Positions 1-64,000 of a stretch of DNA of 64,000 nucleotides are shown piece by piece. The position numbers and the translations under genes were made by a program. Origin of the DNA: Psilocybe cubensis (taxonomy: Eukaryota); the NCBI GenBank assembly GCA_017499595.2, contig CM039007.1, forward strand, positions 1,240,001 to 1,304,000, written 5' to 3'. Every line of letters starts with the position of its first letter. Positions within the stretch are counted from its first letter, which is position 1. A model generated the notes under the pieces. The model had not been told where the DNA came from and searched no databases. It saw only the letters and a program-made list of their open reading frames with translations.

Positions 1-162
1 AGCTGTTTGTGCGAGTTTTGTACGCCAGTTATAGATATTATTTTCAACCTATCAATGGATCAGTCAAGTCCGCCCAAGATAATTACAGACGCACCAATTT
101 GGTCACTACAGTCTTTAACCACCCTTCCAACGGTACTTCAGGAAACACTTTATGCCAAAGAT

Positions 163-528
163 CTAGTATTTGCTGCTCTGATGGACGTCATCGAACTGCG
201 CCGTTATAGAGTATTCTGATGCGAAAATGAGCAAAGGAATTAGTCCCACGATACAGTATTGAACAGATAGTATCGATTGAGGGTACTCACGGAAAAAATC
301 GAACCTTTCATAGACCCAACGAAAGAACCTTCGTCCTGTTTCTACCAAAGATCCGAGGAGGAACAGTTTTATGCTGTTAAATGCGAGAGAATTGGCCTGA
401 AATAAGGGTGCAAGAAAGGAGAGCCCCAAAAAATCTGCCACCCAATTCAGAAGTGACAACCAAGGGTTATCGTTTCCGGTTACGTAGGGGGTAGTAACCG
501 GGGTTCCAGGAACAGATGGCCAACTCAT
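163..528 (-). pseudogene. Truncated BCS1-like paralogue (N-terminal part only)
   Basis: MSWPSVPG...NSIKLFLLGSLVETGRRFFRWVYERF, an intron, then QYSITAQFDD aligns with the neighbouring BCS1-like gene (NSMKLFLLGTIIESGRRFFSWAMERF / QYSITAHFSE) at the same intron position. Similarity stops at ~186 and a stop follows (VHQSSKY*). Confidence 0.6.
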
Positions 529-1154
529 GCAAAGGATATCGATAAACACGTAGGTAATAAGTTGTAGTCGTATTGGTAGGCGCCAGAGAGCACTGATAGT
601 GTAGTGGAAATAAAAGACGGTAAGCGTGGTTGAGGTGTTTTATAGATATTGTCAAATGTGACTCATTGATGCCATGAGACATGGTTTGCTGAGGTACGCA
701 CATAGCATTACCGGGTACATAACAGATTCTTGGTCGAGTCGGCCATTGGAAACTGCATACGTGTTCTAAATATAGAGAAAGTGGTTATGGTTGACTCACT
801 GTGAACGCATAGCTTTACGATAATTCGCAGTACATCACACGTTGAGTTGTCGGATCCGAAGCTTTATATGATAATAATGACATTTACGGAACATGCCAAC
901 TTTGCAAATAATAGACCTGAGCCAAGAACACAAAAGTGTTAGAGAGGAATTAGTACATCTATCAAATGCTGATCGGTGAAATATAAACCTGACAAGTTTG
1001 TACAGAACAAAATAGAAAAGGGAGTCCATTTGTAGTAATGTAGACATTTTTGCTGCAGGATACATGTAACATTAGGGTGAATAAAACCCTCAGAATCGGT
1101 ACGTTTACTTTCGGTAGTTCTTCAAGATATGGTTACTGGGGGTTACGAGTGACT

Positions 1155-3520
1155 CTACAGCAAAGTCGAGCCGTTAGGGTCAACCACCTGAGATACTTTC
1201 GAAGTGGAAGCTTCAGCATGGTATTGATCCATAGCAGCTCCATTTGCATCAGGTTTATCATCAACTTTAGCACGATGTTGAGGGGTAACCGTTGAATTGA
1301 GGTAAGGCAGAGCTTCAAATTTTGGTTCTTGACCTCCAACAGAAACGCCGAGTCTCGCTAACCCGCCTCGCAAACGCTTGGTCTCATGGGCCTCCTTTTT
1401 TTCCTCCTTCTTTTCCTTCTCCTCGGCTTCTCTTTTTAAACGCTCCAACTTGTCCTTTTTCTCTCGTTCCACCCATGCACCGACTTCATCTGCTGCACGA
1501 AGGGGATCATTTTTGCAGGACAGAAGAAAACCCTGCAACTCGGCTGTGGAAAATTCATGCTGGGGAACAAAAGATGCAAAACGTTCTGCAAGTGCAGGTA
1601 TGTCCAATGGCTTCGCAAAGTCAGGAAGAGATTTCTTTTCGATATCTAATCCTGCATCCACGGTAAGCTCGTCATCTGGGTAGAAGCGTACAAACAATGC
1701 AGCAGCTTGTTCCTGTGTTGCAAGCTGATATGGAATTTTCACGTCGATTCGTCCAGGACGTAAAAGAGCTTGATCCAGTCGTTCAACGTAGTTTGTCTAT
1801 AAGCCGACAATTAGCATGGGATTTCTGTCAGACTTAGTGTGCATAACATACCGTTGCAAAAAATAGTTTCCCTTCCTCACTTCCAACACCATCGAGAACG
1901 TTAAGGAGCCCCGAGAGAGTCACGGCGGATCCGGGTCTTGCCATGTTCATAGCGCGTCTATTCATCCCCATCATGTTCATTCCCATCATCATACCACGCA
2001 TCGACGATTCCTCATTCTCCTGATCTTCGCGAGAAGGAAATGCGCAATCGATATCTTCAATAAGGATTATGGCTTGTTTTGGTATTGATGATACCAATCG
2101 TGCCAGCATTGCATCATCAAGCCTATCCACATCGATGAGGACAAGATAGGAGATAATGGAGAAAAAAGTCGAAGAAACTTACATGTTTGACGAAAGCGCA
2201 AGAGAATATATCTCGAGACCCAATTCTCCAGCCTGTAAAACTATTGTTAGACACTCACAAAACGCATCAACGACATTCCTACTGACGACCGCGTATATTG
2301 TTGATGCTAGAGATAGATCGAGGCTCGAATCAATGAATCCTGACCATCAGCAATGGTGGAGAAACCTTACTTTTTCCTGTTCCTGGGGGACCATATAGAA
2401 GATATCCTCTTCGATGAGGAATACCTGCCTTTATGTACCAAGCCTCCGATTTGATAAATTCCCGAGCGTCCTTAACAAGGGAACTTATAACACCTTCCTG
2501 CAGGATGATTGAACTGAGTGGTCTACGGTTCTTGCGTTTCGCGTTGCGCCATGCGCCGCCTCGATGATTAGATAGCATTGCCTTCGCGTCAAAGCGTAAG
2601 TACAACGTTAATGACATGAAGTTTGGAGAAAGTTGACCCTACCTGGTCAGCGCTATGCACAATGACATGTGGTCTACTAGTGGCCATATATTTCTTTCGC
2701 GCATCATCGACCAATGCAGACAACGCGCTCATATCGCGAGTATATAGCCTAAAGTTGCATATGAAGCGATTTCGGTTGCAATGTTGGCAATAGAATACGT
2801 ACGTCAATGACAGCTTTCCCAAAGACCCACTTCCATCCATGATAAAAGCATTATAATTTGCTTGATTTTTTTGTGATCCACTCCTCCTGATTTCGGCCCA
2901 GTATCCCCTCCATCGAAACAGCTGTGGTTCGTCATATGTTGGGACGTACTCTGCGTGTTCATCGACGTGCCCACCCGGCTTGGGGTTAGACGCCAAGTTG
3001 ACCGTCCATTGTCGAAGAGAAGATGCGGCATTGACTTGAAACTGTCTCGAGCGTGTCCACACTTTTTCCTCAGTCTACATTGAAGAAGGATGAGAATACG
3101 CGACGATGTTCGAGACAAGTATGATGCAACGCACCAGAAACAATATGATCCAGTCGTAGGCAGGGTCACCTTCGGAAAAATGTGCGGTAATTGAGTATTC
3201 TGTACAGTATATGAGGTATCAGTGAAGGAGCTATGTCAATGACGACATATTTTGAGACGCCACTCACGGAACGGTTTGAATCTTTCCATTGCCCATGAGA
3301 AAAACCTCCGACCACTTTCAATGATGGTTCCCAATAAGAACAATTTCATACTATTTCCAAAATACGAGTTTGATCCTCCTGCAGCATTTCCGATCGATTC
3401 CAGCTTTGTGCCCATCCCTTGAAGGAGCGATGCTATGAATGAAAAGCCAAAAATGCGAGTTAAACCCTGACCAGGGCCAAACCATGACTGTCCAGAGGTG
3501 TCGGCAACGTCGAAGGACAT
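1155..3520 (-). CDS. BCS1: BCS1-like AAA ATPase (multi-exon)
   Basis: BCS1 N-domain (YSITAHFSEGDPAYDW, YVPTYDEPQLFRWRGYW), WYIKAGIPHRRGYLLYGPPGTGK Walker A, ILIEDIDC Walker B, VTLSGLLNVLDGVGSEEG, TNYVERLDQALLRPGRIDVK, FSTAELQGFLL. GT-AG introns join the ORF pieces in frame, including a 20-nt exon at 2287-2306. It may be a lineage-expanded paralogue rather than the complex III assembly orthologue. Confidence 0.92.
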
Positions 3521-6273
3521 GAGTAGACAGTATCTTTCAGAGAGGTAGGAGGGGGGCGTGAAGTTTTGGTTTCTTCTTCCTTAACAATTTTGAATTGTAA
3601 GGATGGGTAGAAGTCTCCTTGCAGAATCCAGTTTGATAAGAGCGCAGCAGTGGGAAAGCTGACGCATCCGATGATGACTCACTTCAACTATTTCTCATGA
3701 TAATCGATCAGGATCATGCGAAGTGAGATACATTGAAAATGAAGTAGTGCTTCAACACACCTATGGGCCGACAGTATCGAATCCAACCCCAACGAGTGTT
3801 ACACACGCTCCTGCTTGCCAGATTTGTTTTCCAGTCGATGTGAAATAGCAGACTACAAGGTTTGTGTTCCCGCAGATCAATTTTTGACTGCGTTGAAGAA
3901 TACAGAGTAAGGTGACGCAAAGTGGTGTACACAGCGTATATAGGGCGGCACATCGTCATTCATGTCTATATCTGGGTCAAAGCTGCGGGTATGAATCCAT
4001 GATGGCTTCCTTAGTTATCGGGATTCGGGGCATACAGAAGCGCGTAAATGGCCAATGGCGCATACAGAGGCCCACTGCGAAGTTGTATCCTTCCACGTAG
4101 CAAGCAAATAGTCGATGATGCTGCTGAGTCAAGCCGAGCTGTTGTCGGGATGACATATGACGTAAACACTGTTACGTAACCCAACCTAGTTGGCTCCTGA
4201 CGTAGAGAAAGGGGCCTGTACGCTGAGAAATTAGAAAGGTATGAGTTCTCGGACACACTGGCGAACTACATAGCCTGACGAACGATGTGTGTGCTTGGGG
4301 AGAAGTAGAAAAGGTAGATTCATGGAAATGTATGCAACTTTAAGTTTTATGTATTGAAAAATTAGCAAATAAACAACTTCGTGAGTTGGGAGTGAGCCAA
4401 GATAAACGCTAGCGTAGACATCACTGGAATACTTGTTGGATTTACTCCAGCTAACCACTCGTAGTCTCGCCACTCAGCGAAACCTTTATATACCGTCATG
4501 TCCCAGAATAGTTTAAGTTATTCACATTGACAGCAGGACTTTCCGGCGCAGTTCTCGAGAAATGGTCACCGAACAAGTTGGTAGGCGGAGTGTCTGTTTC
4601 CCTACAAATGTTCCGGTGTGTGGAATGCAATGAGGTATAAAGTTAGAAGTCAGAAACTGAGAGAACACATGAGAGTAGCGTTAATTTTAAAAGACTCTAC
4701 TAAAAGAAGAATCAGACATACTGTAATTATTCCATCTACGTCCATTTGTTCGCTCGACAAAAATAAACAATGTGAGAACCTGTGAAGATGCACCCTTTGA
4801 TAGGTGTCTTCCACCTCTATTTTTGAGATAGCCATCTATACATCCAGTTATATGTCATACCTGTCATTGCTGCTTCAACCCCTGACATCGATCATATGCG
4901 CAGCAAGGGGTAATTTTTTGCCCGGCGCTCATTGCAACAGCGACCAAGTGCTTTAACGCTCACCCAAGAGTAAGAGAGAAACTTAATCTGTGTGTGTGTT
5001 TGTTGTAATTCATTATGTATACGCGAGTCTTATGCATTTGTTCTGATTTACTCTGAGAGTCAAAATCTAGACTAGATCATTGAGTCATGATTTTACCCAA
5101 GGTAAAACGACATTTTTATACATAGCTCTCTAAAAATGCGAAGATGGGAAGATGTCGCATTATCGACACCAGTATGCTCGGCTGATTGATTGACGTCGTC
5201 AGAGTAGCAGCCTCGGCTGATGGTATGTTGTTTCTGTTGTTATATGTAGCTTTGAGAGAAGAGAAGGAGGTTGCTCAACTAGATAAAAGTTACTGATATT
5301 GTACATTCGTCATGTCAATGGAACATAACATAATTGCGTCGGCAATTTATTTGGCACTCATAATCACACATGCGGAATTTAAATGCAGTATAATACTGCT
5401 TTGAGAGAGCATTTCATCTTCGGTAGGTCAGTATCCTTGGTATGTATCTTGCTTGTGATATATTCGATCGGGTCGGAGCGAGTCCTCACTTTGAAGATTG
5501 AATAGTATCTGTGTCATCGACTGTTGATTTAGTAATCAAGTATATATATTTCGTAGCTTGCTCTAAGAGGATACAAAATATAGGAAGTAATGAAAGAATT
5601 GAAAAAGCAGCTGAGGCTATATAGCCAACTTTTCTCTCGACACTTTTTGGGTGCAGGATGGTGCAGCTTAGTGTAATGCCGGGAAACGTTAACCGGCATG
5701 TCTGCGCGTTGGCTTGGTAATTGGTATAGCCACTTTGCCGAGCCGGCAAGACACTCCGGTTATCCAAACACGGGTGCATTCCCCCCGCGATAGCGTGGTG
5801 GTGGTTATGACTGACGCCTCCGTTGAATCTTTTGTTCTTCGGTTGTTGTCGTCTCCCTCTTGTCCCTCGACCCCCCATTCCTCTAAGCTTGAAGTTCAGG
5901 AGCTACATTACCAATAGGCACCTACGAGGAGCTGGTGTCTGATTGTGGCGCTTGGAGCACGCTTTGGCCATACCTTATACGCGACAGCCTGTGGACTGCG
6001 GGTCAAGTGGAGTGTAATTCTGGTGGATTAAACGCTCAGGTATGATAAGAGCTTTCTCTCTACCCTTTCTATGTAATTTGATATTCAGACATCACCTACA
6101 ACTGTTTGTCGTCGTTTAAAAGCTGTTTTCTTGACCCTTGAGCCCATCCAACATCACACATCGTTCACTGCTTTCGATATCAAGATTGACCATCGCTAGA
6201 TCATCATCACTCTAAGCAAGCTTCGCTAACAACCTTACGCCGCCGACACGTCCACGTTCACGATCACGAATAC

Positions 6274-6373
6274 NNNNNNNNNNNNNNNNNNNNNNNNNNN
6301 NNNNNNNNNNNNNNNNNNNNNNNNNNNNNNNNNNNNNNNNNNNNNNNNNNNNNNNNNNNNNNNNNNNNNNNNN
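6274..6373. other. Assembly gap (100 N)
   Basis: Run of exactly 100 N, the usual placeholder for a gap of unknown size. Confidence 0.99.
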
Positions 6374-6968
6374 TAGCACAAAGCCTAATACAGATTCCGC
6401 TACGCAGTCATTGGAGCAATCCTTCTACAGAGCTCGCATCCAAATCTTCTACCTGCATAAAGATAGGATTACCTCCTTTACTCATATAGCTTTCCGCAGT
6501 CAACAATCAGCATTTTCGAGGCACAACGGAGGTCGAACGGCAATTCCGGATAATCGTCACAAATAGTCCGTCGGCACCCACGATATAAATATCGCCTCGA
6601 AACCTCTGAGAGGGCACTGCTTCGGATCCATTTACGGGCAAAATTCCTCCTTGAAATCAACTACAGTCCAGGGTGACAGACACGACATATTTTTAAGGCC
6701 ACCAGTTAACCACGGTTTGGGCACGAGATCCCCACGCCTTAACTAGTGTGATCTTTTGTTTCCATCCCCCCGGCTCTCCGCTGCCCGTGTAGCTCCTTGT
6801 TTCTCTCCACCATTGCTTCTTTTTATTTTGTCTTAGGTCCCTACAAGGCGGATTCCCCTCTCATCTTTTCTGTCTTTTGCCTCATTGTATTGTGGGTAGA
6901 AGGTAGTGCCGCCAAGTCGCCCAATATACCAAGCTCTATAACGACATTATATCATTTTAATCGACAAC

Positions 6969-8298
6969 ATGTCGTCAAGTAACTCGACGGCTTCATCAGA
7001 GTCCCAATCCTTTTCGTCGACGTCTTTTTCTTCTTCGTTCTCAACTTCTTCAACTTTTTCCTCCTCTACCTCGACGCCCAGTCCATTTCCATCTTCTCAT
7101 TCATCAGGACCCTCGACCGACAGTAACGCCACCAATGCGTCCATCGCAACCTCAGCTTCTCTATACTGTGCGTCTTTTCGTGGTACCCATCCCACGGAGA
7201 ATCCTCTATTTTTCTGTTATTCATGATGCTTATTTTTATTAAAATCTAGTATACACATTCTTGGCGACACTCGTCCTCCTCCTCTCTGTATCTGCCGCTA
7301 TCGTCATACGCTCTTTCGTGCTTCGTCGGAGGCATAGGCTCATGGTGGAAGAGGCTATCAGGAATGGGACATGGGTGCCTCCCGCACCCCCTACACGTCC
7401 TGTAAAAGTGGACTTGAGTAAGAAGCCGATGCTTTGGGAGGCATACATCGACGGGAAGGGCGATGTTGTCTCGTATGGTGCTCATGGGGCCGGAAGTCAA
7501 AGGATCAATGATACATGGAAAGCTGAGCATTCGAAGGAGTGGGATACCATCAAGCCTATCGCTGTCAGTTATCTATCGTCGACTACGCTGCCTACGTCAT
7601 CGCCGTCGCCATCTGGTTTGGCTACGATCCCATCCGTTGGTAGCCTACACAGCACAGCCGCTCAACAGCCGTCTACGCCAGTTGGAATGCAACGGGATGT
7701 CGAGGCAAACGCAGGTACTCCTACTAACGCATCCTCCGCCGCTGTTGCTGTCCCAACCCCGCCGACCTCAGTTCGGACACCAACATCACGGCCTCGTGCA
7801 ATCCTATCCCGTGTAGTGCGCATGCTTAACCCAACACCCAACCCAACTTCGCCCCTACCTGGCCCGCTTGCAGGATCAAATGCAGGCTCAAACGCCAACC
7901 TTCCAGGGCCTAACAGTGGTGACGCAACTGCGAATGAGAAGCTCGAACTAAAGGGACCACATACGATGCGTGTAGCTGTTCTGATTGCCATGCCTTCTCC
8001 GCCCTCGAGCAGCTTGTCAACCTCGAGTTCGGCAATTTTATCATCAGCATCAAGCTCAACAGGCGCTCCCGGAGCTTCCACATCTCCGTCTCCACCAATA
8101 ATTTCTCATCCATTGTCAGTTATGGGCGACGACGACGAGCATCCATTGCCACATCTTGAGGTTGGCGTGGCCGATGTTGTAGTCATGCCGCCTGATTATG
8201 GTTCAGGCGTGGGAGATGCGCACGTGGGGAAGCGAAAAGCCGCGCAAAGAGGAAGTTTGGCAAGTATGGCGACGGGTAGCGAAGGGAGCGAGGTATAG
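6969..8298 (+). CDS. Hypothetical single-pass membrane protein (Ser/Thr-rich N-terminus, one TM helix, Pro/Ser-rich tail)
   Basis: Exon 1 6969-7167, intron 7168-7249 (GTGCGT..TAG), exon 2 7250-8298 in frame. Hydrophobic LYLYTFLATLVLLLSVSAAIVI is followed by basic RSFVLRRRHR. Confidence 0.85.
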
Positions 8299-9561
8299 TA
8301 CGCCGCCTCGTATCCTTTCTCCTCTGTCTTTTGGATCTCTGTACTATTATCTTCTTTTGTGTGGCGTTTACTTTGCTCTTTTTTTGGCAGATAGAGGACC
8401 TGCCTCCGCTTTTCCTTCTGGTTTGGCAGTTTCTTGTGTTGTACTAACGGTGTTGTGCTTGTTGATGTACAGTATGCTCATTCTATCCCTTACTAAAAAC
8501 CATCGTGTACTTTCTTGTACTTTCTTTTGCTTTGTATTGGTCATGAAATGATAGCGCAGGAGTATGCGATTTTACCCGACATTTTCCATCTCTGTTAGCA
8601 TGTCGGCTCCACATCGGAAAGAAGCTTTTCTGGCTGACAAGCAAAGTAGATATATCTTTAGACTTCCTTGTTGAACTTGTAGATCATACGCCTTATGTAG
8701 CTGTCGCAATTACGGACAGTACTATCAAATGACTAGGACGCGGATAAATTTGAGAAAGAAGCCCGGTAAGTATTTACAATTTAGTCCATTACTAACCTTT
8801 AATCTACCACTGCATGCTGGTTGAGCCAACATGCCAATCATGGATATGAGGCAGGTGACGACGGTAGCCTTCTCTCATATACTTTGTACGTGATGGAAGA
8901 CAGGCGTATAAACAGCTTCGTTAGCTCTGTAGGACCCATGGGGTCACAGGGTCTCGTCCCAGACAAGTAGATTTACTATACGACGAAGCCCACCAAGGAT
9001 GATCCCAATCTACTTGACATCACATAAGCAATGTTTCTAGGATGTGGACAAATTGCACAATACCATATCTTCACTTAGAATATTCAAATCGACAGTCTCA
9101 AGGCTTTTGGCCTCTAGGCTGTCGGAGATAGGGAATATTCACGTTTCAAAACGTTGATGTTGATTGATGATATTCTTATGCCAGATTTTATGTACGTGAT
9201 GCTGTCCAGAGTTTACAATGCTTTGGAATGAGCACAAACTCTTGTTGAAATTTTTTGAAAAGGTATATAGCGGTATTGGCCTGGGATCACGCATGCATTG
9301 CTGAACAAGATATGCTTCTTTACCGCACATTTGAAAGCCGTGCGGCAGAGGACTGGCTATTGGTTACATTAAAAGTTTTAACATGAAATAATTTGGTTGC
9401 TAGCACTATACAAGGAGCGCTGTGTTTGAGGCCAATAGTGGAAATTGAATCGTCTTGGTTGATTTCGAACTGGAGATTGTTCCAAATATCCTACGAGTTC
9501 CTGTTGGGAACCTCACCTTGGGAGAAATCCATTTTATAAATGATTCGTCTTGCAGTGCAAT

Positions 9562-10614
9562 TCAAAGATCTCGGATCAGGGGACCCAAAGTGACGGGTAC
9601 ATTTTCCTTGCCTCGTACTGTCTCGATAGAGGCAGACCATTCTTTCTCCTTCCCTTTCGATGCGCTTGAAGTAGTTATTAATTGCGGGCTCATAGATATT
9701 TCATTTTCAGTTGACTGATCCAGTCTTGCTTCGATGGGCAATGATTCTGCCTGTTCGGATGTCTCGGTAAGCGTAGTTTGGTGACCTGCGTGAGGTGCCA
9801 CTCTCATGAATAGTGTTGGAGTGTTGACCGTTTTTCTGAACTATTGACAAAGATAGGCCAGTCAAAATTTGCAATTATAATGGTGAATATTATATATCCA
9901 GTGTAAGAATGACATGGTAAATACCTGGCAGTGCGCACAAGCATCATCGTACTCTGTTCCATGGTGGGGACAATTCAAAGCTTTTTTGAGCCCACCTATC
10001 GTTCTACAAATCCGCTTGATACTGGCAGACACAATGCTCGAGCTGGCAGGGGGGTCAAGCCTACATTCATTACCATTATCTGCTTCATAATCGACGGGCG
10101 TCAACGTATTCGAGGCTATTCCATCCATCATAGAGGGTACCTTATTTGGCGATGGATATTCTCCTGGACTTTCTTTAGTATGTCTAAAAGGCAACTGAGG
10201 CGGCAGTTTCGATGGACCTTGACCGTTAGAATGAGCTAACAATAAACAAGAACTCCGCGCCTGCCCAGCTGCAGCAGAAGTAACTTGGGCCTGGTTCGTA
10301 ATCGCAGAGATACATAAGCCACTCTTTGGCTTTGACGATGAGCCGATACCATCTTCTGAGCCTCGCAGCTAATTATGCGTCAGAAATGCGATAATAGAGG
10401 CGGGATATGAATCACCATAAGGAGAGTGGCTTACTTTACAATTTGAACAACTAACATCAAACATCCACGCATGTTTTTGACATAAATTAGGTGTATTTGC
10501 TGCGGAAGGGGGGTACGATTCTCTTTTTGACCATGAATCTTTGCGTGATTGGGCAGTGTTAAACGTTTCGTGAGCATTGACTCTCGTCCAAGAAATGTTG
10601 CGTGTCTTCGGCAT
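9562..10614 (-). CDS. Hypothetical protein with two CxxH-x7-CxxC motifs (3' end uncertain, possibly pseudogenised)
   Basis: Exon 1 MPKTRN...CQKHAWMFDVSCSNCK|GTAAGC; exon 2 LRGSEDG...CPHHGTEYDDACAHCQ|GTATTT; exon 3 FRKTVNT... All are in frame across GT-AG introns. The frame stays open for ~50 codons past the TGA at 9562. Confidence 0.55.
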
Positions 10615-11285
10615 GAGAATAAAAAAGGTTCAATTTGGGGTATTTCTACGTTGGAAACCGATGTATCGATTCTTTAACACCTAGAAAAGATGCCAGATTG
10701 GAAGTTTAGCCTAGTGGTGTCACAAAAATGGGGAATCAGGGGAATGAGCGCGCGTGAGTTGAGCAAGGGTCTTAACATGTCGTGACTCACAAGGATGTGT
10801 CAAATAAGAAGATCGTAAAAGCAGGGAGCTGTAACGACAGAAAGTAGAGGATGACGGGAAACCAGAATGAAGAACCAACTCAGCGATGGAAGATTAAAGA
10901 GAAGGGGCACACTCGTAACTTGTAAAACACAAAAGCAGGACAATGGCCCATCGCGGGACTTGTAGTCGCTGTTTCAAAATCAGAACCGCGCCCGTGTATT
11001 AGTCACATGACATATATGTGATCGTGTACGAGACGCGATCCGATGGAGAATTCAATAGTTCAGAGCCGCGGTCAAGTATGCGGCATTGCCCACGATCTGA
11101 TAATTTACCTATAAAATATTCAATATCCTTTTGGCAAGCCTCTAAGCCATGGACGCTTTTTCAATTCCTTCGATTAATACAATGATGAGCAACCTAAACT
11201 GGTAATGATACAGGCATAGACGATCTGGTCTTAATGAAACTATGTAAATAGCTAATCTCGTCCATTCATGTGTCTTTCAGAATGC

Positions 11286-14200
11286 CTAAGCAGCTGTATC
11301 TCCAGCAGAAATACTATCAGAGGGTGGCGCTGCAAGGATTTTATCAGATTCATGACAGCACAAGGACTTGAAGGTTGCACATACCTGCTACATGTGGATC
11401 TTCTCTCCGTAGATCTATGTTACCAGTGTCGTTTATAACCAGTCGGACGTTACAGCTATGGCGAACAAAAGTCAGCCCTGATAAAATTTTTTAATACTGA
11501 AGGTCTGTACTTCTTTTTGATATTTCCTCGAATTTGGGATTCAGCTATTACCTGGATCGCACATGATTTTACTTCATTTGACACGGAACGTGCCCCGTAG
11601 TTCTCATCATAGCCTTGAGCTAGCTTAGCAATAACTGCAGTTATAAAAGATTACTGAAAAATGAGTTTTACTGACTGGCAAAAAATTGGTACCTTCAGGT
11701 GTCCACGAGAGACGGATACCATGGTGCTCGTGAGCACGTTTTTTCCATTTATCCAGTTCAACTCTCACTATCTTCCGAATCTAAAATCGATCGAAACAGT
11801 CAATACTCCCCAAAAAATGGTATTTTTGCTCAGCCGACTAACCTCGTTCTCTGTAAACGGAAGAAATACCACCATCTGGTTGATTCGACCAAGGAATTCA
11901 TCCCGCTTCAACGTCTTCTTGAGCACGGGGTACAGTGTTTTGTTGAAGTTGGCTATCCCATTGAGGTACTGTGTGTGCATGTCCACGGCCTCGGTGCGTT
12001 CAACCAGTTTGTGTAGACCAGGCGCGGCCTGGCGGATCTCTTCCGACCCTAGGTTAGACGTCATAATGAAGACAGCGTCAGGGCAGTGGATTGTACCATG
12101 CTGTACAAACACATGATAGATAGTATGTTAGCCATATGTGCATTAATACCTATAAGATCATGAAGCATACATACCTTTGGATCAGTAATTCGCGCGTCGT
12201 CGAAGAGCTGGAGGAACACGGTCAGCACGTCCGGATGAGCTTTCTCGATCTCATCAAAGAGGACGACGGCCCGGGGATTTTTTCTTAGCTGGTTTGTTAG
12301 GTTGCCTCCACCTTCGTAACCCTGTCATGCATTGGAATAGGGACATGAAATTAGCGTGGAAAACGAGGAGAAAAGGACTGAGAGACTGGAACGTACGACA
12401 TAGCCCTTGGGAGATCCTGTGAGTGACGCGGAATTTTATTTAATCAGAATTGGATCTGAGAGGGCATGGAACAAGGGAGGAGAGCTTACCTGTTAAGTTG
12501 GCCACTGTGTGGCTATGTTGGTACTCCGACATGTCAATGCGCACAAACGTTCCTGACTTCTCAATATCCCTAAGTGTGATCTTCCTCTCCTTCTTCCCCT
12601 CCTTCCCACCGTCTTTTGAAGCGTCTCTATTGTTGTTCCCATCTTCATCGCTATCATCACCACTCTCGGAATCATTATCCCTTGACGATCTACCATTAGC
12701 CTTATCCCTAACCGCTGTCTTCAATGCGTCGTTGTGCAGATATAGCGCAATGCGCTTTGCAATTTCCGTCTTGCCAATCCCTGAGCTCCCTAGAAACATC
12801 AGGACCAGCGGACGCTCGGGGTCGACCCACCCGTTCTCCCGCAATCGTAAGGCCGAAGCTATACTTCGGATGGGGCCCCGCTGTCCTACCACATTTGCAC
12901 CTATAGATCTCTCTATCTCGACTAGAGAGAGGGATGAAGCGGTTTTACAATTTATTAGTCCGTGATAGGCACATATATATGGAGAGTCAATCTGCTTACG
13001 ATGTCGCATGCGGTATTTGTCCTCCGCGATTTGCTTTCGCTTTTTTTCTTTCTCTGCCTTTGCTGGAAATAAGACGGGTTAATATTATGTGATAACCTCT
13101 GAATATGAGTATTGGAAACGCAAACATACCAGTCTTCTTCCGCTCAGCCTTGTTACAGCGTTTCTGAGCTTTGGAGGCACGCTCCGCGCGCTTCCTTGCC
13201 TTCTCATCTGACAGACCCTCCAAGTCCCGCTCTCTCTCATGTTGTAAATCATCCATAAGCTCTCCCATACACACCAAAGCCTCAAGCTGTTCGTCCAATT
13301 TTCTCTTTTCCTCTTTTTCTTTTGCCTCCTTTTCCTTTGCCTCCTCCGCCTTGCGCTGCTGCACCTTCTTGTCCCTTCTCTCCTTCTCCTCAGCACATAG
13401 CGCTCTAAACTCTTCCATGCGGACACTACCATGCACCTTCACGTATTCCTCGGGAAGCATGTTATTGTCGTCCTTTCTTTCCCAATCTCCGCCTGCCTGC
13501 AGGATCAGCTCAACAACGCTCATCTCGCCCACGAGACAAGCGAGGTGGAGAGGTTGGCTATCGTCATCGGAGTACGGATTGGCGGAGGTGATACTGTGTA
13601 GATCTATAGAGGCCGGTTTGAGGGACTTAATGATTGACGAGATTCGGCCGTATATGCCACGGCTCCTTGTAATGGCGAGACTCTTGTTTGAGTTGATAAT
13701 CCTGAAGAAGAGGGTTCGTATAGAACGAAGCGCCGGTGAGATGCGTCGGTGGAGGGGTTTTGAAAGGCAACTCACTCTTTACAGTATTCTAAATCGCGCT
13801 CGCAAATTGCCCTGCAGAGCGCTGCGCTATCTACATTTATCACGTATATTTGAGTCCTCGATCCAACTGAGAAAATCATGTCAAAATTGAGAAATCGTAC
13901 CTTTTCTCTCAAGCGAGCGGTATCGCATCCTCCACTGGACGGTCGCCTCATGGTATGCTCTTACTACCTCTATATCAACCCTGGCCAAATCAAAATACTC
14001 CCTCGGGAGTCTCTTTTTCTCGTCCTGCCAATCAAACCCCTTAGAAATATCCGTTGTCGACCCAATATACAGATCGAGCACCGCAGCGTCCCCGCGCATG
14101 CATGCAAAATGCAGCGCGCTCGCTCCGGCCGTGGACTCTGTACCGACAATCTTTGGGCATAATTCTTCTTTGCGGCACTGTATATCTGCGTCGGAGGACG

Positions 14201-14517
14201 AGGTGTTGAACGTTGATTGGTCTTTTACCGAGACGTCGAGCCCGGGGAGGGAGAGGATAAACGCGAGGAGCTCTGGGTCGCAGTTGAGCGTGGCAGTGTG
14301 GAGGGGTGCCCAGCCGAGTGGGTGGCGGGTGTTGATGAGGTCGGGTGATATCTCGAGCAATCTGTGTTAAATTATGTTGGATTTGATGTATGTGTGCACT
14401 TGGAAGATACACTTACTGACGAACACGTTCGTGTTCATTTTCTACGAGAAGTTTACAGAGACTGCGGCCTCCAGAGACTGCCAATTGGGCATCAGGTGGG
14501 GTGACTTTCGACTCCAT
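11286..14517 (-). CDS. CLPB: Ankyrin-repeat plus single Clp-type AAA+ protein, CLPB/Skd3 (ANKCLP)-like
   Basis: Ankyrin motifs ([36 protein letters not shown]) and a coiled coil. These are followed by [92 protein letters not shown] and [14 protein letters not shown] at 14517 lies downstream of TATAAAA and the stop is at 11286-11288. Introns join in frame. Confidence 0.9.
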
Positions 14518-17248
14518 GGGTGCCAGTAGGAAGATGGGCGTTTTCTAGCAGAATGTAGGCACTTTTATATTTTCCGCGGTGCCTTCCTTGATGCCATTGT
14601 TCACTCATTGTCTGCGACAAATGGTAGTGCACACAACAGCACGTGTAGGCCCTCAGAGTCATAAGAACCCACAAGTAATTGGTTCCGATGTTGATTTGTA
14701 GGCGTCGTCTTCTGTAGAGTTGTCGTTGTAGGTCTTTGAAAATGAAAAAAATTAACCTTGGATTAGGGTTTTTAGACGACTGAGTCAGTTTGTGTAGACG
14801 GAAATGTACGGTGGGAGTGTACTTGACGTTATGCATTAGTAGACGATCGATGCCTTGATGATAGATTGTTCAAATCAAGTTTAAATTAAGCCACACATTT
14901 TCCCAGGCTTACGGTACAGCCACTTCAACTTTTAGTAAAAATTTCAATCCTCGCTGCTGCCTCGCGGCTATGTTTGCACACTATCGCAGCCCATAGGAAC
15001 ATATCTTTCCCAACACGTTGTTCATCTTCAGGGAACGAGTCCGGCTTTACATCATTCGAGTGGATGCTTTTACGCTGGATGGCCCCTTAATCACACCTCG
15101 TGGCATATATCTAACTCGGGTTTGTATTATAGACTAGCTGTCTTCGATATAATTCTCGTAGTGTATTTTGATGTACGCGACCTACGGACATAAGAAGGGT
15201 GAGATCAGATGCTTTTCTTTAATTAGATAGGAAAATATATGATATTACGGTTGGCTAGATGGATGCGAAAAACATGTATTAAATAAGGTGAAGGGCCTAG
15301 ATATGAAGGGTCTCAGATTTGAGGCTTTCTCAATCGCAGAACTCAGGTTGAGGTTGTGTTTCAGAACCCTGCCTCTACCACATTCAGAAACATCTTTCAA
15401 ATTATTTACCATGCGCGTTCCAAAGCTCCCCTGGTGGATGGGAAGGTTAATCAAATCGCGTGAGTAGGGATGGAGTACATGAACGTACATGCGAACCGGG
15501 GCACTCGCACTCTCAAACCTCGAGGTTTGTAGGGCGGAGATACCGCGTTGACGGGTACCTACTCAGACGAAATCCATCGCGGATTTCCCAGGCTATGCCT
15601 AACACCTCGGTATGATGGTCCGTACTTAAATTATCGTGTGTAAATGTGATATGTGGCACGGAGAAGCCGTCGAAGAGCATTTCGGGAAAATAAGTAATTG
15701 GTGACGAGAACAGTACAAGAAAGTTCTGTTAGGCATGGCGCGATATAATTTCTCACTTCAAGGAATGCCACAAGCCGCATTACAACCTGTTCAGGGACGT
15801 ATATCAAAATGATTCTTTGCATGGTACTTCATTGATTTGATATTTCCTCTTCTCATATCGACAACTACAAAGCCTGAACCGAAAGTTACTACACTCTTGC
15901 TGATCCACAGAATGTCCGTATACGAAACCAATAACTTGTACATATGCGGGTTGACTCTGAAGATTCAGAGTTGTGTCAATGGGCAGCCCAAGCTGACTGG
16001 ACGGCAGCTAAACAGCAAGACGCTTGATTAGGAAGTTCAGATGTTGAGAGTAAGTATGCGTCGACTTACGAGCCGTATCCGTCCGTGGTAAATGGCCCGC
16101 AGCAGACATACGACACGGGGCCTAAAGAAAAGGGTGATTTAGTGTCAGAAATACTCTGGTATTCATGATAGAAAATAGACTTACATCTAATGCTCTATAT
16201 GAATGGTTGAAGTTCCGGAATGGTGCGGATTGTCAGCATCAGGGTAGTAGTACAAGTCAGAGAGAAGATATTCAGAAATGGATGCATACATTTGGACCTC
16301 CGCCTGAAACATGTAAATGCACCATGGTAGGCATTAAGCGGCATAATTAAAATACAAATACATAAATGGACATACACAGGATAAGCGCACTATCAGCGCT
16401 TGGAAGTGCCACCACTTGCGATATGGATGTAAGGACGCCGGCAACGAGAAAGAGTACAGTCTTCATGCTAAGTCTACAGATGGGGGACATCAAGACGTGT
16501 AGTAAAGGATTATATACGGTTTTCTGATGTCAGGGCAATGCGTTCCTTGGTTTACAGAGTGACACGGCAGTCATGGACGACTCGGCTAAGTGACTGAAGT
16601 TTAACAAACAAAATGAATTCGTGCCTTGATATTGAGCATGATAAAAATAGTCCAATACAAGCGCTGGTTGGGGTATTACATTAAGTTTTGAAAAAGAACC
16701 CAGGCTGTTCACATGTGCAAACCACACGACTTGACCCACGCCTGAACATAACGTACGAAGCATTCAGACTAACTTATATCTATTATCAGTGAACCGTCTG
16801 CACGCCAGCCCCTATCTCAAGTACGTGTTCCTGAATAATCGACATCACATGAGGATGCGCCAAGCGTAACGCGCCCACCCGTCGCGCTCAGTTGGCGCCG
16901 CTGACGCGGAGTTGTGTTATCAGACTTCGGTGAAAATACACATGGGACCGCTGGGACTGCGATTGGAGTCTGGATATGTCTACCTCCATTTGCGGTTTAG
17001 TTGTCTGGGGAAAGGACTCGGATGAGGGATGAGGGAATTATCCTTTTTCAATCAACTGTGTAGTACTACGTCAACTTCAAGGCGGTGCAGCACACAGTTT
17101 ATAGGTAGGCGTGTACGTACATACCCGGGTCAACGTTACGTTCTTAATACACCCAATAAAAGAAGAAAAGAAGAACACAGGAAACAGCCTGATTGTACTT
17201 TTTCACTTTTTCCACATACAGTTAGAAGCGCTTGATGACTCGCTCGTC

Positions 17249-17477
17249 CCAATGATTCGCGAGAAACACACGGGTTTGGAATAGCGACGGAGGCACTCTG
17301 TTCGCGCTCGGGCGTACAGAGTGCTCGAAAATACAAATTAGATATTATAGTGATTAAGTACACGTGGGGGAGCAGCATCGCGCATAGGCGGGGCTGCTCG
17401 TGAGCAAGGAAATGAGAAAACGCTACATATGGGGTGACATTGCACGAATGCGTGGCCACTTTGTCGAGGTCAAGGCT
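17249..17477 (-). repeat. Split direct repeat B2 (229 bp), 3' terminus of the element
   Basis: Matches 18595-18823 (CCAATGATTCGCGAG...GTCAAGGCT). Confidence 0.95.
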
Positions 17478-17503
17478 CTACATATCAGTCAAGGCTGTAC
17501 ATA

Positions 17504-18415
17504 TCAGTCACGGTTGCGCAAAATAGCATGCGCTAAGAAGAAAAGGCGTTGCAAATCGCGTTGTTCAGCGCTACTGCGTGCGCATTTAAGCAACCACTGC
17601 AGTTGCGCAATCAAGCCCATCACGAGTTCAAACGGCAAGGTGGCGAAGTGAACAGAATCGTCGATGAGCCGATGGCAAACTTCGATCTGGAAGTCTTGTA
17701 AAACGGGTGACGATTCCATGTTTGGGAACGGAGTTTGGGCTTGCAATTCTGCAGTAGGTTGGATGGGTGGATACAAGTCGGACGGCCAATTGATGGGAGG
17801 CAACACGCGTGGGATCAGAGTAGAACGGGGACGGAAATCGTTCGGTTGAGATTGTTGGTTATTGTAAGATGAGTAGTCGTCGTATTGTGTATAATCAGAG
17901 TAGTTGTTGTCATTGTGGGCAAGTGAGAGGGTGTTGCTGAGGGGAGGAGGTGATGCGGGTTGTGAAACAGCGGGTGAAATGACAGTGAGGGGAGGAGGTG
18001 ATGCGGGTTGTGAAACAGCGGGTGAAACGACAGTGGAGGACTCGCTGGGTTGGGGTGAAAAAGCATTGGAGGTTGCGTACATCCGTCGCAGTAGGACGGG
18101 GGTAGCAGGACGGGAGTGTGTAATGTTGTGTAAAGCAGCGACAGCATTATTCCAAGCAAGGTCGTCAGTGGAAGAGTTGAAAGTTTCTGTGGACGAGTGT
18201 TGGTGTAAAATGGCATTGATGGCTGCGGCATTGTTGGTGAAAAATTCCATTAAAGTTGCATCAGAATTTTCGTGGTTGGACGTGGTAGAAGGGGTGTTAT
18301 AAGAACGTGCCATGGGAGGAGAAGGGTGGGTTTTGAAAACAATGTTTTGGTGATTCGCTCGGAATGTGATAGAGCGGTTGGAAGAGCAATGTTTTTGCCC
18401 CCACCGTTTAGACAT
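17504..18415 (-). CDS. Ngaro accessory ORF4 of unknown function (303 aa; alternative start MARSYN at 18313)
   Basis: Intronless ORF filling the A2-B2 spacer. It has an in-frame 48-bp duplication, a disordered middle and a helical-looking C-terminus (LQDFQIEVCHRLIDDS...LAHAILRNRD). Confidence 0.65.
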   Translation of the reverse strand: MSKRWGQKHCSSNRSITFRANHQNIVFKTHPSPPMARSYNTPSTTSNHENSDATLMEFFTNNAAAINAILHQHSSTETFNSSTDDLAWNNAVAALHNITHSRPATPVLLRRMYATSNAFSPQPSESSTVVSPAVSQPASPPPLTVISPAVSQPASPPPLSNTLSLAHNDNNYSDYTQYDDYSSYNNQQSQPNDFRPRSTLIPRVLPPINWPSDLYPPIQPTAELQAQTPFPNMESSPVLQDFQIEVCHRLIDDSVHFATLPFELVMGLIAQLQWLLKCARSSAEQRDLQRLFFLAHAILRNRD

Positions 18416-18595
18416 TTACTGGAATGTGAAACCTCATGTGTGAGCTCATGCCGCTTGGGGCCGAGCAGAGGTTTGATCAACACCGTTTGTGCTCTCAGGC
18501 TGACGGTGGCAATGTATAAGGCGCTATTCACATTTCCTCGCGGTTTTCTCCAGAGCTTCTCATTGGATTTTTGTAATCTTCCTATTAAACTCAAC
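18331..18595 (-). repeat. Split direct repeat A2 (265 bp)
   Basis: Matches 23414-23678 and abuts B1, sharing one base at 18595. Confidence 0.95.
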
Positions 18596-18823
18596 CAATG
18601 ATTCGCGAGAAACACACGGGTTTGGAATAGCGACGGAGGCACTCTGTTCGCGCTCGGGCGTACAGAGTGCTCGAAAATACAAATTAGATATTATAGTGAT
18701 TAAGTACACGTGGGGGAGCAGCATCGCGCATAGGCGGGGCTGCTCGTGAGCAAGGAAATGAGAAAACGCTACATATGGGGTGACATTGCACGAATGCGTG
18801 GCCACTTTGTCGAGGTCAAGGCT
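18595..18823 (-). repeat. Split direct repeat B1 (229 bp)
   Basis: Matches 17249-17477. Confidence 0.95.
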
Positions 18824-18918
18824 AACCATTGAATTTTTTTTTTTTTTTTTTTATGATTTTGGATTAGAATGATGCGAAGTTTCAAAAAAGAAACTTCAAT
18901 AGAGGAGCGGGAAAGTGG

Positions 18919-19950
18919 TTAAGTATGAGTAGTAACATTTGGTGCGCGGGATTTGGCGTAGAGCAAACCCTGTATGATTGCGGGATGTCTTCGAATATAG
19001 ATTAGAAACGCCTGGGAAGACCATCGGCCCATCTGTTGTATGATTGTTGGAGGCACACCGTGTTCTGCTAGGGATGTGGCACCTCCTGCTCGCATACTTT
19101 GGCCAGCGATGGAGTTGGAAAAGAAACGTCGAAGCCTAGTCATAAAGAAATGCCGTGTGGGAATGGCACCTGTCGACGTGAGCCATAAAGGGCCGCTGGA
19201 GTTACCGAAAAGTTGATCTCGCGAACGTAAGTAGTTGGTGAAGTGCGACACAGGGTTATGTTGGAATTGAGTAGCTTTGACAATGACGTGGTTTCCTTGA
19301 AAAAACCGATCGGCCTTGTGGTATGGCAACCAAAATTCAAACTGGGAAGTGGATAAGCGTACGGAGCTGCGCATGGTGATTTTGCGCCAGTCACGAAGAC
19401 GTTTTTCGTCGGGTAGAGTCATCTCGCCAAGACGTAATAGGGCGAAAAAACCCGTCATGACCATAGAAAGAAAAAGTGAGTCGTCGTGGTCATTGGAGGT
19501 CGTGTAATGTTGCTTCAGTAATTGCAGATCGTCGAGAGTTAATGCTTCTTTGCGAGTTTGAGGGGTACCATGCCGTTTTTTGCAGCCAACCAAAGTTCGT
19601 TTTAACAACGGAGAGGTACGGGCCTGTCGGACATTGGGGAAATGAGGTTCTAGTTGGTGTACAATGCCAGACAAATAAGTTTCGACGGTGTGTATTTTGT
19701 TAAATGATGATTGGTAAGTCACGTATAACGAAAGGGTGTCGGGTGTTGGCTCTACGGGAATGTTGTGGTTATGAACAAAAGCCAGGTAGGAGTTAAGGGC
19801 GGAACCGTAGGCGTTTTCAGTGGAGATGTCAATGGCTTCCCCCAGAGCCAAAGCACGTTCGTGCTGTAATTTTTCGGCGGACCACACAGGGCGATGTGGC
19901 TGACGAGGGGGACGAACACGGGTGATTACAGTGTTCTTTCCAACGACCAT
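18919..19950 (-). CDS. Tyrosine recombinase (Ngaro ORF3)
   Basis: N-terminal core-binding region (YGSALNSYLAF). Catalytic motifs FALLRLGE (R), YHKADR (K), GQSMRAGGAT (HxxR position, with Q for H), MGRWSS and FLIYIR (Y). Confidence 0.95.
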   Translation of the reverse strand: MVVGKNTVITRVRPPRQPHRPVWSAEKLQHERALALGEAIDISTENAYGSALNSYLAFVHNHNIPVEPTPDTLSLYVTYQSSFNKIHTVETYLSGIVHQLEPHFPNVRQARTSPLLKRTLVGCKKRHGTPQTRKEALTLDDLQLLKQHYTTSNDHDDSLFLSMVMTGFFALLRLGEMTLPDEKRLRDWRKITMRSSVRLSTSQFEFWLPYHKADRFFQGNHVIVKATQFQHNPVSHFTNYLRSRDQLFGNSSGPLWLTSTGAIPTRHFFMTRLRRFFSNSIAGQSMRAGGATSLAEHGVPPTIIQQMGRWSSQAFLIYIRRHPAIIQGLLYAKSRAPNVTTHT

Positions 19951-22900
19951 GGAGGAGGTTGGAAAGGTGAAATTTCAAGTCTCGGTTCGATCGTCAGTGC
20001 AGTCGAGAACTGGGAGCGTGACAGAGCGTCTGCCACAGTATTTTCGTCACCTGGCACGTGTAAGATTCGTAGTTTAAGGTTCTTGTCAAGAACAAGGTCA
20101 ACGGAGGCTTTTAAAAGCTCGTTGAATTGAGGTGTACACGCCAGAGATGAAAATATTGCCACCGTATTCAAATTGTCGGTGAATATGGTAACTTTGTTTC
20201 CGTAACCAGCAATCTTGGCAACGTTTGCCAAGGCACAGTAAACACATAACGCTTCATAATAAAAGATAATGGATGTATTGCTTTGAAGAGGAGTTGAAGA
20301 ATAAAAGGCTTGAGCGGATGATGGGAACCAAAATCCCATTCCGTCAGGGCAAGCATCGCAATAGATCACAAAGTCGGATTGAGATACATCCCATTCCCGA
20401 GATTGCAGCAAGTGTACCCCGTCCGAATTGTCTAAATGTTTGATAGCCCATAGAAAATCATTGCGAATTTGGTCATTGACGCGAATATTGCGAAAAGGGT
20501 TGTATAAGCCAGCTGTCTTTGGGTAGAAATTATTCAGACAGGGACGCAAGAGGGGATAGACGTTCAGTGCCCAGTTTATCCACCCGGCCATTTGTTGCCA
20601 ATATTTAAGTTTGAAGTTGGTTGCTTTGCGACTAGGAGGCTTAATTGCCCACGTTTTCATTGCTTCTATTAATGCTTCTTTGGAATGAGAAGGCATAGCG
20701 AAAGTCATATGATTAGGATCAACTTCGACACCTATGACGGGCAGAATGTTTGCAGAAAGTTGTTTTTTCTCTTTGTGGGGGATGCCTAGTTCGTCCCAGA
20801 GACGGAGTAAAATCGCTTGATGATAAGGAAGATGTTTTTGGTAAGGTTCGTAATAAGATGTGTTGCCTTCGAGATCAAAACCCGAAGAGTCATCAACATA
20901 ATTGGCGAGGTAGTCGATACCGCGTTTGCGTGTTGCTATCCAGGCAACAAGTGCATTAAAAGCAATAAAAATAGACCCAGAAGCCGAATTTCCAAAGGCG
21001 TTGCATCTGTCAATGTAACGCAGGCCGTCAACAGTGTTAACTTGCTTTAATTGCCACAGCGGATGCATAGGTAGAAGACGATATGCTTCAGCAATATCAG
21101 ATTTCCACATTACGAGCTTATCGTCACCGTGTAAGGCACGAAAATGTAATAACATTTCGCCCAAATGACTCATATTATCAAGAGGATACCCCGTCACCTT
21201 ATCGTGATCAATCATAGAGTTGAGTGAGAATTTTCCAGCACTATGATCAGTCACAAGGCGCAAATCTACGCCGTTGGGTTTAGGAACCGCGTGCGCAGGC
21301 ATAGAATACATGCCGTCAAGTAGATCGGGACCAAAAGAGGTTGAGAACCGGTCCTTTAGTTGTTCTTCGTTAAGCTGAGATCGAAGAAATTCAGCTTTAC
21401 CATGATCACTTGGTGTAGGACGAGACTCGTCATGAGTTAACGGGAATGAAGAAGTATCAGCCCATGGCCAAAAACCATAGCGAAAACCATCGCAAACCGA
21501 TTTGACAAACGGTTGGTTTGGATGATCAACTAATAGGCTTTCAAAGACATCGACATTAATGGGAGTAATGATCTTGAACAAATCGGGATTTTTACTAATA
21601 GTTTGCATAGCGGGAACATTCTGATATTCTAGATTAGAGGGGCGAGATAGAGGCATAGCAGTTTCAGTCCAATCGGCGGCGGTTGGGGATAAATTAGGAT
21701 AAGCGGGCCATAGGTTATGCCTCAAGTAAGATGGCCGTGACCCTAAAGCAGCGGAAAATGGATTACTTGCAGCTTTCGACAGAGTGGCCGGATTTTCGGC
21801 AACGTTTGCACACATGTCGATATCGGCACTCGTTTTGTGGAAGGGGACATCCGCGTTCAGAGTTGAACCTGTTGCAGACATCGGGACGGCGTCCGTTGCG
21901 ATTGTTGTTGCCTGAACGTCGTGAGTTATGTTCGGAGTACTCGCGTCCGCCTGGGAGCAATATGGATGAGTAGAGTCGGAGGAATCTTCCATGGTCTGTA
22001 AGCGAGTAGTGTTGTCCACCAGCAACCTGGTTCCGAACGGCGATGTCGTAGAGTATGACTCGAGGGTGTTCAGACGGGGCACGCTCAAGGAATTCATCCT
22101 CGATTGATTCTCCGTATTCTCTGAGTTCCGCAGCTCGGTGAGGGAATGCGAACGCGGTGGCCTGAGATGCAATGCGCCATGCCGCCGACCAATCTGGTGC
22201 TGAGTGAACCTTTCGCTTCGGTTCAACGACTCCTGTGCGGATTTCGGCATTACCGACGCGAGTTGTTGCCTCTGTGTCAATTGACACGCGACATCGTGAT
22301 GACAAGCAGTGGTCGAGGCTGAGACTTTGGCCTCTGAAGACTTTTTCCCACTCAGACATCGGGAAATTCGCGGGCGCTTTAGGGGAGAGTGCAATGAAGC
22401 GTTTGGCGGCTGCAATGTCTGTAGAGTAGAGTCGAAGGAGTTGCAGGTTTTTGGTGATGTGAGGGTCGTCTTTAGTGGTGCATTCAAGGTTGCTTTCGAA
22501 CCACGGCATGTCGTGTTCGTAGAGTTTCGTTCGTTTAATTGAACTGGAGTGTGAATCTGGGGATTCTGAACGCGAATGTTTGTTTGACGATTGAAGGCTT
22601 TCGAGAATCGTGTCCAAGTCTTGTTCTTGTACAACGGAATGTTCAGGGTACGGTGGTAAATAAGGTGAGCGTGTGTGTCGGGAGTTGTGTGTTTGAATGG
22701 AGGGAGAGTGTGATTCCTGTCGGACATGCGAAATATGTTGCGAGTTGAGCCTCGAGGCGAAAGAAGGTTGTGGGGAAAGTTGGAAGAGTGATGTATTGGT
22801 TTCGACGGCTTTTCCTTTACCGTTGTATTCAACTGTTTGTAAGAAGGTGGACACGATACTGTCTTTGAGACTGTTGTCGACTGAGGAGTTGGATTCCAAT

Positions 22901-23348
22901 AGTTGGAGTCCTTGGGATAGTGCTTTGGTCTTTGACAAGTGTCGCGATTGGAATTGATGGACGATTCGACTGAGTTTTTGCTCAAGATGTTGTACTTCGG
23001 GTCGGTTTGATTCTCTGTCATGAAAGACGTCTCGCGCTCCAATTCGGCAGTCGCTTTCCTCTTCTCTCCTCTGACTTTGCGATTGAGTGAATTGTGCGGG
23101 GCGAAATCGCCCCTGACGTTGCGCAAATTCAAATTGGGTGACGTATTCAGGTTGATTGACACAACGTGACGGTCCGCCGAGCTGACACTCGTTGGATTGG
23201 GATGGTTCGTAGTTTTCTCTATGTCGATAGGAATGGCGGTCTGGAGATAAAGTGTTGGAGGACCCTTCGTTTCGTGGGAATTGGGACACGTCAAACGGTT
23301 CCTGATCGCCATTCGAGTTAAGAGTGGGTGAATGTTGAAGTTGGACAT
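19926..23348 (-). CDS. Reverse transcriptase / RNase H (Ngaro ORF2)
   Basis: AVPKPNGVDLRLVTDHS, WKSDIAEAYR, AFGNSASG, ANYVDD; RNase H motifs YCDAC, YEAL, FTDN, HVPGDENTVADALSR. Uninterrupted 1140-codon ORF. Confidence 0.95.
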   Translation of the reverse strand: MSNFNIHPLLTRMAIRNRLTCPNSHETKGPPTLYLQTAIPIDIEKTTNHPNPTSVSSADRHVVSINLNTSPNLNLRNVRGDFAPHNSLNRKVRGEKRKATAELERETSFMTENQTDPKYNILSKNSVESSINSNRDTCQRPKHYPKDSNYWNPTPQSTTVSKTVSCPPSYKQLNTTVKEKPSKPIHHSSNFPHNLLSPRGSTRNIFRMSDRNHTLPPFKHTTPDTHAHLIYHRTLNIPLYKNKTWTRFSKAFNRQTNIRVQNPQIHTPVQLNERNSTNTTCRGSKATLNAPLKTTLTSPKTCNSFDSTLQTLQPPNASLHSPLKRPRISRCLSGKKSSEAKVSASTTACHHDVACQLTQRQQLASVMPKSAQESLNRSERFTQHQIGRRHGALHLRPPRSHSLTELRNSENTENQSRMNSLSVPRLNTLESYSTTSPFGTRLLVDNTTRLQTMEDSSDSTHPYCSQADASTPNITHDVQATTIATDAVPMSATGSTLNADVPFHKTSADIDMCANVAENPATLSKAASNPFSAALGSRPSYLRHNLWPAYPNLSPTAADWTETAMPLSRPSNLEYQNVPAMQTISKNPDLFKIITPINVDVFESLLVDHPNQPFVKSVCDGFRYGFWPWADTSSFPLTHDESRPTPSDHGKAEFLRSQLNEEQLKDRFSTSFGPDLLDGMYSMPAHAVPKPNGVDLRLVTDHSAGKFSLNSMIDHDKVTGYPLDNMSHLGEMLLHFRALHGDDKLVMWKSDIAEAYRLLPMHPLWQLKQVNTVDGLRYIDRCNAFGNSASGSIFIAFNALVAWIATRKRGIDYLANYVDDSSGFDLEGNTSYYEPYQKHLPYHQAILLRLWDELGIPHKEKKQLSANILPVIGVEVDPNHMTFAMPSHSKEALIEAMKTWAIKPPSRKATNFKLKYWQQMAGWINWALNVYPLLRPCLNNFYPKTAGLYNPFRNIRVNDQIRNDFLWAIKHLDNSDGVHLLQSREWDVSQSDFVIYCDACPDGMGFWFPSSAQAFYSSTPLQSNTSIIFYYEALCVYCALANVAKIAGYGNKVTIFTDNLNTVAIFSSLACTPQFNELLKASVDLVLDKNLKLRILHVPGDENTVADALSRSQFSTALTIEPRLEISPFQPPPWSLERTL

Positions 23349-23355
23349 TATGCAT
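21763..23355 (-). CDS. Gag-like protein (Ngaro ORF1)
   Basis: First ATG at 23355 (MHNVQ). Core FPMSEWEKVF..WSAAW..FAFPHRAAELREY..VILYDIAVR. C-terminal CNRFN..C..C.YRH.C..C...H...C zinc fingers are typical of DIRS/Ngaro gag. Confidence 0.9.
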   Translation of the reverse strand: MHNVQLQHSPTLNSNGDQEPFDVSQFPRNEGSSNTLSPDRHSYRHRENYEPSQSNECQLGGPSRCVNQPEYVTQFEFAQRQGRFRPAQFTQSQSQRREEESDCRIGARDVFHDRESNRPEVQHLEQKLSRIVHQFQSRHLSKTKALSQGLQLLESNSSVDNSLKDSIVSTFLQTVEYNGKGKAVETNTSLFQLSPQPSFASRLNSQHISHVRQESHSPSIQTHNSRHTRSPYLPPYPEHSVVQEQDLDTILESLQSSNKHSRSESPDSHSSSIKRTKLYEHDMPWFESNLECTTKDDPHITKNLQLLRLYSTDIAAAKRFIALSPKAPANFPMSEWEKVFRGQSLSLDHCLSSRCRVSIDTEATTRVGNAEIRTGVVEPKRKVHSAPDWSAAWRIASQATAFAFPHRAAELREYGESIEDEFLERAPSEHPRVILYDIAVRNQVAGGQHYSLTDHGRFLRLYSSILLPGGREYSEHNSRRSGNNNRNGRRPDVCNRFNSERGCPLPQNECRYRHVCKRCRKSGHSVESCK

Positions 23356-23413
23356 AATACAGTGAAGATGAGATAGCTGTAAGTTATCGATGAAAAGCAA
23401 GGCTTTTAAATCC

Positions 23414-23678
23414 TTTTGAAAACAATGTTTTGGTGATTCGCTCGGAATGTGATAGAGCGGTTGGAAGAGCAATGTTTTTGCCCCCACCGTTTAGACATTT
23501 ACTGGAATGTGAAACCTCATGTGTGAGCTCATGCCGCTTGGGGCCGAGCAGAGGTTTGATCAACACCGTTTGTGCTCTCAGGCTGACGGTGGCAATGTAT
23601 AAGGCGCTATTCACATTTCCTCGCGGTTTTCTCCAGAGCTTCTCATTGGATTTTTGTAATCTTCCTATTAAACTCAAC
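23414..23678 (-). repeat. Split direct repeat A1 (265 bp), 5' terminus and probable promoter
   Basis: Matches 18331-18595. The minus strand contains CCAAT and a TATA-like TTATACAT; the promoter role is inferred. Confidence 0.95.
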
Positions 23679-24219
23679 TTACTATGAAAGGCATTCCGGA
23701 GTTCCTTCTTTTAGGTTGGTTGGTTACACAGCACAAGGGTGTATAACGATCGAAGTCGCCGGATATTCCAAATGAGGCTTTTTGAGTACTTTGTTTACTG
23801 AATTTGGGTAACCCGACGTGGTGTTTGTGTTTGTGTGTTTTGTGGGGTAGGGCGGTTTAAAAAGCTGATGATAGATGGATACGTTTTTCCAACTCGACAC
23901 CAGCAGCGACACACAATATTTGATACTCGACACCTCGCATCGGACGTCTAACATTGGAAAAACTGGCTTTAGATTCAAAAAATGAACGATGATAATAAGC
24001 ACTGCGATCCAGTCGTTCGGGGAGGTACCTCAATAACCAACCACATATTTCAATCCGGCACCGAGAGAGAGAGACCGATGAAATGAACATGAGCGAGGAC
24101 ACGTGCAATGGCTTAAGTACGCGAAGGGAAAGGGAAAGGGAAAGGGAAAGGGAAAGGGAAAGGGATGGAAGCTAGAGGTAAACTGTAAATGTATGCGCGC
24201 AATGCAAACGCACACGCAC

Positions 24220-25388
24220 TATGGCTGCCCAAGTGGGGAAATATTCCCCGTAAACTTATTTAGGTATTTTTCTTACTGCGTGAATTTGTAAAAAATATGT
24301 TGGAGTGCGGAAACATTTTTTGAGTGCGCAGATTGTTTTCTAGCTTAGCCGTAAATATATTTGATTGCGCGGAAACATATTTTGGACATATTTTGCTAGC
24401 GCACGTAAATTTTTACTGCCCTCAATTATATTTAATGCATAAATCCTATGCGCGTAAAAACATTTTAAGCCCCAAACAAATATTTCGATGCGCGGAAAAC
24501 ATTGTTCAATTGCACTATTTCTAGCCTAAAGTCACCAGCCGTTATGCCGAGATTATGTAAAATGATCTGAAATGGCACCTCGGCAGACGCAAATGAGGTC
24601 AAGCTCCGACTGTTTTCTACAAAATAAATAGCTATTCTCTATTCATTACCACTTTATAGAGAGATATAACAGCTTCTGTAGTAGTACATATGTGTTAACT
24701 ACACACTACAGGTCACTGTGAGGACTCCCCATTAGTAGTACAGCCTGTACGCCATTTAAGACACCTCAGGTACTGTGTAAAAATAACTGTGGGAAAGACA
24801 TCAATCAGTACATCTGTGTGTGTGGTATGTGCATTGGTGCATCTGTAGAGTCAGGCATAGTTAAATACGATTTAAAAACATAGAAAGACATTTATTCAAC
24901 AATAATTAATGGGTACTAAGACACCGAGCACAGCAATGACAAATGTGAAAGAGGATTAGTGACTGCAAGCAAAGCGAAATTGAACAGTCGGAGATTGAAC
25001 TCATTTACGTCTGCCGAAGTGCCATTTTGGATCATTTTACATAATCTCGGCAATCACGGCTTCCCACTTCACATAAGAATCAGTGACTGTGAATAATGTT
25101 TTCCGCACAGTGAAAGGTTTGTTCAGTGCGCAAAATGTATTTACGCGCATGTATTTTACACAGTAAATATATTTTGGGGAGACCATAATGCACTCGCGCA
25201 TGTAAATTATGCGAAAAATATGTTTCCGCGCAGTCAATTTTGTTTACGGACTCGTCAAATTTACCTCGAAATCAATCCGGGCACCAAACAAATGTTTCCG
25301 CGCATAAATTTTGTTCTATTCTTGACGCACTTCTCAAAAATAAGGAAATTATATTTACGGGGAATATTTCCCCACTTGGGCAGCCATA
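24220..25388. mobile_element. Non-autonomous TIR DNA transposon, IS3EU-like (1169 bp)
   Basis: Perfect 35-bp TIRs TATGGCTGCCCAAGTGGGGAAATATTCCCCGTAAA (24220-24254 / 25354-25388). Flanking direct repeat ACGCAC (6 bp; 12 bp also fits because the target is tandem). Mirrored subterminal TGCGCGGAAACAT motifs and no transposase. Confidence 0.85.
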
Positions 25389-27392
25389 ACGCACACGCAC
25401 ACGAACTCAAGGTAAGAATTGCATATTACATACTGACTCCTTGGTGGCGCGCGGGAATGCCGCTGCGCATTAATGTACCTTATGGACTGTGCTTCTTTTT
25501 CATCTCAAGGAGACGGTATTCGATCCTAGTGGATGAATCATGAAGCGATGAACTTTTGAGGGCATTTTTCCATGTACAATAGTTTTTCATCGAAGGTTTT
25601 GGTAGATATCGATATTTTATTATAAGCTTGCCCGTTCTGCATTCGTCCGTCTCAATCGATGGAGAGGGACTTTGTTTGTGAATCATATGGATGCATGAAG
25701 TGTATTGGGTATATCGGATATCCGAGTCCGAGTCAAGTCTTCCAGCAGGAGGTACAATGTTCACCGCTCTGAATACATAGATGAAATTACGTAAATTTGA
25801 TTTACGAGGGATCATACATGGTGAAGAATAATATTCATATTCAAGACAAACATATACACCCGGCACCGAGTGATTGCTAGATTGTGACTATCGACTATCG
25901 ACGGCAGCACAAATACCACGATATAGTTCATGAAGAGTCCGACGGACCGGGCACACCGACGTCGACAGAATCGAAGTCTTCGAAAGCGACTACTTTTGTA
26001 AGTAAGTGTTTCCTTGTGGTGACAGGATGCAGAAGCGCGTGGTCGCCGCGTGGATCGATGGGCTTTCAGTATGAGCATCCGATCCATATCCATAGCGCGC
26101 TCGGAACTCATATTTTGGGTGGTGAATGTGCGATCGTGGATACTGTAGGATGCGATGATGATTGAATTGATCGGCACATAACTCACACTGTCGAGTTCGG
26201 AGTCGTCGGCACGACCTCATCGTCCGCGTCATCGTCCACGGTCATCTGCGGGCGGTGTTTGAATTCCTCCAGTTCGTCTTCGGCGCGGAAGCAGTCTGTA
26301 GGTTACCAAGAATCCAAGTCCAGGGTTGTGATACAAGTAGAGTCATCACGATAATAAATATATATATCCTACACACATACATACACATACCTCCCTACTT
26401 CAACATATCCCTTCAGTGCCCAAGGCACACCACAGCGACTCCCACCGCCCATCGGCATGCGCATCTTTGACCCACCCAACAACAACAACAACAACAACAA
26501 GCCGGGCGATCACGCGACACGCGAACCGCTGAACAAGGGCACTAGTACCAGGGGTCCCGGCACGGAGCAGAGACCCCGAGCGCCCAAACGCACCTCAGAC
26601 CGCAACCACCACGAGCCCCCCCGGCATCGATCAGACCCTCCCCACCCCACATTCACACAACACACACTTCACCACACCACTTTACCCATCTACCCTTCTC
26701 TACTCTACCCTACTCTACCCTACTCTACCCTACCTGCCTATCTTACCCTACCCTTTCCCTTTCCCTTTTCTAAACACACACGCTCTCTCCTGTCTGTCCC
26801 TCTCCAGCGCTAGCGCTAGTCAGGCACCCGTTCACTGTTCCCCCCCACCGACAACGAAACGAAACGACGTTCGGAGAGTGTATACGCTCTTTGGATATCC
26901 CGCCTTTTTAGAGTTTTAGTTTCTGGTTTTTGGTTTTTTTGGGAGGGTGGTTACTGGTAAGGGAGAATCAGTTTGTTTGGTCGAAAAATTCTCACTTGGG
27001 GTTTCTTGGCATTTGCACTCGCGCTGGTACTTGGACTCGAACTCGAACTTGGACTTGGACTTGGACGGGAATCTAGTTTCCAGGTTCGCTTCGCTTTGCA
27101 TTGCATTGCATTGTATTGGATTGCATTACAGTGCGGCTGACTTTGATCGAGACGACGAGCCAACTTTCCGGCGCTAAGACATACCTACACGCGCGCGCAA
27201 GTGCAAGTGCACAGTCTACCGGGACCTTTAAATCGTCATCGAGTTCGAGCTAGGGGCGAGGTATATTTAACCGGACAAGACGAGATTCTAGAGACGAGAA
27301 GAGAAGAGAAGAGAAGGGACTTGAGACGAGACGAGTACGATTAGGATTATTGGAATTTGTTGATTGGTGATTGGTGATTTGGTGATTTTGGT

Positions 27393-30300
27393 ATGGGAAA
27401 GAAGGCAGCTAAGGGCGGGAAGGGCCCGCTTCCACATTGTGAGTTGCTCGTTTCCTCCCTCTCCTTTAATCCATTCCGCTCCAGTGCGTTGTATTGCATC
27501 CCATGTATTCCAACATCCTACCTGTACCCCTACCCCGCCCCTGCCTACCCATACATGCCCACGGCGCTCACACACACACACACACGCTGCATGCAAAATT
27601 TTTATCACACACGCATGCACGCATGCGCACCACGAGGCGGCGGCCGGGTCGTCGGGTGTCGGGTGATGGATGCGAGAGTGCGGCATTTAGATATTTTACC
27701 CCGCACTTTCTTTATCCCGCTCCGGTGCCGGCATTGTGTTGTACCCCTTCACTCCTCACTTCCTCATGTTGTATCCGCCGTGTGCATCGCGCACGCGCAT
27801 ACATCTATCGCTACTGCGCGCGCGCGTCTTGTGTATTCAACGACTGATGATGACTGTGCTCATTGGATGATGTGCTGATGTTTGTTTTTTATGTTGCAGT
27901 ACGTCAACGGACGACACGGTCGTCTAGAGGGCGTGTACGTCTACTTTCTTTTTCTTTTTATATGCTGTGCGCTGATTATGGTCTATGTGCTGTCTTTTTG
28001 GTTATATTCTTCCGGTCCATTTACTATACGTCGTTCATCACACACCATCTTCAACTCTACCACAGCTCCTACAACCCACGCCCTCCGCCTCACTTCCCGA
28101 CCAGCTGCGGCTGCTCGGGCTATACGCCGCGCCGACGCTAGGCGACGGCAACTGCCTCTTCCGCGCGCTCGCGGACCAGGTGCACGGCTCGCCTGTGCGC
28201 CACGCCGAGGTGCGCCGGGACGTGTGCGATTGGATCGAGAAGTGGGGGGAGAGGTATGAGGGGTTTGTAGAGTTTGAAGGGAGCGAGGAGGATGAGGGGC
28301 GGGGGAAGAGTAAAGGGAAGGAGAAAGAAAAGGAGAAGGAGAAGGATAGCGGGGCAGGGGCAGGGGAGGATAAAGGTGAAGGCAGTAGTAACAGTGCGGG
28401 GAAAGGCCCGTCGCCGCGTCTTGCGGCGTATTTGAGGAATATGCGGCAGAATGGGACGTACGGTGGTCATATGGAGCTCTCGGCGTTTGCGCATATGACG
28501 AGGCGCGATGTGAAGGTTGTGCAGCCGGGCTTGGTGTATGTTATTGAGTGGCGCGCGGGGAGTGGGAGTGGGTCGGGGTCCAGTGCGGAGAGCCAGAGTC
28601 AGAGTCAGGAGAAGAAGGAAGAAGAGGTGAAGGATGCTGCTAAGCCTGTTTCTGTTTCTGCTTCTGCTTCGATAGCGACGAGCGCTACGCCGGTGTCGAA
28701 TAGACGCGCGACGCGCTCTGCGAATGCACTGTCAGCTCCTCCGGCCAAGGTCCCGCCGAAAGACAGAGACGAGGGAAAGACGAAGGTGAAAACGGGGCGG
28801 CATGGATATTACGTGTTGGAGGAGGTGAGCAGCGATGAGGAAGATGATAAGCAGGCGTTGGGGTTGGGGTTGGGTAACCGTAGGGGTGCGAGTCGGGGTA
28901 CGGCACCGGCGGCGTCGGCAGAGGTGAGTGAGGAGAAGGAGGAGAAGGAGGTGCAGCAGCAGCTCGTTGCACCTGAGCCGACGCCGTCACCGACGCCTGC
29001 GCCCGTGTCGGCGGAGGTAAAGCATGAGGAGGAGGAGCAGTCGGGAGGGCCGACGGTGTATGTCGCGTGAGTGTCTTTATTTTCTCGTGTTTGCTTTTGT
29101 CGGTGTCATGCCCATATATACTCCGCGATCTCGTTCAATCTCTCGGAGATTTGGCTGGTTATGGACATCGAGTTTCTGTTTTTGGGGGTGTTTTGTCGTT
29201 TCCTTTTTTTGTGCTAGCCCTTGCTTTGGGTTTATGGCGTGTGCCTGGTTTTGATTGATCTATTTTGCGTTTGTTTGTACTTGTGTTATTGTATGCTAAC
29301 TAAGGCCGGATGTATGCGCGTACAGGTACCATGACTGGGAACATTTCTCCTCCATCCGCAACCTGCGCGGTCCACATACAGGCCTACCCAACATCCAAGA
29401 AACACCCGCGCACTCGCATCCGGCATATGTGCCTCCAGCAGACACGGTCTCCGCGCCAGCGGCGCTGAGCAAGGAAGCGTTGAAAGAACGCGAGCGCGAG
29501 AAGAAGCGCGAAAGGAAGGAGAAGGAGCGTGAGAGGGAGAGGGAGCGTAGGGAGAAGGGCAAGGAGAAGATTGTTAGTGCGAGTGCTAGTGCTAGTGCGG
29601 GGTTGAAGGTCAAGTTGAAGTTGACGGCGAGTAAGACGGGGACGCCTGCGCCTAGTGCGTCTGCGTCTGTGTCTGCGTCTGCGCCGGTGGTTCCTGCTGT
29701 GGGGGCTCAGGCGCAGGCGCAGGACCCGTTGGCGGTTCCGCTTCCAACGTCCCGTTCGGCGTCGCCCTTCCCTGTGTCGTCGTTGGCTTCGACTTCGACT
29801 TCAGCTTCTGGTTCGACTGGCTCGCGGTCTCCGCAACCGCAGTCACAAACCCAGCCACCATCGTCTGCATCAACTATCTCCTCCACATCCACATCCACAT
29901 CTACATCTACATCGTTATCAACTTCAACGCATACAGCTATCTCTCCTGGTGTAAATATCAACCTCAACCTCAACCTCCAAGCGCCGCATATGGCGCATCT
30001 GCACGCTAGCCCTCTCGCTCTCGCGCGACATCACGAGCAGCAACAGCAACACTCACACCTGCACCACCGCTCGCCGAAGCGCTCGTTTGACGAGTCGAGT
30101 GCGAGCGGTGGGGACGGGGAGAGTGCGAGTGGGAGCGAGAAGCGCAGTCGGAGGCGGGTGGGGAGTGTTAGTGTTGGTTCTGTGCCGGGGGATGTGAGGC
30201 TGAGAGCCTCGGTTGGTGGAGAGAATATGGATGTCGATGTTGATGTTGTTGAAGTGGAAGGTGAAGGACAAGGCGAAGGTGAAGGTGAAGGTGAAGGTGA

Positions 30301-30970
30301 AGCGGGCACACCAGGGCTATCAGCGCCCGGGTCGAGCTCGTCCGAGACGAGTTCGGAGGTTGTCTCTGAAGAGGAAGAGGGCGATGCCGACGAGGGTGGC
30401 GGCGATGCCCGTCACCCTCATCATATGGACGCTGTAGATGACGACGAGATGTCCGCGCTCTCCTCTGTCCCACCCACACCCCCACCCGAGCCCGAGCTCG
30501 ATCTGGACGTCGTCCAGGAAGAACACGACATGGACGATATGGATATCCCGCGCATTGTGAATGCGCGGTTGTCGCCTCCGCCTTCTTCTACGATGTCTTC
30601 TCTCTCCAACTCCCATCCTAATTCTAAAAAGCCAAAGTCGCGTAAAGGCACACCCCTCTCCTCCACCTCCACCTCCACCTCCTTCTCGCAAAACACGTAC
30701 ACGGCACAGTTGGGCCCTAAAGAGCTGACACGACGTCAGCGCAAGGCGCTTGGGCTGCCGAAAGCGCGTCCTCGTCTGGCGGGGGGGATGAGTGCGGGCA
30801 AGATTGTTATTCCTGGAGGGAGGTGGACGGGGCGGGAGATGACGCCGCATGGTGTGGGTGTGGGTGGAGGTAGGGATGGAGGAGGGGGGGATGGAGAGGA
30901 GGAGGAGGAGTGGAGGAGGAATGGGACGGGACGCTTGGATGTTCGTGGGTTTAGGGAGTTGAAGATTTAG
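27393..30970 (+). CDS. OTU-domain deubiquitinase with large low-complexity insertions
   Basis: Exons 27393-27438, 27900-27934, 28066-29066 and 29326-30970 join in frame. Motifs: TLGDGNCLFRALADQ (catalytic D/C), YLRNMRQNGTYGGHMELSAF, and VYVAYHDWEHFSSIR (catalytic H). Confidence 0.9.
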
Positions 30971-33269
30971 ATCTTTTGGTGGGGTTTGGTGCTTTGAAGT
31001 TTGGGTTTTGGAATTTGGAGTTTGGGTGTTTGTTTTGGTTCCTTTGTGTGAAGGAGAAGGTGGGAGAGGTGGTGGAATGCGCTCTGACCCGCGCCCGTGC
31101 GTGTGGTGCCCCAGATGTTTGATAGACACCATCGCGATCTGCAATCTTCAATCTGCAATCTGCAGCCAACCTGACCCAACCCCCAACCCATAAGCGACGA
31201 CCGATCTGTAGCTCAAACCACTCTCGTCGTCCCGTGGATCTCCGAGATACACCACTCGTTCACTCAGCTCCTCCTCCTATATCGAGGTCGGGTGCTGCGT
31301 ACATTGTACAGTGTACATTGTACAGTGTACAGTATAAAAATCTGAAGAAGAACTTGTGCTCGTTGCGCCCGAGGTATCTCGCACCTTTGTAGCCCCGCTG
31401 TAGATAATGGTCGATCAGGGTCGATCCCTGGCCTGGGACTTGGACTAGGGATTCGAACGACTTTGGACATGGATGGCGTGGTCGTAGCTGGGATACTAAG
31501 CTCGCTCGATAAGCACGAGTGAAACCTATTCGCATTATGTGGCATGGTGATGGATTCCGTAGAGTTCGTCCCGTGCGACGGTCAATTATTGCGGATGCAC
31601 TATGCTCCGCCTGTATGTGTCGTTTGGTGGGCGGCGATTGCTCGCACTCGGGCGTTGGTATACGGTGAAACGACGAAACGATGAAACAATGAACGAGCAC
31701 GAACGAGTAGAGCGATGCGGTATGCAGTTGGGCGTGAGGCGCCTATATTCCGTCGTGGTCCTCCCTAAACCTCGAATCGATGATCAAAGATCAGCCTTGC
31801 GGAAAGCGACATCGCTATCTCACGTATCGTCTTGCATAATGGTTCTTTCACTTTATTTCTCTCTCTCTCTCTTTCCTTTCTATCTTTTCTCCTCCCGTTT
31901 TTTTCTCTCGTTCGAAAGGCTTCTTCTTTCTTACATTTACATTTACATTGCCTGCGTCGTTATTTATTCAAAGGTTCCTCATTTCCTTTTTATTTTTTCT
32001 TTTTTTCCCCTCATTTCTCATTTTCTCGTTCTATTTTTTCATGTGTTTCAACTCTTGTATACGATGACGTTCGACGTCGACGCCTAAAACTACTGCTCTG
32101 CTGTAGTTGATGTCGTTTAGAATCGGGCGTTCGGCGTTTCGGCGTCTTCCTTTTGTACACCAAGTATTCATCGATCATCCTTTATTTATTTTATTCATAC
32201 GAGTCAACTGGCTGGCTTGACCCTCCGATGTCCATGTTTGAAGTGGGCAATTTGCGTTTTTCAAACCTTTTTTGCACAAACATCTTTCAACTTTCACAAC
32301 TTTTCAATTTTTCAACTCTCAAACTTTCACCCTTCCCGACACACCGCATTGCATCGCTATTACATCTACATACAAGCACACACGGCATTCGCACAGACAA
32401 TACTCGCACGGCAGAAGCATCATCGTCGGCCAATCGACTTTTCTTTTTTTTTTTCTCATCTCCTTCCTTCCTGTCTGCACGTTTTCTCATACGCATACGC
32501 ATACGCACTTGAATGCATATACGTCAACCCCGCATCACATCATACCACACCGCATACCACATCCATCCAATCATCCAATCATCCAACCATCCAACCATTG
32601 TCATCACTTCGACTTTCCTCGCACACAAATCACAACAACAACCTACAATCTCAGAATCTTCATTGAACTCTTATAGTCTCTTTTTTTTTTTGGCAAGCGA
32701 CACGACACGACATATTATGACACGACGTTCCAGATTTTCTTTTTTTTTCTTTTTTCTTTACACTTCTCACTCTCGGTTGCCAGAGAGAATTTCTAAGTTC
32801 CAAGTTTCATCCTCCTTTTTTTCATATTTATTTCTTGGTTTGGGTTTTGGTCGTAGTAGTAGAAGTAAGTAGCATAGGCATACGCATACGCATAGCACAG
32901 ATAAATGAACATTGCAATTTGTAGATTCTGGTCTGATTGTTCTGGATGGGGTCAAGTGAGGTTTTGACGTTCAACCTCACTGTAGTCGTCGAAGATGGTA
33001 GATAACAGAGGGGACGTGATTTGAGTTTGAATCCCTGGAATTTGATTCTGCGCGTACGAGGATATAGTTTGTGGTAGTGGTTATTTTCTTTTCAATCTTG
33101 GAAATGGATAATGGATAAAAACGATGGAATTGGGATGCCGGGTGGCCACGAGAGCCTACATTACATTATCAACGTGGTGGTATATAAGGGCCGAGGGTAG
33201 ACTGCAGCTACTGGTACCGGTAAGATCTTGATATCTACTCTCACACCCTAATCGATGGTACACCTGCTC

Positions 33270-33980
33270 AGGACCCGGGAAGCTCCCGTACAGGCATGTC
33301 CAGATTTTCGCGGATTTGAGGCCAAAAAATGGCAATTTCTTTGTCCAGTTCTCGCGGATTTGAGGGCGCCGCAGGCAAAATTTTGGCCAAACGAAGTCCG
33401 GTTTGGCGGATTTGAGGCCCATATTTTAAAAAAACTTCTGTAGTAATTGTTCAAAGGCGGCATGCCGCAACCATTTTTTCCCAGATGCAGCTAATTGTTG
33501 GCCAAATTTGGGGCCGGGATCCCGCTTAGATTGCAATGATTGGCCAGCGTCTATTATCTAAGAGCGGTAGACGATGGAAATCAACGGAAACGCACAGTAG
33601 TAAATCGAAGCAAGGTTACATTTCCTATATACAGCATATTGGTGAAACTTGAAGACATCTTTTCTCTGCTACCCTGACATATTTCTTCACTATCCTGATA
33701 ACTAGTAATGGAGGTTCCACCTCCTCAAAATCATTCCCCTCGAGGCCTGTAACACCTAAATATCTACTCCATATGTTTCTTTTGCAATCAATTAATGACT
33801 TGTCGAGCCGTCGAGTGGTTTTGCAAGCTCGCCCCGCAGGGCTGAAAAAAATTCCTAATCGGGAAAGCCCCTATCGGGCATTGTCCGGTTTCGCGGATTT
33901 GAGCCCCAAAATCTCGCGGATTTGAGGGCAAAAATTGGGATCCCAGGCGGACATGCTTATAGGGGAGCTTCCCGGGTCCT
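33270..33980. mobile_element. MITE / non-autonomous DNA transposon (711 bp) with 8-bp TSD
   Basis: 32-bp TIRs AGGACCCGGGAAGCTCCC.TA.A.GCATGTCC match at 29/32. TSD ACCTGCTC at 33262-33269 and 33981-33988. Five subterminal GCGGATTTGAG repeats. Confidence 0.85.
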
Positions 33981-35423
33981 ACCTGCTCTTCTGACGCTAC
34001 CCTCCACATGCATAGAGTTGAAGTATCTAGCTTTGCTCCGTTGTCAATTTTTCCGGCAATATTCTTTCTCCTGTCTTGGGGTCTCAGCCAGGTCTGGCTC
34101 TGACAGCATATTGTCGCTGTGCTATGGCTGATTTGACTGCCTGTCGCACGCCCAAGTATACGTGGACGTAAATCGATCAGCGGTCTGAGCATCTACCAGT
34201 TAGAGGGGGAACTCCTTCCATGATCAATCGTGAGACCGACACCCGCTATCTTGCTCTATGGATTCAGAGACACGCTGGTGTCCTGGAGCATGCAGCGGCG
34301 GTGTTCGTGTCCGCGGCTGACGGTGCACGCGGAAGTTGGGTGAATATCCTTCTCTATGTCGAGGCACAGTCGAGGCACAGTCGCTGATCGGATGGTTCGT
34401 CGGATTGAATGACGGGTGCATAGGGCTGGAATGTCTGATAAGGAGTTCAAAGAGTAGGAGTGATGAGAGCGCGATGCGAACTCTTGCATTACATGAGTTG
34501 GCGAAGTTCTCGCCTTTCCATAATCTCCCGACAGATCGTCTTTCGGATTTTGTGGGAGACACTTGTGGATTATAAGCACACTATCAAAAGTCATATGTTG
34601 CGCTTAGTTCTGAAGTCTATGCTCTCTTACCCTTCCGCCACTGCTGACAAAATCTCGATCATGGTTTTATCTAGTAGAAGGAGTGATAATGTAGTAGGAA
34701 GCCGTATGAATAGCTTGTCGATACTGTGCTGGCATGAATATATCCGAGGACAGATTTCTCTGTATGTTCTCCGGCGTGTGGGTGTTCCTGTTCAGTGAAC
34801 ATCGTAGTCTCCTCAAATTCTAAGAAATGTCATTTTGATATTCTGCATTCTCAAACTGCCAAATCTCCAATGTAGGCCTAGATATTCCCACCACTGCCTC
34901 TTTTATCGATCAAACCACACACTCATGGCGCCACTCATCAAGGTGTATAGTGCAATTGTTCTGTCAAGTTTGTGTGTAATACCGTAGTCGCTTTTTGATA
35001 TTCTCTGGATATGATTCTCTCAGAAGCCATACCAATAGCGCATCTGCTGGTCTTCTGTCAAGGAGGACTATTTTATGGTCCCAAAGTGTTATTGACCAAC
35101 ATTGTCCTAACTGATCATGATGTACAGTGATCTATTTTTAGCTCATCACTGCACGCCTCGACACGCGCGCGTGACGCGTCGCGCTTGCGCACACGTGATC
35201 CAATATTTGTATCTTGATGGGCACCACGCAAGATAGGGGCGATGGCAAGTTCAACTGTGATCTCACAGTAACCTCTCAGGCCTCAGGCGCAATTGTAACA
35301 GATTGAAAGCATATTAGATGATAAGAAATTGCATAGACATAGATGTATTAATTTTTAAGAAGGATTATAATGCCTCTGCGAGTATATTCAACCATAAAAT
35401 CCACCAGGCCTGTAGAGGCGTTT

Positions 35424-35841
35424 CTACGACTCGGACGTCATCCTCTTCAAGAGGTCGATAAACTCCTCGGTGCCGCCAATAGACTTTATATAGTCGTTGT
35501 TCCTTTGCATTCTTACAACAACGCTTCGGTGGAACTATATAAGAGGAGGAAGAAATATCAGTAAGTAAATGGATGTGCGCGAAACCACAGTGCCTAGTAC
35601 TGACCTCGCAGTCTTCGCAGCCCTCCACAAAGGTGATGCCATGGGCAAAGCAGTCGGTCCAAGCGCCTGTTCTCTCCGCTGTAAACACAGGCTGCGTCCG
35701 AAGATTGCTGCTACCAGCCACCGGCGCTGAATGGTTGGACCTCGGCGCTGGCTGTGCGGGCTTGGGAGCAAGGCCAGCTTGTCGACTGAGTACCGTCTCG
35801 CGCAGGCTCCTCGAAGACTTTGACTTGCGGGCTTTAGGCAT
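35424..35841 (-). CDS. Small hypothetical protein (115 aa) with CxxH-x7-CxxC motif
   Basis: Exon 1 35841-35605 (MPKARKS...CFAHGITFVEGCEDCE), intron GTCAGT..TAG, exon 2 35534-35424 (FHRSVVVRMQRNNDYIKSIGGTEEFIDLLKRMTSES*). Confidence 0.65.
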
Positions 35842-36564
35842 GATAGGCTGCGCTGTGTGGTCCCGGGATGATTAGTATGTTTCTTGTGCCACCATTAGTG
35901 TAGGGCACCGACCTTGGTGGGGATAGAGACAGATAAAGTAGGCGGTAGGGTGAGCGAGCGGGTTATAGCGCAATGCACAGCACTGGTTATCAACAAGGAT
36001 GATGGGCGTCGAGGTATAGAGTTGGGGGAGAAAATTTGGGACGGGGCCGCGGTTTATATACCTCAAGGGTTCGTGTATTCCTAACTTGGACGTCAACGAA
36101 GGAGACCACATGGGATCCTTCCTAAATCGGAATTGTTGGGCCAACAATGCCAGGAGGCACCGCATTGCCGCCTGACTCTCTGGAAGACAATGGACCTTCG
36201 GCAAACCGGTTCCAAAAAGGGAAGTCGGGAAAGTTATCCCCATTCCTTGTTCAATGACGGGCGAAAGGGTACTTATTGCTGGAGGACACCTCGCACACAA
36301 GGTCCCCCTTGAGTACAGCCAAACCCCAACTGCACGTTCAATTGCGCCGTCCAGTTTAATTGACAGGAATACGTTCTCTTGGGGTCTTTTCACCGCTCCC
36401 GTGGGAATAAAGGCGAAAGTTGAACTTTGAAAAAATCCAAATTTGCCAACGTCCGTGCCACTACGAGTCACTGTCCTACCATGCCACACAAACCCTTGTA
36501 TTACATGTGGTATAAGTTTACCGCACCCACAGGCACACAAACTTCCTCTTCTCACCTTACTACC

Positions 36565-37128
36565 ATGAACACACCATACACCCTCCGCTTCATCTCCAGC
36601 CGGAACAGCACCTACAACGGCGAACACGACCTCGTCCTCCCGGCACACAAGCTCGAGCAGCTGCACGACGCCGTCGACGAGCTCAACACCGCGCAGTTGG
36701 AGCATAAAGTGGAGATGTACTTTGCACTCCCGATGGACGCGGACGCGGTGTGTGGCATGCTCGTTGAGCTCGCGAGCCTCCGCAAGATCGCGGCGTACGA
36801 CAAGTCGTTCGGGTTCATGCTCTCTGAGAAGAATATCGCGTGTCTCGTTCTGGAGCGGTGGGATGATGTGCCGTGTGAGCGCTCAGCGGCGTATTACGAT
36901 CTCTTTCGTCCGCAATTGTCAGTGTTTTTTTGTTTTTTGCGTTGTTTTTGGAAGATATTCTGATGCTAACTGTGACAATCTTTCAGCCGCACGTTTTTAC
37001 AGAAGCTGGATGTCATCTACGAATCCGTTTTAGGAGACACGCAAGACATTAAACAGACGGTCAATAGCAACGACTCCATGGACGACCTGTCCCAATTCTT
37101 CAAGGGCCTTTCTCATCATGAGATCTAG
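36565..37128 (+). CDS. Small hypothetical protein (~164 aa)
   Basis: TATAAG at ~36511 and ATG at 36565 with strongly GC3-biased codons. Intron 36918-36986 (GTCAGT, GCTAAC branch, CAG) joins in frame to FRTFLQKLDVIYES...HHEI*. Confidence 0.7.
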
Positions 37129-39063
37129 GTCCACATTCGCCAATGCAATTTAGACCATCCGCAGATTACCAATCGCTCGAATGTGCAGAGATGCTCATCA
37201 ACACCTGTTTCGAAGGATTTTCTCATCATGAGACCTAGTCCACATTCGCCAAATGCAATAGCAAAAGGTGGACCTGCAGAGAGTCTCATCAACACTTGTA
37301 AATTAACCCTCATCCCTTCCTTTCGCTTAGCAAAAAAGCATATATCAGTGTACAATAAAATAAACACATCGCAATGTTAACTCGAAAGATACTTTTCAAT
37401 TACAATTCGTAACGCAATCATAAGTAATCAAGGGCACTTGTGTTGGCGCGCAAGATAGATAATCGAATCTCGATAAGCGCTAAGCGCCCTACTTGTAAGT
37501 TATCTATCCGAGTGACTGTTGACGTCAGCGACGATAAAGTCATTGTTTAGTCAATGACACCCTTGACTGGTCTCAAAACTAAAAGACATGGCTCAGTCAA
37601 TGACCCATCAATTGACTAGTCATTGCCTCAACTTAAGATAACATTTACCTCAACTTAAGATAATGTGCATACCACAAGCATGACTACAAATTCCCCAATC
37701 AAACGTTGACCGCTCTTTGACTCGCCATCGCCAACGCTGGTTGACGTGCCTTGCCTTATCAGGGGGCTAGCAAAAGTTCTCAGAAAATGTTCCTCTTTTC
37801 TTTTCGTCGCTGCCAGTGCGACGCCTTATATGATCCTAACCTCACAAATCCACATACCGGCAAGCTCAAAGTCAAAGCCAAAAAATCAAACTTTGAATCT
37901 AGAAATATAATAGATAATATATTCCACGGAAAGTACATAACCAGACCAGACCAGTACCATTATTAATATGAAGGCATGTGTGCGTAAACCGTGTAACTGT
38001 AAGGTATAAACCCGTAGCCTGTAGGGTTGTATAGTATAGTATAGTAAAATAAAATATAACTCATTGATTCACAGCCCTACAATATAATAGAGAGAGAGAG
38101 AGAGAGAAACCAAAAAAGAGAAAGAGGAGAGAGAGAGAGAGAGGTATACCATATGCAAGCAAACACAATATGTACATCTGAAAAGAAGAGAAAAAAAAAA
38201 AATGGAAAAAAATAGACAAAAAAGATGATGAGGATGATGATGATGATGATGATTGTTAATAATGCTTGACGATGCGAAAAAAAAAGGAATCGTAATGCGA
38301 TAGACGATAATGTATGTACGTGTACGTGTACGTGTATGTGTATGTGGGATAGAAGTAAGGGTATGGGGTATAGGGTATGGGGTGGTTAGGACAGTCATAA
38401 ATGCATAGGGGGTCATAAGCCATAGTATGAGACCTGAGGGTCGAGGGCCGAGGGCTGAGGGTCATGGTAAACAAGGTGCAACGATGCAACAAGCGAATCA
38501 ACGACAAAGGACAGAGGAGATCGAAACAAAGACAGCGAACAGCGAACAGCGATAGACAGTGCGGTGTAGATGTAGAGAAGAATAGGGATGTAGGGATATA
38601 GGGATAGAAGACGATGAAGAGAGATAGAATGGAAAGTGAAAAAACCACAATGAGAAAAGAGAAAAAAAGCAAGAGCAATACGACACAAAAGATGATATAA
38701 AACCCAGAGTAAGAGTGAGATGCACACAAAAAAAGGGAAAAAAAAAAAAACAGCATAACAAAGAGGACGAGCCGAAACGAGAGGAGACGAGAGGGAGAGA
38801 GAAATCCTAACACAACACACCAACAAACCGACCGACACCCGACACCCAAATCAACTCACAAAGGCGTATACACCGCTGCTGCTGCTTGCTACTGCTGCAC
38901 ATACACCTACACACACACAAAAAAAAAAAAAAAAACACAAGGTCAGCTTGATTCTAAAAAGGCAAAACAATCTTTTTTTAAAGGGAAAAAGAGAACTCAC
39001 CCTCTGGACGATTCATATTCATATTCACATTCACAATTCGGACCTCAAGCTCAAGCCTCAAGC

Positions 39064-42000
39064 TCAAGTTCGGTTCAAATTCGCATTCGCAGCATTCGCA
39101 GCATTCGCAGCATGCGCTGCAGGTGCAGGTGGCGGGGGCGGCGGCGACGGCGCACTCGCACTCGTCCGTCCACTCCTACTCCCACTCCCACCTCTCACAC
39201 TCCCCTGTGCACTCCCTCTCCCACTCGCACTTCTCCCACTCACACTGCCCCCCTCCCTCCCGCTCCGCCCACTCACACTGCCCCCCTCCCTCACACTTCC
39301 CCCACTCGCACTAGTCCTCCCACTGTGACTTAACCCACCCGTCCCACCAGCCCCCTCCCTCCGCTCCCTCTCCCTCTCCCTCCTTTCCCTCTCCCTCCGT
39401 TCCCTCAAAAGCCTCGCCTGCTTCTCCGCAACACGCCGGCCCTCAGCCGCCGGATCTTCATGCTGCCACCCGTCCGTAGGCGGGATGCTGATTTCTTGGA
39501 GGTGTGGTTGGATTTGGATTGGCTGGGGGTGGGGGTGGTGGTGGGTATGCGGGTTGGGTGGAGGAGAGGGTGGTGCTGGTGCTGGGTGCGGTGCGATGGC
39601 AATGGGCCGTGGGCGTTGGGTGGGTGGAGGGTGTACGTGTTGCGCGTGCGCGTGTGGATGTGGGTGTGGGTGTGGGTGTGGATGTGGGTGTGGGTGTGGA
39701 TGTGGGTGTGAGTTTGGGTGTGGGTGTGGGTGTGGGTGTGCATGCGGGTGTGGGTGTGGGTGCGAATTTGCGTGCGGATGCGGGTGAGAATGCGTATGTG
39801 GGTGTGGGTGTGGTGGATGTGGGTTTGGAGAGATCCTCTTATGCTGAGGCTGAAGCGAGGAATAGTGATGCTGCTGATGCTGTTGATTCTGATGCTCGCG
39901 CTCGTGCTGATGCTGGTGCGCAGGCACAGGCACAGGCGGGGGCGGGGCATACCTCGAAACCGTCGGACCATGTCCATGTCCATGAGCTGAACCATGACTA
40001 TGCCGAGACCCAGAACTATGACTATGCCGAGAACCAGAACTAGATCCAGAACCAGGACGCGACATCCCACCAGCATACAGCTCCTGTTCCTGTTCCCGCT
40101 GCTCCTGCTCCTGCTCGCGGCGCACGCGCCGCCTCTCGCGCTCGCGCTCATACGCATGTGCATACTCCCTCTCCCTCTCCCTCACCCGCTCGCTCTCCGC
40201 ATGTGCATGCGCTGATGCTGATGCTGACGTTGCGTGTGCGTGTGGAGAAGGCGCTGTTGATCCTGGAGCTGAAGCCGGTACACGCGAAGCCGCAGAGGAC
40301 GAAGGACGAGATTCCTCCCGCTGCTGCTGCTGCCGATCCGTCTCCATCTCCACATCCCCATCAACCTCCATCCCCTCCATCCCCTCCTCCTCCTCCTCCT
40401 CTTCCTCCTCGCCTTCGCCTTCAGAAGACATATCCCCATCCCACTGATCACCGCCGTCTATACCCTCCGCCTCCGAATGCGAGCCGTCACCATCCCCTTC
40501 CCCATGGTCATCACCATCACCATCGCCATCGCCATCGCCATCGCTCCCGGCACCAGACCCAGAGCGTTGGCCAGAACCAGAACCAGAACCAGAGCCGGAC
40601 CCAGAGCCGGACCCAGAGCCGGATTGTCTATGCGCGCTCCGTTTTGCCTTTTTGCGACAGTACTTGTCCCAGTGCCGCTGTAGCGCGTCTTGTCTGTACC
40701 ATATCCCAAAATACAACAAGTTATCACAAAGATGATACAAAAAAAAGCAAAAAGCAAGTCATCATCAGCAAACACATTTCAAACCACCAAAAAAAAAAAA
40801 TCCAAAAAACCCAATGACAAAAACACAAAAAAAAAAAAACAAAAAAAAAACTCAAAACTCACCTAGTCAACACCCGTCCACAAAACCGACACCGCACACC
40901 GGCCCCTCCACCCGTATGCCGACTCTCCTTATGGCGTCTCACATCCCCCGAGCGCGTGAAAATCTGTCCACACACGTCGCACGGGTATCTCTTCATCTTG
41001 CGCGATGGGCGCGCGGGGGCTGCGAACGTGTTCGTTTCTGAGCCGCCCGGACCGGGGACCGCCGCGGAGGCGGAGGCGGGGGCGGGGGCGGGGGCGGGTG
41101 GGTACTCGGTTGTCGGGGAGTATGGATGAGATTGGTGTGCTCCTGGTGGTGCTCCTGGTGCTGGTGCTGGAGGGTACGGCGAGTAGTTGTATGAAGGAGG
41201 TGGACGCCCGGAGCTATGGTGCGTAGCCGGCGGATGATGCTGCCGATGCGGATGGTGTCGGTGTTGGTGTTGCGGAGGAGGAGGTTGAGGCGGTGGAATA
41301 TCTTCTCTCGCGGGATAAAAATCCGCTGAAGGCGGTGGTGGGCCATGCGGATGTGCATGTAGATGGGGCGGATAATGCGCAACACCATGCACACCACCAG
41401 ACACCGCGCGCCCAGCGGCGCTGCTCCTCATCTTCGCAGCACCACTTAGACTACTCGCATCTGCATTAGCGTCCACCGGACGAGGTGTAGATATCATCCG
41501 GTGCGATCCGTCGCTGGGAGATTGGGTCTGGGTCTGTGCTTGATCAGCTACGCGCTCGCGGGGCCGGATGATGACTACAGGAGGCAACGGCGGCGGATAC
41601 CGATTCTGAGGGTTGATCGAATGCGACGCCCGCCTTTCTTGTTCTACATGCTGCTGATACGCGGCGTACCGCCGCCCTTCAAAATTATCATACTGATGAT
41701 GATGTTGATGATGATGGTGGTGGTGACGCTGCTCCTGTGGCGAATGCGGTCGCGAGTGCGTATCAGAGCCCGCGCGCGACCCCGACCCCGCCCCTGACCC
41801 CGTGCGCGACCCCGCGGCTCTCCTCGCACGCAAATCAACATCCATATTCTCCTCGTCGCTACCCCTGCGCGACCGACTGCGCTCCTTCTCCTTTTCCCTA
41901 TCCTTCTCCGCTGATCCACTCGCGCTATGCAGCGGCGACGGGTTGGCGACGCGTACGACTTCCATCATCTCGATGTCGCTGTCGCTGTCGATGACCACGA

Positions 42001-45000
42001 TCTCCCGCTCCCGCTCCTTCTGCTTTTCCTTTTCCTTTTCCTTCTCTTTCTCGGCCTCCTTCTTCGCCGCTTCCTCTCTCGCTACGTCCGCCTCGTCCAA
42101 TGCGGACCCCAACCCCGGACCAGGACTCACAACCGCGCTAACATCCACGTCCATCGCACCTCCACTCGTCCTGCGCTCATCAACAATAACAACCTCATCA
42201 TCATCATCATCATCATCCCCGTCCATCCTCTCTCGCCGCTCACGCTCCTTTTCCTTTCCTTTCTCTTTCTCCTTCTCTTTTCCCCTCTCCCTCTCCTTTT
42301 TAGCGTCCATCCACCGCCTCCGCTCACGCTCCATCTCCACCTCCCTCTCCGCCCTTTCCCTCTCGCGCAGTTCTCGTCTCTCGCGCTCTCCAGGCGGCGG
42401 ATCGATAATCACGACATCGCTATCCTCCGCAGCCTCCGCTTCTCTCTTCCTCCGTTCCTCAGCTTCCCTCTCCTTCTTTTTCTCTCTGTCTCTTTCCCTC
42501 TCTTTCCCTTTCTCCCGCTCACGACTACCCCGACCCACACTCTCATCACTCCCCTCCCTCGCCCTCTCTCCCACACCCGAACTACCCTTCCTGCCCCCCA
42601 ACGCCTGCCCCTGCGCCCGCACCCTCTCCCTCTCCTCCTCCTCATAAACGCGCTGCTTCGTGCCCCTCGCCCCTCTCCTACCCTGAGCGCTATTCGCGCT
42701 GCTGCTGCTGCTGCGACTCAGCCCGCGCGCTACCTCCTCGTTATTACTCTGATTCTCCCGGTCGCCGTCGCGTTCGCGTTCCTGCTGCTGCTGCTGCCGC
42801 CGCGCGGTTGAAGTCGCGTGCGCGGACGCGCTATCCACCGCCATCGACACGTCCTGCTCCTGCTCCAGCTCGCGCTCGCGCTCGCGCGCGGCGTTCGCGT
42901 TCGCGTTAGCGTTCGCGGTGTTGGTGTTAGTGTTGGTGCTCTTCTTGCCCTCACCACCAGTCCCAGCCATCTCCGTCTCCGTCTCCTTCTCTTTTTCATT
43001 CTCCTTGCCTTTCCCCTTCTTCTCCTTTTCCTGTCCCGCATCCTCCATCTCCATCTCCATCTCCATCTCCGCATCTACATCTACAACAATCATTTCCTTT
43101 TCCTTTTCCTTTCCTTTATCCTGCTCTTTTCCTATATCCTTATCCGTCTCCATTCCTTTATCTTTATTATTCTCCTTCTCCTTTTCCTTCTCTTTCCCCT
43201 TTTCCTTTTCTTTCTCATTTTCTTTCCCCTTCTCTCTCTCCTTCCCTTTGCCCCCTTCCTTCTCTCTCTCCTTCTCCTTCTCTTTCTCCTGCCCCTGCCC
43301 ACCCGCACCCCCACCCTGCCTCCAAACCCTCCTATACCCCCTCTCCCTCCCCGCCAACCGATCCTGCTCCTCCCGCGCCGCGCGATACGCCTCCCGCTCC
43401 GCCGGCGTGCGCTGCTCGTACACGATCAGCCCCTGGCTTTGGCCTAGTTCGTCTGGGGTGTTGTATTGCGCGCTGAGGTGCGAGAGCGTGTGTGAGGTTG
43501 AGTTTGGTTTGTGGTGGGAATGGGAATGAGAGTGCGAATGCGAGTGAGAGTGAGAAGAGTGCGAGTGAGAGTGTGAATGGTGTGAATGGGAATGAGAGTG
43601 CAAGTGTGAGTGCGAGTGAGAATGAGAATCAGAGTGATGCGTGTGTGGATGGAGATGGTACGGATCCGCAACGGGATCATGTCGCAGATGTCGCTGTGCG
43701 TGGTACTCTCCACCCACACCCGAACCCACACCCGAACTCGACCCCGACGCATGCCCCTGCCCACCCTCCTCCCCTCCACCAGCCAAAAGCTTCTTCCGAG
43801 CCCTTGGCGGCTTCGAAGGTTTAAGCACAAACTGTGCACCGCCTACATAATGCGGCGACGTCGGGTCCACTCCTCCTCCTCCTCCTCCTGTCCCAGCTGT
43901 ATCCGTTCCACCCGCGCCAGCGCCACCTTCCACATCCGCTCGAGCACCAGCACCAGCACCAGACCCAGAACCAGCAAGCACAGCCCCACTCGAAGGCGGT
44001 ATACCAAGCAACAAATGCTCCTGCGGTGCAAGCGCCGTCGCGGCTGGCGGCGTCGTCGCGAGATGGATCACGCTCGAGTGCGAGCGCACATGTGCGTGGG
44101 TTTGTGTGTGTACTTGTCCATGAGCGTGCGCGTGTGTGTGAGGATGAGGATGAGGATGTGAGGCCGACGCGGATGCAGACGCGTTCCGCGAGGCATGTAC
44201 AGTGTCCGGATGGATCGGTTTTGGGATATGCTGCAGCGTTACAACACCACCACCACCACCACCTCCTCCTCCTCCTCCTGATGCCTTACCACTGCTCTGT
44301 CCATCCCCTTCTCCCGCCCCTCCTCCTCCCGCCCCTCCTCCTCCACTCCCACTCCCACCCCTCCCACCCCTCGGCTTCCGCGGCTGCGGCACCTGATGCT
44401 CTAACGGGCCCACCGCGCCATTCTGGAACAGCACGAGCTGCTGGCGCATCTGTGCGTCTCTGTCTCTGTCTTTGTCTCTGGGTGCGTCGCGTTCTCTGTC
44501 TCTGGGTGTGTCGCGGTCTCTGGGGCCTTCGCGTTCCCTTTCCCTATCCCTAGCTTCTCTATCCCTAGCCCCATCACGCTCTCGTTCTCTTTCTCTATCC
44601 CTATCCCTATCCCGCTCGCGCTCGCGCGGATCGAAACCATCCCGTTCATGCGAATGCGAATGTGGACCTTCATGCGATGGATACGGATACGGATACGAAT
44701 ACGGGTACCCATGCGCGTGCGCCGGAGGCTGCCCATGACCATGACCATGAGGGGGCGATGGTACCGCGTACGGGTACGAATGAGGATGAGGCGGAGGATG
44801 AGGCGGCGGCGGAGGGTACGGCTGGTGAGGCGACTGTGGTGAATACTGAGGATGCTGAGGATGAGGATGCGGTGGTGGAGCCGCATGCGGATGAGGAGGT
44901 GGAGGAGGAGGGGGATAATACTGCGGCGGCGGCGGAGGCGGTCTATGCCCTCCCTCCCTCTCCCTCTCCCTCTCATGCCCTTGCTGCTGTTGTTGTTGCT

Positions 45001-48000
45001 GTTGCGCAGGCGGTGGATACGGACTATAATACGGCTGATGGCCATACGCATGACGACTATACGGCGGCGGCGGCGGTCCCGGACCTCCTCCTCCTCCTCC
45101 TTCCGTTCCACCACCACCTCCTCCCGGTCCTCCTGCTCCTGGCGGCGGTGGCGGAGGAGGAGGAGGAGGCGCGTACCCGTACGCATAAGGCGACGGATAA
45201 GGCTGCGGACCAAAATGCGGGTTTGGATGCGCGGCTGCCGCAACCGCCACCGCTGCAGAATTCGTGGAAGAGGAAGAGGAGGGCGCGTCAGCTGTGACGG
45301 ACGGCCGGCGCGTGGCTGTCATCGTCACAGTCTTGCTCGTCGTCGTGCTCGTCGCCGTGTTCGTCGCCGTGTTCGTGCTCGTGCTCGTCGTCGACGCGCC
45401 CTCCTTCTCCTTCTCTTTACCCTTCCCATTCCCATTCCCATTCCCACTTGCACTTACACCTCCCTTGTCCCTATCACCACCACCCACAGAATCAACATCC
45501 ATCTCAACACCCGTACCCATACCCATATCCCTCCTCCTCTCCTCCCTCCGCGCCTCGCGCCTCGCGTCTTTCTCCCTCTCCCTCCTCGCATCTCTCTCCC
45601 TCTCCCTCTCTCTCTCTCCAGAATCCATCCCTCGCTCCTGCCCCCGCTCCTGCACAGGCACACCAACATGCAACACCCGCTGCCCCGCCCTCGCCTGCGC
45701 CTGCTGCTGCGCCTGCTGTTGTTGCGCATAGCTGCTATACATGTACGGCACCTGCTGCGCTTCGCCTTGGAGCGGGACGACCATGTTCATACTTGCACCT
45801 GCGCCTGCGCCTGCTCTCTCGGTGCGTCTTTCGCTAGCTCTGCTTCCGCGGCCGTCACTCGCGCTACCCCCTGCCCCTCCTCCTCCTCCACCACCACCCT
45901 GGCCACCACCACCCTGACCACCCGCACCCGAACCACCCACACCACCCGCACCCGACGCACCCTGCCGCACAGTATACTCATGCGTATGCGCATACCACTG
46001 CGCATGCGTATGAGGCTTTCCCGCAGGGAGCGGCTCCGTCGCGAAAATGTTGATTTGCGGGAATGAGGCGGGCGGGTCGAGGGAGACTGTTATTGGTGGT
46101 GTGTATGTTCTTCGCTGGGCTGTGTTGGTGGTTGTGCTTGTGTTTGTGCTGGTGGTTGTGTTGGTTATGTTGGATGATGCGGGCGCTGTCGTTGGAGGTG
46201 CGGCGGTCGACGTTGATGTTGTTGTGGATGTCGACGCCGGTACAGTTGCATTCGAATTCGACGCAGACACAGACACCGACATCGCAGAACGAGGAGGATG
46301 AGGCGACGCCTCCGCCTCCGCCGACGCAGCAGGCGAATGCAACATCGGTGTATCATCAAGCGAAATCGTAATAGGCGGCGGGAGCGGATTGCGCCTCTCT
46401 CTTCTCTCCCTCCGTTCCTCCTTCTCCCTCTGCTTTTCCCTCTCTCTGTCCTTATCTCTCTCTCTCTCTCCTTCTTTTCCTTCTTTTCCATTTCCTTCTT
46501 TTCCATTTCCATCCCTCCCATCCCTCCTATCCTCTCCTCCCTCTCCTCCAGCCCCAGTCCCTCCTCCTCCCCCTCCAGCACCTCCTCCACCCCCAGCACC
46601 CCCACCCAAAACACCATACGAATACCGACTCGGCACAAAATGCACCGGGCCCGCCATCACAGGCGCGGGCGGGTGCGGCTGCGAGAGCGTCTGGGGGTAC
46701 GCGGGGAGCGCGGCGAGTGCTGCTGAGATGCGGCGCGCTGGTTGCGGTTGCGGCGGAGGCGGCGCGTGTGTCGGTGCGTTTGTCGGTGGTGGCGGATGTT
46801 GTGCGTGTCCTGGAGGTGGTGCGTGTCCTGGAGGAGGTGGTGGTTGATGTGCATATCCTGGCGGCGGCGGTGCATACGAATGCGGATGGGGGTGCGGGTA
46901 CACCTCGTGTGGATGATACGGGTACTGCGGATGCGGATGTGGGTAATGCGCGGGTGCGTGTGCATTGTACGGCGCCTGTGCGTGACTTGGCGGGATGGAT
47001 GGGCGGATTTGGTGTTGTTGCTGCTGTGACGTGGGCGGCGGCGGCGGCGGTGGGTGATGAGGGTGCGCGTGCGCTGGATGACCAGGCGGTGGTGGTGCAT
47101 GCGCACCAGGAGGATGCGAACCAGGAGGAGGTGGTGGTGGTGGTAGAGGATGCCCCGACCCATCCACGTAATATGGGTACGGGTACGGGTACGGATACGG
47201 ATACGGATAATGTTGATGTTGAGATTGAGGTTGTGGATAAGCAGCAGCAGGGTACCCACCTCCCACACCAGCACCCGCACCCGCTGCTCTCGCTGAAGCC
47301 GAGTCGCTCCCCGCTCGTCTCCTCGATCCTCCAGCTGCACCTGCATTCGCGCGGTCTTCGGTATCGCCCTCGCGTCCTTTCTCGCGTCCTTTCCCCGGCC
47401 CCTTCTCCGCGCCCTCGCCTTCACCCGCGCGCGCTCTCGTCCGCGACGATGGCCGATCATCCCTTTCCCTTTCCTGACCCCGCTCCCTCTCCTGACCCCG
47501 CTCCTGACCCCGCTCTCGCTCCTGACCCCGCTCCTGACCCCTTTCCTGACCCCGTTCTCGATCGCGATCCCGCTGATCAGCGATGAACCGCGGCGACGAC
47601 GCGCGTCTTGGTCGTCTCTGCTGCTGCTGCTGCTGCTGCTGTGGTTGTCCTCCCTGCGCGGCTGCTTGGGCTTGGGCTTGGGCTTGGGCTGCTGCTTGGG
47701 CGGACGATTGCGCCGAGGACTGTGCTGGCGGTGCTTGAGGTGCTTGAGGTGTAGATGGTTGATGTGCTTGAGGAGGAGGTGCCTGCGCTGATGAATGTGG
47801 TGCTGAAGGAGGCGGAGGCGGATACGCAGTGTAATACCGCGCCGGATGCCCATGCACATGCCCATGCGGGTGAGGGTGAGGCGGAGGTGGGCCAGGCGAG
47901 GATTGGCGCCGCTGTATAGAATGGGGACGATGTTGTGGTTGTGGTTGTGGTTGAGGTTGTGAATGAGGTGGTGGTGGTTGTGATTGTGGTTGTGAGTGAG

Positions 48001-50180
48001 GCGGTTGTGGTGGCGGTTGTGAATGTGAATGATGTGGTAGTGGTGGTCTCTCCCTATCTCTCTCCCTTTCCCGCTCCTGATTTCGCTCCTTCTCCCGATC
48101 TCGCTCCCGATCACGATCCACACGCGCATCACCCAGCGCCGACCACGAAGGCTGCAGCGCGCGCTCCCGCTCCCTCTCCCTCTCATGCTCCCTCTCACGA
48201 TCGCGTCCTGGCCCTGACCCCGCCCCCGCCCCTGACCCCGGCCCTGGACCAGAACCCGGCAAAGGCGGAGGCGGTGTAGGCGGGTACGGTTCATGCGGCT
48301 GTAGCTGGCGCGTCGGCATCGTCGTCGCTGGTCCCGCGTGCCCATGCCCATGTGGAGGCGGAGGTACATGTGCATGAGAAGGAGGCGGAGCCGCGCGGTA
48401 GTGCTGCGCCGGCAAAAGTGGATGATGATGAGGATGATGAGGCGGCGGGGGAGGGGGAGGGGAGTGCAGGGCGTGTGGAGGTGGTGGGGGGCGTGGGTGG
48501 TATATAGGCGGTTGTGTTAGTGTAGGCGGGGTGTAATGCGAATGCGAATGCGAATGCGAATGTGATTGTGATTGTGAGTGTGAATGCGATTGAGATTGCG
48601 ATTGTGAATGAGGGCGTTTGGAATGCGCAGCTGGAGGAGGAGGAGGTGGTGGTGGTGGCGAGCCAGAGCGCGAGTGCGGGCGCGGGTGCGAATGCGAGTA
48701 CCGTCCCGGATGCGGATAAGCCGCATGCAGAGGGGGCGCAGGTGGTGGATACGGCGAAGCCGACGCGGAAGGCGGAAGAGGCGGGGGCGCACCGCGCGAT
48801 GTAGCATGTGGAGGTGGATAGCTCGAGGCATACTCTCTACTGCTGCGATACCGCTGCGAGTGCGAGTGCGGGTGCGGGTGAGGGTGAGGGGCGCGGTACC
48901 GCGGATCCCTCGCAGGGTCGCTGTCGTAGCCGTATCCATACCCATACTCGCGCTCGCGCTCGTAGTCAGGCGACGGCGCGCGGTGTCTACTCCCGCTCGG
49001 TCGTCTCTGCAGCGCATGCGCATGTGCATGTGGGTGCGGCTGGGGAAGGGGATGAGGCGGCGGAGAGGGCGAGTGGTACACTCTCATCGGCGACGGCGGC
49101 GAGTGCGTATATGCGAGGTTATCAGGCGAGTGCGATGGGGGAGGGATAAACGGTGGGCGCGATGAGTGCACGTACGATGATGGGTTCCATGTTCGCGGGG
49201 TGTACCCTGCCGTGCGTGCCCCATTACCACCACCATCACCAGCGGCGGCGGCGGAGGAGGACGCTGGCTCGCGATCGCGCGGGTGCGAGGGAGAGTGCAC
49301 AGGCTCGAGCTGGGTGTCTAGTGGCTTGTCATCATCATCGTCGTCGTCGGCTGCGCTGCGCATGATAGTATCACCATCGTCCGCGGGGTCACCGTCTGAT
49401 CCGGTATACAGAGCCGGTTTGGGTGGTTTCGACGGGGGCTTGGGTTTGTGTGCGGGCTTGGGTATGGGCGTCGGCTTGGGTATGGACGTCGGCGTGGATG
49501 TCGATGCGGAGGTGGATGGGACGGGTGCCGGCGGTGGTGCAGGTGCGGGTGCGGGTGCGGGCTTTTGTAAGAGCCATGGAGGGTCTGGGATGGGTTTGAG
49601 CGTGGAGGTGTCTTTGGCGCGGGGTGGCACTGGAAGGCTATCCCTGATCACTCGAAATTCGGGCGTCGCCTTGTCTTTCTCTTTCTCCTTCTCCTTCTCT
49701 TTTTCCTTGGACCCCTTCCTCGTACTCTTTTCCTTCTCCTTCGCCTTTTCTTTCCCCTTCGCGTTCGTCTTTTCCTTTTCCTTTGCTTTTTCCTTCTCCT
49801 TCGCCTTTGCTTTTTCCCTCGCATACAACCGCGTCCTTAGATACACACCCTCCTCCTCCTCCCCATCATCCATAAGCTCATCCTTCTCCTCCTCCTCCTC
49901 CTCTTCTTCTTCTTCTTCCTCTTCCTCAACACTCTCCGCCTTCCTCGGCCTCTTCACCCTCCGTCTAGCATGACTATCCAAAACACCTGCAAGTAAAACC
50001 AATTATCACCATTGAGAACGGAGCGAGGAGAACGGAGGAAAACGTACTTCTAGTTTTACCCGACCTAGTCCTTCTTCGCGTGCTCGTGCTATCCTCGTCA
50101 TCGTTGTCGTCTATACTGGGAGAGTTGCTGGCGTCGGGCTCGAGCTCTATGGGTCGCGGACGCTTGTTAGCGGAGGGCAT
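39064..50180 (-). CDS. Giant (~3,628 aa) low-complexity protein with two tandem zinc fingers, probable transcription factor
   Basis: Exons 50180-50048, 49986-40863 and 40693-39064 join in frame. Fingers: YPCDVCGQIFTRSGDVRRHKESRH and CRFCGRVLTR|QDALQRHWDKYC, the second completed only across the intron. Confidence 0.85.
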
Positions 50181-51256
50181 GAAAGGAATAAGGAAAAAGG
50201 GAAAAGGAAAAGGGACACAAAAGGGACACGGAGACGGAAAGGGGAAAAGGGGAAAAGGCAAAAGGGAAACGGGAAAAAAAGGGAAAAAAGGGAAAGGTTG
50301 TAAACAAGCGATCAAGCTTCGCGAATTCGGCGAACAGTCTGAGTAAAGAAGGGGAAAACACGTTTGTTTGGTTCGTTTTCCGATCCAAAATTGATATATT
50401 GATATATTGATTTGACTTTTTTTTACCTCTCCAGCCCAATTGAACCTGAACCAGGAAAGAAATGCGCCACTGCACTGTATCTTTCCCGTTATGGCCCATA
50501 GCCCATGTTGAATGTTCGGTTCTTTCATTTCAATTCAATCCGCATCTTCGGTTTTTTCTCACACATCCATCCAGCTAAAAAAAGCGTTGTCAATGACCTG
50601 CCACCCAACCATTGTTAATATTATATACCTTGCCTACTTGGCTACTTGCTATACTTACTTACTGGATGCGTAGATGCGTAGTGCCACATGTGCCTTCACA
50701 CACACCACACAACGCCCCCGGAAATACTATACTATACTATACTTACTTTCCCACCCCCGAACGCAGTGAAGAGTGAGGATTACATTTCCGTCCCTCGCTC
50801 TTCCTCTTCATTCCATTTCGTTGAGCAACCGTGACCAAACGCCAACGCACCATCGTCCCGCGCACACACTCCCACAAGCCTTTTTAAATTCTTCCCGCGA
50901 AAATACGCCACGCATCTCCTACCACTACCACTAATCCTACCACTAATCCTAATCCTAATATTAACAGTACACTAACACAACACACACGGCGCACGCACGC
51001 ATCTAACCTAATCCAGCAGCCGCGAGAAGCTTCTTGATGGGGATAGGGATCATGCTAGGGATATGAAGATGTGAAAATGGGGATATGAAGATGTGAAAAT
51101 GGGGATAGGAAAATGGGAGAATGGGGATAGGAAAATGGGAGAATGGGAAAATCGATCGTGAAGGGATGTGATGTGAAGAATAGGGATGCGATGCGAAAAT
51201 GAGGATGCGAAAATGCGAAAATGCGATATGGGAAACTGCGAAAATGCGAAAACGCG

Positions 51257-51338
51257 ATATGAGAATATGAGAATATGAGAATATGAGAATATGAGAATAT
51301 GAGAATGTGAGAATGTGAGAATATGAGAACGTGAGAAC
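51257..51338. repeat. (GAGAATAT)n 8-bp tandem repeat
   Basis: About 10 copies, with variants at the 3' end. Confidence 0.9.
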
Positions 51339-51433
51339 CCCTTTCGAATTCAATCCCACCACCCACCCCAATGCGGATAACCCCCTTTTCGGTCCAGGGA
51401 TATGCCAAGGTTCCCATGCTCATGTCCACGTCC

Positions 51434-51543
51434 CAGGAATCAGGAAATAGAATCAGGAAATAGAATCAGGAAATAGGGATCAGGAAATAGGGATCAGGAA
51501 ATAGGGATCAGGAAATAGGAATCAGGAATCAGGAATCAGGAAG
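51434..51543. repeat. CAGGAAATAG(G/A)ATC 13-14-bp tandem repeat
   Basis: About 6 copies, flanked by CAGGAAT units. Confidence 0.85.
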
Positions 51544-54000
51544 TGGGAAGAGGGCGAAGCTAGGCCAAGCCAAGAAAGGAAGGAACTTTAGTAATGAAGT
51601 AATGAAGTAATGAAGGAAGGAAGGAAGGAAGGAAGGAAGGGAGGGGGCCAGGGCTAAGGAAGGAAAGGAAGCAAATTCAATCCGAAGCGAGGTGATGGCA
51701 TCTCCTCCTCCTCCTCCTCCTCCTCCTCCTCCCTGGCTTGCGCATTAGCGCTATCCCAAGCTCATCCTCCAAACACCAATTGACGTTGCCGTGTTTTCAA
51801 CGGTGGACCCCTGATAAATTATAATACACCCTTCCCGCTCCGCAAACAAAACAAAATCGAAACGAAACAAACGGCCAATTTCAAATTTCAAATTTCGTAC
51901 ACACCCCATTCGGAATTTTCATTTTCGTATGTATTATACCCTTTTTGGATTTTTGATACTTCGCCCTGATGGGGATGGGGATGGGGTTAATGGATAGATG
52001 GCCTGTGCCCCATCCCATCCTATCGGTGCCATCGACGGCGCCGCACATACACTTGCCGCTTGCCACTTGCCACTTGACGCTGATCTAACCACTAAGCCAA
52101 CGGCATCAAGCATCAAACCCAGCACCAATAAGTAAATGTTCATGAACCCTGTGTACTTTTGCTCCTTCGCATAACCACAGAATCGCATCGCAAAATCGCA
52201 GAATCGTATAATCGCATAGTAATCGTATAATCGCAAAATCGTATCGCTGGATCGCATAACCACATAATCGCATAACCACAGAATCGCAGTGGTGGTTATA
52301 AATACACCACCAAATCACTGATACAAACCAAACGAGATGAAGAGCGAAGAGCGAAGAGCGGAGCGGAGCGATATGAAGGAGGGATTTCGGAAGAGGAAAG
52401 GAAAGGGGTGGAACACACGGTTTATACGTCCACCTATCTACCTATCCATACACACGCGTACACATGCACATATAATGAATGAACGTGAGATGTGAATATG
52501 AACGTGAATGTGAACGTGAACGTGAACATTGCGCATTGCGCATTGATTGATGTAAAATGAAACATTGATTACCATCCATCCATCCCACCTCCATCTTAAC
52601 ACCTAAAACCAAATTCCAATCCCAACTGAACCTGAGGCGTAACAGCAACGCTCATCCTCATCCACATCCACATCCACATCCACATCCACATCTACGTCAG
52701 GTATCACACATCTACCACGCATCACGTATTACACATCTATCATGTCTCACGTATCGTATCACTTATCACGTATCGTATCGCATATAACGCGTCACATGAA
52801 TGATAAATATCCCCAACAAGTTTACACACACACAAACTGTCAGAACACCCTTAATATCATATTACACACACACACACACACAAGCGCGCAGTTGGGCCCT
52901 GTACAACATCGAAACCGAAAAAAACATATCACGATTCTTGCACACACAACGATTATACCCATCCCATCCCACCACCCTCTCATTTCATCTCCTCGCTTCG
53001 CCTCTCCTCTCCTCTCCTAAAATGGCATCGATCGTCGTCATAGCACTGACTCAGTGGGCGTTTGAACCGCTGGTACGCGCACAGCACCAGCGATTCTAGC
53101 GTACCCACGCACCACACAACGCACCACACAACGCACCACTCACCATCCGCCACCATCCACCAACCATCCGCACTCAGCGCACTCGTGCAGACGTACAGTC
53201 ATACACGCGCTCCCACCGCGCAAATTTCACACCCTCCCAAAACAGTCAGTCCGTGTTCCAACAGCCTAACTGCAACACGCAGTCTAACACCAGGGTCCCA
53301 GGGTCCCAGGGTCCAGACGTCCAGTATTCAGAATTCAGAATTCAGAATTCAGGGTCGTGTGACCGCACGCTGGCATACGCATATACACACGCCTGCCTGC
53401 CTTCCCAGCTGTGCGGCTGGCTGCCGAGTCCCGAGTCCCGAGTCCCGAGACTCGAGGCCATGCATTGTTTCCTTACTTGTACTGGTGCTATTAATACTAT
53501 GCATTGTGCTATTAGTGGTGCTGTTCGTATTAGTATTAGTATTAGTGGTGTTATTCCTATTGCTATTAATTAATATCAACGTTAGTGTCAGTGTTCATCT
53601 ACCCGGTGCATCCTTCACGTATCCCTTCATCCACCCCTCAACTCACCAATCTCAATATCCTCCAATACACACCATCCCACCACCACCACCACCACCATTC
53701 CAAATCCAAATTATCACGATATAATTTCCCTGACAAAGTTTATCCCAAATCACACCCAAAGAGTTCCGAAATAACCACCTTATTCCCCACACCCAAAAAT
53801 ACGAAATCCCAAATTCTACAATTTCATACATAACATTCCCACAGCCCAATCGTACAATCGTACAATCGTGTCATCCCTACCCATTCTCCTCCCAGTATTT
53901 CCCAGGTGGTTGATACGCAGTCGTTCCCAGCCGTCTGCCATTTCCATTCAATCCCAATATTACCCATTAATTCCCAGCCGTTCCTAATTATCCAATCCCT

Positions 54001-54096
54001 CCCGATATTTCCCAGCCGTTCCCGATATTTCCCAGCCGTTCCCGATATTTCCCAGCCGTTCCCGATATTTCCCAGCCGTTCCCGATATTTCCCAGC
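54001..54096. repeat. 20-bp minisatellite (CCCGATATTTCCCAGCCGTT), 4.8 copies
   Basis: Perfect head-to-tail copies with no spacers. Confidence 0.95.
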
Positions 54097-56180
54097 ATTG
54101 ATTGCCTTCCCACGCATCACCACTTAACGTTAAAGTGTACCACATACACATACGCATACGCATACGCATGGACGGAGATTTACTAGACTTAGACGTAGAC
54201 CTAGGCAAAGCAGCAAACTAAACCGGTGCAAAATGTGGGGTGCGGGATGCGGGGTGTGGGGTGTGGGGAACGATACGAATGTTAACCCATTTTTGCCAAT
54301 TATTTTCATTTTCATGTTCATATCCGTTTTGTATTTCATCGCCGTAGTCGCAGCCGCAGCCGCTGTCGTAACCGTTCGCAGTCTGCTGGATAATCTCAAC
54401 TTCAAATTCGAAGTCAAATGAATGGAATGAATGAATGAAACGTACGAATGAAATGAAATTAATATAATACAACTTCACTTCACTTCAATAAATAGAATGT
54501 GGCTCCTCTTACCACTTCACAAAGTCTGAATCACTGCACAAATCACGAATCACGAATCACGAATCACATTTCACCAGTCAATGAGAAACGATTCGCACAC
54601 CGCATAGAATAGCAATACTCCGACGATCAATCGATTATAGATTCCTCGAGCATGGTTTCGAAGTTTTGGATGGGCTTTAAGGAATGGCTTGGTGTCCGGT
54701 TGGGTTTATGTTACACAAATACTTTTAACTCCAACTGTGTACCCTTGCCGTTACTTCAGCTCGCCAATTCGTGAAATTTGTCAATGTCCTCAATATATCA
54801 CCATCCTCGAATAATAACACAACTCAAGATATCTAAACACCTAACCACATCCTAAAGTTCCATTCCTCCACCTCCATTTCCATCATCCCACTCCGAACCC
54901 CTCCATCAAAGTTCCCAAAATCACAGTATATAAATATACACACAAACCAAACTTAAAATATACCCAAGTAAACACTTCCCACTCACAGTCTCTCACCCAT
55001 CCGACCAGCCATCCCAAGTTATTCTCAAATTACCACAAATACGGTATATAAATATACCCAAGCACATCACCACCATCAGCATACCAACAAAGGCACCTCC
55101 AACGCCGCCGTCAAAGTCAAAGTCAAAGTCAAAACTCAACGTCAACGTCACGCAATTCCCCTTGAGGCCAGGGTTTACCGCCGAGCGCTGGTGATCGGCG
55201 ATCAGTGGCGAGTAGGATATCTGGTTCTGGTTCTTGATGTTTAACCTTGATTCTTACTGTAAGCTTAACTGTAGGCACGGTACAGTGAGCCAGTGGTTAA
55301 ATACTAGAGCACTCATGAACACGAGGATAAAGATAGTTGATACAGCGACGGATAATGTTGTTGGTGAGACGAGATGGCCAACGCTAATAATATCAACGGT
55401 TGTTCTGGGTGGATAAGGTGGTCTATCATCGTCGTTGTATTAAACTTATTTAATTAATTAGCTTTGAGCGATTGAACATCGACAGCGTGTAATTCTGAGC
55501 AGACGAGACGAGACGACACGTATTTTGGTCCATTTGCATTTCTCTTCAATGAAAACATTGGAACCTGGAGGGCAATGGTCGATGCACTCGCACCATATAC
55601 TCTCTGGATGACACTGCCGACGCCTTTGATAGTGCATCATACATGTACTGGAAGTTCACACCGATGACATCGGTATCTCCCCAATTGAATGAATATTTTC
55701 CTATGCTACAAAAACAGTGGACGCACACTCGTGTAAGGTACAAGAACCAGTTTTGAAAGTCACCAAAAGTGAGATATAACACACCGCACTCAATCCCACC
55801 CACAAGCGGTAACATACACAAAATCACACATACACCACCACCACTCCTTTCTTCCCTCGCACATCACATAAATTCGCACCCCGCACACCACTCCAGGTCC
55901 CATCCCACCACCCTCCTCCGGGCTTAACAATCCCATCGCATCATTTCCCCAAATAGAAACTCTTGGTGCCTCCCCTCGCTTAAATTGCTCTTGGTTCCTT
56001 AAGCCTCCTTGGACCTTCCTTGGGATGCGCACCGACTTGAGCCGACACTACTACACTACACAACATCATCCATCCGGTTCCGCCCCGGAAAATCAGCACA
56101 CGCGGTGCCCAGCCGCCTTCGGCTCGGGCAGGGTTCCTCTGCTCATTAAAAGCATGTAGGTATATATTTATCCAGAGACA

Positions 56181-57060
56181 TTGATTCCGTTCGAAGGGTG
56201 TGCGTACATACATGCATGGAACCATGTGAACTTTGAAATCGCGTGTCCAAACTATGAGCCAGCTGTTCCCACGCATCCTGGGAACGTCGATGTCGGCGTG
56301 TACACCATTTATAGATTCTCCCAGACTCAGAAGGCTGAGGAGGAGGAGCGGCTCTTGTTCCCAGGAATGTATGTCCGCGGACCCACAGAGTGGAAATATC
56401 AAATAGGTGTCTATTGTATTTTCATATACAAATCCCGCTTTATTCCATTTTTCAACTGCGCTTACAGAGTCCGTGATGTGATGTTGATCAAGGTACACAC
56501 GGGCATGCAGGCAGTCGCATGTTACTTCCCACATATAGCATATCGATAACGATGATTGATTGCTGATTGTAACATCAGGTTGGATGCTGTTTGAGGGGCG
56601 TCATCTATTCCTCCGCATGCGCGCGCAGCAAAGTAAACCTGCAGTTTTTTTTATTCAACGCTTCATGGTAGAATAAGGAGGCGCAATCGCTGCGATGTTT
56701 ACAACGCACTTGGCGCCAAGCGCCCACATGGACCCCAAATTTACGTACTGAAAAAGAATCGTTGAAGAATGTGTGCAAAGGCGTTGCGAAGTCCAAGGGA
56801 GTCGGAAAAACAGTTTGTTGTACTTCTATGTTAATATGTGTCGAAGACTTGGTGGTGAACTGTGATTTTGAGGTTTGATTTATAATATTGCGTACTGATT
56901 GGCAGCTAGTTGACGACTTGGAGGAGGTCGTCCCGGAAGGACCACTGACTCAGCTTCAATGACCGGGCATAAATAAAGCAGCTTCAAGTTACAGCTCTCA
57001 TAAGGAGGACATACCTGTAACATGTTCTTTAAATTTCAGTCAGTCAAAGCACATCAACTT
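56181..57060 (+). pseudogene. Probable degraded multi-exon gene next to the Plavaka transposase
   Basis: Exon-like stretches between GT-AG introns (FEIACPNYEPAVP..., WMLFEGRHLFLRM...VE*GGA...TY*KRIVEEC, DDLEEVVPEGPLTQLQ*PGIN) contain isolated in-frame TAA/TGA codons. Confidence 0.35.
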
Positions 57061-58415
57061 AGTTTTATCCTTTTTGATATGCTAATCTTACTTTTTAAGC
57101 AGCAAGTCAATCAAAATCGTCATTTCACCTGGGTGGTCGAGCGCCTTTTTATCACAAGCTCCATTTTGATTGTTAACAGCCTAAAAATAGACACAGATTC
57201 CGGAAGTCTTGAAGTATCGCTGTCACACAGGCGTGGCGCCTACCTATGGGGCGTATACATATAACCTATCTAACTTTCTCATACTCTCTTAAAACTCTAG
57301 TGATCGGCGTTTCTTTGGCATATTTTTAAGTCGTATATAGGCGTGGTACTTAGGTTCAGATACGAATTACGTTCCTCATTTTGGGGTCCTCACATCGCTG
57401 TGTAGTTACTAAGTTGGTAGTAGTACAAGTTTAGTACTCGGCTATGTATCATTGTATCAAATAGAGTCAAATGGAACTCCAAAGTAACTAAGACGACGCC
57501 TCAGAAGCCATCGGATGCTAAAATCAATAAATGTTATAGTTCGGTCAAAGCTCAGTCGGTGTCCAATCTCTTCCTACATGAATCACGTATAATGCTCAAT
57601 AGTCCCCTATCATAACCGCAATGCTTGTCAATTGAAACTTTGTGAAAGATTCAAGAAGCTCACGGAGATGACAATGGGAATGCCGTCATCGGCGAATAGA
57701 GCCATTGTACGTTAACTAACATAATTTTTTGCTTTTCTTGAAGGGTCGACTGCTCCGCAATCCATCATCAGCAAAACCGCAAAAAGCATGCCATGCCATG
57801 TCGTGCTTGGAAACTCCCACGATAGTTGTTTGCGTCTGGATGGACTTTACGATGCGGTTTGCAGAATTGTCAACAGTGTCTACTAACATTTATTCTTCCA
57901 GAATAATTGGAGCATAATTGTAACATGATACCATTTATGTTACGTCTTGGATAGAGCTATACAATCTTTTGTACACTTTAAAATTTGGTTACAATCTTGT
58001 TGAATATAATACATGGTACCGGTCAAACTGTTAGTAGAATGCATAAGAATGTATGGTTGTCTAAATATTTGCAGAAAACCTTGGAAGGATCGTCCATATT
58101 GAGCACACAATACAAGAAATAGATCATTTTGGGGGCATGATTGTATCAAAGGTTTTGAATGGAGTGATCTTACGCACAAGTTCCAAGATAGATACAGTCA
58201 TAAAAGAAGCTCAAATATATATGTATATATATAAGATGGTTTCTACTCTAACCATGCCTTACACGAGAGTCTAACATAGCCCGGATAATATAGACGTAAA
58301 GTGTGATCAGTTGAATGTGAACCTCGCACCATACAAATCACATTGACAACAACACACTTAATCAACGATGTCAAACACAAAAATTACAGATACAAGATAG
58401 CAAACGAAAGAGAAT

Positions 58416-61400
58416 CTATAGCTCAGCATACCCTTCTGCCTCATAATCATCTGATTCCCAAGCTGCCTCGCCATCTCCAGGACCAAGATCATCAAGGTCA
58501 AATTCATTTTCTGCCCCCGCCTCCTCTGCCACAATTACCTCCGGGTCTTCCAATTCGCTTTCTGAATCCTGGCTACTGTTTGAGCTTTTATATCCCCAGT
58601 CTTCATCCTCAGTGTCTACATTGTCAATATCATATTCCTTGTCATGATTTAACGATGATGGCATAGCCTCAAGCTCAGACTGGTCACTTTCTGAATCTGA
58701 ATCAACTTGAAGCTGGTTATCGCCTGGTTTGTATCCTGTAAACAGGTCACGAGCTTCAAAGTTAGGCCGAAGGTCAGCTGTGTATTCATTCGTTGCCTGG
58801 TGGCCGATTCCTCCACCCAGATACCTTACGAACATGTCGCGATCAACAAACCTAAAGAATGTCAATCGTATTTAGATCAGATTAATATGAAACTGTAACT
58901 TACATATTCACGTAGTAGTAATTCCAGTCTTTATCTTGCATCTTCTTTTCTCCAGAAACTCGCGCAATTGATGGGCCTAGTCTAGCAGTTGTGGTGCCAT
59001 GGGCAAATGCCGATATGAGATGTGATCCACGTAGAATGAGAGACGGGTCCAGAAATCCGAATGCGGCCGATGAATCAGACTCAACAAATTGAAGACGATG
59101 CAAACGGCGTGTTTCCCAGCCTCCTACAAATGTGGAATCAAGTTCAAACCACCGGACCCATAGAAAGTCCATGCGGTGTACCAGATTTGACCTTGATTTT
59201 GGTCCGGTATGCTTAATGTCAACATGATAGACACCGAGTATACGAGCATAGGCAAACGGGTGTCCATCCAGTTCCTCATTACCCGATAAGACCATAATGT
59301 CAGCATGTGAAGTGGGATTCATAGTGTCTTGGCAACGTCGGAGGTCATAGGAAGTGTAGTTGACACGACAACGTTTATGTTTGTACATACGATCATGGAT
59401 AATTCGGACGTGGTGCCGGTCTTCATCAGTGTAGTAGAGTGATTCATCTGAGTTGTCATCGTGGCCAAGTAAGCGGGACAGAAGATGGTCTTTTAGTTTA
59501 GGAACAAATCTCTGTAAAAAAATGAGCATTAATATTCTTGAAAAAGAATAACCGTGACAGACCGTCAATGCTTCATCATCATTATTGTCGTATATCCACT
59601 GAAAAATGTTGATCGGTGAGTTCTTTCCATTTGAAATGTAATGGTGGAGCTCTGGCAGAATGGGTTGTAGTGATTCGGAATCCTCAAATGGAACCAAATG
59701 AGTCGTAGCACCTCTTTTGTACTGATATTGTTGGGAAGAGAGGCTGCCGGCAGATTCACTTGCAGCATTTTTGACTCGATTAGCAATGCGTCGCAGTATA
59801 CGTTCACGGCGTTGATGCCTTGTAATTTGATGTTCAAATTTGCGTCCTTTGTTTGTACGTGCATAGAATTTTTTGACACGTCTGTGCTCCAACTCTCCCT
59901 AAAATTGAAACGGTCAGACAGAAATATGTATGAATAATAAGACATACCGTCTGTGTTGAGTAGCCGCTCGAAGGCCCATACTGCCATATTGCCTTTAAAT
60001 AGTGTCCCAGATGGTGAAGCTTGAAGGTAAACATGTTGAAAACCTTTGCCGAAGGCGCCGCCGTATTGGCTGTTGTTGAAGATGACGCCTTTCCTTTTCC
60101 TTTACTTTTTCTTGCACGTCTTGCCCGAGCAGCCTCTTCTTTTGGCAACTCTTTTGTGTCATATTTTGGGCAAAGCTTCTTGGAAAAATCTCGCAGTGCT
60201 TGTCCAAGACTACGTGTTGTTGCCTTAAGGCCTGTCAGACTTGACATGGTATGCATACGAAGCTTTGCGTAAGCATGCCACGTGCACAGAATAAATAAAA
60301 GGTCTTGAAGCATGGCATCGTGTTTTTGATTTGGAAGTAATCCTTCAAATACCGGCATTGAGCACTAGAAAATTATGCCATGAATCAGTACTTGGCATAT
60401 AGATAATTACAGAGTGATAAATACCTGCAGAAGATTCTCATAATCACGAGCGGCCAGCTTTTTCATAGCGGAGGCATTAGTAGAAAATCGACGAATGGTA
60501 GATCTCCCAAATGTCTGAACTTGTCGGTATCTGAGCAAATATTTAGTTACAAGATCACAATCATGAATGCTAAACCACCTTTTATTAAGCTTTTGAATAT
60601 AATTTTCACCACATGAGTAGAGTATTCGCATCAAATGTATAAAGACTGCTTTCCAGACGCCAAGTTCAAACTCATGCAAGAGATCCGGAACAAACATTGA
60701 AAAAAAATTGAATCCAAGCCCGAACAGTCTTGTTGAGAATGCATTCTACGAGATATATGAGCAGTGCTGTCAGTGATTTGACCCAGCTTAAAGAAAGAGA
60801 GACTTACTCGAGCAGGAACATATGACTCATCAGCAAGTACATTTTCGACACCTTGACTCTTGATAGAACCACCATATTCAAAGATCCATGAGCGGCTGGT
60901 TTCCACCTTTCTTTGTCTTTCTTTTGTATCTTTTCTTTCGTGGTTGCGTCTTTGGTCATCAGCACGTGTTCCGAGTGCGCTAACAAACTTCTTATAGATC
61001 GTACATCCGGTACACAGAGATTTGCCCAGAAATCGAATGGTTGCTAAAAGGACCCTGTAAAAGAATTGAATTGATATACTGATTTGGTAGGCTGGTATAA
61101 CATTGACTCACTTTTCAGGATAATCTGCTGAATATGTAAAAAATCGAGGAAAGACACGGCGGGTAATGCCATCAGTGCACTTGATAAGTATGCCATTTTC
61201 ATATGCATCCATAAATTCCCCGTCTAGCAGAAGGAGCCAGACCGCATGCATGAGATCACGCTTCATGTTACGGATTGTCTCTTCAGAGGCCGCCGCTCCA
61301 TTGTATGCCTCCATGTATATATCTTGAAGGTTATCCGGGAGCTTTTTAGATTGGTACAAAATTGGTAAAAAAAAACAAACAAAAAGGCGATCAAATGCTT

Positions 61401-62876
61401 ACCGATGGTATATAGGCTACATGATGAGCTGCAAAGTTGTTTGGTTTTGATCGAAAATATTGAGACTGATTGCCAAAATACAGATACAGAGGCCATAGTG
61501 AGGCATCGCCAAAGCTAGCAAGGTGTGTTGAATCCGACCACAGCATCATAGCAGCAATGCATGTTTCGATATGGACTGTTCCAGGTGGTGTGGGTTTCAA
61601 TTTCCGAGTGATTTGCTCGTACTCGCCAAGAAATGCCTCAGAGTTGTATAGCTCAGTTATAACTCGCTCGGGCTCTACGTCAGGCGATGGCTGCCAAAAG
61701 AGTCGAAATGGGGTAAAGTGGAATTGTTTTGAGGTTGAATCCTTGAAAGCAGAGGTAATCACCTCTACCAGACTACGATGATAGACATTCGGCACTTCAA
61801 GAACCGGTGCTGAAGCTTCAGAGATGTGCGATACATTTTCGCATGGCATAGATATATTAACTGAAGAGGTATTCCACCCTCCTTCGGATGCAAAAGGAGA
61901 CGTCTGTGCATCATCTGCATCGAGACGATCTAGCTCCCGCTGCACATTAAAGTTTTTGAGGTGAACTGGATTAAAGTCTTCCGCCAGAATTACCTCCTTG
62001 ACAAGCCGGTCAAGCTCCTTAACAGACTTTAAGACTGATCCCGAGTAGAACCAATTGAAAAGACGGAATACTGTAGCATTCAAGAAGGGAGCAAATATTC
62101 CACCAGGATGTTTTTGGATGTCCTCGGTATTTTTGATGCCAAATGATTTCCACCAGCATCGATGCTGAGGATCTGAAGAAGTGGCAAGCCCAGGTGAGTC
62201 ACAAAGATTGTCTATATCCTCATGTTCATCCACTTGCTTCGTTGGAATAATGGGATAAACTCGGAAAAGTCCAAAGTCATTGGGCTCAGTTTTCCGATAT
62301 GAAATTGGGGTGTTTGACTCAGACTCTCGTTCGGTAGAAGGGAGAGCAGTAGTAGCAGCATGACGTGCTGGTGGACGAGGTGGACGTTTTGGCATATGGG
62401 GTAGCTGTGTTGTTGAATTAGGAAGCATGTCTGCAAATTGCCGTGGAAATTGTCGGACACGGCCTGATCGTGTTGGAGGTGGAATAAATGCTGGGGCAGG
62501 TAGATCGGGGGAATCAGGGCGGCATATGTCCATTGTCACATCCTCTGAATGCTCTGACTCGAGAACTTGTGGAGGGGGGGAGGGTTTTTTTGTGGCCTTA
62601 CTTCTCTGGCCACCCATTTCACTAGATTCTGCCTGATTTAACAAGTTAGGAATGCAACTTGTAAGCACAATAACACTATCGTACCTCCATCGGACTCGCT
62701 GGCCTAGCCGCTGACTTGTTGATGGAATGCTGCAAGTTGGATTTCATTTTAAAAGCCTTTGCCGCATTTCGAATAATATGATTGGATGATATCTTTGTTG
62801 CGGCGCACTGTTTTCGATGTGCGGTAAGTCCTTGGAAGCCCTTGAAACTCTTGCTGCATCCATCGCAGACGACCAT
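58416..62876 (-). CDS. Plavaka-family transposase (10 exons, apparently intact)
   Basis: N-terminal CDGC..HRKQC finger, then YHRSL, FHFTPF, ELYNS, MLWSDSTHLASFG..LWPLYLYFGNQS, FPRFFTYSADYPEK, VPDLLHEFELGVWK, ARDYENLLQ, KLHHLGHY, YSTQT|GELEHR, NYTSYDLRR, FLWVRWF, FGFLDP and YYVN|MFVDRDMF. Every junction reads in frame. Confidence 0.92.
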
Positions 62877-64000
62877 CACAATCAGGATAAGAACGATGAC
62901 AAAAATTGTTTTCATTAAGTCGACTCGGAGTAAGGGACAATATGTTGCCCAAGGTGTTGCCTAGGTGGGGTACAGAAGGAACTAACTGCCCTAGCTAAAA
63001 GCCTGGGCAGAAGAAGAAAGCCACACGAGAAGTCTAGTGAGTGAATATATGAAAGCAGCACTGTAAACCGTGGTGAATCCAGTCAATAAGCACTAGCGCA
63101 GAAATCGTGCATCTTGATATTAAATCGGAGATTGAATGCTTGTTGACAGTGGCTGCGGTGCATGATGGCGCATCTTTCATCACACTTTTTCTATCCTCAT
63201 CCCCCGCTGTAGATAGTGTCTATTACGCACGCGACACCTTTGTGAACCCAACATCGCCACCAAACGTCACCAGCTCACTGCACATTGGGCACGCGTCGAA
63301 CGTTGCAATCCAGGAAGAGGACGTGCGCTAGAACTGAATGCGCAATTGCAGGATTCTTTTCGCGCCGGGCTTCCACCGTGCGGGCGTCTTGATGTAGATA
63401 GACGCAACACGACACATATGGCCGAGGTAAGAGTTCCTTCCTCTAAGAACAAGGTCACTGACAATGTTTTGTCAGCAACAAGGATGGCTGGGGTGCGCTA
63501 AAGAGCGTTGAGAGGGGTGAGCAACACTGAACCAGGTGTTGAATTGAAAGCTGACGTACCTTTACAGTCTCTCTCCTCTGAGATTACATGCTCCTATCGA
63601 TCCACAACAGGCACTGCCAGCAACACAGCAGGAGCTGCACAAGACATTGCAGCACAACCCACCACAAGCCGGACAGAACAGGCATTGCAGAGCGGCTGGA
63701 GAGGTTGACTGCTTGTGAGGCGTGGTTTCCTATCAACATGCGCGCCATCCTTGTAGAACTAGTAGGCAGGATCTGATTCTGTGATTCATATTCTGCAGAC
63801 AGCCAAGTATTTTTTACTGCTGTGGCACTGGCAGATCTCTATGTGTGAAACTGACCATCGTTTCTTTTCAGGTTTGCTGCTCTCACCACTCTAATTCAAC
63901 CCAACAACCGCCTCATGGGCCTCAAGAAGCGCGTCAACAAGTGTATTTCCCACCTGCCAAGGTGGCCCCCACAACAATGTTTGTAGGCTTTTCCTTTGTT

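Follow-up and report, generated by a model that had tools for sequence, protein, structure and literature searches.

A derived CLPB/Skd3 (ankyrin-Clp) protein of Psilocybe cubensis, a putative unfoldase predicted to act outside mitochondria

Introduction

The minus-strand gene located at positions 11286..14517 of the window, i.e., the whole stretch of 64,000 nucleotides of Psilocybe cubensis DNA analysed here, belongs by sequence comparison, as a derived form, to the CLPB/Skd3 (ankyrin-Clp) group of AAA+ proteins. Our main reading, to which we assign a probability of about 0.6, is that this is a functional and transcribed gene encoding a putative unfoldase that would act outside mitochondria, and that it would derive from an ancestral mitochondrial gene.

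Skd3/CLPB dissolves protein aggregates without the aid of Hsp70, and mutations in the human protein cause disease. In CLPB/Skd3, an N-terminal mitochondrial targeting sequence precedes a hydrophobic stretch, which in humans is cut away by PARL. Hsp104, Hsp78, and bacterial ClpB, on the other hand, have two ATPase domains in addition to an N-domain and a coiled-coil middle domain, and depend on Hsp70.

Gene structure, transcription, and selection

The coding region extends from the ATG at 14517-14515 to the TAG at 11288-11286, so that the span proposed in the initial annotation coincides with the start and stop codons of the gene model. All features described below lie, as the gene does, on the minus strand. 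The model consists of 13 exons (14517-14417, 14361-13901, 13830-13776, 13701-13130, 13062-13000, 12921-12490, 12416-12397, 12321-12175, 12100-11843, 11780-11693, 11634-11511, 11455-11385, and 11329-11286) that sum up to 2436 nt and encode a product of 811 aa, and its 12 introns are all of the GT..AG type, with lengths of 55-78 nt. The predicted protein is the same as the UniRef entry of P. cubensis referred to here as P0001, except at the exon 2/3 junction, where P0001 has a doubtful 34-nt intron.

Three of the 12 introns (1, 8, and 11) are confirmed by RNA, as they are skipped exactly, with CT..AC ends, by contigs of run X1. That run X1 is RNA was shown by its spliced contigs themselves. The contigs of runs X2 and X3 continue uninterrupted across the same three introns. 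The cover of run X1 does not reach upstream of 14549 or over the other nine introns, and run X5 gave no contig at this locus, neither of which counts either way. A total of 27 single-letter differences separate the runs from the window, 13 of them exonic (ten synonymous and three non-synonymous, pN/pS ~0.09), and all five indels fall upstream of the ATG, within 680 nt, with none in the 3.2-kb gene. The window's copy is thus under strong purifying selection among strains. Since introns are confirmed by RNA, exonic differences are mostly synonymous, and indels are absent from the gene, the locus is a real, transcribed, and most likely functional gene rather than a chance open frame.

A different 3' end was also considered, in which read-through of intron 12 would give a tail ending in a 12-letter stretch with a faint likeness to the RGC[RH][YF] motif. 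However, the match of the RNA contig ends exactly at the intron 12 donor (11385), with seven letters left over, which favours the splicing of this intron. A tblastn search of the window with P0002, the second P. cubensis copy, retrieved this one locus only.

Domain architecture

The initial annotation described ankyrin repeats fused to a single Clp NBD2, and Pfam recovers this arrangement, both on P0001 and exon by exon. On P0001, Ank families cover residues 25-298, AAA_2 covers residues 470-704 (4.3e-40), and ClpB_D2-small (PF10431) covers residues 712-790 (1.4e-12); neither Clp_N nor a second ATPase domain was found by Pfam on this protein, which has one AAA_2 only. All the signatures that had been quoted are present in the translation: a 15-letter stretch forms its N-terminus, RHPLGW lies in the first ankyrin repeat, LRENGW is followed by the 16-letter Walker A stretch, and both DAVFIMTSN (sensor 1) and the ten-letter sensor 2 stretch are found further downstream. 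The order of the domains is an ankyrin module of the Skd3 type, a degenerate second copy of it, a charged helical linker, an NBD2-type ATPase, and the D2-small domain.

The first ankyrin module (module A, 14043..14469, residues 17-140) is the counterpart of the whole Skd3 ankyrin domain. In it, a cap helix precedes two repeats, the first with RHPLGW and the second marked by a ten-letter stretch, that are separated by a non-repeat insertion. With a profile built from non-Agaricomycete ankyrin-Clp proteins, it scores 66.5 bits over profile positions 47-175. The second module (module B, 13416..13828, residues 189-301 of the 811-aa model) is picked up by this profile as a second match, at 17.2 bits (i-E 3.9e-06), and only its last repeat, with a ten-letter stretch at residues 255-295, is still recognisable. 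This doubling is shared by relatives, as the profile matches each of 21 Agaricales and Hymenochaetales rows twice, and the control row once. In the Hymenochaetales relatives, the second match spans nearly the whole profile, the module B of the window's protein being more decayed.

The ankyrin modules are followed by a linker of 116 aa (13001..13415, residues 302-417), in which 53% of the residues are E, K, or R and which includes one KKRK motif. In the AlphaFold2 model (mean pLDDT 83.9), two long helices fall in this region, at P0001 residues 310-377 and 384-437, preceding the ATPase domain rather than lying inside one.

The NBD2-type AAA+ domain (11876..13000, Pfam AAA_2) carries the Walker A motif GSSGIGKT (12790-12767), the pore loop KGYVGY (12408-12316, split by intron 7), the Walker B motif VVLFDEIE (12267-12244), the sensor 1 motif IMTSN (12067-12053), and the Arg-finger region RDEFLGRIN (11905-11879). 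An acidic low-complexity insert of 63 aa (12545..12733, residues 481-543) follows the Walker A helix; it corresponds to a gap in the alignments to Skd3 and gecko CLPB, is shorter in the other Agaricomycete copies, and has a pLDDT below 50 at P0001 residues 512-537. The C-terminal ClpB D2-small domain (11443..11854, residues 700-778 of the model) includes the sensor 2 motif YGARS at 11599-11585. In an alignment of 32 sequences, residues G474, S476, G477, G479, K480, T481, Y579, G581, D603, E604, T643, S644, N645, R695, R701, G758, and R760 (P0001 numbering) are invariant. As read from these sequences, the motor motifs are all intact, namely Walker A and B, the pore-loop tyrosine, sensor 1, the Arg finger, and sensor 2.

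Relationship to CLPB/Skd3 and to other Clp proteins

The initial annotation had presented the protein as a mushroom homologue of animal CLPB/Skd3. The family assignment holds for the sequence scores, the fold, and the tree; what does not hold is any reading as a plain CLPB orthologue, as the protein belongs to a strongly derived Agaricomycete subfamily.

In a sequence search of the PDB with the whole protein, Skd3/CLPB structures scored 293-322 bits, compared with 176 for ClpB NBD2, 167 for ClpC, and 165 for yeast Hsp104, and for the ATPase domain the score against Skd3 was roughly double that against any structure of ClpB or Hsp104. The fold gives the same order, since a Foldseek search with the AlphaFold2 model returned Skd3 chains first (7tts, E 1.8e-30) and ClpB NBD2 from rank 32 onwards (1.3e-22). 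The ankyrin part also finds its counterpart in Skd3: residues 26-140 align with residues 12-131 of the Skd3 chain 8zr0 (i-E 3.3e-05), residues 43-133 align with residues 202-298 of gecko CLPB (E 3e-06), and the odd non-repeat insertion between the ankyrin repeats of Skd3 is also present in these alignments. The best 120 and best 150 matches of two large protein searches were ankyrin-Clp proteins or bacterial Clp; in the one covering 1.84 billion representatives, those of the best 150 rows that carry a name and stand close to the end of the listing were of Clp/ClpC types, with E-values of about 1e-47 to 1e-46 and 173-178 bits. The one eukaryotic two-domain match, from Gymnochlora, groups with ClpC in the tree.

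A phylogeny, which the initial annotation had suggested for the AAA+ domain, places the protein inside the ankyrin-Clp clade, separated from bacterial and plastid Clp with support 100/100. This careful tree contained 67 rows, including 12 of bacterial or plastid Clp and no fungal Hsp104 or Hsp78 sequence, so that the separation from Hsp104/Hsp78 rests on the PDB scores plus the bacterial and plastid outgroups. The composition of this tree is what an independent fusion of ankyrin repeats to the NBD2 of Hsp78, Hsp104, or ClpB, convergent with CLPB rather than homologous to it, could appeal to. Such a fusion appears extremely improbable, and close to refuted already, given the twofold higher ATPase scores against Skd3, an ankyrin domain that matches that of Skd3 down to the insertion between repeats, and the 100/100 separation from bacterial and plastid Clp.

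With animal CLPB/Skd3 (PDB 7tts, 7xbk, 7us2, and 8zr0), the protein shares the ankyrin domain, the single NBD2-type AAA+ domain, and the D2-small domain, together with RENGW, Walker A and B, the GYVG pore loop, sensors 1 and 2, and the Arg-finger motifs. However, the ATPase part is only about 36% identical in the comparison with gecko CLPB, the degenerate ankyrin module, the 116-aa linker (which has no CLPB counterpart), and the 63-aa acidic insert are additions of the fungal protein, and both the mitochondrial targeting sequence and the hydrophobic stretch are absent from it. Hsp104, Hsp78, and ClpB belong to the same HCLR group, and the ATPase of the window's protein resembles their second nucleotide-binding domain plus D2-small; it differs from them in having no Clp_N and one AAA_2, and in scoring against them half of what it does against Skd3.

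In the ESM Atlas, animal CLPB clusters come first, and ankyrin-less AAA_2 clusters from Ascomycota and Basidiomycota are also retrieved.

A fast-evolving Agaricomycete subfamily

The sequences further place the window's protein in a fast-evolving subfamily that, among the named matches listed, comprises only Agaricales and Hymenochaetales (support 100/99 in the 67-row tree). This subfamily is characterised by the duplicated Skd3-type ankyrin module, the charged linker, and the NBD insert, and includes proteins from Rickenella, Schizopora, Phellopilus, Coniferiporia, and Sanghuangporus (Hymenochaetales), as well as from Cyclocybe, Agrocybe, Flammula, and Phlegmacium and the second P. cubensis copy P0002 (Agaricales). 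Identity of the ATPase part to these relatives is 49-63%. In the Hymenochaetales copies, unlike in the window's protein, the N-terminus is longer by some 100-140 residues, which include a membrane-like hydrophobic segment (maximum Kyte-Doolittle 19-residue mean 1.5-2.6). Most of the clade keeps the C-terminal tail RGC[RH][YF], which is absent from both Psilocybe copies.

The stem of the clade is very long, with 0.75-1.27 changes per column, and for this reason its position inside the family is only tentative; the careful tree places it as sister to all other family members at only 91/66. Within the clade, the gene may or may not have passed from Hymenochaetales to Agaricales: in both 67-row trees, quick and careful, Agaricales are nested next to Rickenella (99-100), a careful tree of 29 rows gives instead a three-way split, and Hymenochaetales as a single group is not rejected by the AU test (p 0.51).

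Distribution and origin

A survey of fungi, also among the follow-ups initially suggested, found the family in Agaricales, Hymenochaetales, and early-diverging fungi, and in several protists as well. Dikarya are represented among the named matches listed only by five species of Agaricales and six of Hymenochaetales, and no Ascomycota protein is found among the best 120 matches of the protein search. Outside Dikarya, the family is also present in Rozella, chytrids, Mucorales, Dimargaris, Diplonema, and Rhodelphis, and fungal members are already labelled as 'caseinolytic peptidase B' in public annotation. The copies of the early-diverging fungi (Rozella, Gonapodya, Hyaloraphidium, Phycomyces, Choanephora, Spinellus, and Dimargaris) belong to the same family as the window's protein and form one clade (99/97) inside the ankyrin-Clp group of the 67-row tree, but differ from it in their animal-like size (539-646 aa for most), their single ankyrin module, and their short branches.

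This distribution bears on the published view of the family, which the initial annotation had rendered correctly. Erives & Fassler 2015 set the origin of ankyrin-Clp in the stem-holozoan lineage, and in Cupo & Shorter 2020 Skd3 first appears in choanoflagellates, with the words 'fungi' and 'fungal' absent from the text. A search of the open-access and bioRxiv literature found no paper on fungal ankyrin-Clp proteins. The presence of the family in several fungal phyla and in protists contradicts, at the level of sequence, a stem-holozoan origin, and the fusion would be far older. A similar order of domains has been described in another lineage of Dikarya: the Sordariales orthogroup OG0007227 has, according to PMC12258605, ankyrin N-terminal to AAA, together with UBA_4, Clr5, and ClpB_D2-small domains. 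Compared by description only, it shares the ankyrin-AAA-ClpB_D2-small order with the window's protein and differs in its extra UBA_4 and Clr5 domains.

The most likely ancestor of the window's gene would be an ancestral mitochondrial ankyrin-Clp gene still kept by early-diverging fungi, which most Dikarya seem to have lost and which would have been remodelled along the long branch at the base of the Agaricales and Hymenochaetales copies. Vertical descent of the Agaricomycete copies is allowed by the trees, with all fungal copies as one group not rejected by the AU test (p 0.33, lnL difference 3.75). The patchy presence in Dikarya and the failure of the 67-row tree to join the clade with the early-diverging fungi could also speak for an acquisition by Agaricomycetes through horizontal transfer, with a protist, an early-diverging fungus, or an animal as donor. 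We regard this as decidedly unlikely, since fungal monophyly survives that test, the 12 introns are short and of fungal type, and the clade lies outside Metazoa, with a 99/97 branch that sets it apart from Metazoa plus Ichthyophonus; moreover, with such a long stem, any placement is unreliable.

N-terminus and predicted location

The lack of an obvious mitochondrial presequence, which the initial annotation had pointed out, is real and is common to 7/7 Agaricales proteins, all of them starting directly at the ankyrin domain. Their first ankyrin motif lies at residue 38-48 (residue 46 in the window's protein, where fungal residue 43 already aligns with residue 202 of gecko CLPB), and in four of them the start M-x-x-P-W is conserved. 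By crude in-house measures, the first 25 residues of the window's protein have a net charge of +1, with two acidic residues, and a maximum 19-residue hydropathy of 0.46, and neither a presequence nor a hydrophobic stretch was found by such charge and hydropathy measures at the N-terminus of this protein or of the six other Agaricales proteins. By comparison, the first 25 residues of 14 of 17 animal rows include 0-1 acidic residues and carry a net charge between +3 and +7, and in most of these 14 a hydrophobic stretch also precedes the first ankyrin motif. Basic, presequence-like N-termini are found in 4/7 early-diverging fungal rows.

Given the absence of an N-terminal targeting signal, the protein probably acts outside mitochondria, in the cytosol or the nucleus. 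The same N-termini of animals and early-diverging fungi, together with the N-terminal hydrophobic segment kept by the Hymenochaetales relatives, would fit a protein that is still a disaggregase of the mitochondrial intermembrane space, as Skd3 is. Its import would then depend either on an unannotated 5' exon or on an internal non-classical signal, and proteins of this compartment can indeed enter via internal or cysteine-based signals.

As for the 5' exon, an in-frame stop (TAG, 14547-14545) lies 30 nt upstream of the ATG, and the only AG dinucleotide within the 5' flank between them (14518..14547) is the one in that stop codon (14546-14545). Room for an upstream exon is left because this AG could act as a splice acceptor, and the RNA contig, unbroken through 14417-14514, reaches no further than 14514. 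Among upstream ORFs, just one is basic (14836-14668), and its use would depend on a weak donor, either GTTCTT or GTGCAC. Neither resembles any of the 12 donors of the gene, and the implied introns would measure 124 or 88 nt vs the 55-78 nt of the real ones; in both other strains, this ORF is frameshifted by a 1-nt deletion at 14745. An upstream coding exon is thus unlikely and, with the same start annotated independently in all seven Agaricales proteins (M-x-x-P-W in four), we also consider a mitochondrial product unlikely.

Putative activity

By analogy with Skd3 and with AAA+ proteins of the HCLR clade, the window's protein would form a ring in which ATP hydrolysis drives the pulling of polypeptides through the central pore by the conserved tyrosine of GYVG, and, because of this threading, it would work as an unfoldase or disaggregase with no need for Hsp70. 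The ankyrin modules may take part in substrate binding or in assembly.

The long stem and the arrays of paralogues in Hymenochaetales suggest that the activity may have changed. In a rather unlikely but not negligible version of this, the subfamily would have acquired a new job, as a dedicated remodeller or as a stress or defence factor built on the same ATP-driven threading motor. Besides the stem itself, this would agree with the duplicated ankyrin module and the new 116-aa linker, with the clusters of paralogues (five Schizopora proteins for which the listing gives the same longest contig of 69,646 bases, and adjacent locus tags in Coniferiporia and Sanghuangporus), and with the faster divergence of the ankyrin part, in which the two Psilocybe copies are 37% identical vs 43-55% in the ATPase part. 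The invariance of all motor motifs and the strong purifying selection on the window's copy weigh against it, and no particular client is indicated by the sequence.

Significance

The gain in knowledge is moderate: the family is known, its fungal members are labelled in databases, and the location is one that we infer. Even so, in the papers considered here, Skd3/CLPB is taken to have arisen in animals and their closest relatives, and here the family would be older and wider. One mushroom lineage appears to have rebuilt the ankyrin-Clp protein, and the rebuilt form most likely works outside mitochondria.

More broadly, and only tentatively, Agaricales and Hymenochaetales may have turned a mitochondrial disaggregase into a new machine, by doubling the ankyrin module, adding a long charged spacer helix, and, in Agaricales, losing the import signal. 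This would have produced a stand-alone disaggregase of the cytosol or nucleus, independent of Hsp70, presumably working beside Hsp104 and descended from a fusion far older than the stem-holozoan lineage. If true, this natural cytosolic form, in which the substrate-binding module is doubled, would be useful for comparing how the motor is controlled by the ankyrin domain and by N-terminal processing, and would raise the question of why a fungus keeps a second disaggregase beside the usual fungal Hsp104.

Gene model and deposited record

The open pieces on the minus strand between 11100 and 15000 join into a single frame of 2436 nt encoding 811 residues, modelled from the sequence with an ATG at 14517-14515 and a TAG at 11288-11286, so that the limits of the initial annotation, 11286..14517, are exactly the start and stop codons of the gene. 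Its 12 introns are all of the GT..AG type and 55-78 nt long. The signatures quoted in that annotation all recur in the translation (the 15-letter N-terminal string, RHPLGW, LRENGW running on to a 16-letter string, DAVFIMTSN, and a 10-letter string), and the fusion of ankyrin repeats to a Clp ATPase that it described is what Pfam returns: ankyrin families, AAA_2 (4.3e-40), ClpB_D2-small (1.4e-12), and no other family.

Of the 904 candidates in a protein search with exon 6, 88 reached E <= 1e-5. The top match, identical across the exon (100%), is P0001, the Psilocybe cubensis UniRef record of this gene ('Uncharacterized protein', 823 aa), which is the same as the 811-residue model save for 12 additional residues at the exon 2/3 junction. 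These stem from an acceptor that gives a 34-nt intron (window 13831-13900), are absent in all homologues, and sit in a stretch of the structure model (191-198) with pLDDT below 50. The P0001 junction is disfavoured on these three grounds, intron size included, and the 70-nt intron 2, with the exon starting at 13830, therefore fits better; the RNA contigs do not reach this junction. P. cubensis has a further copy, P0002 (795 aa, 51% identical, 'Caseinolytic peptidase B protein-like protein'), located elsewhere: tblastn with it finds one locus only in the window and no second copy.

Assignment to the CLPB/Skd3 family

The window gene is a member of the CLPB/Skd3 family, as initially annotated. 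When the protein was compared with all PDB sequences, five distinct Skd3/CLPB sequences scored 293-322 bits, against 176 bits for the best match outside them, the NBD2 of Thermus thermophilus ClpB, 167 for ClpC, and 165 for yeast Hsp104. The likeness to Skd3 goes beyond the ATPase, into the ankyrin domain: residues 26-140 align to that of Skd3 (8zr0 residues 12-131), taking in an RH-LGW repeat, a non-repeat insertion, and an ALH[FY]A repeat, and an alignment with gecko CLPB gives the same correspondence. An AlphaFold2 model from a 32-sequence alignment (mean pLDDT 83.9) places Skd3 chains at the top of a structure search (7tts, E 1.8e-30), with the first ClpB NBD2 at 1.3e-22 and rank 32.

Invariant in the same alignment are the Walker A residues G474, S476, G477, G479, K480, and T481, the pore loop residues Y579 and G581, the Walker B residues D603 and E604, the sensor 1 residues T643, S644, and N645, the RDEFLGRI arginines R695 and R701, and the sensor 2 residues G758 and R760. 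With its motor intact and its likeness to Skd3, the protein would be a ring-shaped, ATP-driven polypeptide threader, which, judging from the same two features, may act as an unfoldase or disaggregase.

Phylogenetic placement

Trees were built from the ATPase and D2-small part, cut with phmmer from 59 and later 67 proteins; the second set leaves out Rickenella_3 (partial), Seison (very long branch), and Oscarella_2 and Phellopilus_2 (near-duplicates of kept rows). The careful tree, of 67 rows and 313 columns and with a bootstrap not fully settled, separates, with a support of 100/100, 55 ankyrin-Clp rows from 12 rows of bacterial or plastid ClpB/ClpC. This adds to the case for the family assignment and answers, for bacterial and plastid relatives, the annotation's question of whether the ATPase groups elsewhere; for Hsp104 and Hsp78 it does not, as the trees contain no fungal sequence of either.

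All 21 rows from Agaricales and Hymenochaetales form one clade (100/99), in which the window protein pairs with P0002 (99/86) within an Agaricales clade (100/100), and eight early-diverging fungal rows form another (99/97). The stem of the Agaricomycete clade measures 0.75 changes per column, and 1.27 in a first quick tree. The careful tree makes this clade, tentatively, sister to all other members with a support of just 91/66, a placement that long-branch attraction to the outgroup would also produce. On a 29-row careful tree, the AU test rejects neither all fungal rows as one group (p 0.33) nor Hymenochaetales as one group (p 0.51); in the 29-row tree, a 99/97 branch unites Ichthyophonus with two animals and leaves the fungal clade outside.

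A restructured Agaricomycete subfamily

Within the family, the window gene belongs to a restructured Agaricomycete subfamily. A profile of 196 positions, made from the single ankyrin domain of non-Agaricomycete members, finds two matches in every one of the 21 rows from Agaricales and Hymenochaetales, two Sanghuangporus rows aside, and one in a control row; both matches often span almost the whole profile, so that the entire Skd3-type ankyrin module is duplicated in tandem. In the window protein, the first module is intact (66.5 bits) and the second is reduced to its last repeat (17.2 bits). Two further traits of the subfamily are a charged linker between ankyrin and ATPase domains and an insert after the Walker A helix. 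In the window protein, the linker, which animal CLPB lacks, has 116 residues (53% E/K/R, with one KKRK motif) and is modelled as two long helices; the insert is acidic, disordered, and 63 residues long.

A conserved RGC[RH][YF] tail is present at the C-terminus of most members of the clade (P0006, P0009, P0011, P0012, and P0017 among them), whereas both Psilocybe copies are without it. Reading through intron 12 (window 11330-11384) would give a 12-letter end that faintly resembles this tail.

Expression and constraint

The window gene is real, expressed, and constrained. Four sequencing runs were compared with this stretch. Contigs of run X1 skip 14362-14416, 12101-12174, and 11456-11510, with CT..AC ends; these stretches are introns 1, 8, and 11 of the minus-strand gene, through which the contigs of X2 and X3 are continuous. 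X1 therefore contains spliced transcripts of the gene, and the other two runs represent DNA from further strains under the same organism label; no run on record is listed as RNA, and X1 is taken as such from its splicing. The runs differ from the window by 27 single letters, of which 13 lie in exons (10 synonymous, 3 non-synonymous; pN/pS ~0.09), 6 in introns, 1 downstream, and 7 upstream, and by five insertions or deletions, all within 14745-15176 and none in the 3232-nt gene.

Record 2 of X1, an RNA contig of 1016 nt, aligns to the window over just 33 bases around the codons for YGARS (11586-11618), 3 of them mismatched, and has a higher depth (13.6); it may have been transcribed from a paralogue, P0002 for example.

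The N-terminus and the site of action

The short N-terminus without a presequence that the initial annotation had described holds for seven of seven Agaricales proteins, where the first ankyrin motif starts at residue 38-48 and the maximum 19-residue hydropathy stays below 1. In 14 of 17 animal proteins, the first 25 residues have a net charge of +3 to +7 with 0-1 acidic residues, and most have a hydrophobic stretch before the first ankyrin motif; four of seven early-diverging fungal N-termini are basic, much as in animals. Those of Hymenochaetales are ~100-140 residues long and not basic, with a membrane-like stretch in 12 of 13 (hydropathy 1.47-2.63). The window protein is thus without the import signal that is a defining feature of animal CLPB/Skd3, and most likely acts outside mitochondria.

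It is unlikely that it is imported after all, through a presequence hidden in an upstream exon, as the initial annotation had allowed for, or by a non-classical route. An in-frame TAG lies 30 nt upstream of the ATG, and the sole AG between them belongs to that stop codon. Just one upstream ORF of any length could splice in frame into this AG; it begins with an ATG at 14836 and is basic. Its possible donors, GTTCTT and GTGCAC, resemble none of the 12 of the gene and imply introns of 124 or 88 nt, both other strains lack one nucleotide inside it, at 14745, and four Agaricales proteins share a conserved M-[AQ]-[AT]-P-W start at the homologous position. The X1 contig, continuous over 14417-14514, maps the transcript only as far as 14514.

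Genomic neighbourhood

From 14518 to ~17200 there is no long ORF. Beyond it lies a minus-strand retroelement (~17200-23405), judged by eye from translations, with a tyrosine-recombinase-like ORF of 351 codons (18919-19974) and a reverse-transcriptase-like ORF of 1159 codons (19926-23405), both on the minus strand. At 1155-3580, also on the minus strand, a gene of several exons encodes a BCS1-like mitochondrial AAA ATPase (AAA_lid_BCS1 2.8e-18; an adjacent exon has the Walker A motif GPPGTGKS). Nothing in the window suggests a functional link of either to the ankyrin-Clp gene. Positions 6274-6373 are a run of 100 N, an assembly gap.

An uninterrupted minus-strand frame of 3047 codons (40859-50002) fills a block with a GC content of 0.59-0.63, against 0.44-0.48 around it, and stands out in a genome where short introns abound in the genes. 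Its product is of low complexity (rich in P, G, A, R, S, E, and H), with a C2H2 zinc-finger-like end and no Pfam match. The GC content is raised again (0.52-0.58) in another block, where a plus-strand open frame (27976-29070) has an OTU-like cysteine protease domain (4.2e-10).

Distribution of the family

The survey of fungi that the annotation had proposed shows a broad range. In a second protein search, 7995 of 8000 scored candidates reached E <= 1e-10, and the first 21 of the best 120 comprise seven Agaricales proteins (five species), 13 Hymenochaetales proteins (four species), and one unnamed. Later matches among the 120 include animals, Monosiga, Rozella, two Gonapodya, Hyaloraphidium, Phycomyces, Choanephora, Spinellus, Diplonema, and several EukProt transcripts; the longest contigs of most of the fungal proteins run from 27 kb to 9.5 Mb. 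Among 1.84 billion representatives, a further search found 3148 proteins at E <= 1e-30; names, obtained for 20 of the best 150, add two species of Sanghuangporus, Dimargaris, Ichthyophonus, Rhodelphis, a stick insect, and a gecko. The named matches near the low end of these 150 (E ~1e-47 to 1e-46, 173-178 bits) are bacterial Clp/ClpC types and one Gymnochlora protein. Neither Ascomycota nor further orders of Basidiomycota occur among the best 120 or the named 20 of the best 150, and more distant copies may lie lower.

Hymenochaetales apparently carry ankyrin-Clp genes in local clusters: for each of five proteins of Schizopora paradoxa (P0015, P0016, P0092, P0096, and P0098) the longest contig measures 69,646 bases, and adjacent locus tags occur in Coniferiporia (M0805_007534/M0805_007535; P0094/P0095) and Sanghuangporus (ACEPAH_3278/ACEPAH_3279; P0196/P0198).

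This distribution contradicts two published statements of origin, the stem-holozoan one of Erives and Fassler (2015) and that of Cupo and Shorter (2020), for whom Skd3 'first appears in evolution ... in choanoflagellates'. As a by-product of this analysis, the ankyrin-Clp family proves far older and more widespread than published accounts have it.

Follow-up and report, generated by a model that had tools for sequence, protein, structure and literature searches.

Tyrosine-recombinase retrotransposons are poorly understood, and one locus in Psilocybe cubensis raises the question of whether such an element, of the Ngaro type, carries a fourth gene between the second pair of its split repeats. 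Within the 64,000-nucleotide stretch of contig CM039007.1 that was analyzed (the window), a preliminary description made from the sequence alone had divided the element into a pair of matching cassettes, A1-[gag/RT/YR]-B1 with the core genes and A2-[ORF4]-B2 with an ORF of 303 codons (ORF4) nearly filling a spacer of about 850 bp. Both the layout and the identity of the repeats bear this reading out (Table 1). The element is 6,430 nt long, lies on the minus strand from 23678 to 17249, and is ordered A1, gag, pol, YR, B1-A2, spacer, B2, with no second copy detected in the window. The two A copies are 100% identical over 265 nt (23678 to 23414 and 18595 to 18331), as are the two B copies over 229 nt (18823 to 18595 and 17477 to 17249); B1 and A2 adjoin with a 1-nt overlap, and positions 17249 to 18595 comprise exactly B2, the spacer, and A2. 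The arrangement A1 ... B1 A2 ... B2 is the split direct repeat structure that defines Ngaro elements (DIRS order), and the internal repeats lie downstream of YR, as Ngaro requires, with the YR stop at 18919 and the start of B1 at 18823.

Table 1. Features of the P. cubensis element, in positions of the window
Feature	Positions	Strand	Basis or remark
Whole element, A1-gag-pol-YR-B1-A2-spacer(ORF4)-B2	17249..23678	-	Repeat identity; empty-site reads joining 17249 to 23679
Repeat A1, 265 nt, 5' end of element	23414..23678	-	Identity to A2
uORF, 30 codons, MSKRW...VFKRI*, opened in A1 by the final ATG of the repeat	23406..23498	-	ORF reading
gag-like ORF, 530 aa	21763..23355	-	First ATG after A1 (+59 nt)
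pol frame, 1140 aa, with putative RT (YVDD) and RNase H	19926..23348	-	ORF; similarity to pol of relatives
Tyrosine recombinase (YR) ORF, 343 aa	18919..19950	-	Homologues
Repeat B1, 229 nt	18595..18823	-	Identity to B2
B-end/A-start junction core ATCATTGGTTGAGTTTAA, conserved	18585..18602	-	Pattern match
Repeat A2, 265 nt; putative leader/promoter of second unit	18331..18595	-	Identity to A1; role inferred
A2-B2 spacer, 853 nt, beginning CCCACCC (18330-18324)	17478..18330	-	Between repeats A2 and B2
ORF4, long form, 303 codons plus TGA, ATG inside A2	17504..18415	-	ORF call
ORF4, more probable short form, 269 aa, starting at M35 (18313), first ATG after A2 (+18 nt)	17504..18313	-	Start rule; NCBI protein
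Tandem duplication inside ORF4, 48 nt, 2 copies, 1 mismatch	17938..18033	-	In frame, 16 codons, VSPAVSQPASPPPL
Repeat B2, 229 nt, 3' end of element; putative trailer/terminator of second unit	17249..17477	-	Boundary with flank fixed by empty-site reads

The core genes resemble those of a Ngaro element. The gag product shares 33 to 47% identity with the gag frames of relatives (E down to 3e-86, BLASTP) and matches no Pfam family. The pol ATG follows that of gag by 7 nt, giving a dual ATG, and the pol frame is open through the whole gag region; its putative reverse transcriptase/RNase H (RT/RH) part is 49 to 62% identical to the pol of YR-linked relatives over ~580 aa and contains a YVDD motif, the Pfam RT_RNaseH match being weak and below the cut-off (E 0.04), with no match to RVT_1 and nothing relevant in a phmmer search of this region against the PDB. 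The recombinase has 1319 homologues at an E value of ≤1e-5, the best with 66% identity, two of them named "Tyr recombinase domain-containing protein" in UniRef and others assigned to Agrocybe and Hebeloma; its Pfam Phage_integrase match is likewise weak and below the cut-off (E 0.041), and R173, R287, G308-R309-W310, and Y318 are invariant in an alignment of 34 sequences. No methyltransferase, Dam or other, was detected at an E value of ≤1 over full-length pol or at an E value of ≤10 over the RT/RH part, and it is the absence of this domain that sets Ngaro apart from DIRS1-like and PAT-like elements.

Canonical Ngaro elements are described as A1-[gag, RT/RH, YR]-B1A2B2 with three ORFs, for example, types 1 to 4 of Cafeteria burkhardae (PMC8547959), and a survey of fungal Ngaro elements distinguished clades 1 to 4 (PMC3783388). 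The P. cubensis element resembles the canonical form in its repeat order, its gag-like, putative RT/RH, and YR ORFs, its lack of a methyltransferase, its internal repeats downstream of YR, and its lack of a target-site duplication, and it shares a basidiomycete host with fungal Ngaro elements. It differs from the form given in the available parts of these accounts, in which A2 is drawn directly abutting B2, in that 853 nt separate the two repeats and the gap holds an ORF of 269 to 303 codons. The phrases "additional ORF," "ORF4," and "unknown function" do not occur in the available main text of the fungal survey. In the main texts of papers later than the original Ngaro descriptions, as far as available, neither an A2-B2 ORF in a Ngaro element nor any accessory protein of tyrosine-recombinase retrotransposons was found beyond gag, RT/RH, YR, and unexplained methyltransferase or hydrolase domains.

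ORF4 is probably a genuine coding gene, because it bears intrinsic coding signals and because the same slot in relatives is occupied by an ORF under selection (described below). In its long form, ORF4 begins 84 nt into A2, and its stop lies 26 nt short of B2. On the sense strand, 3 of 5000 dinucleotide-preserving shuffles of A2 plus spacer contained an open frame of at least 303 codons, and counting all six frames added no further shuffles to these 3. The sense strand of ORF4 is poor in G and in stops, the +1 frame containing 5 stops in 912 nt. Three-base periodicity (chi2 of 25.7) was reached by 4 of 5000 Markov simulations that were open by construction, and for ORF4 read from M35, the corresponding value of 29.5 was reached by 3 of 5000. 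With a codon-usage model trained on the element's own gag/RT/YR (stop codons excluded), the log-likelihood of ORF4 was +0.107 in frame 1, while the two remaining frames scored -0.146 and -0.078, and the value for the form starting at M35 was reached by none of 5000 simulations. That the 48-nt tandem duplication keeps the reading frame also favors a coding role. The exact 269-aa protein is present in NCBI on two contigs. A spliced gene was also considered, following a 213-aa NCBI model (JR316_0007456), and was set aside, as none of the possible GT-AG introns in the window yielded that model.

Judged from the placement of start codons, translation of ORF4 would most likely begin at M35 and give a protein of 269 aa, given that the spacer ORF of relatives opens at the first ATG beyond A2. 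In all four elements examined, this rule holds together with its counterpart in the first unit, where gag opens at the first ATG beyond A1. The preliminary description had instead started ORF4 at an ATG inside repeat A, the last of the five ATGs in this repeat (A position 181). That ATG does open only 30 codons in A1 (from 23498, ending in VFKRI) and does run into ORF4 in A2, but as the start of ORF4 it is probably wrong, being peculiar to this element with no in-frame counterpart in the three relatives examined. In addition, one set of reads includes diverged copies of A that contain a stop at codon 19 of the leader that A2 contributes to the long form.

The absence of a hydrolase or methylase motif, noted earlier by eye, was confirmed, since ORF4 matched no Pfam family at an E value of ≤1, and the SGNH hydrolase domain was likewise absent at this threshold. 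When 5.8 billion proteins were searched by word index and 1.84 billion exhaustively with phmmer, only the P. cubensis annotation of the same protein was returned, and a search of the ESM Atlas gave no usable match. The protein is predicted to be of low complexity and mostly disordered, with a few short helices. Its AF2 single-sequence model is poor (mean pLDDT of 43), a value at which the outcome of a Foldseek comparison with the PDB (0 matches at an E value of ≤0.001, best E 1.5) is meaningless.

Among 80 related loci, 10 combine a B-A junction downstream of YR with 600 nt or more of sequence beyond that A copy. At 9 of these 10, the additional sequence holds a sense ORF of one type, here termed ORF-S (150 to 254 aa, one truncated); the ORF-S loci are from metagenomic relatives (L002, L003, L010, L015, L018, L019, L028, L029, and L077, plus P0123-P0137). 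At the tenth locus (L011), whose contig has identical ends of 127 nt, A is followed by gag. ORF-S has no family name and no Pfam match. Its dN/dS values in three close pairs were 0.18, 0.17, and 0.15, with bootstrap upper bounds of 0.24 to 0.28 and values of ≥1 in 0 of 500 replicates; the single internal indel in the aligned bodies is of 3 nt, and alignment gaps of 72 and 75 nt correspond to the later start codon of L028. Disruption or neutral evolution in related copies, which the preliminary description had named as evidence against the gene, was not what we found for this positional counterpart in the close pairs compared (dN/dS of 0.15 to 0.18). Between subgroups, ORF-S is 24 to 38% identical where YR is 74 to 80% identical, with a dN ~5 times that of YR, and its sequence is marked by a basic N terminus, MRxxSKK, and a nearly invariant core, C..I..VA.SHGF. 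A structural model of ORF-S (mean pLDDT of 56) contains only two confident short helices and is otherwise predicted to be mostly disordered.

The A2-B2 spacer spans 672 to 959 nt in three of these relatives (L003, L015, and L018). Other relatives have short spacers, with B1-B2 spacings of 431 to 503 nt (L044, L049, L050, and L052), or are A-core-B forms without the cassette (L025 and L064). In a YR tree obtained by a quick search with midpoint rooting, which gave the window a long branch (0.77), the window fell in a set of 25 rows together with all six ORF-S rows kept (SH-aLRT of 97), and two short-spacer rows fell outside. The long A2-B2 spacer with one sense ORF is probably a conserved feature of this lineage.

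Whether ORF4 is itself a member of the ORF-S family is harder to judge, and we lean, by a small degree, toward the view that it is an ortholog that has diverged past recognition. By position, ORF4 is what an ORF-S would be expected to be: it is on the sense strand, opens at the first ATG after A2, ends shortly before B2, and follows a C-rich spacer start of the form CCCnCCC, the motif TTTCnnnnCCCnCCC, which is conserved in the window and five relatives and beyond which the spacer showed no nucleotide similarity to the 80 related loci. Both products are also predicted to be mostly disordered, with two short helices in ORF-S. ORF4 differs from ORF-S in its greater length (269 to 303 versus 150 to 254 aa) and in its lack of the basic N terminus and of the C..I..VA.SHGF core. 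Every comparison of the sequences themselves was negative. An hmmsearch with the ORF-S seed profile did not report ORF4 at an E value of ≤10, phmmer and BLASTP gave no match, and hhalign returned a P value of 0.12 over an 11-residue "DLQ[KR]LF" stretch only. Against a profile of 23 ORF-S sequences, the score of ORF4 was reached by 1677 of 2000 of its own shuffles, and that of its C-terminal 75 aa by 137 of 2000. By-eye likenesses of "EVCHRLIDDSVHF" to the ORF-S core and of "DLQRLF" to "DLQ[KR]LF" were ruled out by the hhalign and shuffle tests.

These negative comparisons, while gag, pol, and YR match readily, are what would be expected if the slot had been inherited but ORF4 had replaced ORF-S in this lineage, arising de novo in a stop-poor spacer or by capture, and being perhaps functional. 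The differences in length, the missing MRxxSKK and core motifs, and the failure to find ORF4 homologues anywhere else in protein searches also fit a replacement. Moreover, because the gag of the window is readily matched in relatives (E 1e-86), it is only the high rate of ORF-S that argues for divergence beyond recognition. We nevertheless consider a replacement rather unlikely. The spacer-start motif and the first-ATG-after-A2 rule are common to ORF4 and ORF-S, the codon usage of ORF4 is that of the element's own genes, which would be unexpected for freshly recruited noncoding or captured DNA, and the ORF-S subgroups are themselves scarcely alike.

The repeats suggest how ORF4 might be expressed. 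A would act as a common 5' leader or promoter and B as a common 3' trailer, so that A2-ORF4-B2 would form a second expression unit yielding a subgenomic mRNA of roughly 1.1 to 1.2 kb. That A2 drives a transcript of its own is a tentative proposal from the repeat layout, whose chances we put slightly under even. In retroviruses and LTR elements, 3' ORFs are commonly expressed from spliced subgenomic RNAs, and ORF4 could similarly be a real gene whose expression relies on splicing of the full-length element RNA, or on reinitiation or internal ribosome entry along it. An RNA spliced from the end of A1 to the spacer would equal A2-spacer in sequence, and the promoter activity of A is itself putative. 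However, a GT directly follows A1 in just one of four elements (L003), and any signal that drives A1 is present in A2 as well, the two repeats being identical. We regard expression from the full-length RNA as rather unlikely.

The product of ORF4 may be nonenzymatic, since a mostly disordered protein with few short helices, as predicted here, has the pattern of an adaptor rather than of a catalyst; it could bind a partner of the host or of the element, with a role in targeting, nucleic-acid handling, or evasion of silencing. Taken as a whole, the explanation that we favor, if by a modest degree, is that this Ngaro-type element, active in the recent past, carries ORF4 as a true accessory gene, which would lie in a conserved slot as the counterpart of ORF-S, form a second A-B unit, and encode a nonenzymatic adaptor protein. 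A broader generalization is more speculative and appears unlikely at present, namely, that in a clade of basidiomycete Ngaro elements the split repeats, besides being templates for replication, double as expression signals and give two transcription units. The second unit would encode a mostly disordered protein, evolving very fast yet under selection, that acts on the host, for example, in the choice of targets or against silencing, and of which ORF4 would be the most diverged form known.

Evidence from reads showed that the element is recently mobile and that the spacer lies within the mobile unit. The empty site, with 17249 joined directly to 23679, was found in 33 reads of run X11 and in one contig of X7, and the joint shares one base without a target-site duplication; in other runs, the element has different flanks. 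Depth differs between strains, suggesting about 1 to 13 copies, and the element appears to be active now. The spacer is free of indels in X11, X3, and X7, and two SNPs were observed in it, both amino-acid changing (R195C, and P140T in the tandem repeat). As all copies of the element are near-identical, the intactness of the ORF is uninformative about selection on ORF4 itself.

The two nonsynonymous SNPs (2 of 2), together with the low-complexity, mostly disordered product predicted for ORF4, the scarcity of G and of stops on the sense strand, and the existence of relatives without the cassette, would suit a spacer needed only in cis, as a template for replication or recombination, with ORF4 a chance or decaying frame that makes no protein. 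This is improbable in our judgment, given that the length, periodicity, and codon-usage tests each gave a P value of <0.001 and that an ORF under purifying selection occupies the same slot in nine relatives. A satellite origin, in which solo A-ORF4-B copies would multiply by means of the Ngaro machinery, in the manner of SIRE, the equivalent of the A2-B2 region of VIPER in Trypanosoma cruzi (available text of PMC6681497), had been raised earlier and is very unlikely, for although contig depth ratios in X3 (A/spacer of ~1.5 to 1.6 and B/spacer of ~1.6 to 1.8, summed contig depth not being equal to copy number) fall under the 2.0 expected of plain full elements, those in X7 are ~1.7 to 2.0 and ~1.8 to 2.2, the raw reads of X11 lend it no support, as reads from A into the gag leader (67) exceed the spacer depth (~30) and cores are thus not rarer than cassettes, and in relatives the cassette is always attached downstream of YR.

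Several known elements share parts of this architecture, as far as the available texts describe them. In SIRE, which consists of VIPER A2, about 30 bp, and B2 (PMC6681497), as in the P. cubensis element, the block A2-(internal region)-B2 is a unit of its own, but the internal region of SIRE is noncoding and SIRE occurs in dispersed solo copies (PMC6681497, PMC12278014), whereas the P. cubensis spacer is 853 nt long and coding. The Xenopus elements DIRS-53_XT/54_XT carry an SGNH-hydrolase ORF after YR, with all reading frames overlapping (PMC9210276). This hydrolase ORF of animal Ngaro elements resembles ORF4 in being a fourth ORF of unproven function; it differs in its recognizable SGNH domain, where ORF4 has no Pfam match, and in position, as it presumably lies before B1 and ORF4 lies after A2. 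The nematode-form Pat1-like and Kangaroo elements (PAT-like; PMC4157794) likewise have split direct repeats, and coding sequence flanks their internal repeats on either side. In these, the second compartment holds the recombinase and a methyltransferase domain is present (PMC4157794), while the first compartment of the P. cubensis element contains all of its enzymes, and an orphan ORF that appears to be nonenzymatic occupies the second.

The importance of the locus lies in the A2-B2 gene slot, which is conserved and encodes a protein that changes rapidly yet is under selection. With the 5' repeat duplicated exactly before the slot and the 3' repeat duplicated exactly after it, the arrangement provides a testable model for subgenomic gene expression. 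Moreover, with an empty site and insertion sites that differ between strains, the P. cubensis element is a tractable system for studying the role of the protein and any promoter activity of A2.

The junction between the end of B and the start of A is also conserved. Its core, ATCATTGGTTGAGTTTAA, has one match in the window versus 0 expected by chance, and it is present in 14 of the 80 related loci and spans the B/A junction in the six aligned elements, which makes it a candidate recombinase site or circle junction.

The Ngaro-type element carries split direct repeats (A1/A2 and B1/B2) that are identical at 100% over the 265 nt of A1 and A2 and over the 229 nt of B1 and B2. The preliminary description had reported an A2-ORF-B2 cassette at 17249-18595, which corresponds to B2, the spacer, and A2, together with identical-looking repeats and a 30-codon upstream ORF in A1. 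Considering the repeat identities, the agreement of the ORF coordinates, and the finding that the ATG of ORF4 (the 303-codon spacer ORF) opens only 30 codons in its A1 copy, ending VFKRI*, that observation was correct in every detail. The element is built of two parallel units, A-genes-B and A-ORF-B. Just past its 5' end, nested inverted repeats occur at 24220-25388, with one pair of 42 nt (24220-24261/25347-25388, 93% identity) and another of 197 nt (24349-24545/25053-25249, 70% identity), which may represent another terminal-inverted-repeat element.

Features of the Ngaro-type element (window coordinates)
Feature	Position	Strand	Size or remark
Ngaro-type element, whole	23678-17249	-	6,430 nt
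A1	23678-23414	-	265 nt
gag-like ORF	23355-21763	-	530 aa
pol frame, long	23348-19926	-	YVDD motif; RNase H match weak
Tyrosine-recombinase (YR) ORF	19950-18919	-	
B1	18823-18595	-	229 nt
A2	18595-18331	-	265 nt
A2-B2 spacer	between A2 and B2	-	853 nt
B2	17477-17249	-	229 nt
ORF4, 303 codons	18415..17504	-	start 84 nt inside A2; stop 26 nt short of B2

Published accounts, in the passages covered, give the Ngaro structure as A1-[ORFs]-B1A2B2, three ORFs in all (PMC8547959). An additional SGNH-hydrolase ORF follows YR in some animal Ngaro elements, where the reading frames all overlap (PMC9210276), and no additional ORF is mentioned in the passages covered of a fungal survey (PMC3783388). According to the passages covered in two other sources, nematode-form Pat1 and Kangaroo resemble the window element in that their internal repeats, located between MT and YR, are flanked by coding sequence on either side (PMC4157794), and the A2-B2 block of SIRE/VIPER is already known as a unit, like the window cassette, but with a non-coding core of 30 bp (PMC6681497) rather than a spacer of 853 nt with ORF4. 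In the literature searched, no account of a Ngaro ORF placed between A2 and B2 was found, and within that literature such an ORF appears to be new.

To find relatives, a 34-sequence YR alignment was scanned against metagenome contigs, yielding 80 loci. Self-comparison revealed complete split repeats in L003, L015, and L018, with long A2-B2 spacers of 723, 959, and 672 nt, respectively; L019 has the same layout, and B1-B2 spacings match in L002, L028, L077, and L010. Each of these eight loci carries a sense spacer ORF of 150 to 254 aa (ORF-S), and an ORF-S profile detected all eight and L029 at E≤1e-30, with a weak match in L073. At least 600 nt follow the A copy that comes after B downstream of YR in 10 loci, 9/10 of which contain ORF-S; that of L010 is truncated, and that of L029 lies in a copy with three stops in YR. 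The tenth locus, L011, has gag after A, and its contig ends are identical over 127 nt, indicating a circular or tandem assembly. In L025 and L064, whose YR is intact, B follows YR and no A2, spacer, or B2 occurs within the following ≥2.7 kb, an A-core-B form that recombination between B1 and B2, or integration of a circle with a single unit, would produce. An extra B copy was seen immediately before A1 in L019. Another 15 ORF-S proteins from a large protein collection were all metagenomic and without name or Pfam domain, and no Pfam family was found in eight aligned locus-encoded ORF-S members (7/9 ORF-S loci plus L029).

ORF-S is a selected gene in these relatives, in which the slot thus holds a selected ORF: dN/dS was 0.18, 0.17, and 0.15 in three close pairs (L018, L019, and L028; dS of 0.6 to 1.0), with bootstrap upper limits of 0.24 to 0.28 and 0/500 replicates reaching 1. 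The aligned ORF-S bodies differ by one internal indel, of 3 nt, and alignment gaps of 72 and 75 nt reflect the later start codon of L028. ORF-S also evolves fast, its dN being about five to seven times the YR dN in the same pairs, with between-subgroup identity of 24 to 38% versus 74 to 80% for YR.

Direct comparison did not link ORF4 to ORF-S: ORF4 had no match to the ORF-S seed profile at E≤10 and nothing by phmmer or BLASTP, and hhalign aligned an 11-residue stretch only (P 0.12). Against a 23-sequence ORF-S profile, the score of ORF4 was matched by 1677/2000 of its own shuffles, and that of its C-terminal 75 residues was reached by 137/2000, while the spacer showed no nucleotide similarity to the 80 loci beyond short words. 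Since the window gag was readily matched to relatives (E down to 3e-86), general divergence does not explain this blank, and only a high ORF-S rate could.

A quick YR tree (58 rows, midpoint root only; 23 loci with stops or a short YR match left out, including L010, L029, L076, L077, L044, and L049) placed the window, on a long branch (0.77), within a 25-row set holding all six retained ORF-S rows (SH-aLRT 97), apart from the two retained short-spacer rows. The junction core ATCATTGNTNGNGTTTAA, formed by the end of B and the start of A, has a single window match (18585-18602, reverse strand), which lies precisely over B1/A2, against a chance expectation of 0. Its pattern is present in 14/80 loci, including the short-spacer L044 and L049, and spans the B/A junction in the 6 aligned elements; this core may be the recombinase site or the circle junction. 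Five relatives share with the window the motif at which the spacer starts, TTTCnnnnCCCnCCC. In four elements (those of the window, L003, L015, and L018), gag begins at the first ATG past A1 (+29 to +59 nt) and the spacer ORF at the first ATG past A2 (+18 to +39 nt), a rule that places the ORF4 start at M35 (18313), giving a 269-aa form. None of the three relatives examined has an in-frame equivalent of the ATG within A, and diverged A copies in X11 (a run of raw DNA reads) have a stop at codon 19 of the leader that this ATG opens. Taken together, the YR tree, junction core, spacer-start motif, and first-ATG rule tie ORF4 to the slot, and orthology of ORF4 to the ORF-S of the relatives is plausible. 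The proposal that the element carries a fourth gene within a separate A-B cassette is supported by the architecture and, by way of the relatives' ORF-S, by selection.

The sense strand of the spacer is G-poor (15% G) and stop-poor, and an open frame of at least 303 codons arose in 3/5000 dinucleotide-preserving shuffles of A2 plus spacer. Two intrinsic coding tests were run against simulated sequences open by construction, so that openness alone cannot create a coding signal. Base-by-codon-position heterogeneity gave a chi2 of 25.7 for ORF4 (reached by 4/5000 simulations) and 29.5 from M35 (3/5000); per 100 codons, ORF4 scored 8.5 versus 9.8 for gag, 11.1 for RT, and 4.1 for YR. In the second test, a codon log-likelihood model learned from the gag/RT/YR of the element itself, leaving out stop codons, scored +0.107 for frame 1, against -0.146 and -0.078 for the two others, and 0/5000 simulations reached the value of the M35 form. 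A tandem duplication of 48 nt within ORF4 keeps the frame. Structure prediction gives both ORF4 and ORF-S as largely disordered proteins with a few short helices; the model of ORF4 is of low confidence.

ORF4 has no Pfam family, and its sole match in both a word-index search (5.8 billion proteins) and an exhaustive phmmer search (1.84 billion representatives) was a 213-aa hypothetical protein of P. cubensis, identical to ORF4 over residues 35-239 and carrying nine further residues; no GT-AG intron yielding this model was found in the window. The exact 269-aa M35 form is present in NCBI on two contigs. For YR, 1319 homologues were found at E≤1e-5 (top identity 66%), and two among the best 120 of these carried species names, Agrocybe and Hebeloma.

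Four public runs supplied the reads and contigs that were mapped onto window 16800-18640. Results revealed an empty site, with 33 raw reads of X11 and one contig of X7 (both checked by eye) joining the left flank at 17249 directly to the sequence from 23679 onward, with one shared base and no target-site duplication; the insertion is thus polymorphic. Loose ends at the outer limits of A and B carry other flanks in X11, X3, and X7, no spacer indels were seen in these three runs, and two spacer places vary in X11 (R195C and P140T, the latter within the tandem repeat). The spacer travels inside the transposed unit. Its contig depth was ∼12 to 13 times the single-copy flank in X3 (186 to 207 versus 15.4), ∼2.2 to 2.7 times in X7, and ∼1 time in X11, which suggests, but no more than suggests, that copy number differs between runs, since summed contig depth does not equate to copy number.

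Several minor features accompanied these data. A run of ∼20 A between the YR stop and B1 (∼18826-18846, reverse strand) reappears as a T-run in loose ends of three runs. In X11, A and B (17249-17477 and 18331-18595) lie at ∼3 times flank depth with minority variants in 6 to 46% of reads (mostly ∼20 to 45%), a pattern indicative of a sister subfamily, diverged such that its spacer fails to map at ≥80% likeness; of 42 variable places, 25 are C>T or G>A, a transition bias that may stem from cytosine methylation or deamination. In X3, a contig piece across the B/A junction (18566-18624) has a depth of 292 versus 305 for A itself, where plain full-length elements should give about half that of A; tandem arrays, circles, permuted copies, or a depth artefact of short contigs may be responsible.

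Regarding expression, A would supply a 5' leader or promoter and B a 3' trailer, such that A2-ORF4-B2 could yield a subgenomic mRNA, with a putative non-enzymatic adaptor as its product. The main rival is translation of ORF4 from full-length or spliced element RNA; splicing from the end of A1 to the spacer start would produce the same sequence as A2-spacer, but among the window, L003, L015, and L018, a GT directly after A1 occurs only in L003.

Finally, the gag and pol ATGs lie 7 nt apart (ATGnnnnATG; 23348-23355, reverse strand), an offset shared by 8/12 relatives checked (L018, L019, L015, L022, L007, L001, L039, and L043). The pol frame is open across the whole gag ORF (21763-23355), the overlap being ∼1.2 to 1.6 kb, and in 26/39 relatives listed the RT match starts at least 430 residues into the open pol-frame segment. 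Conservation is much higher in the gag frame (E of 1e-86) than in the pol N terminus overlapping it (E of 1e-17). The arrangement suggests that pol is expressed through leaky scanning and has a long N-terminal region that is overprinted.
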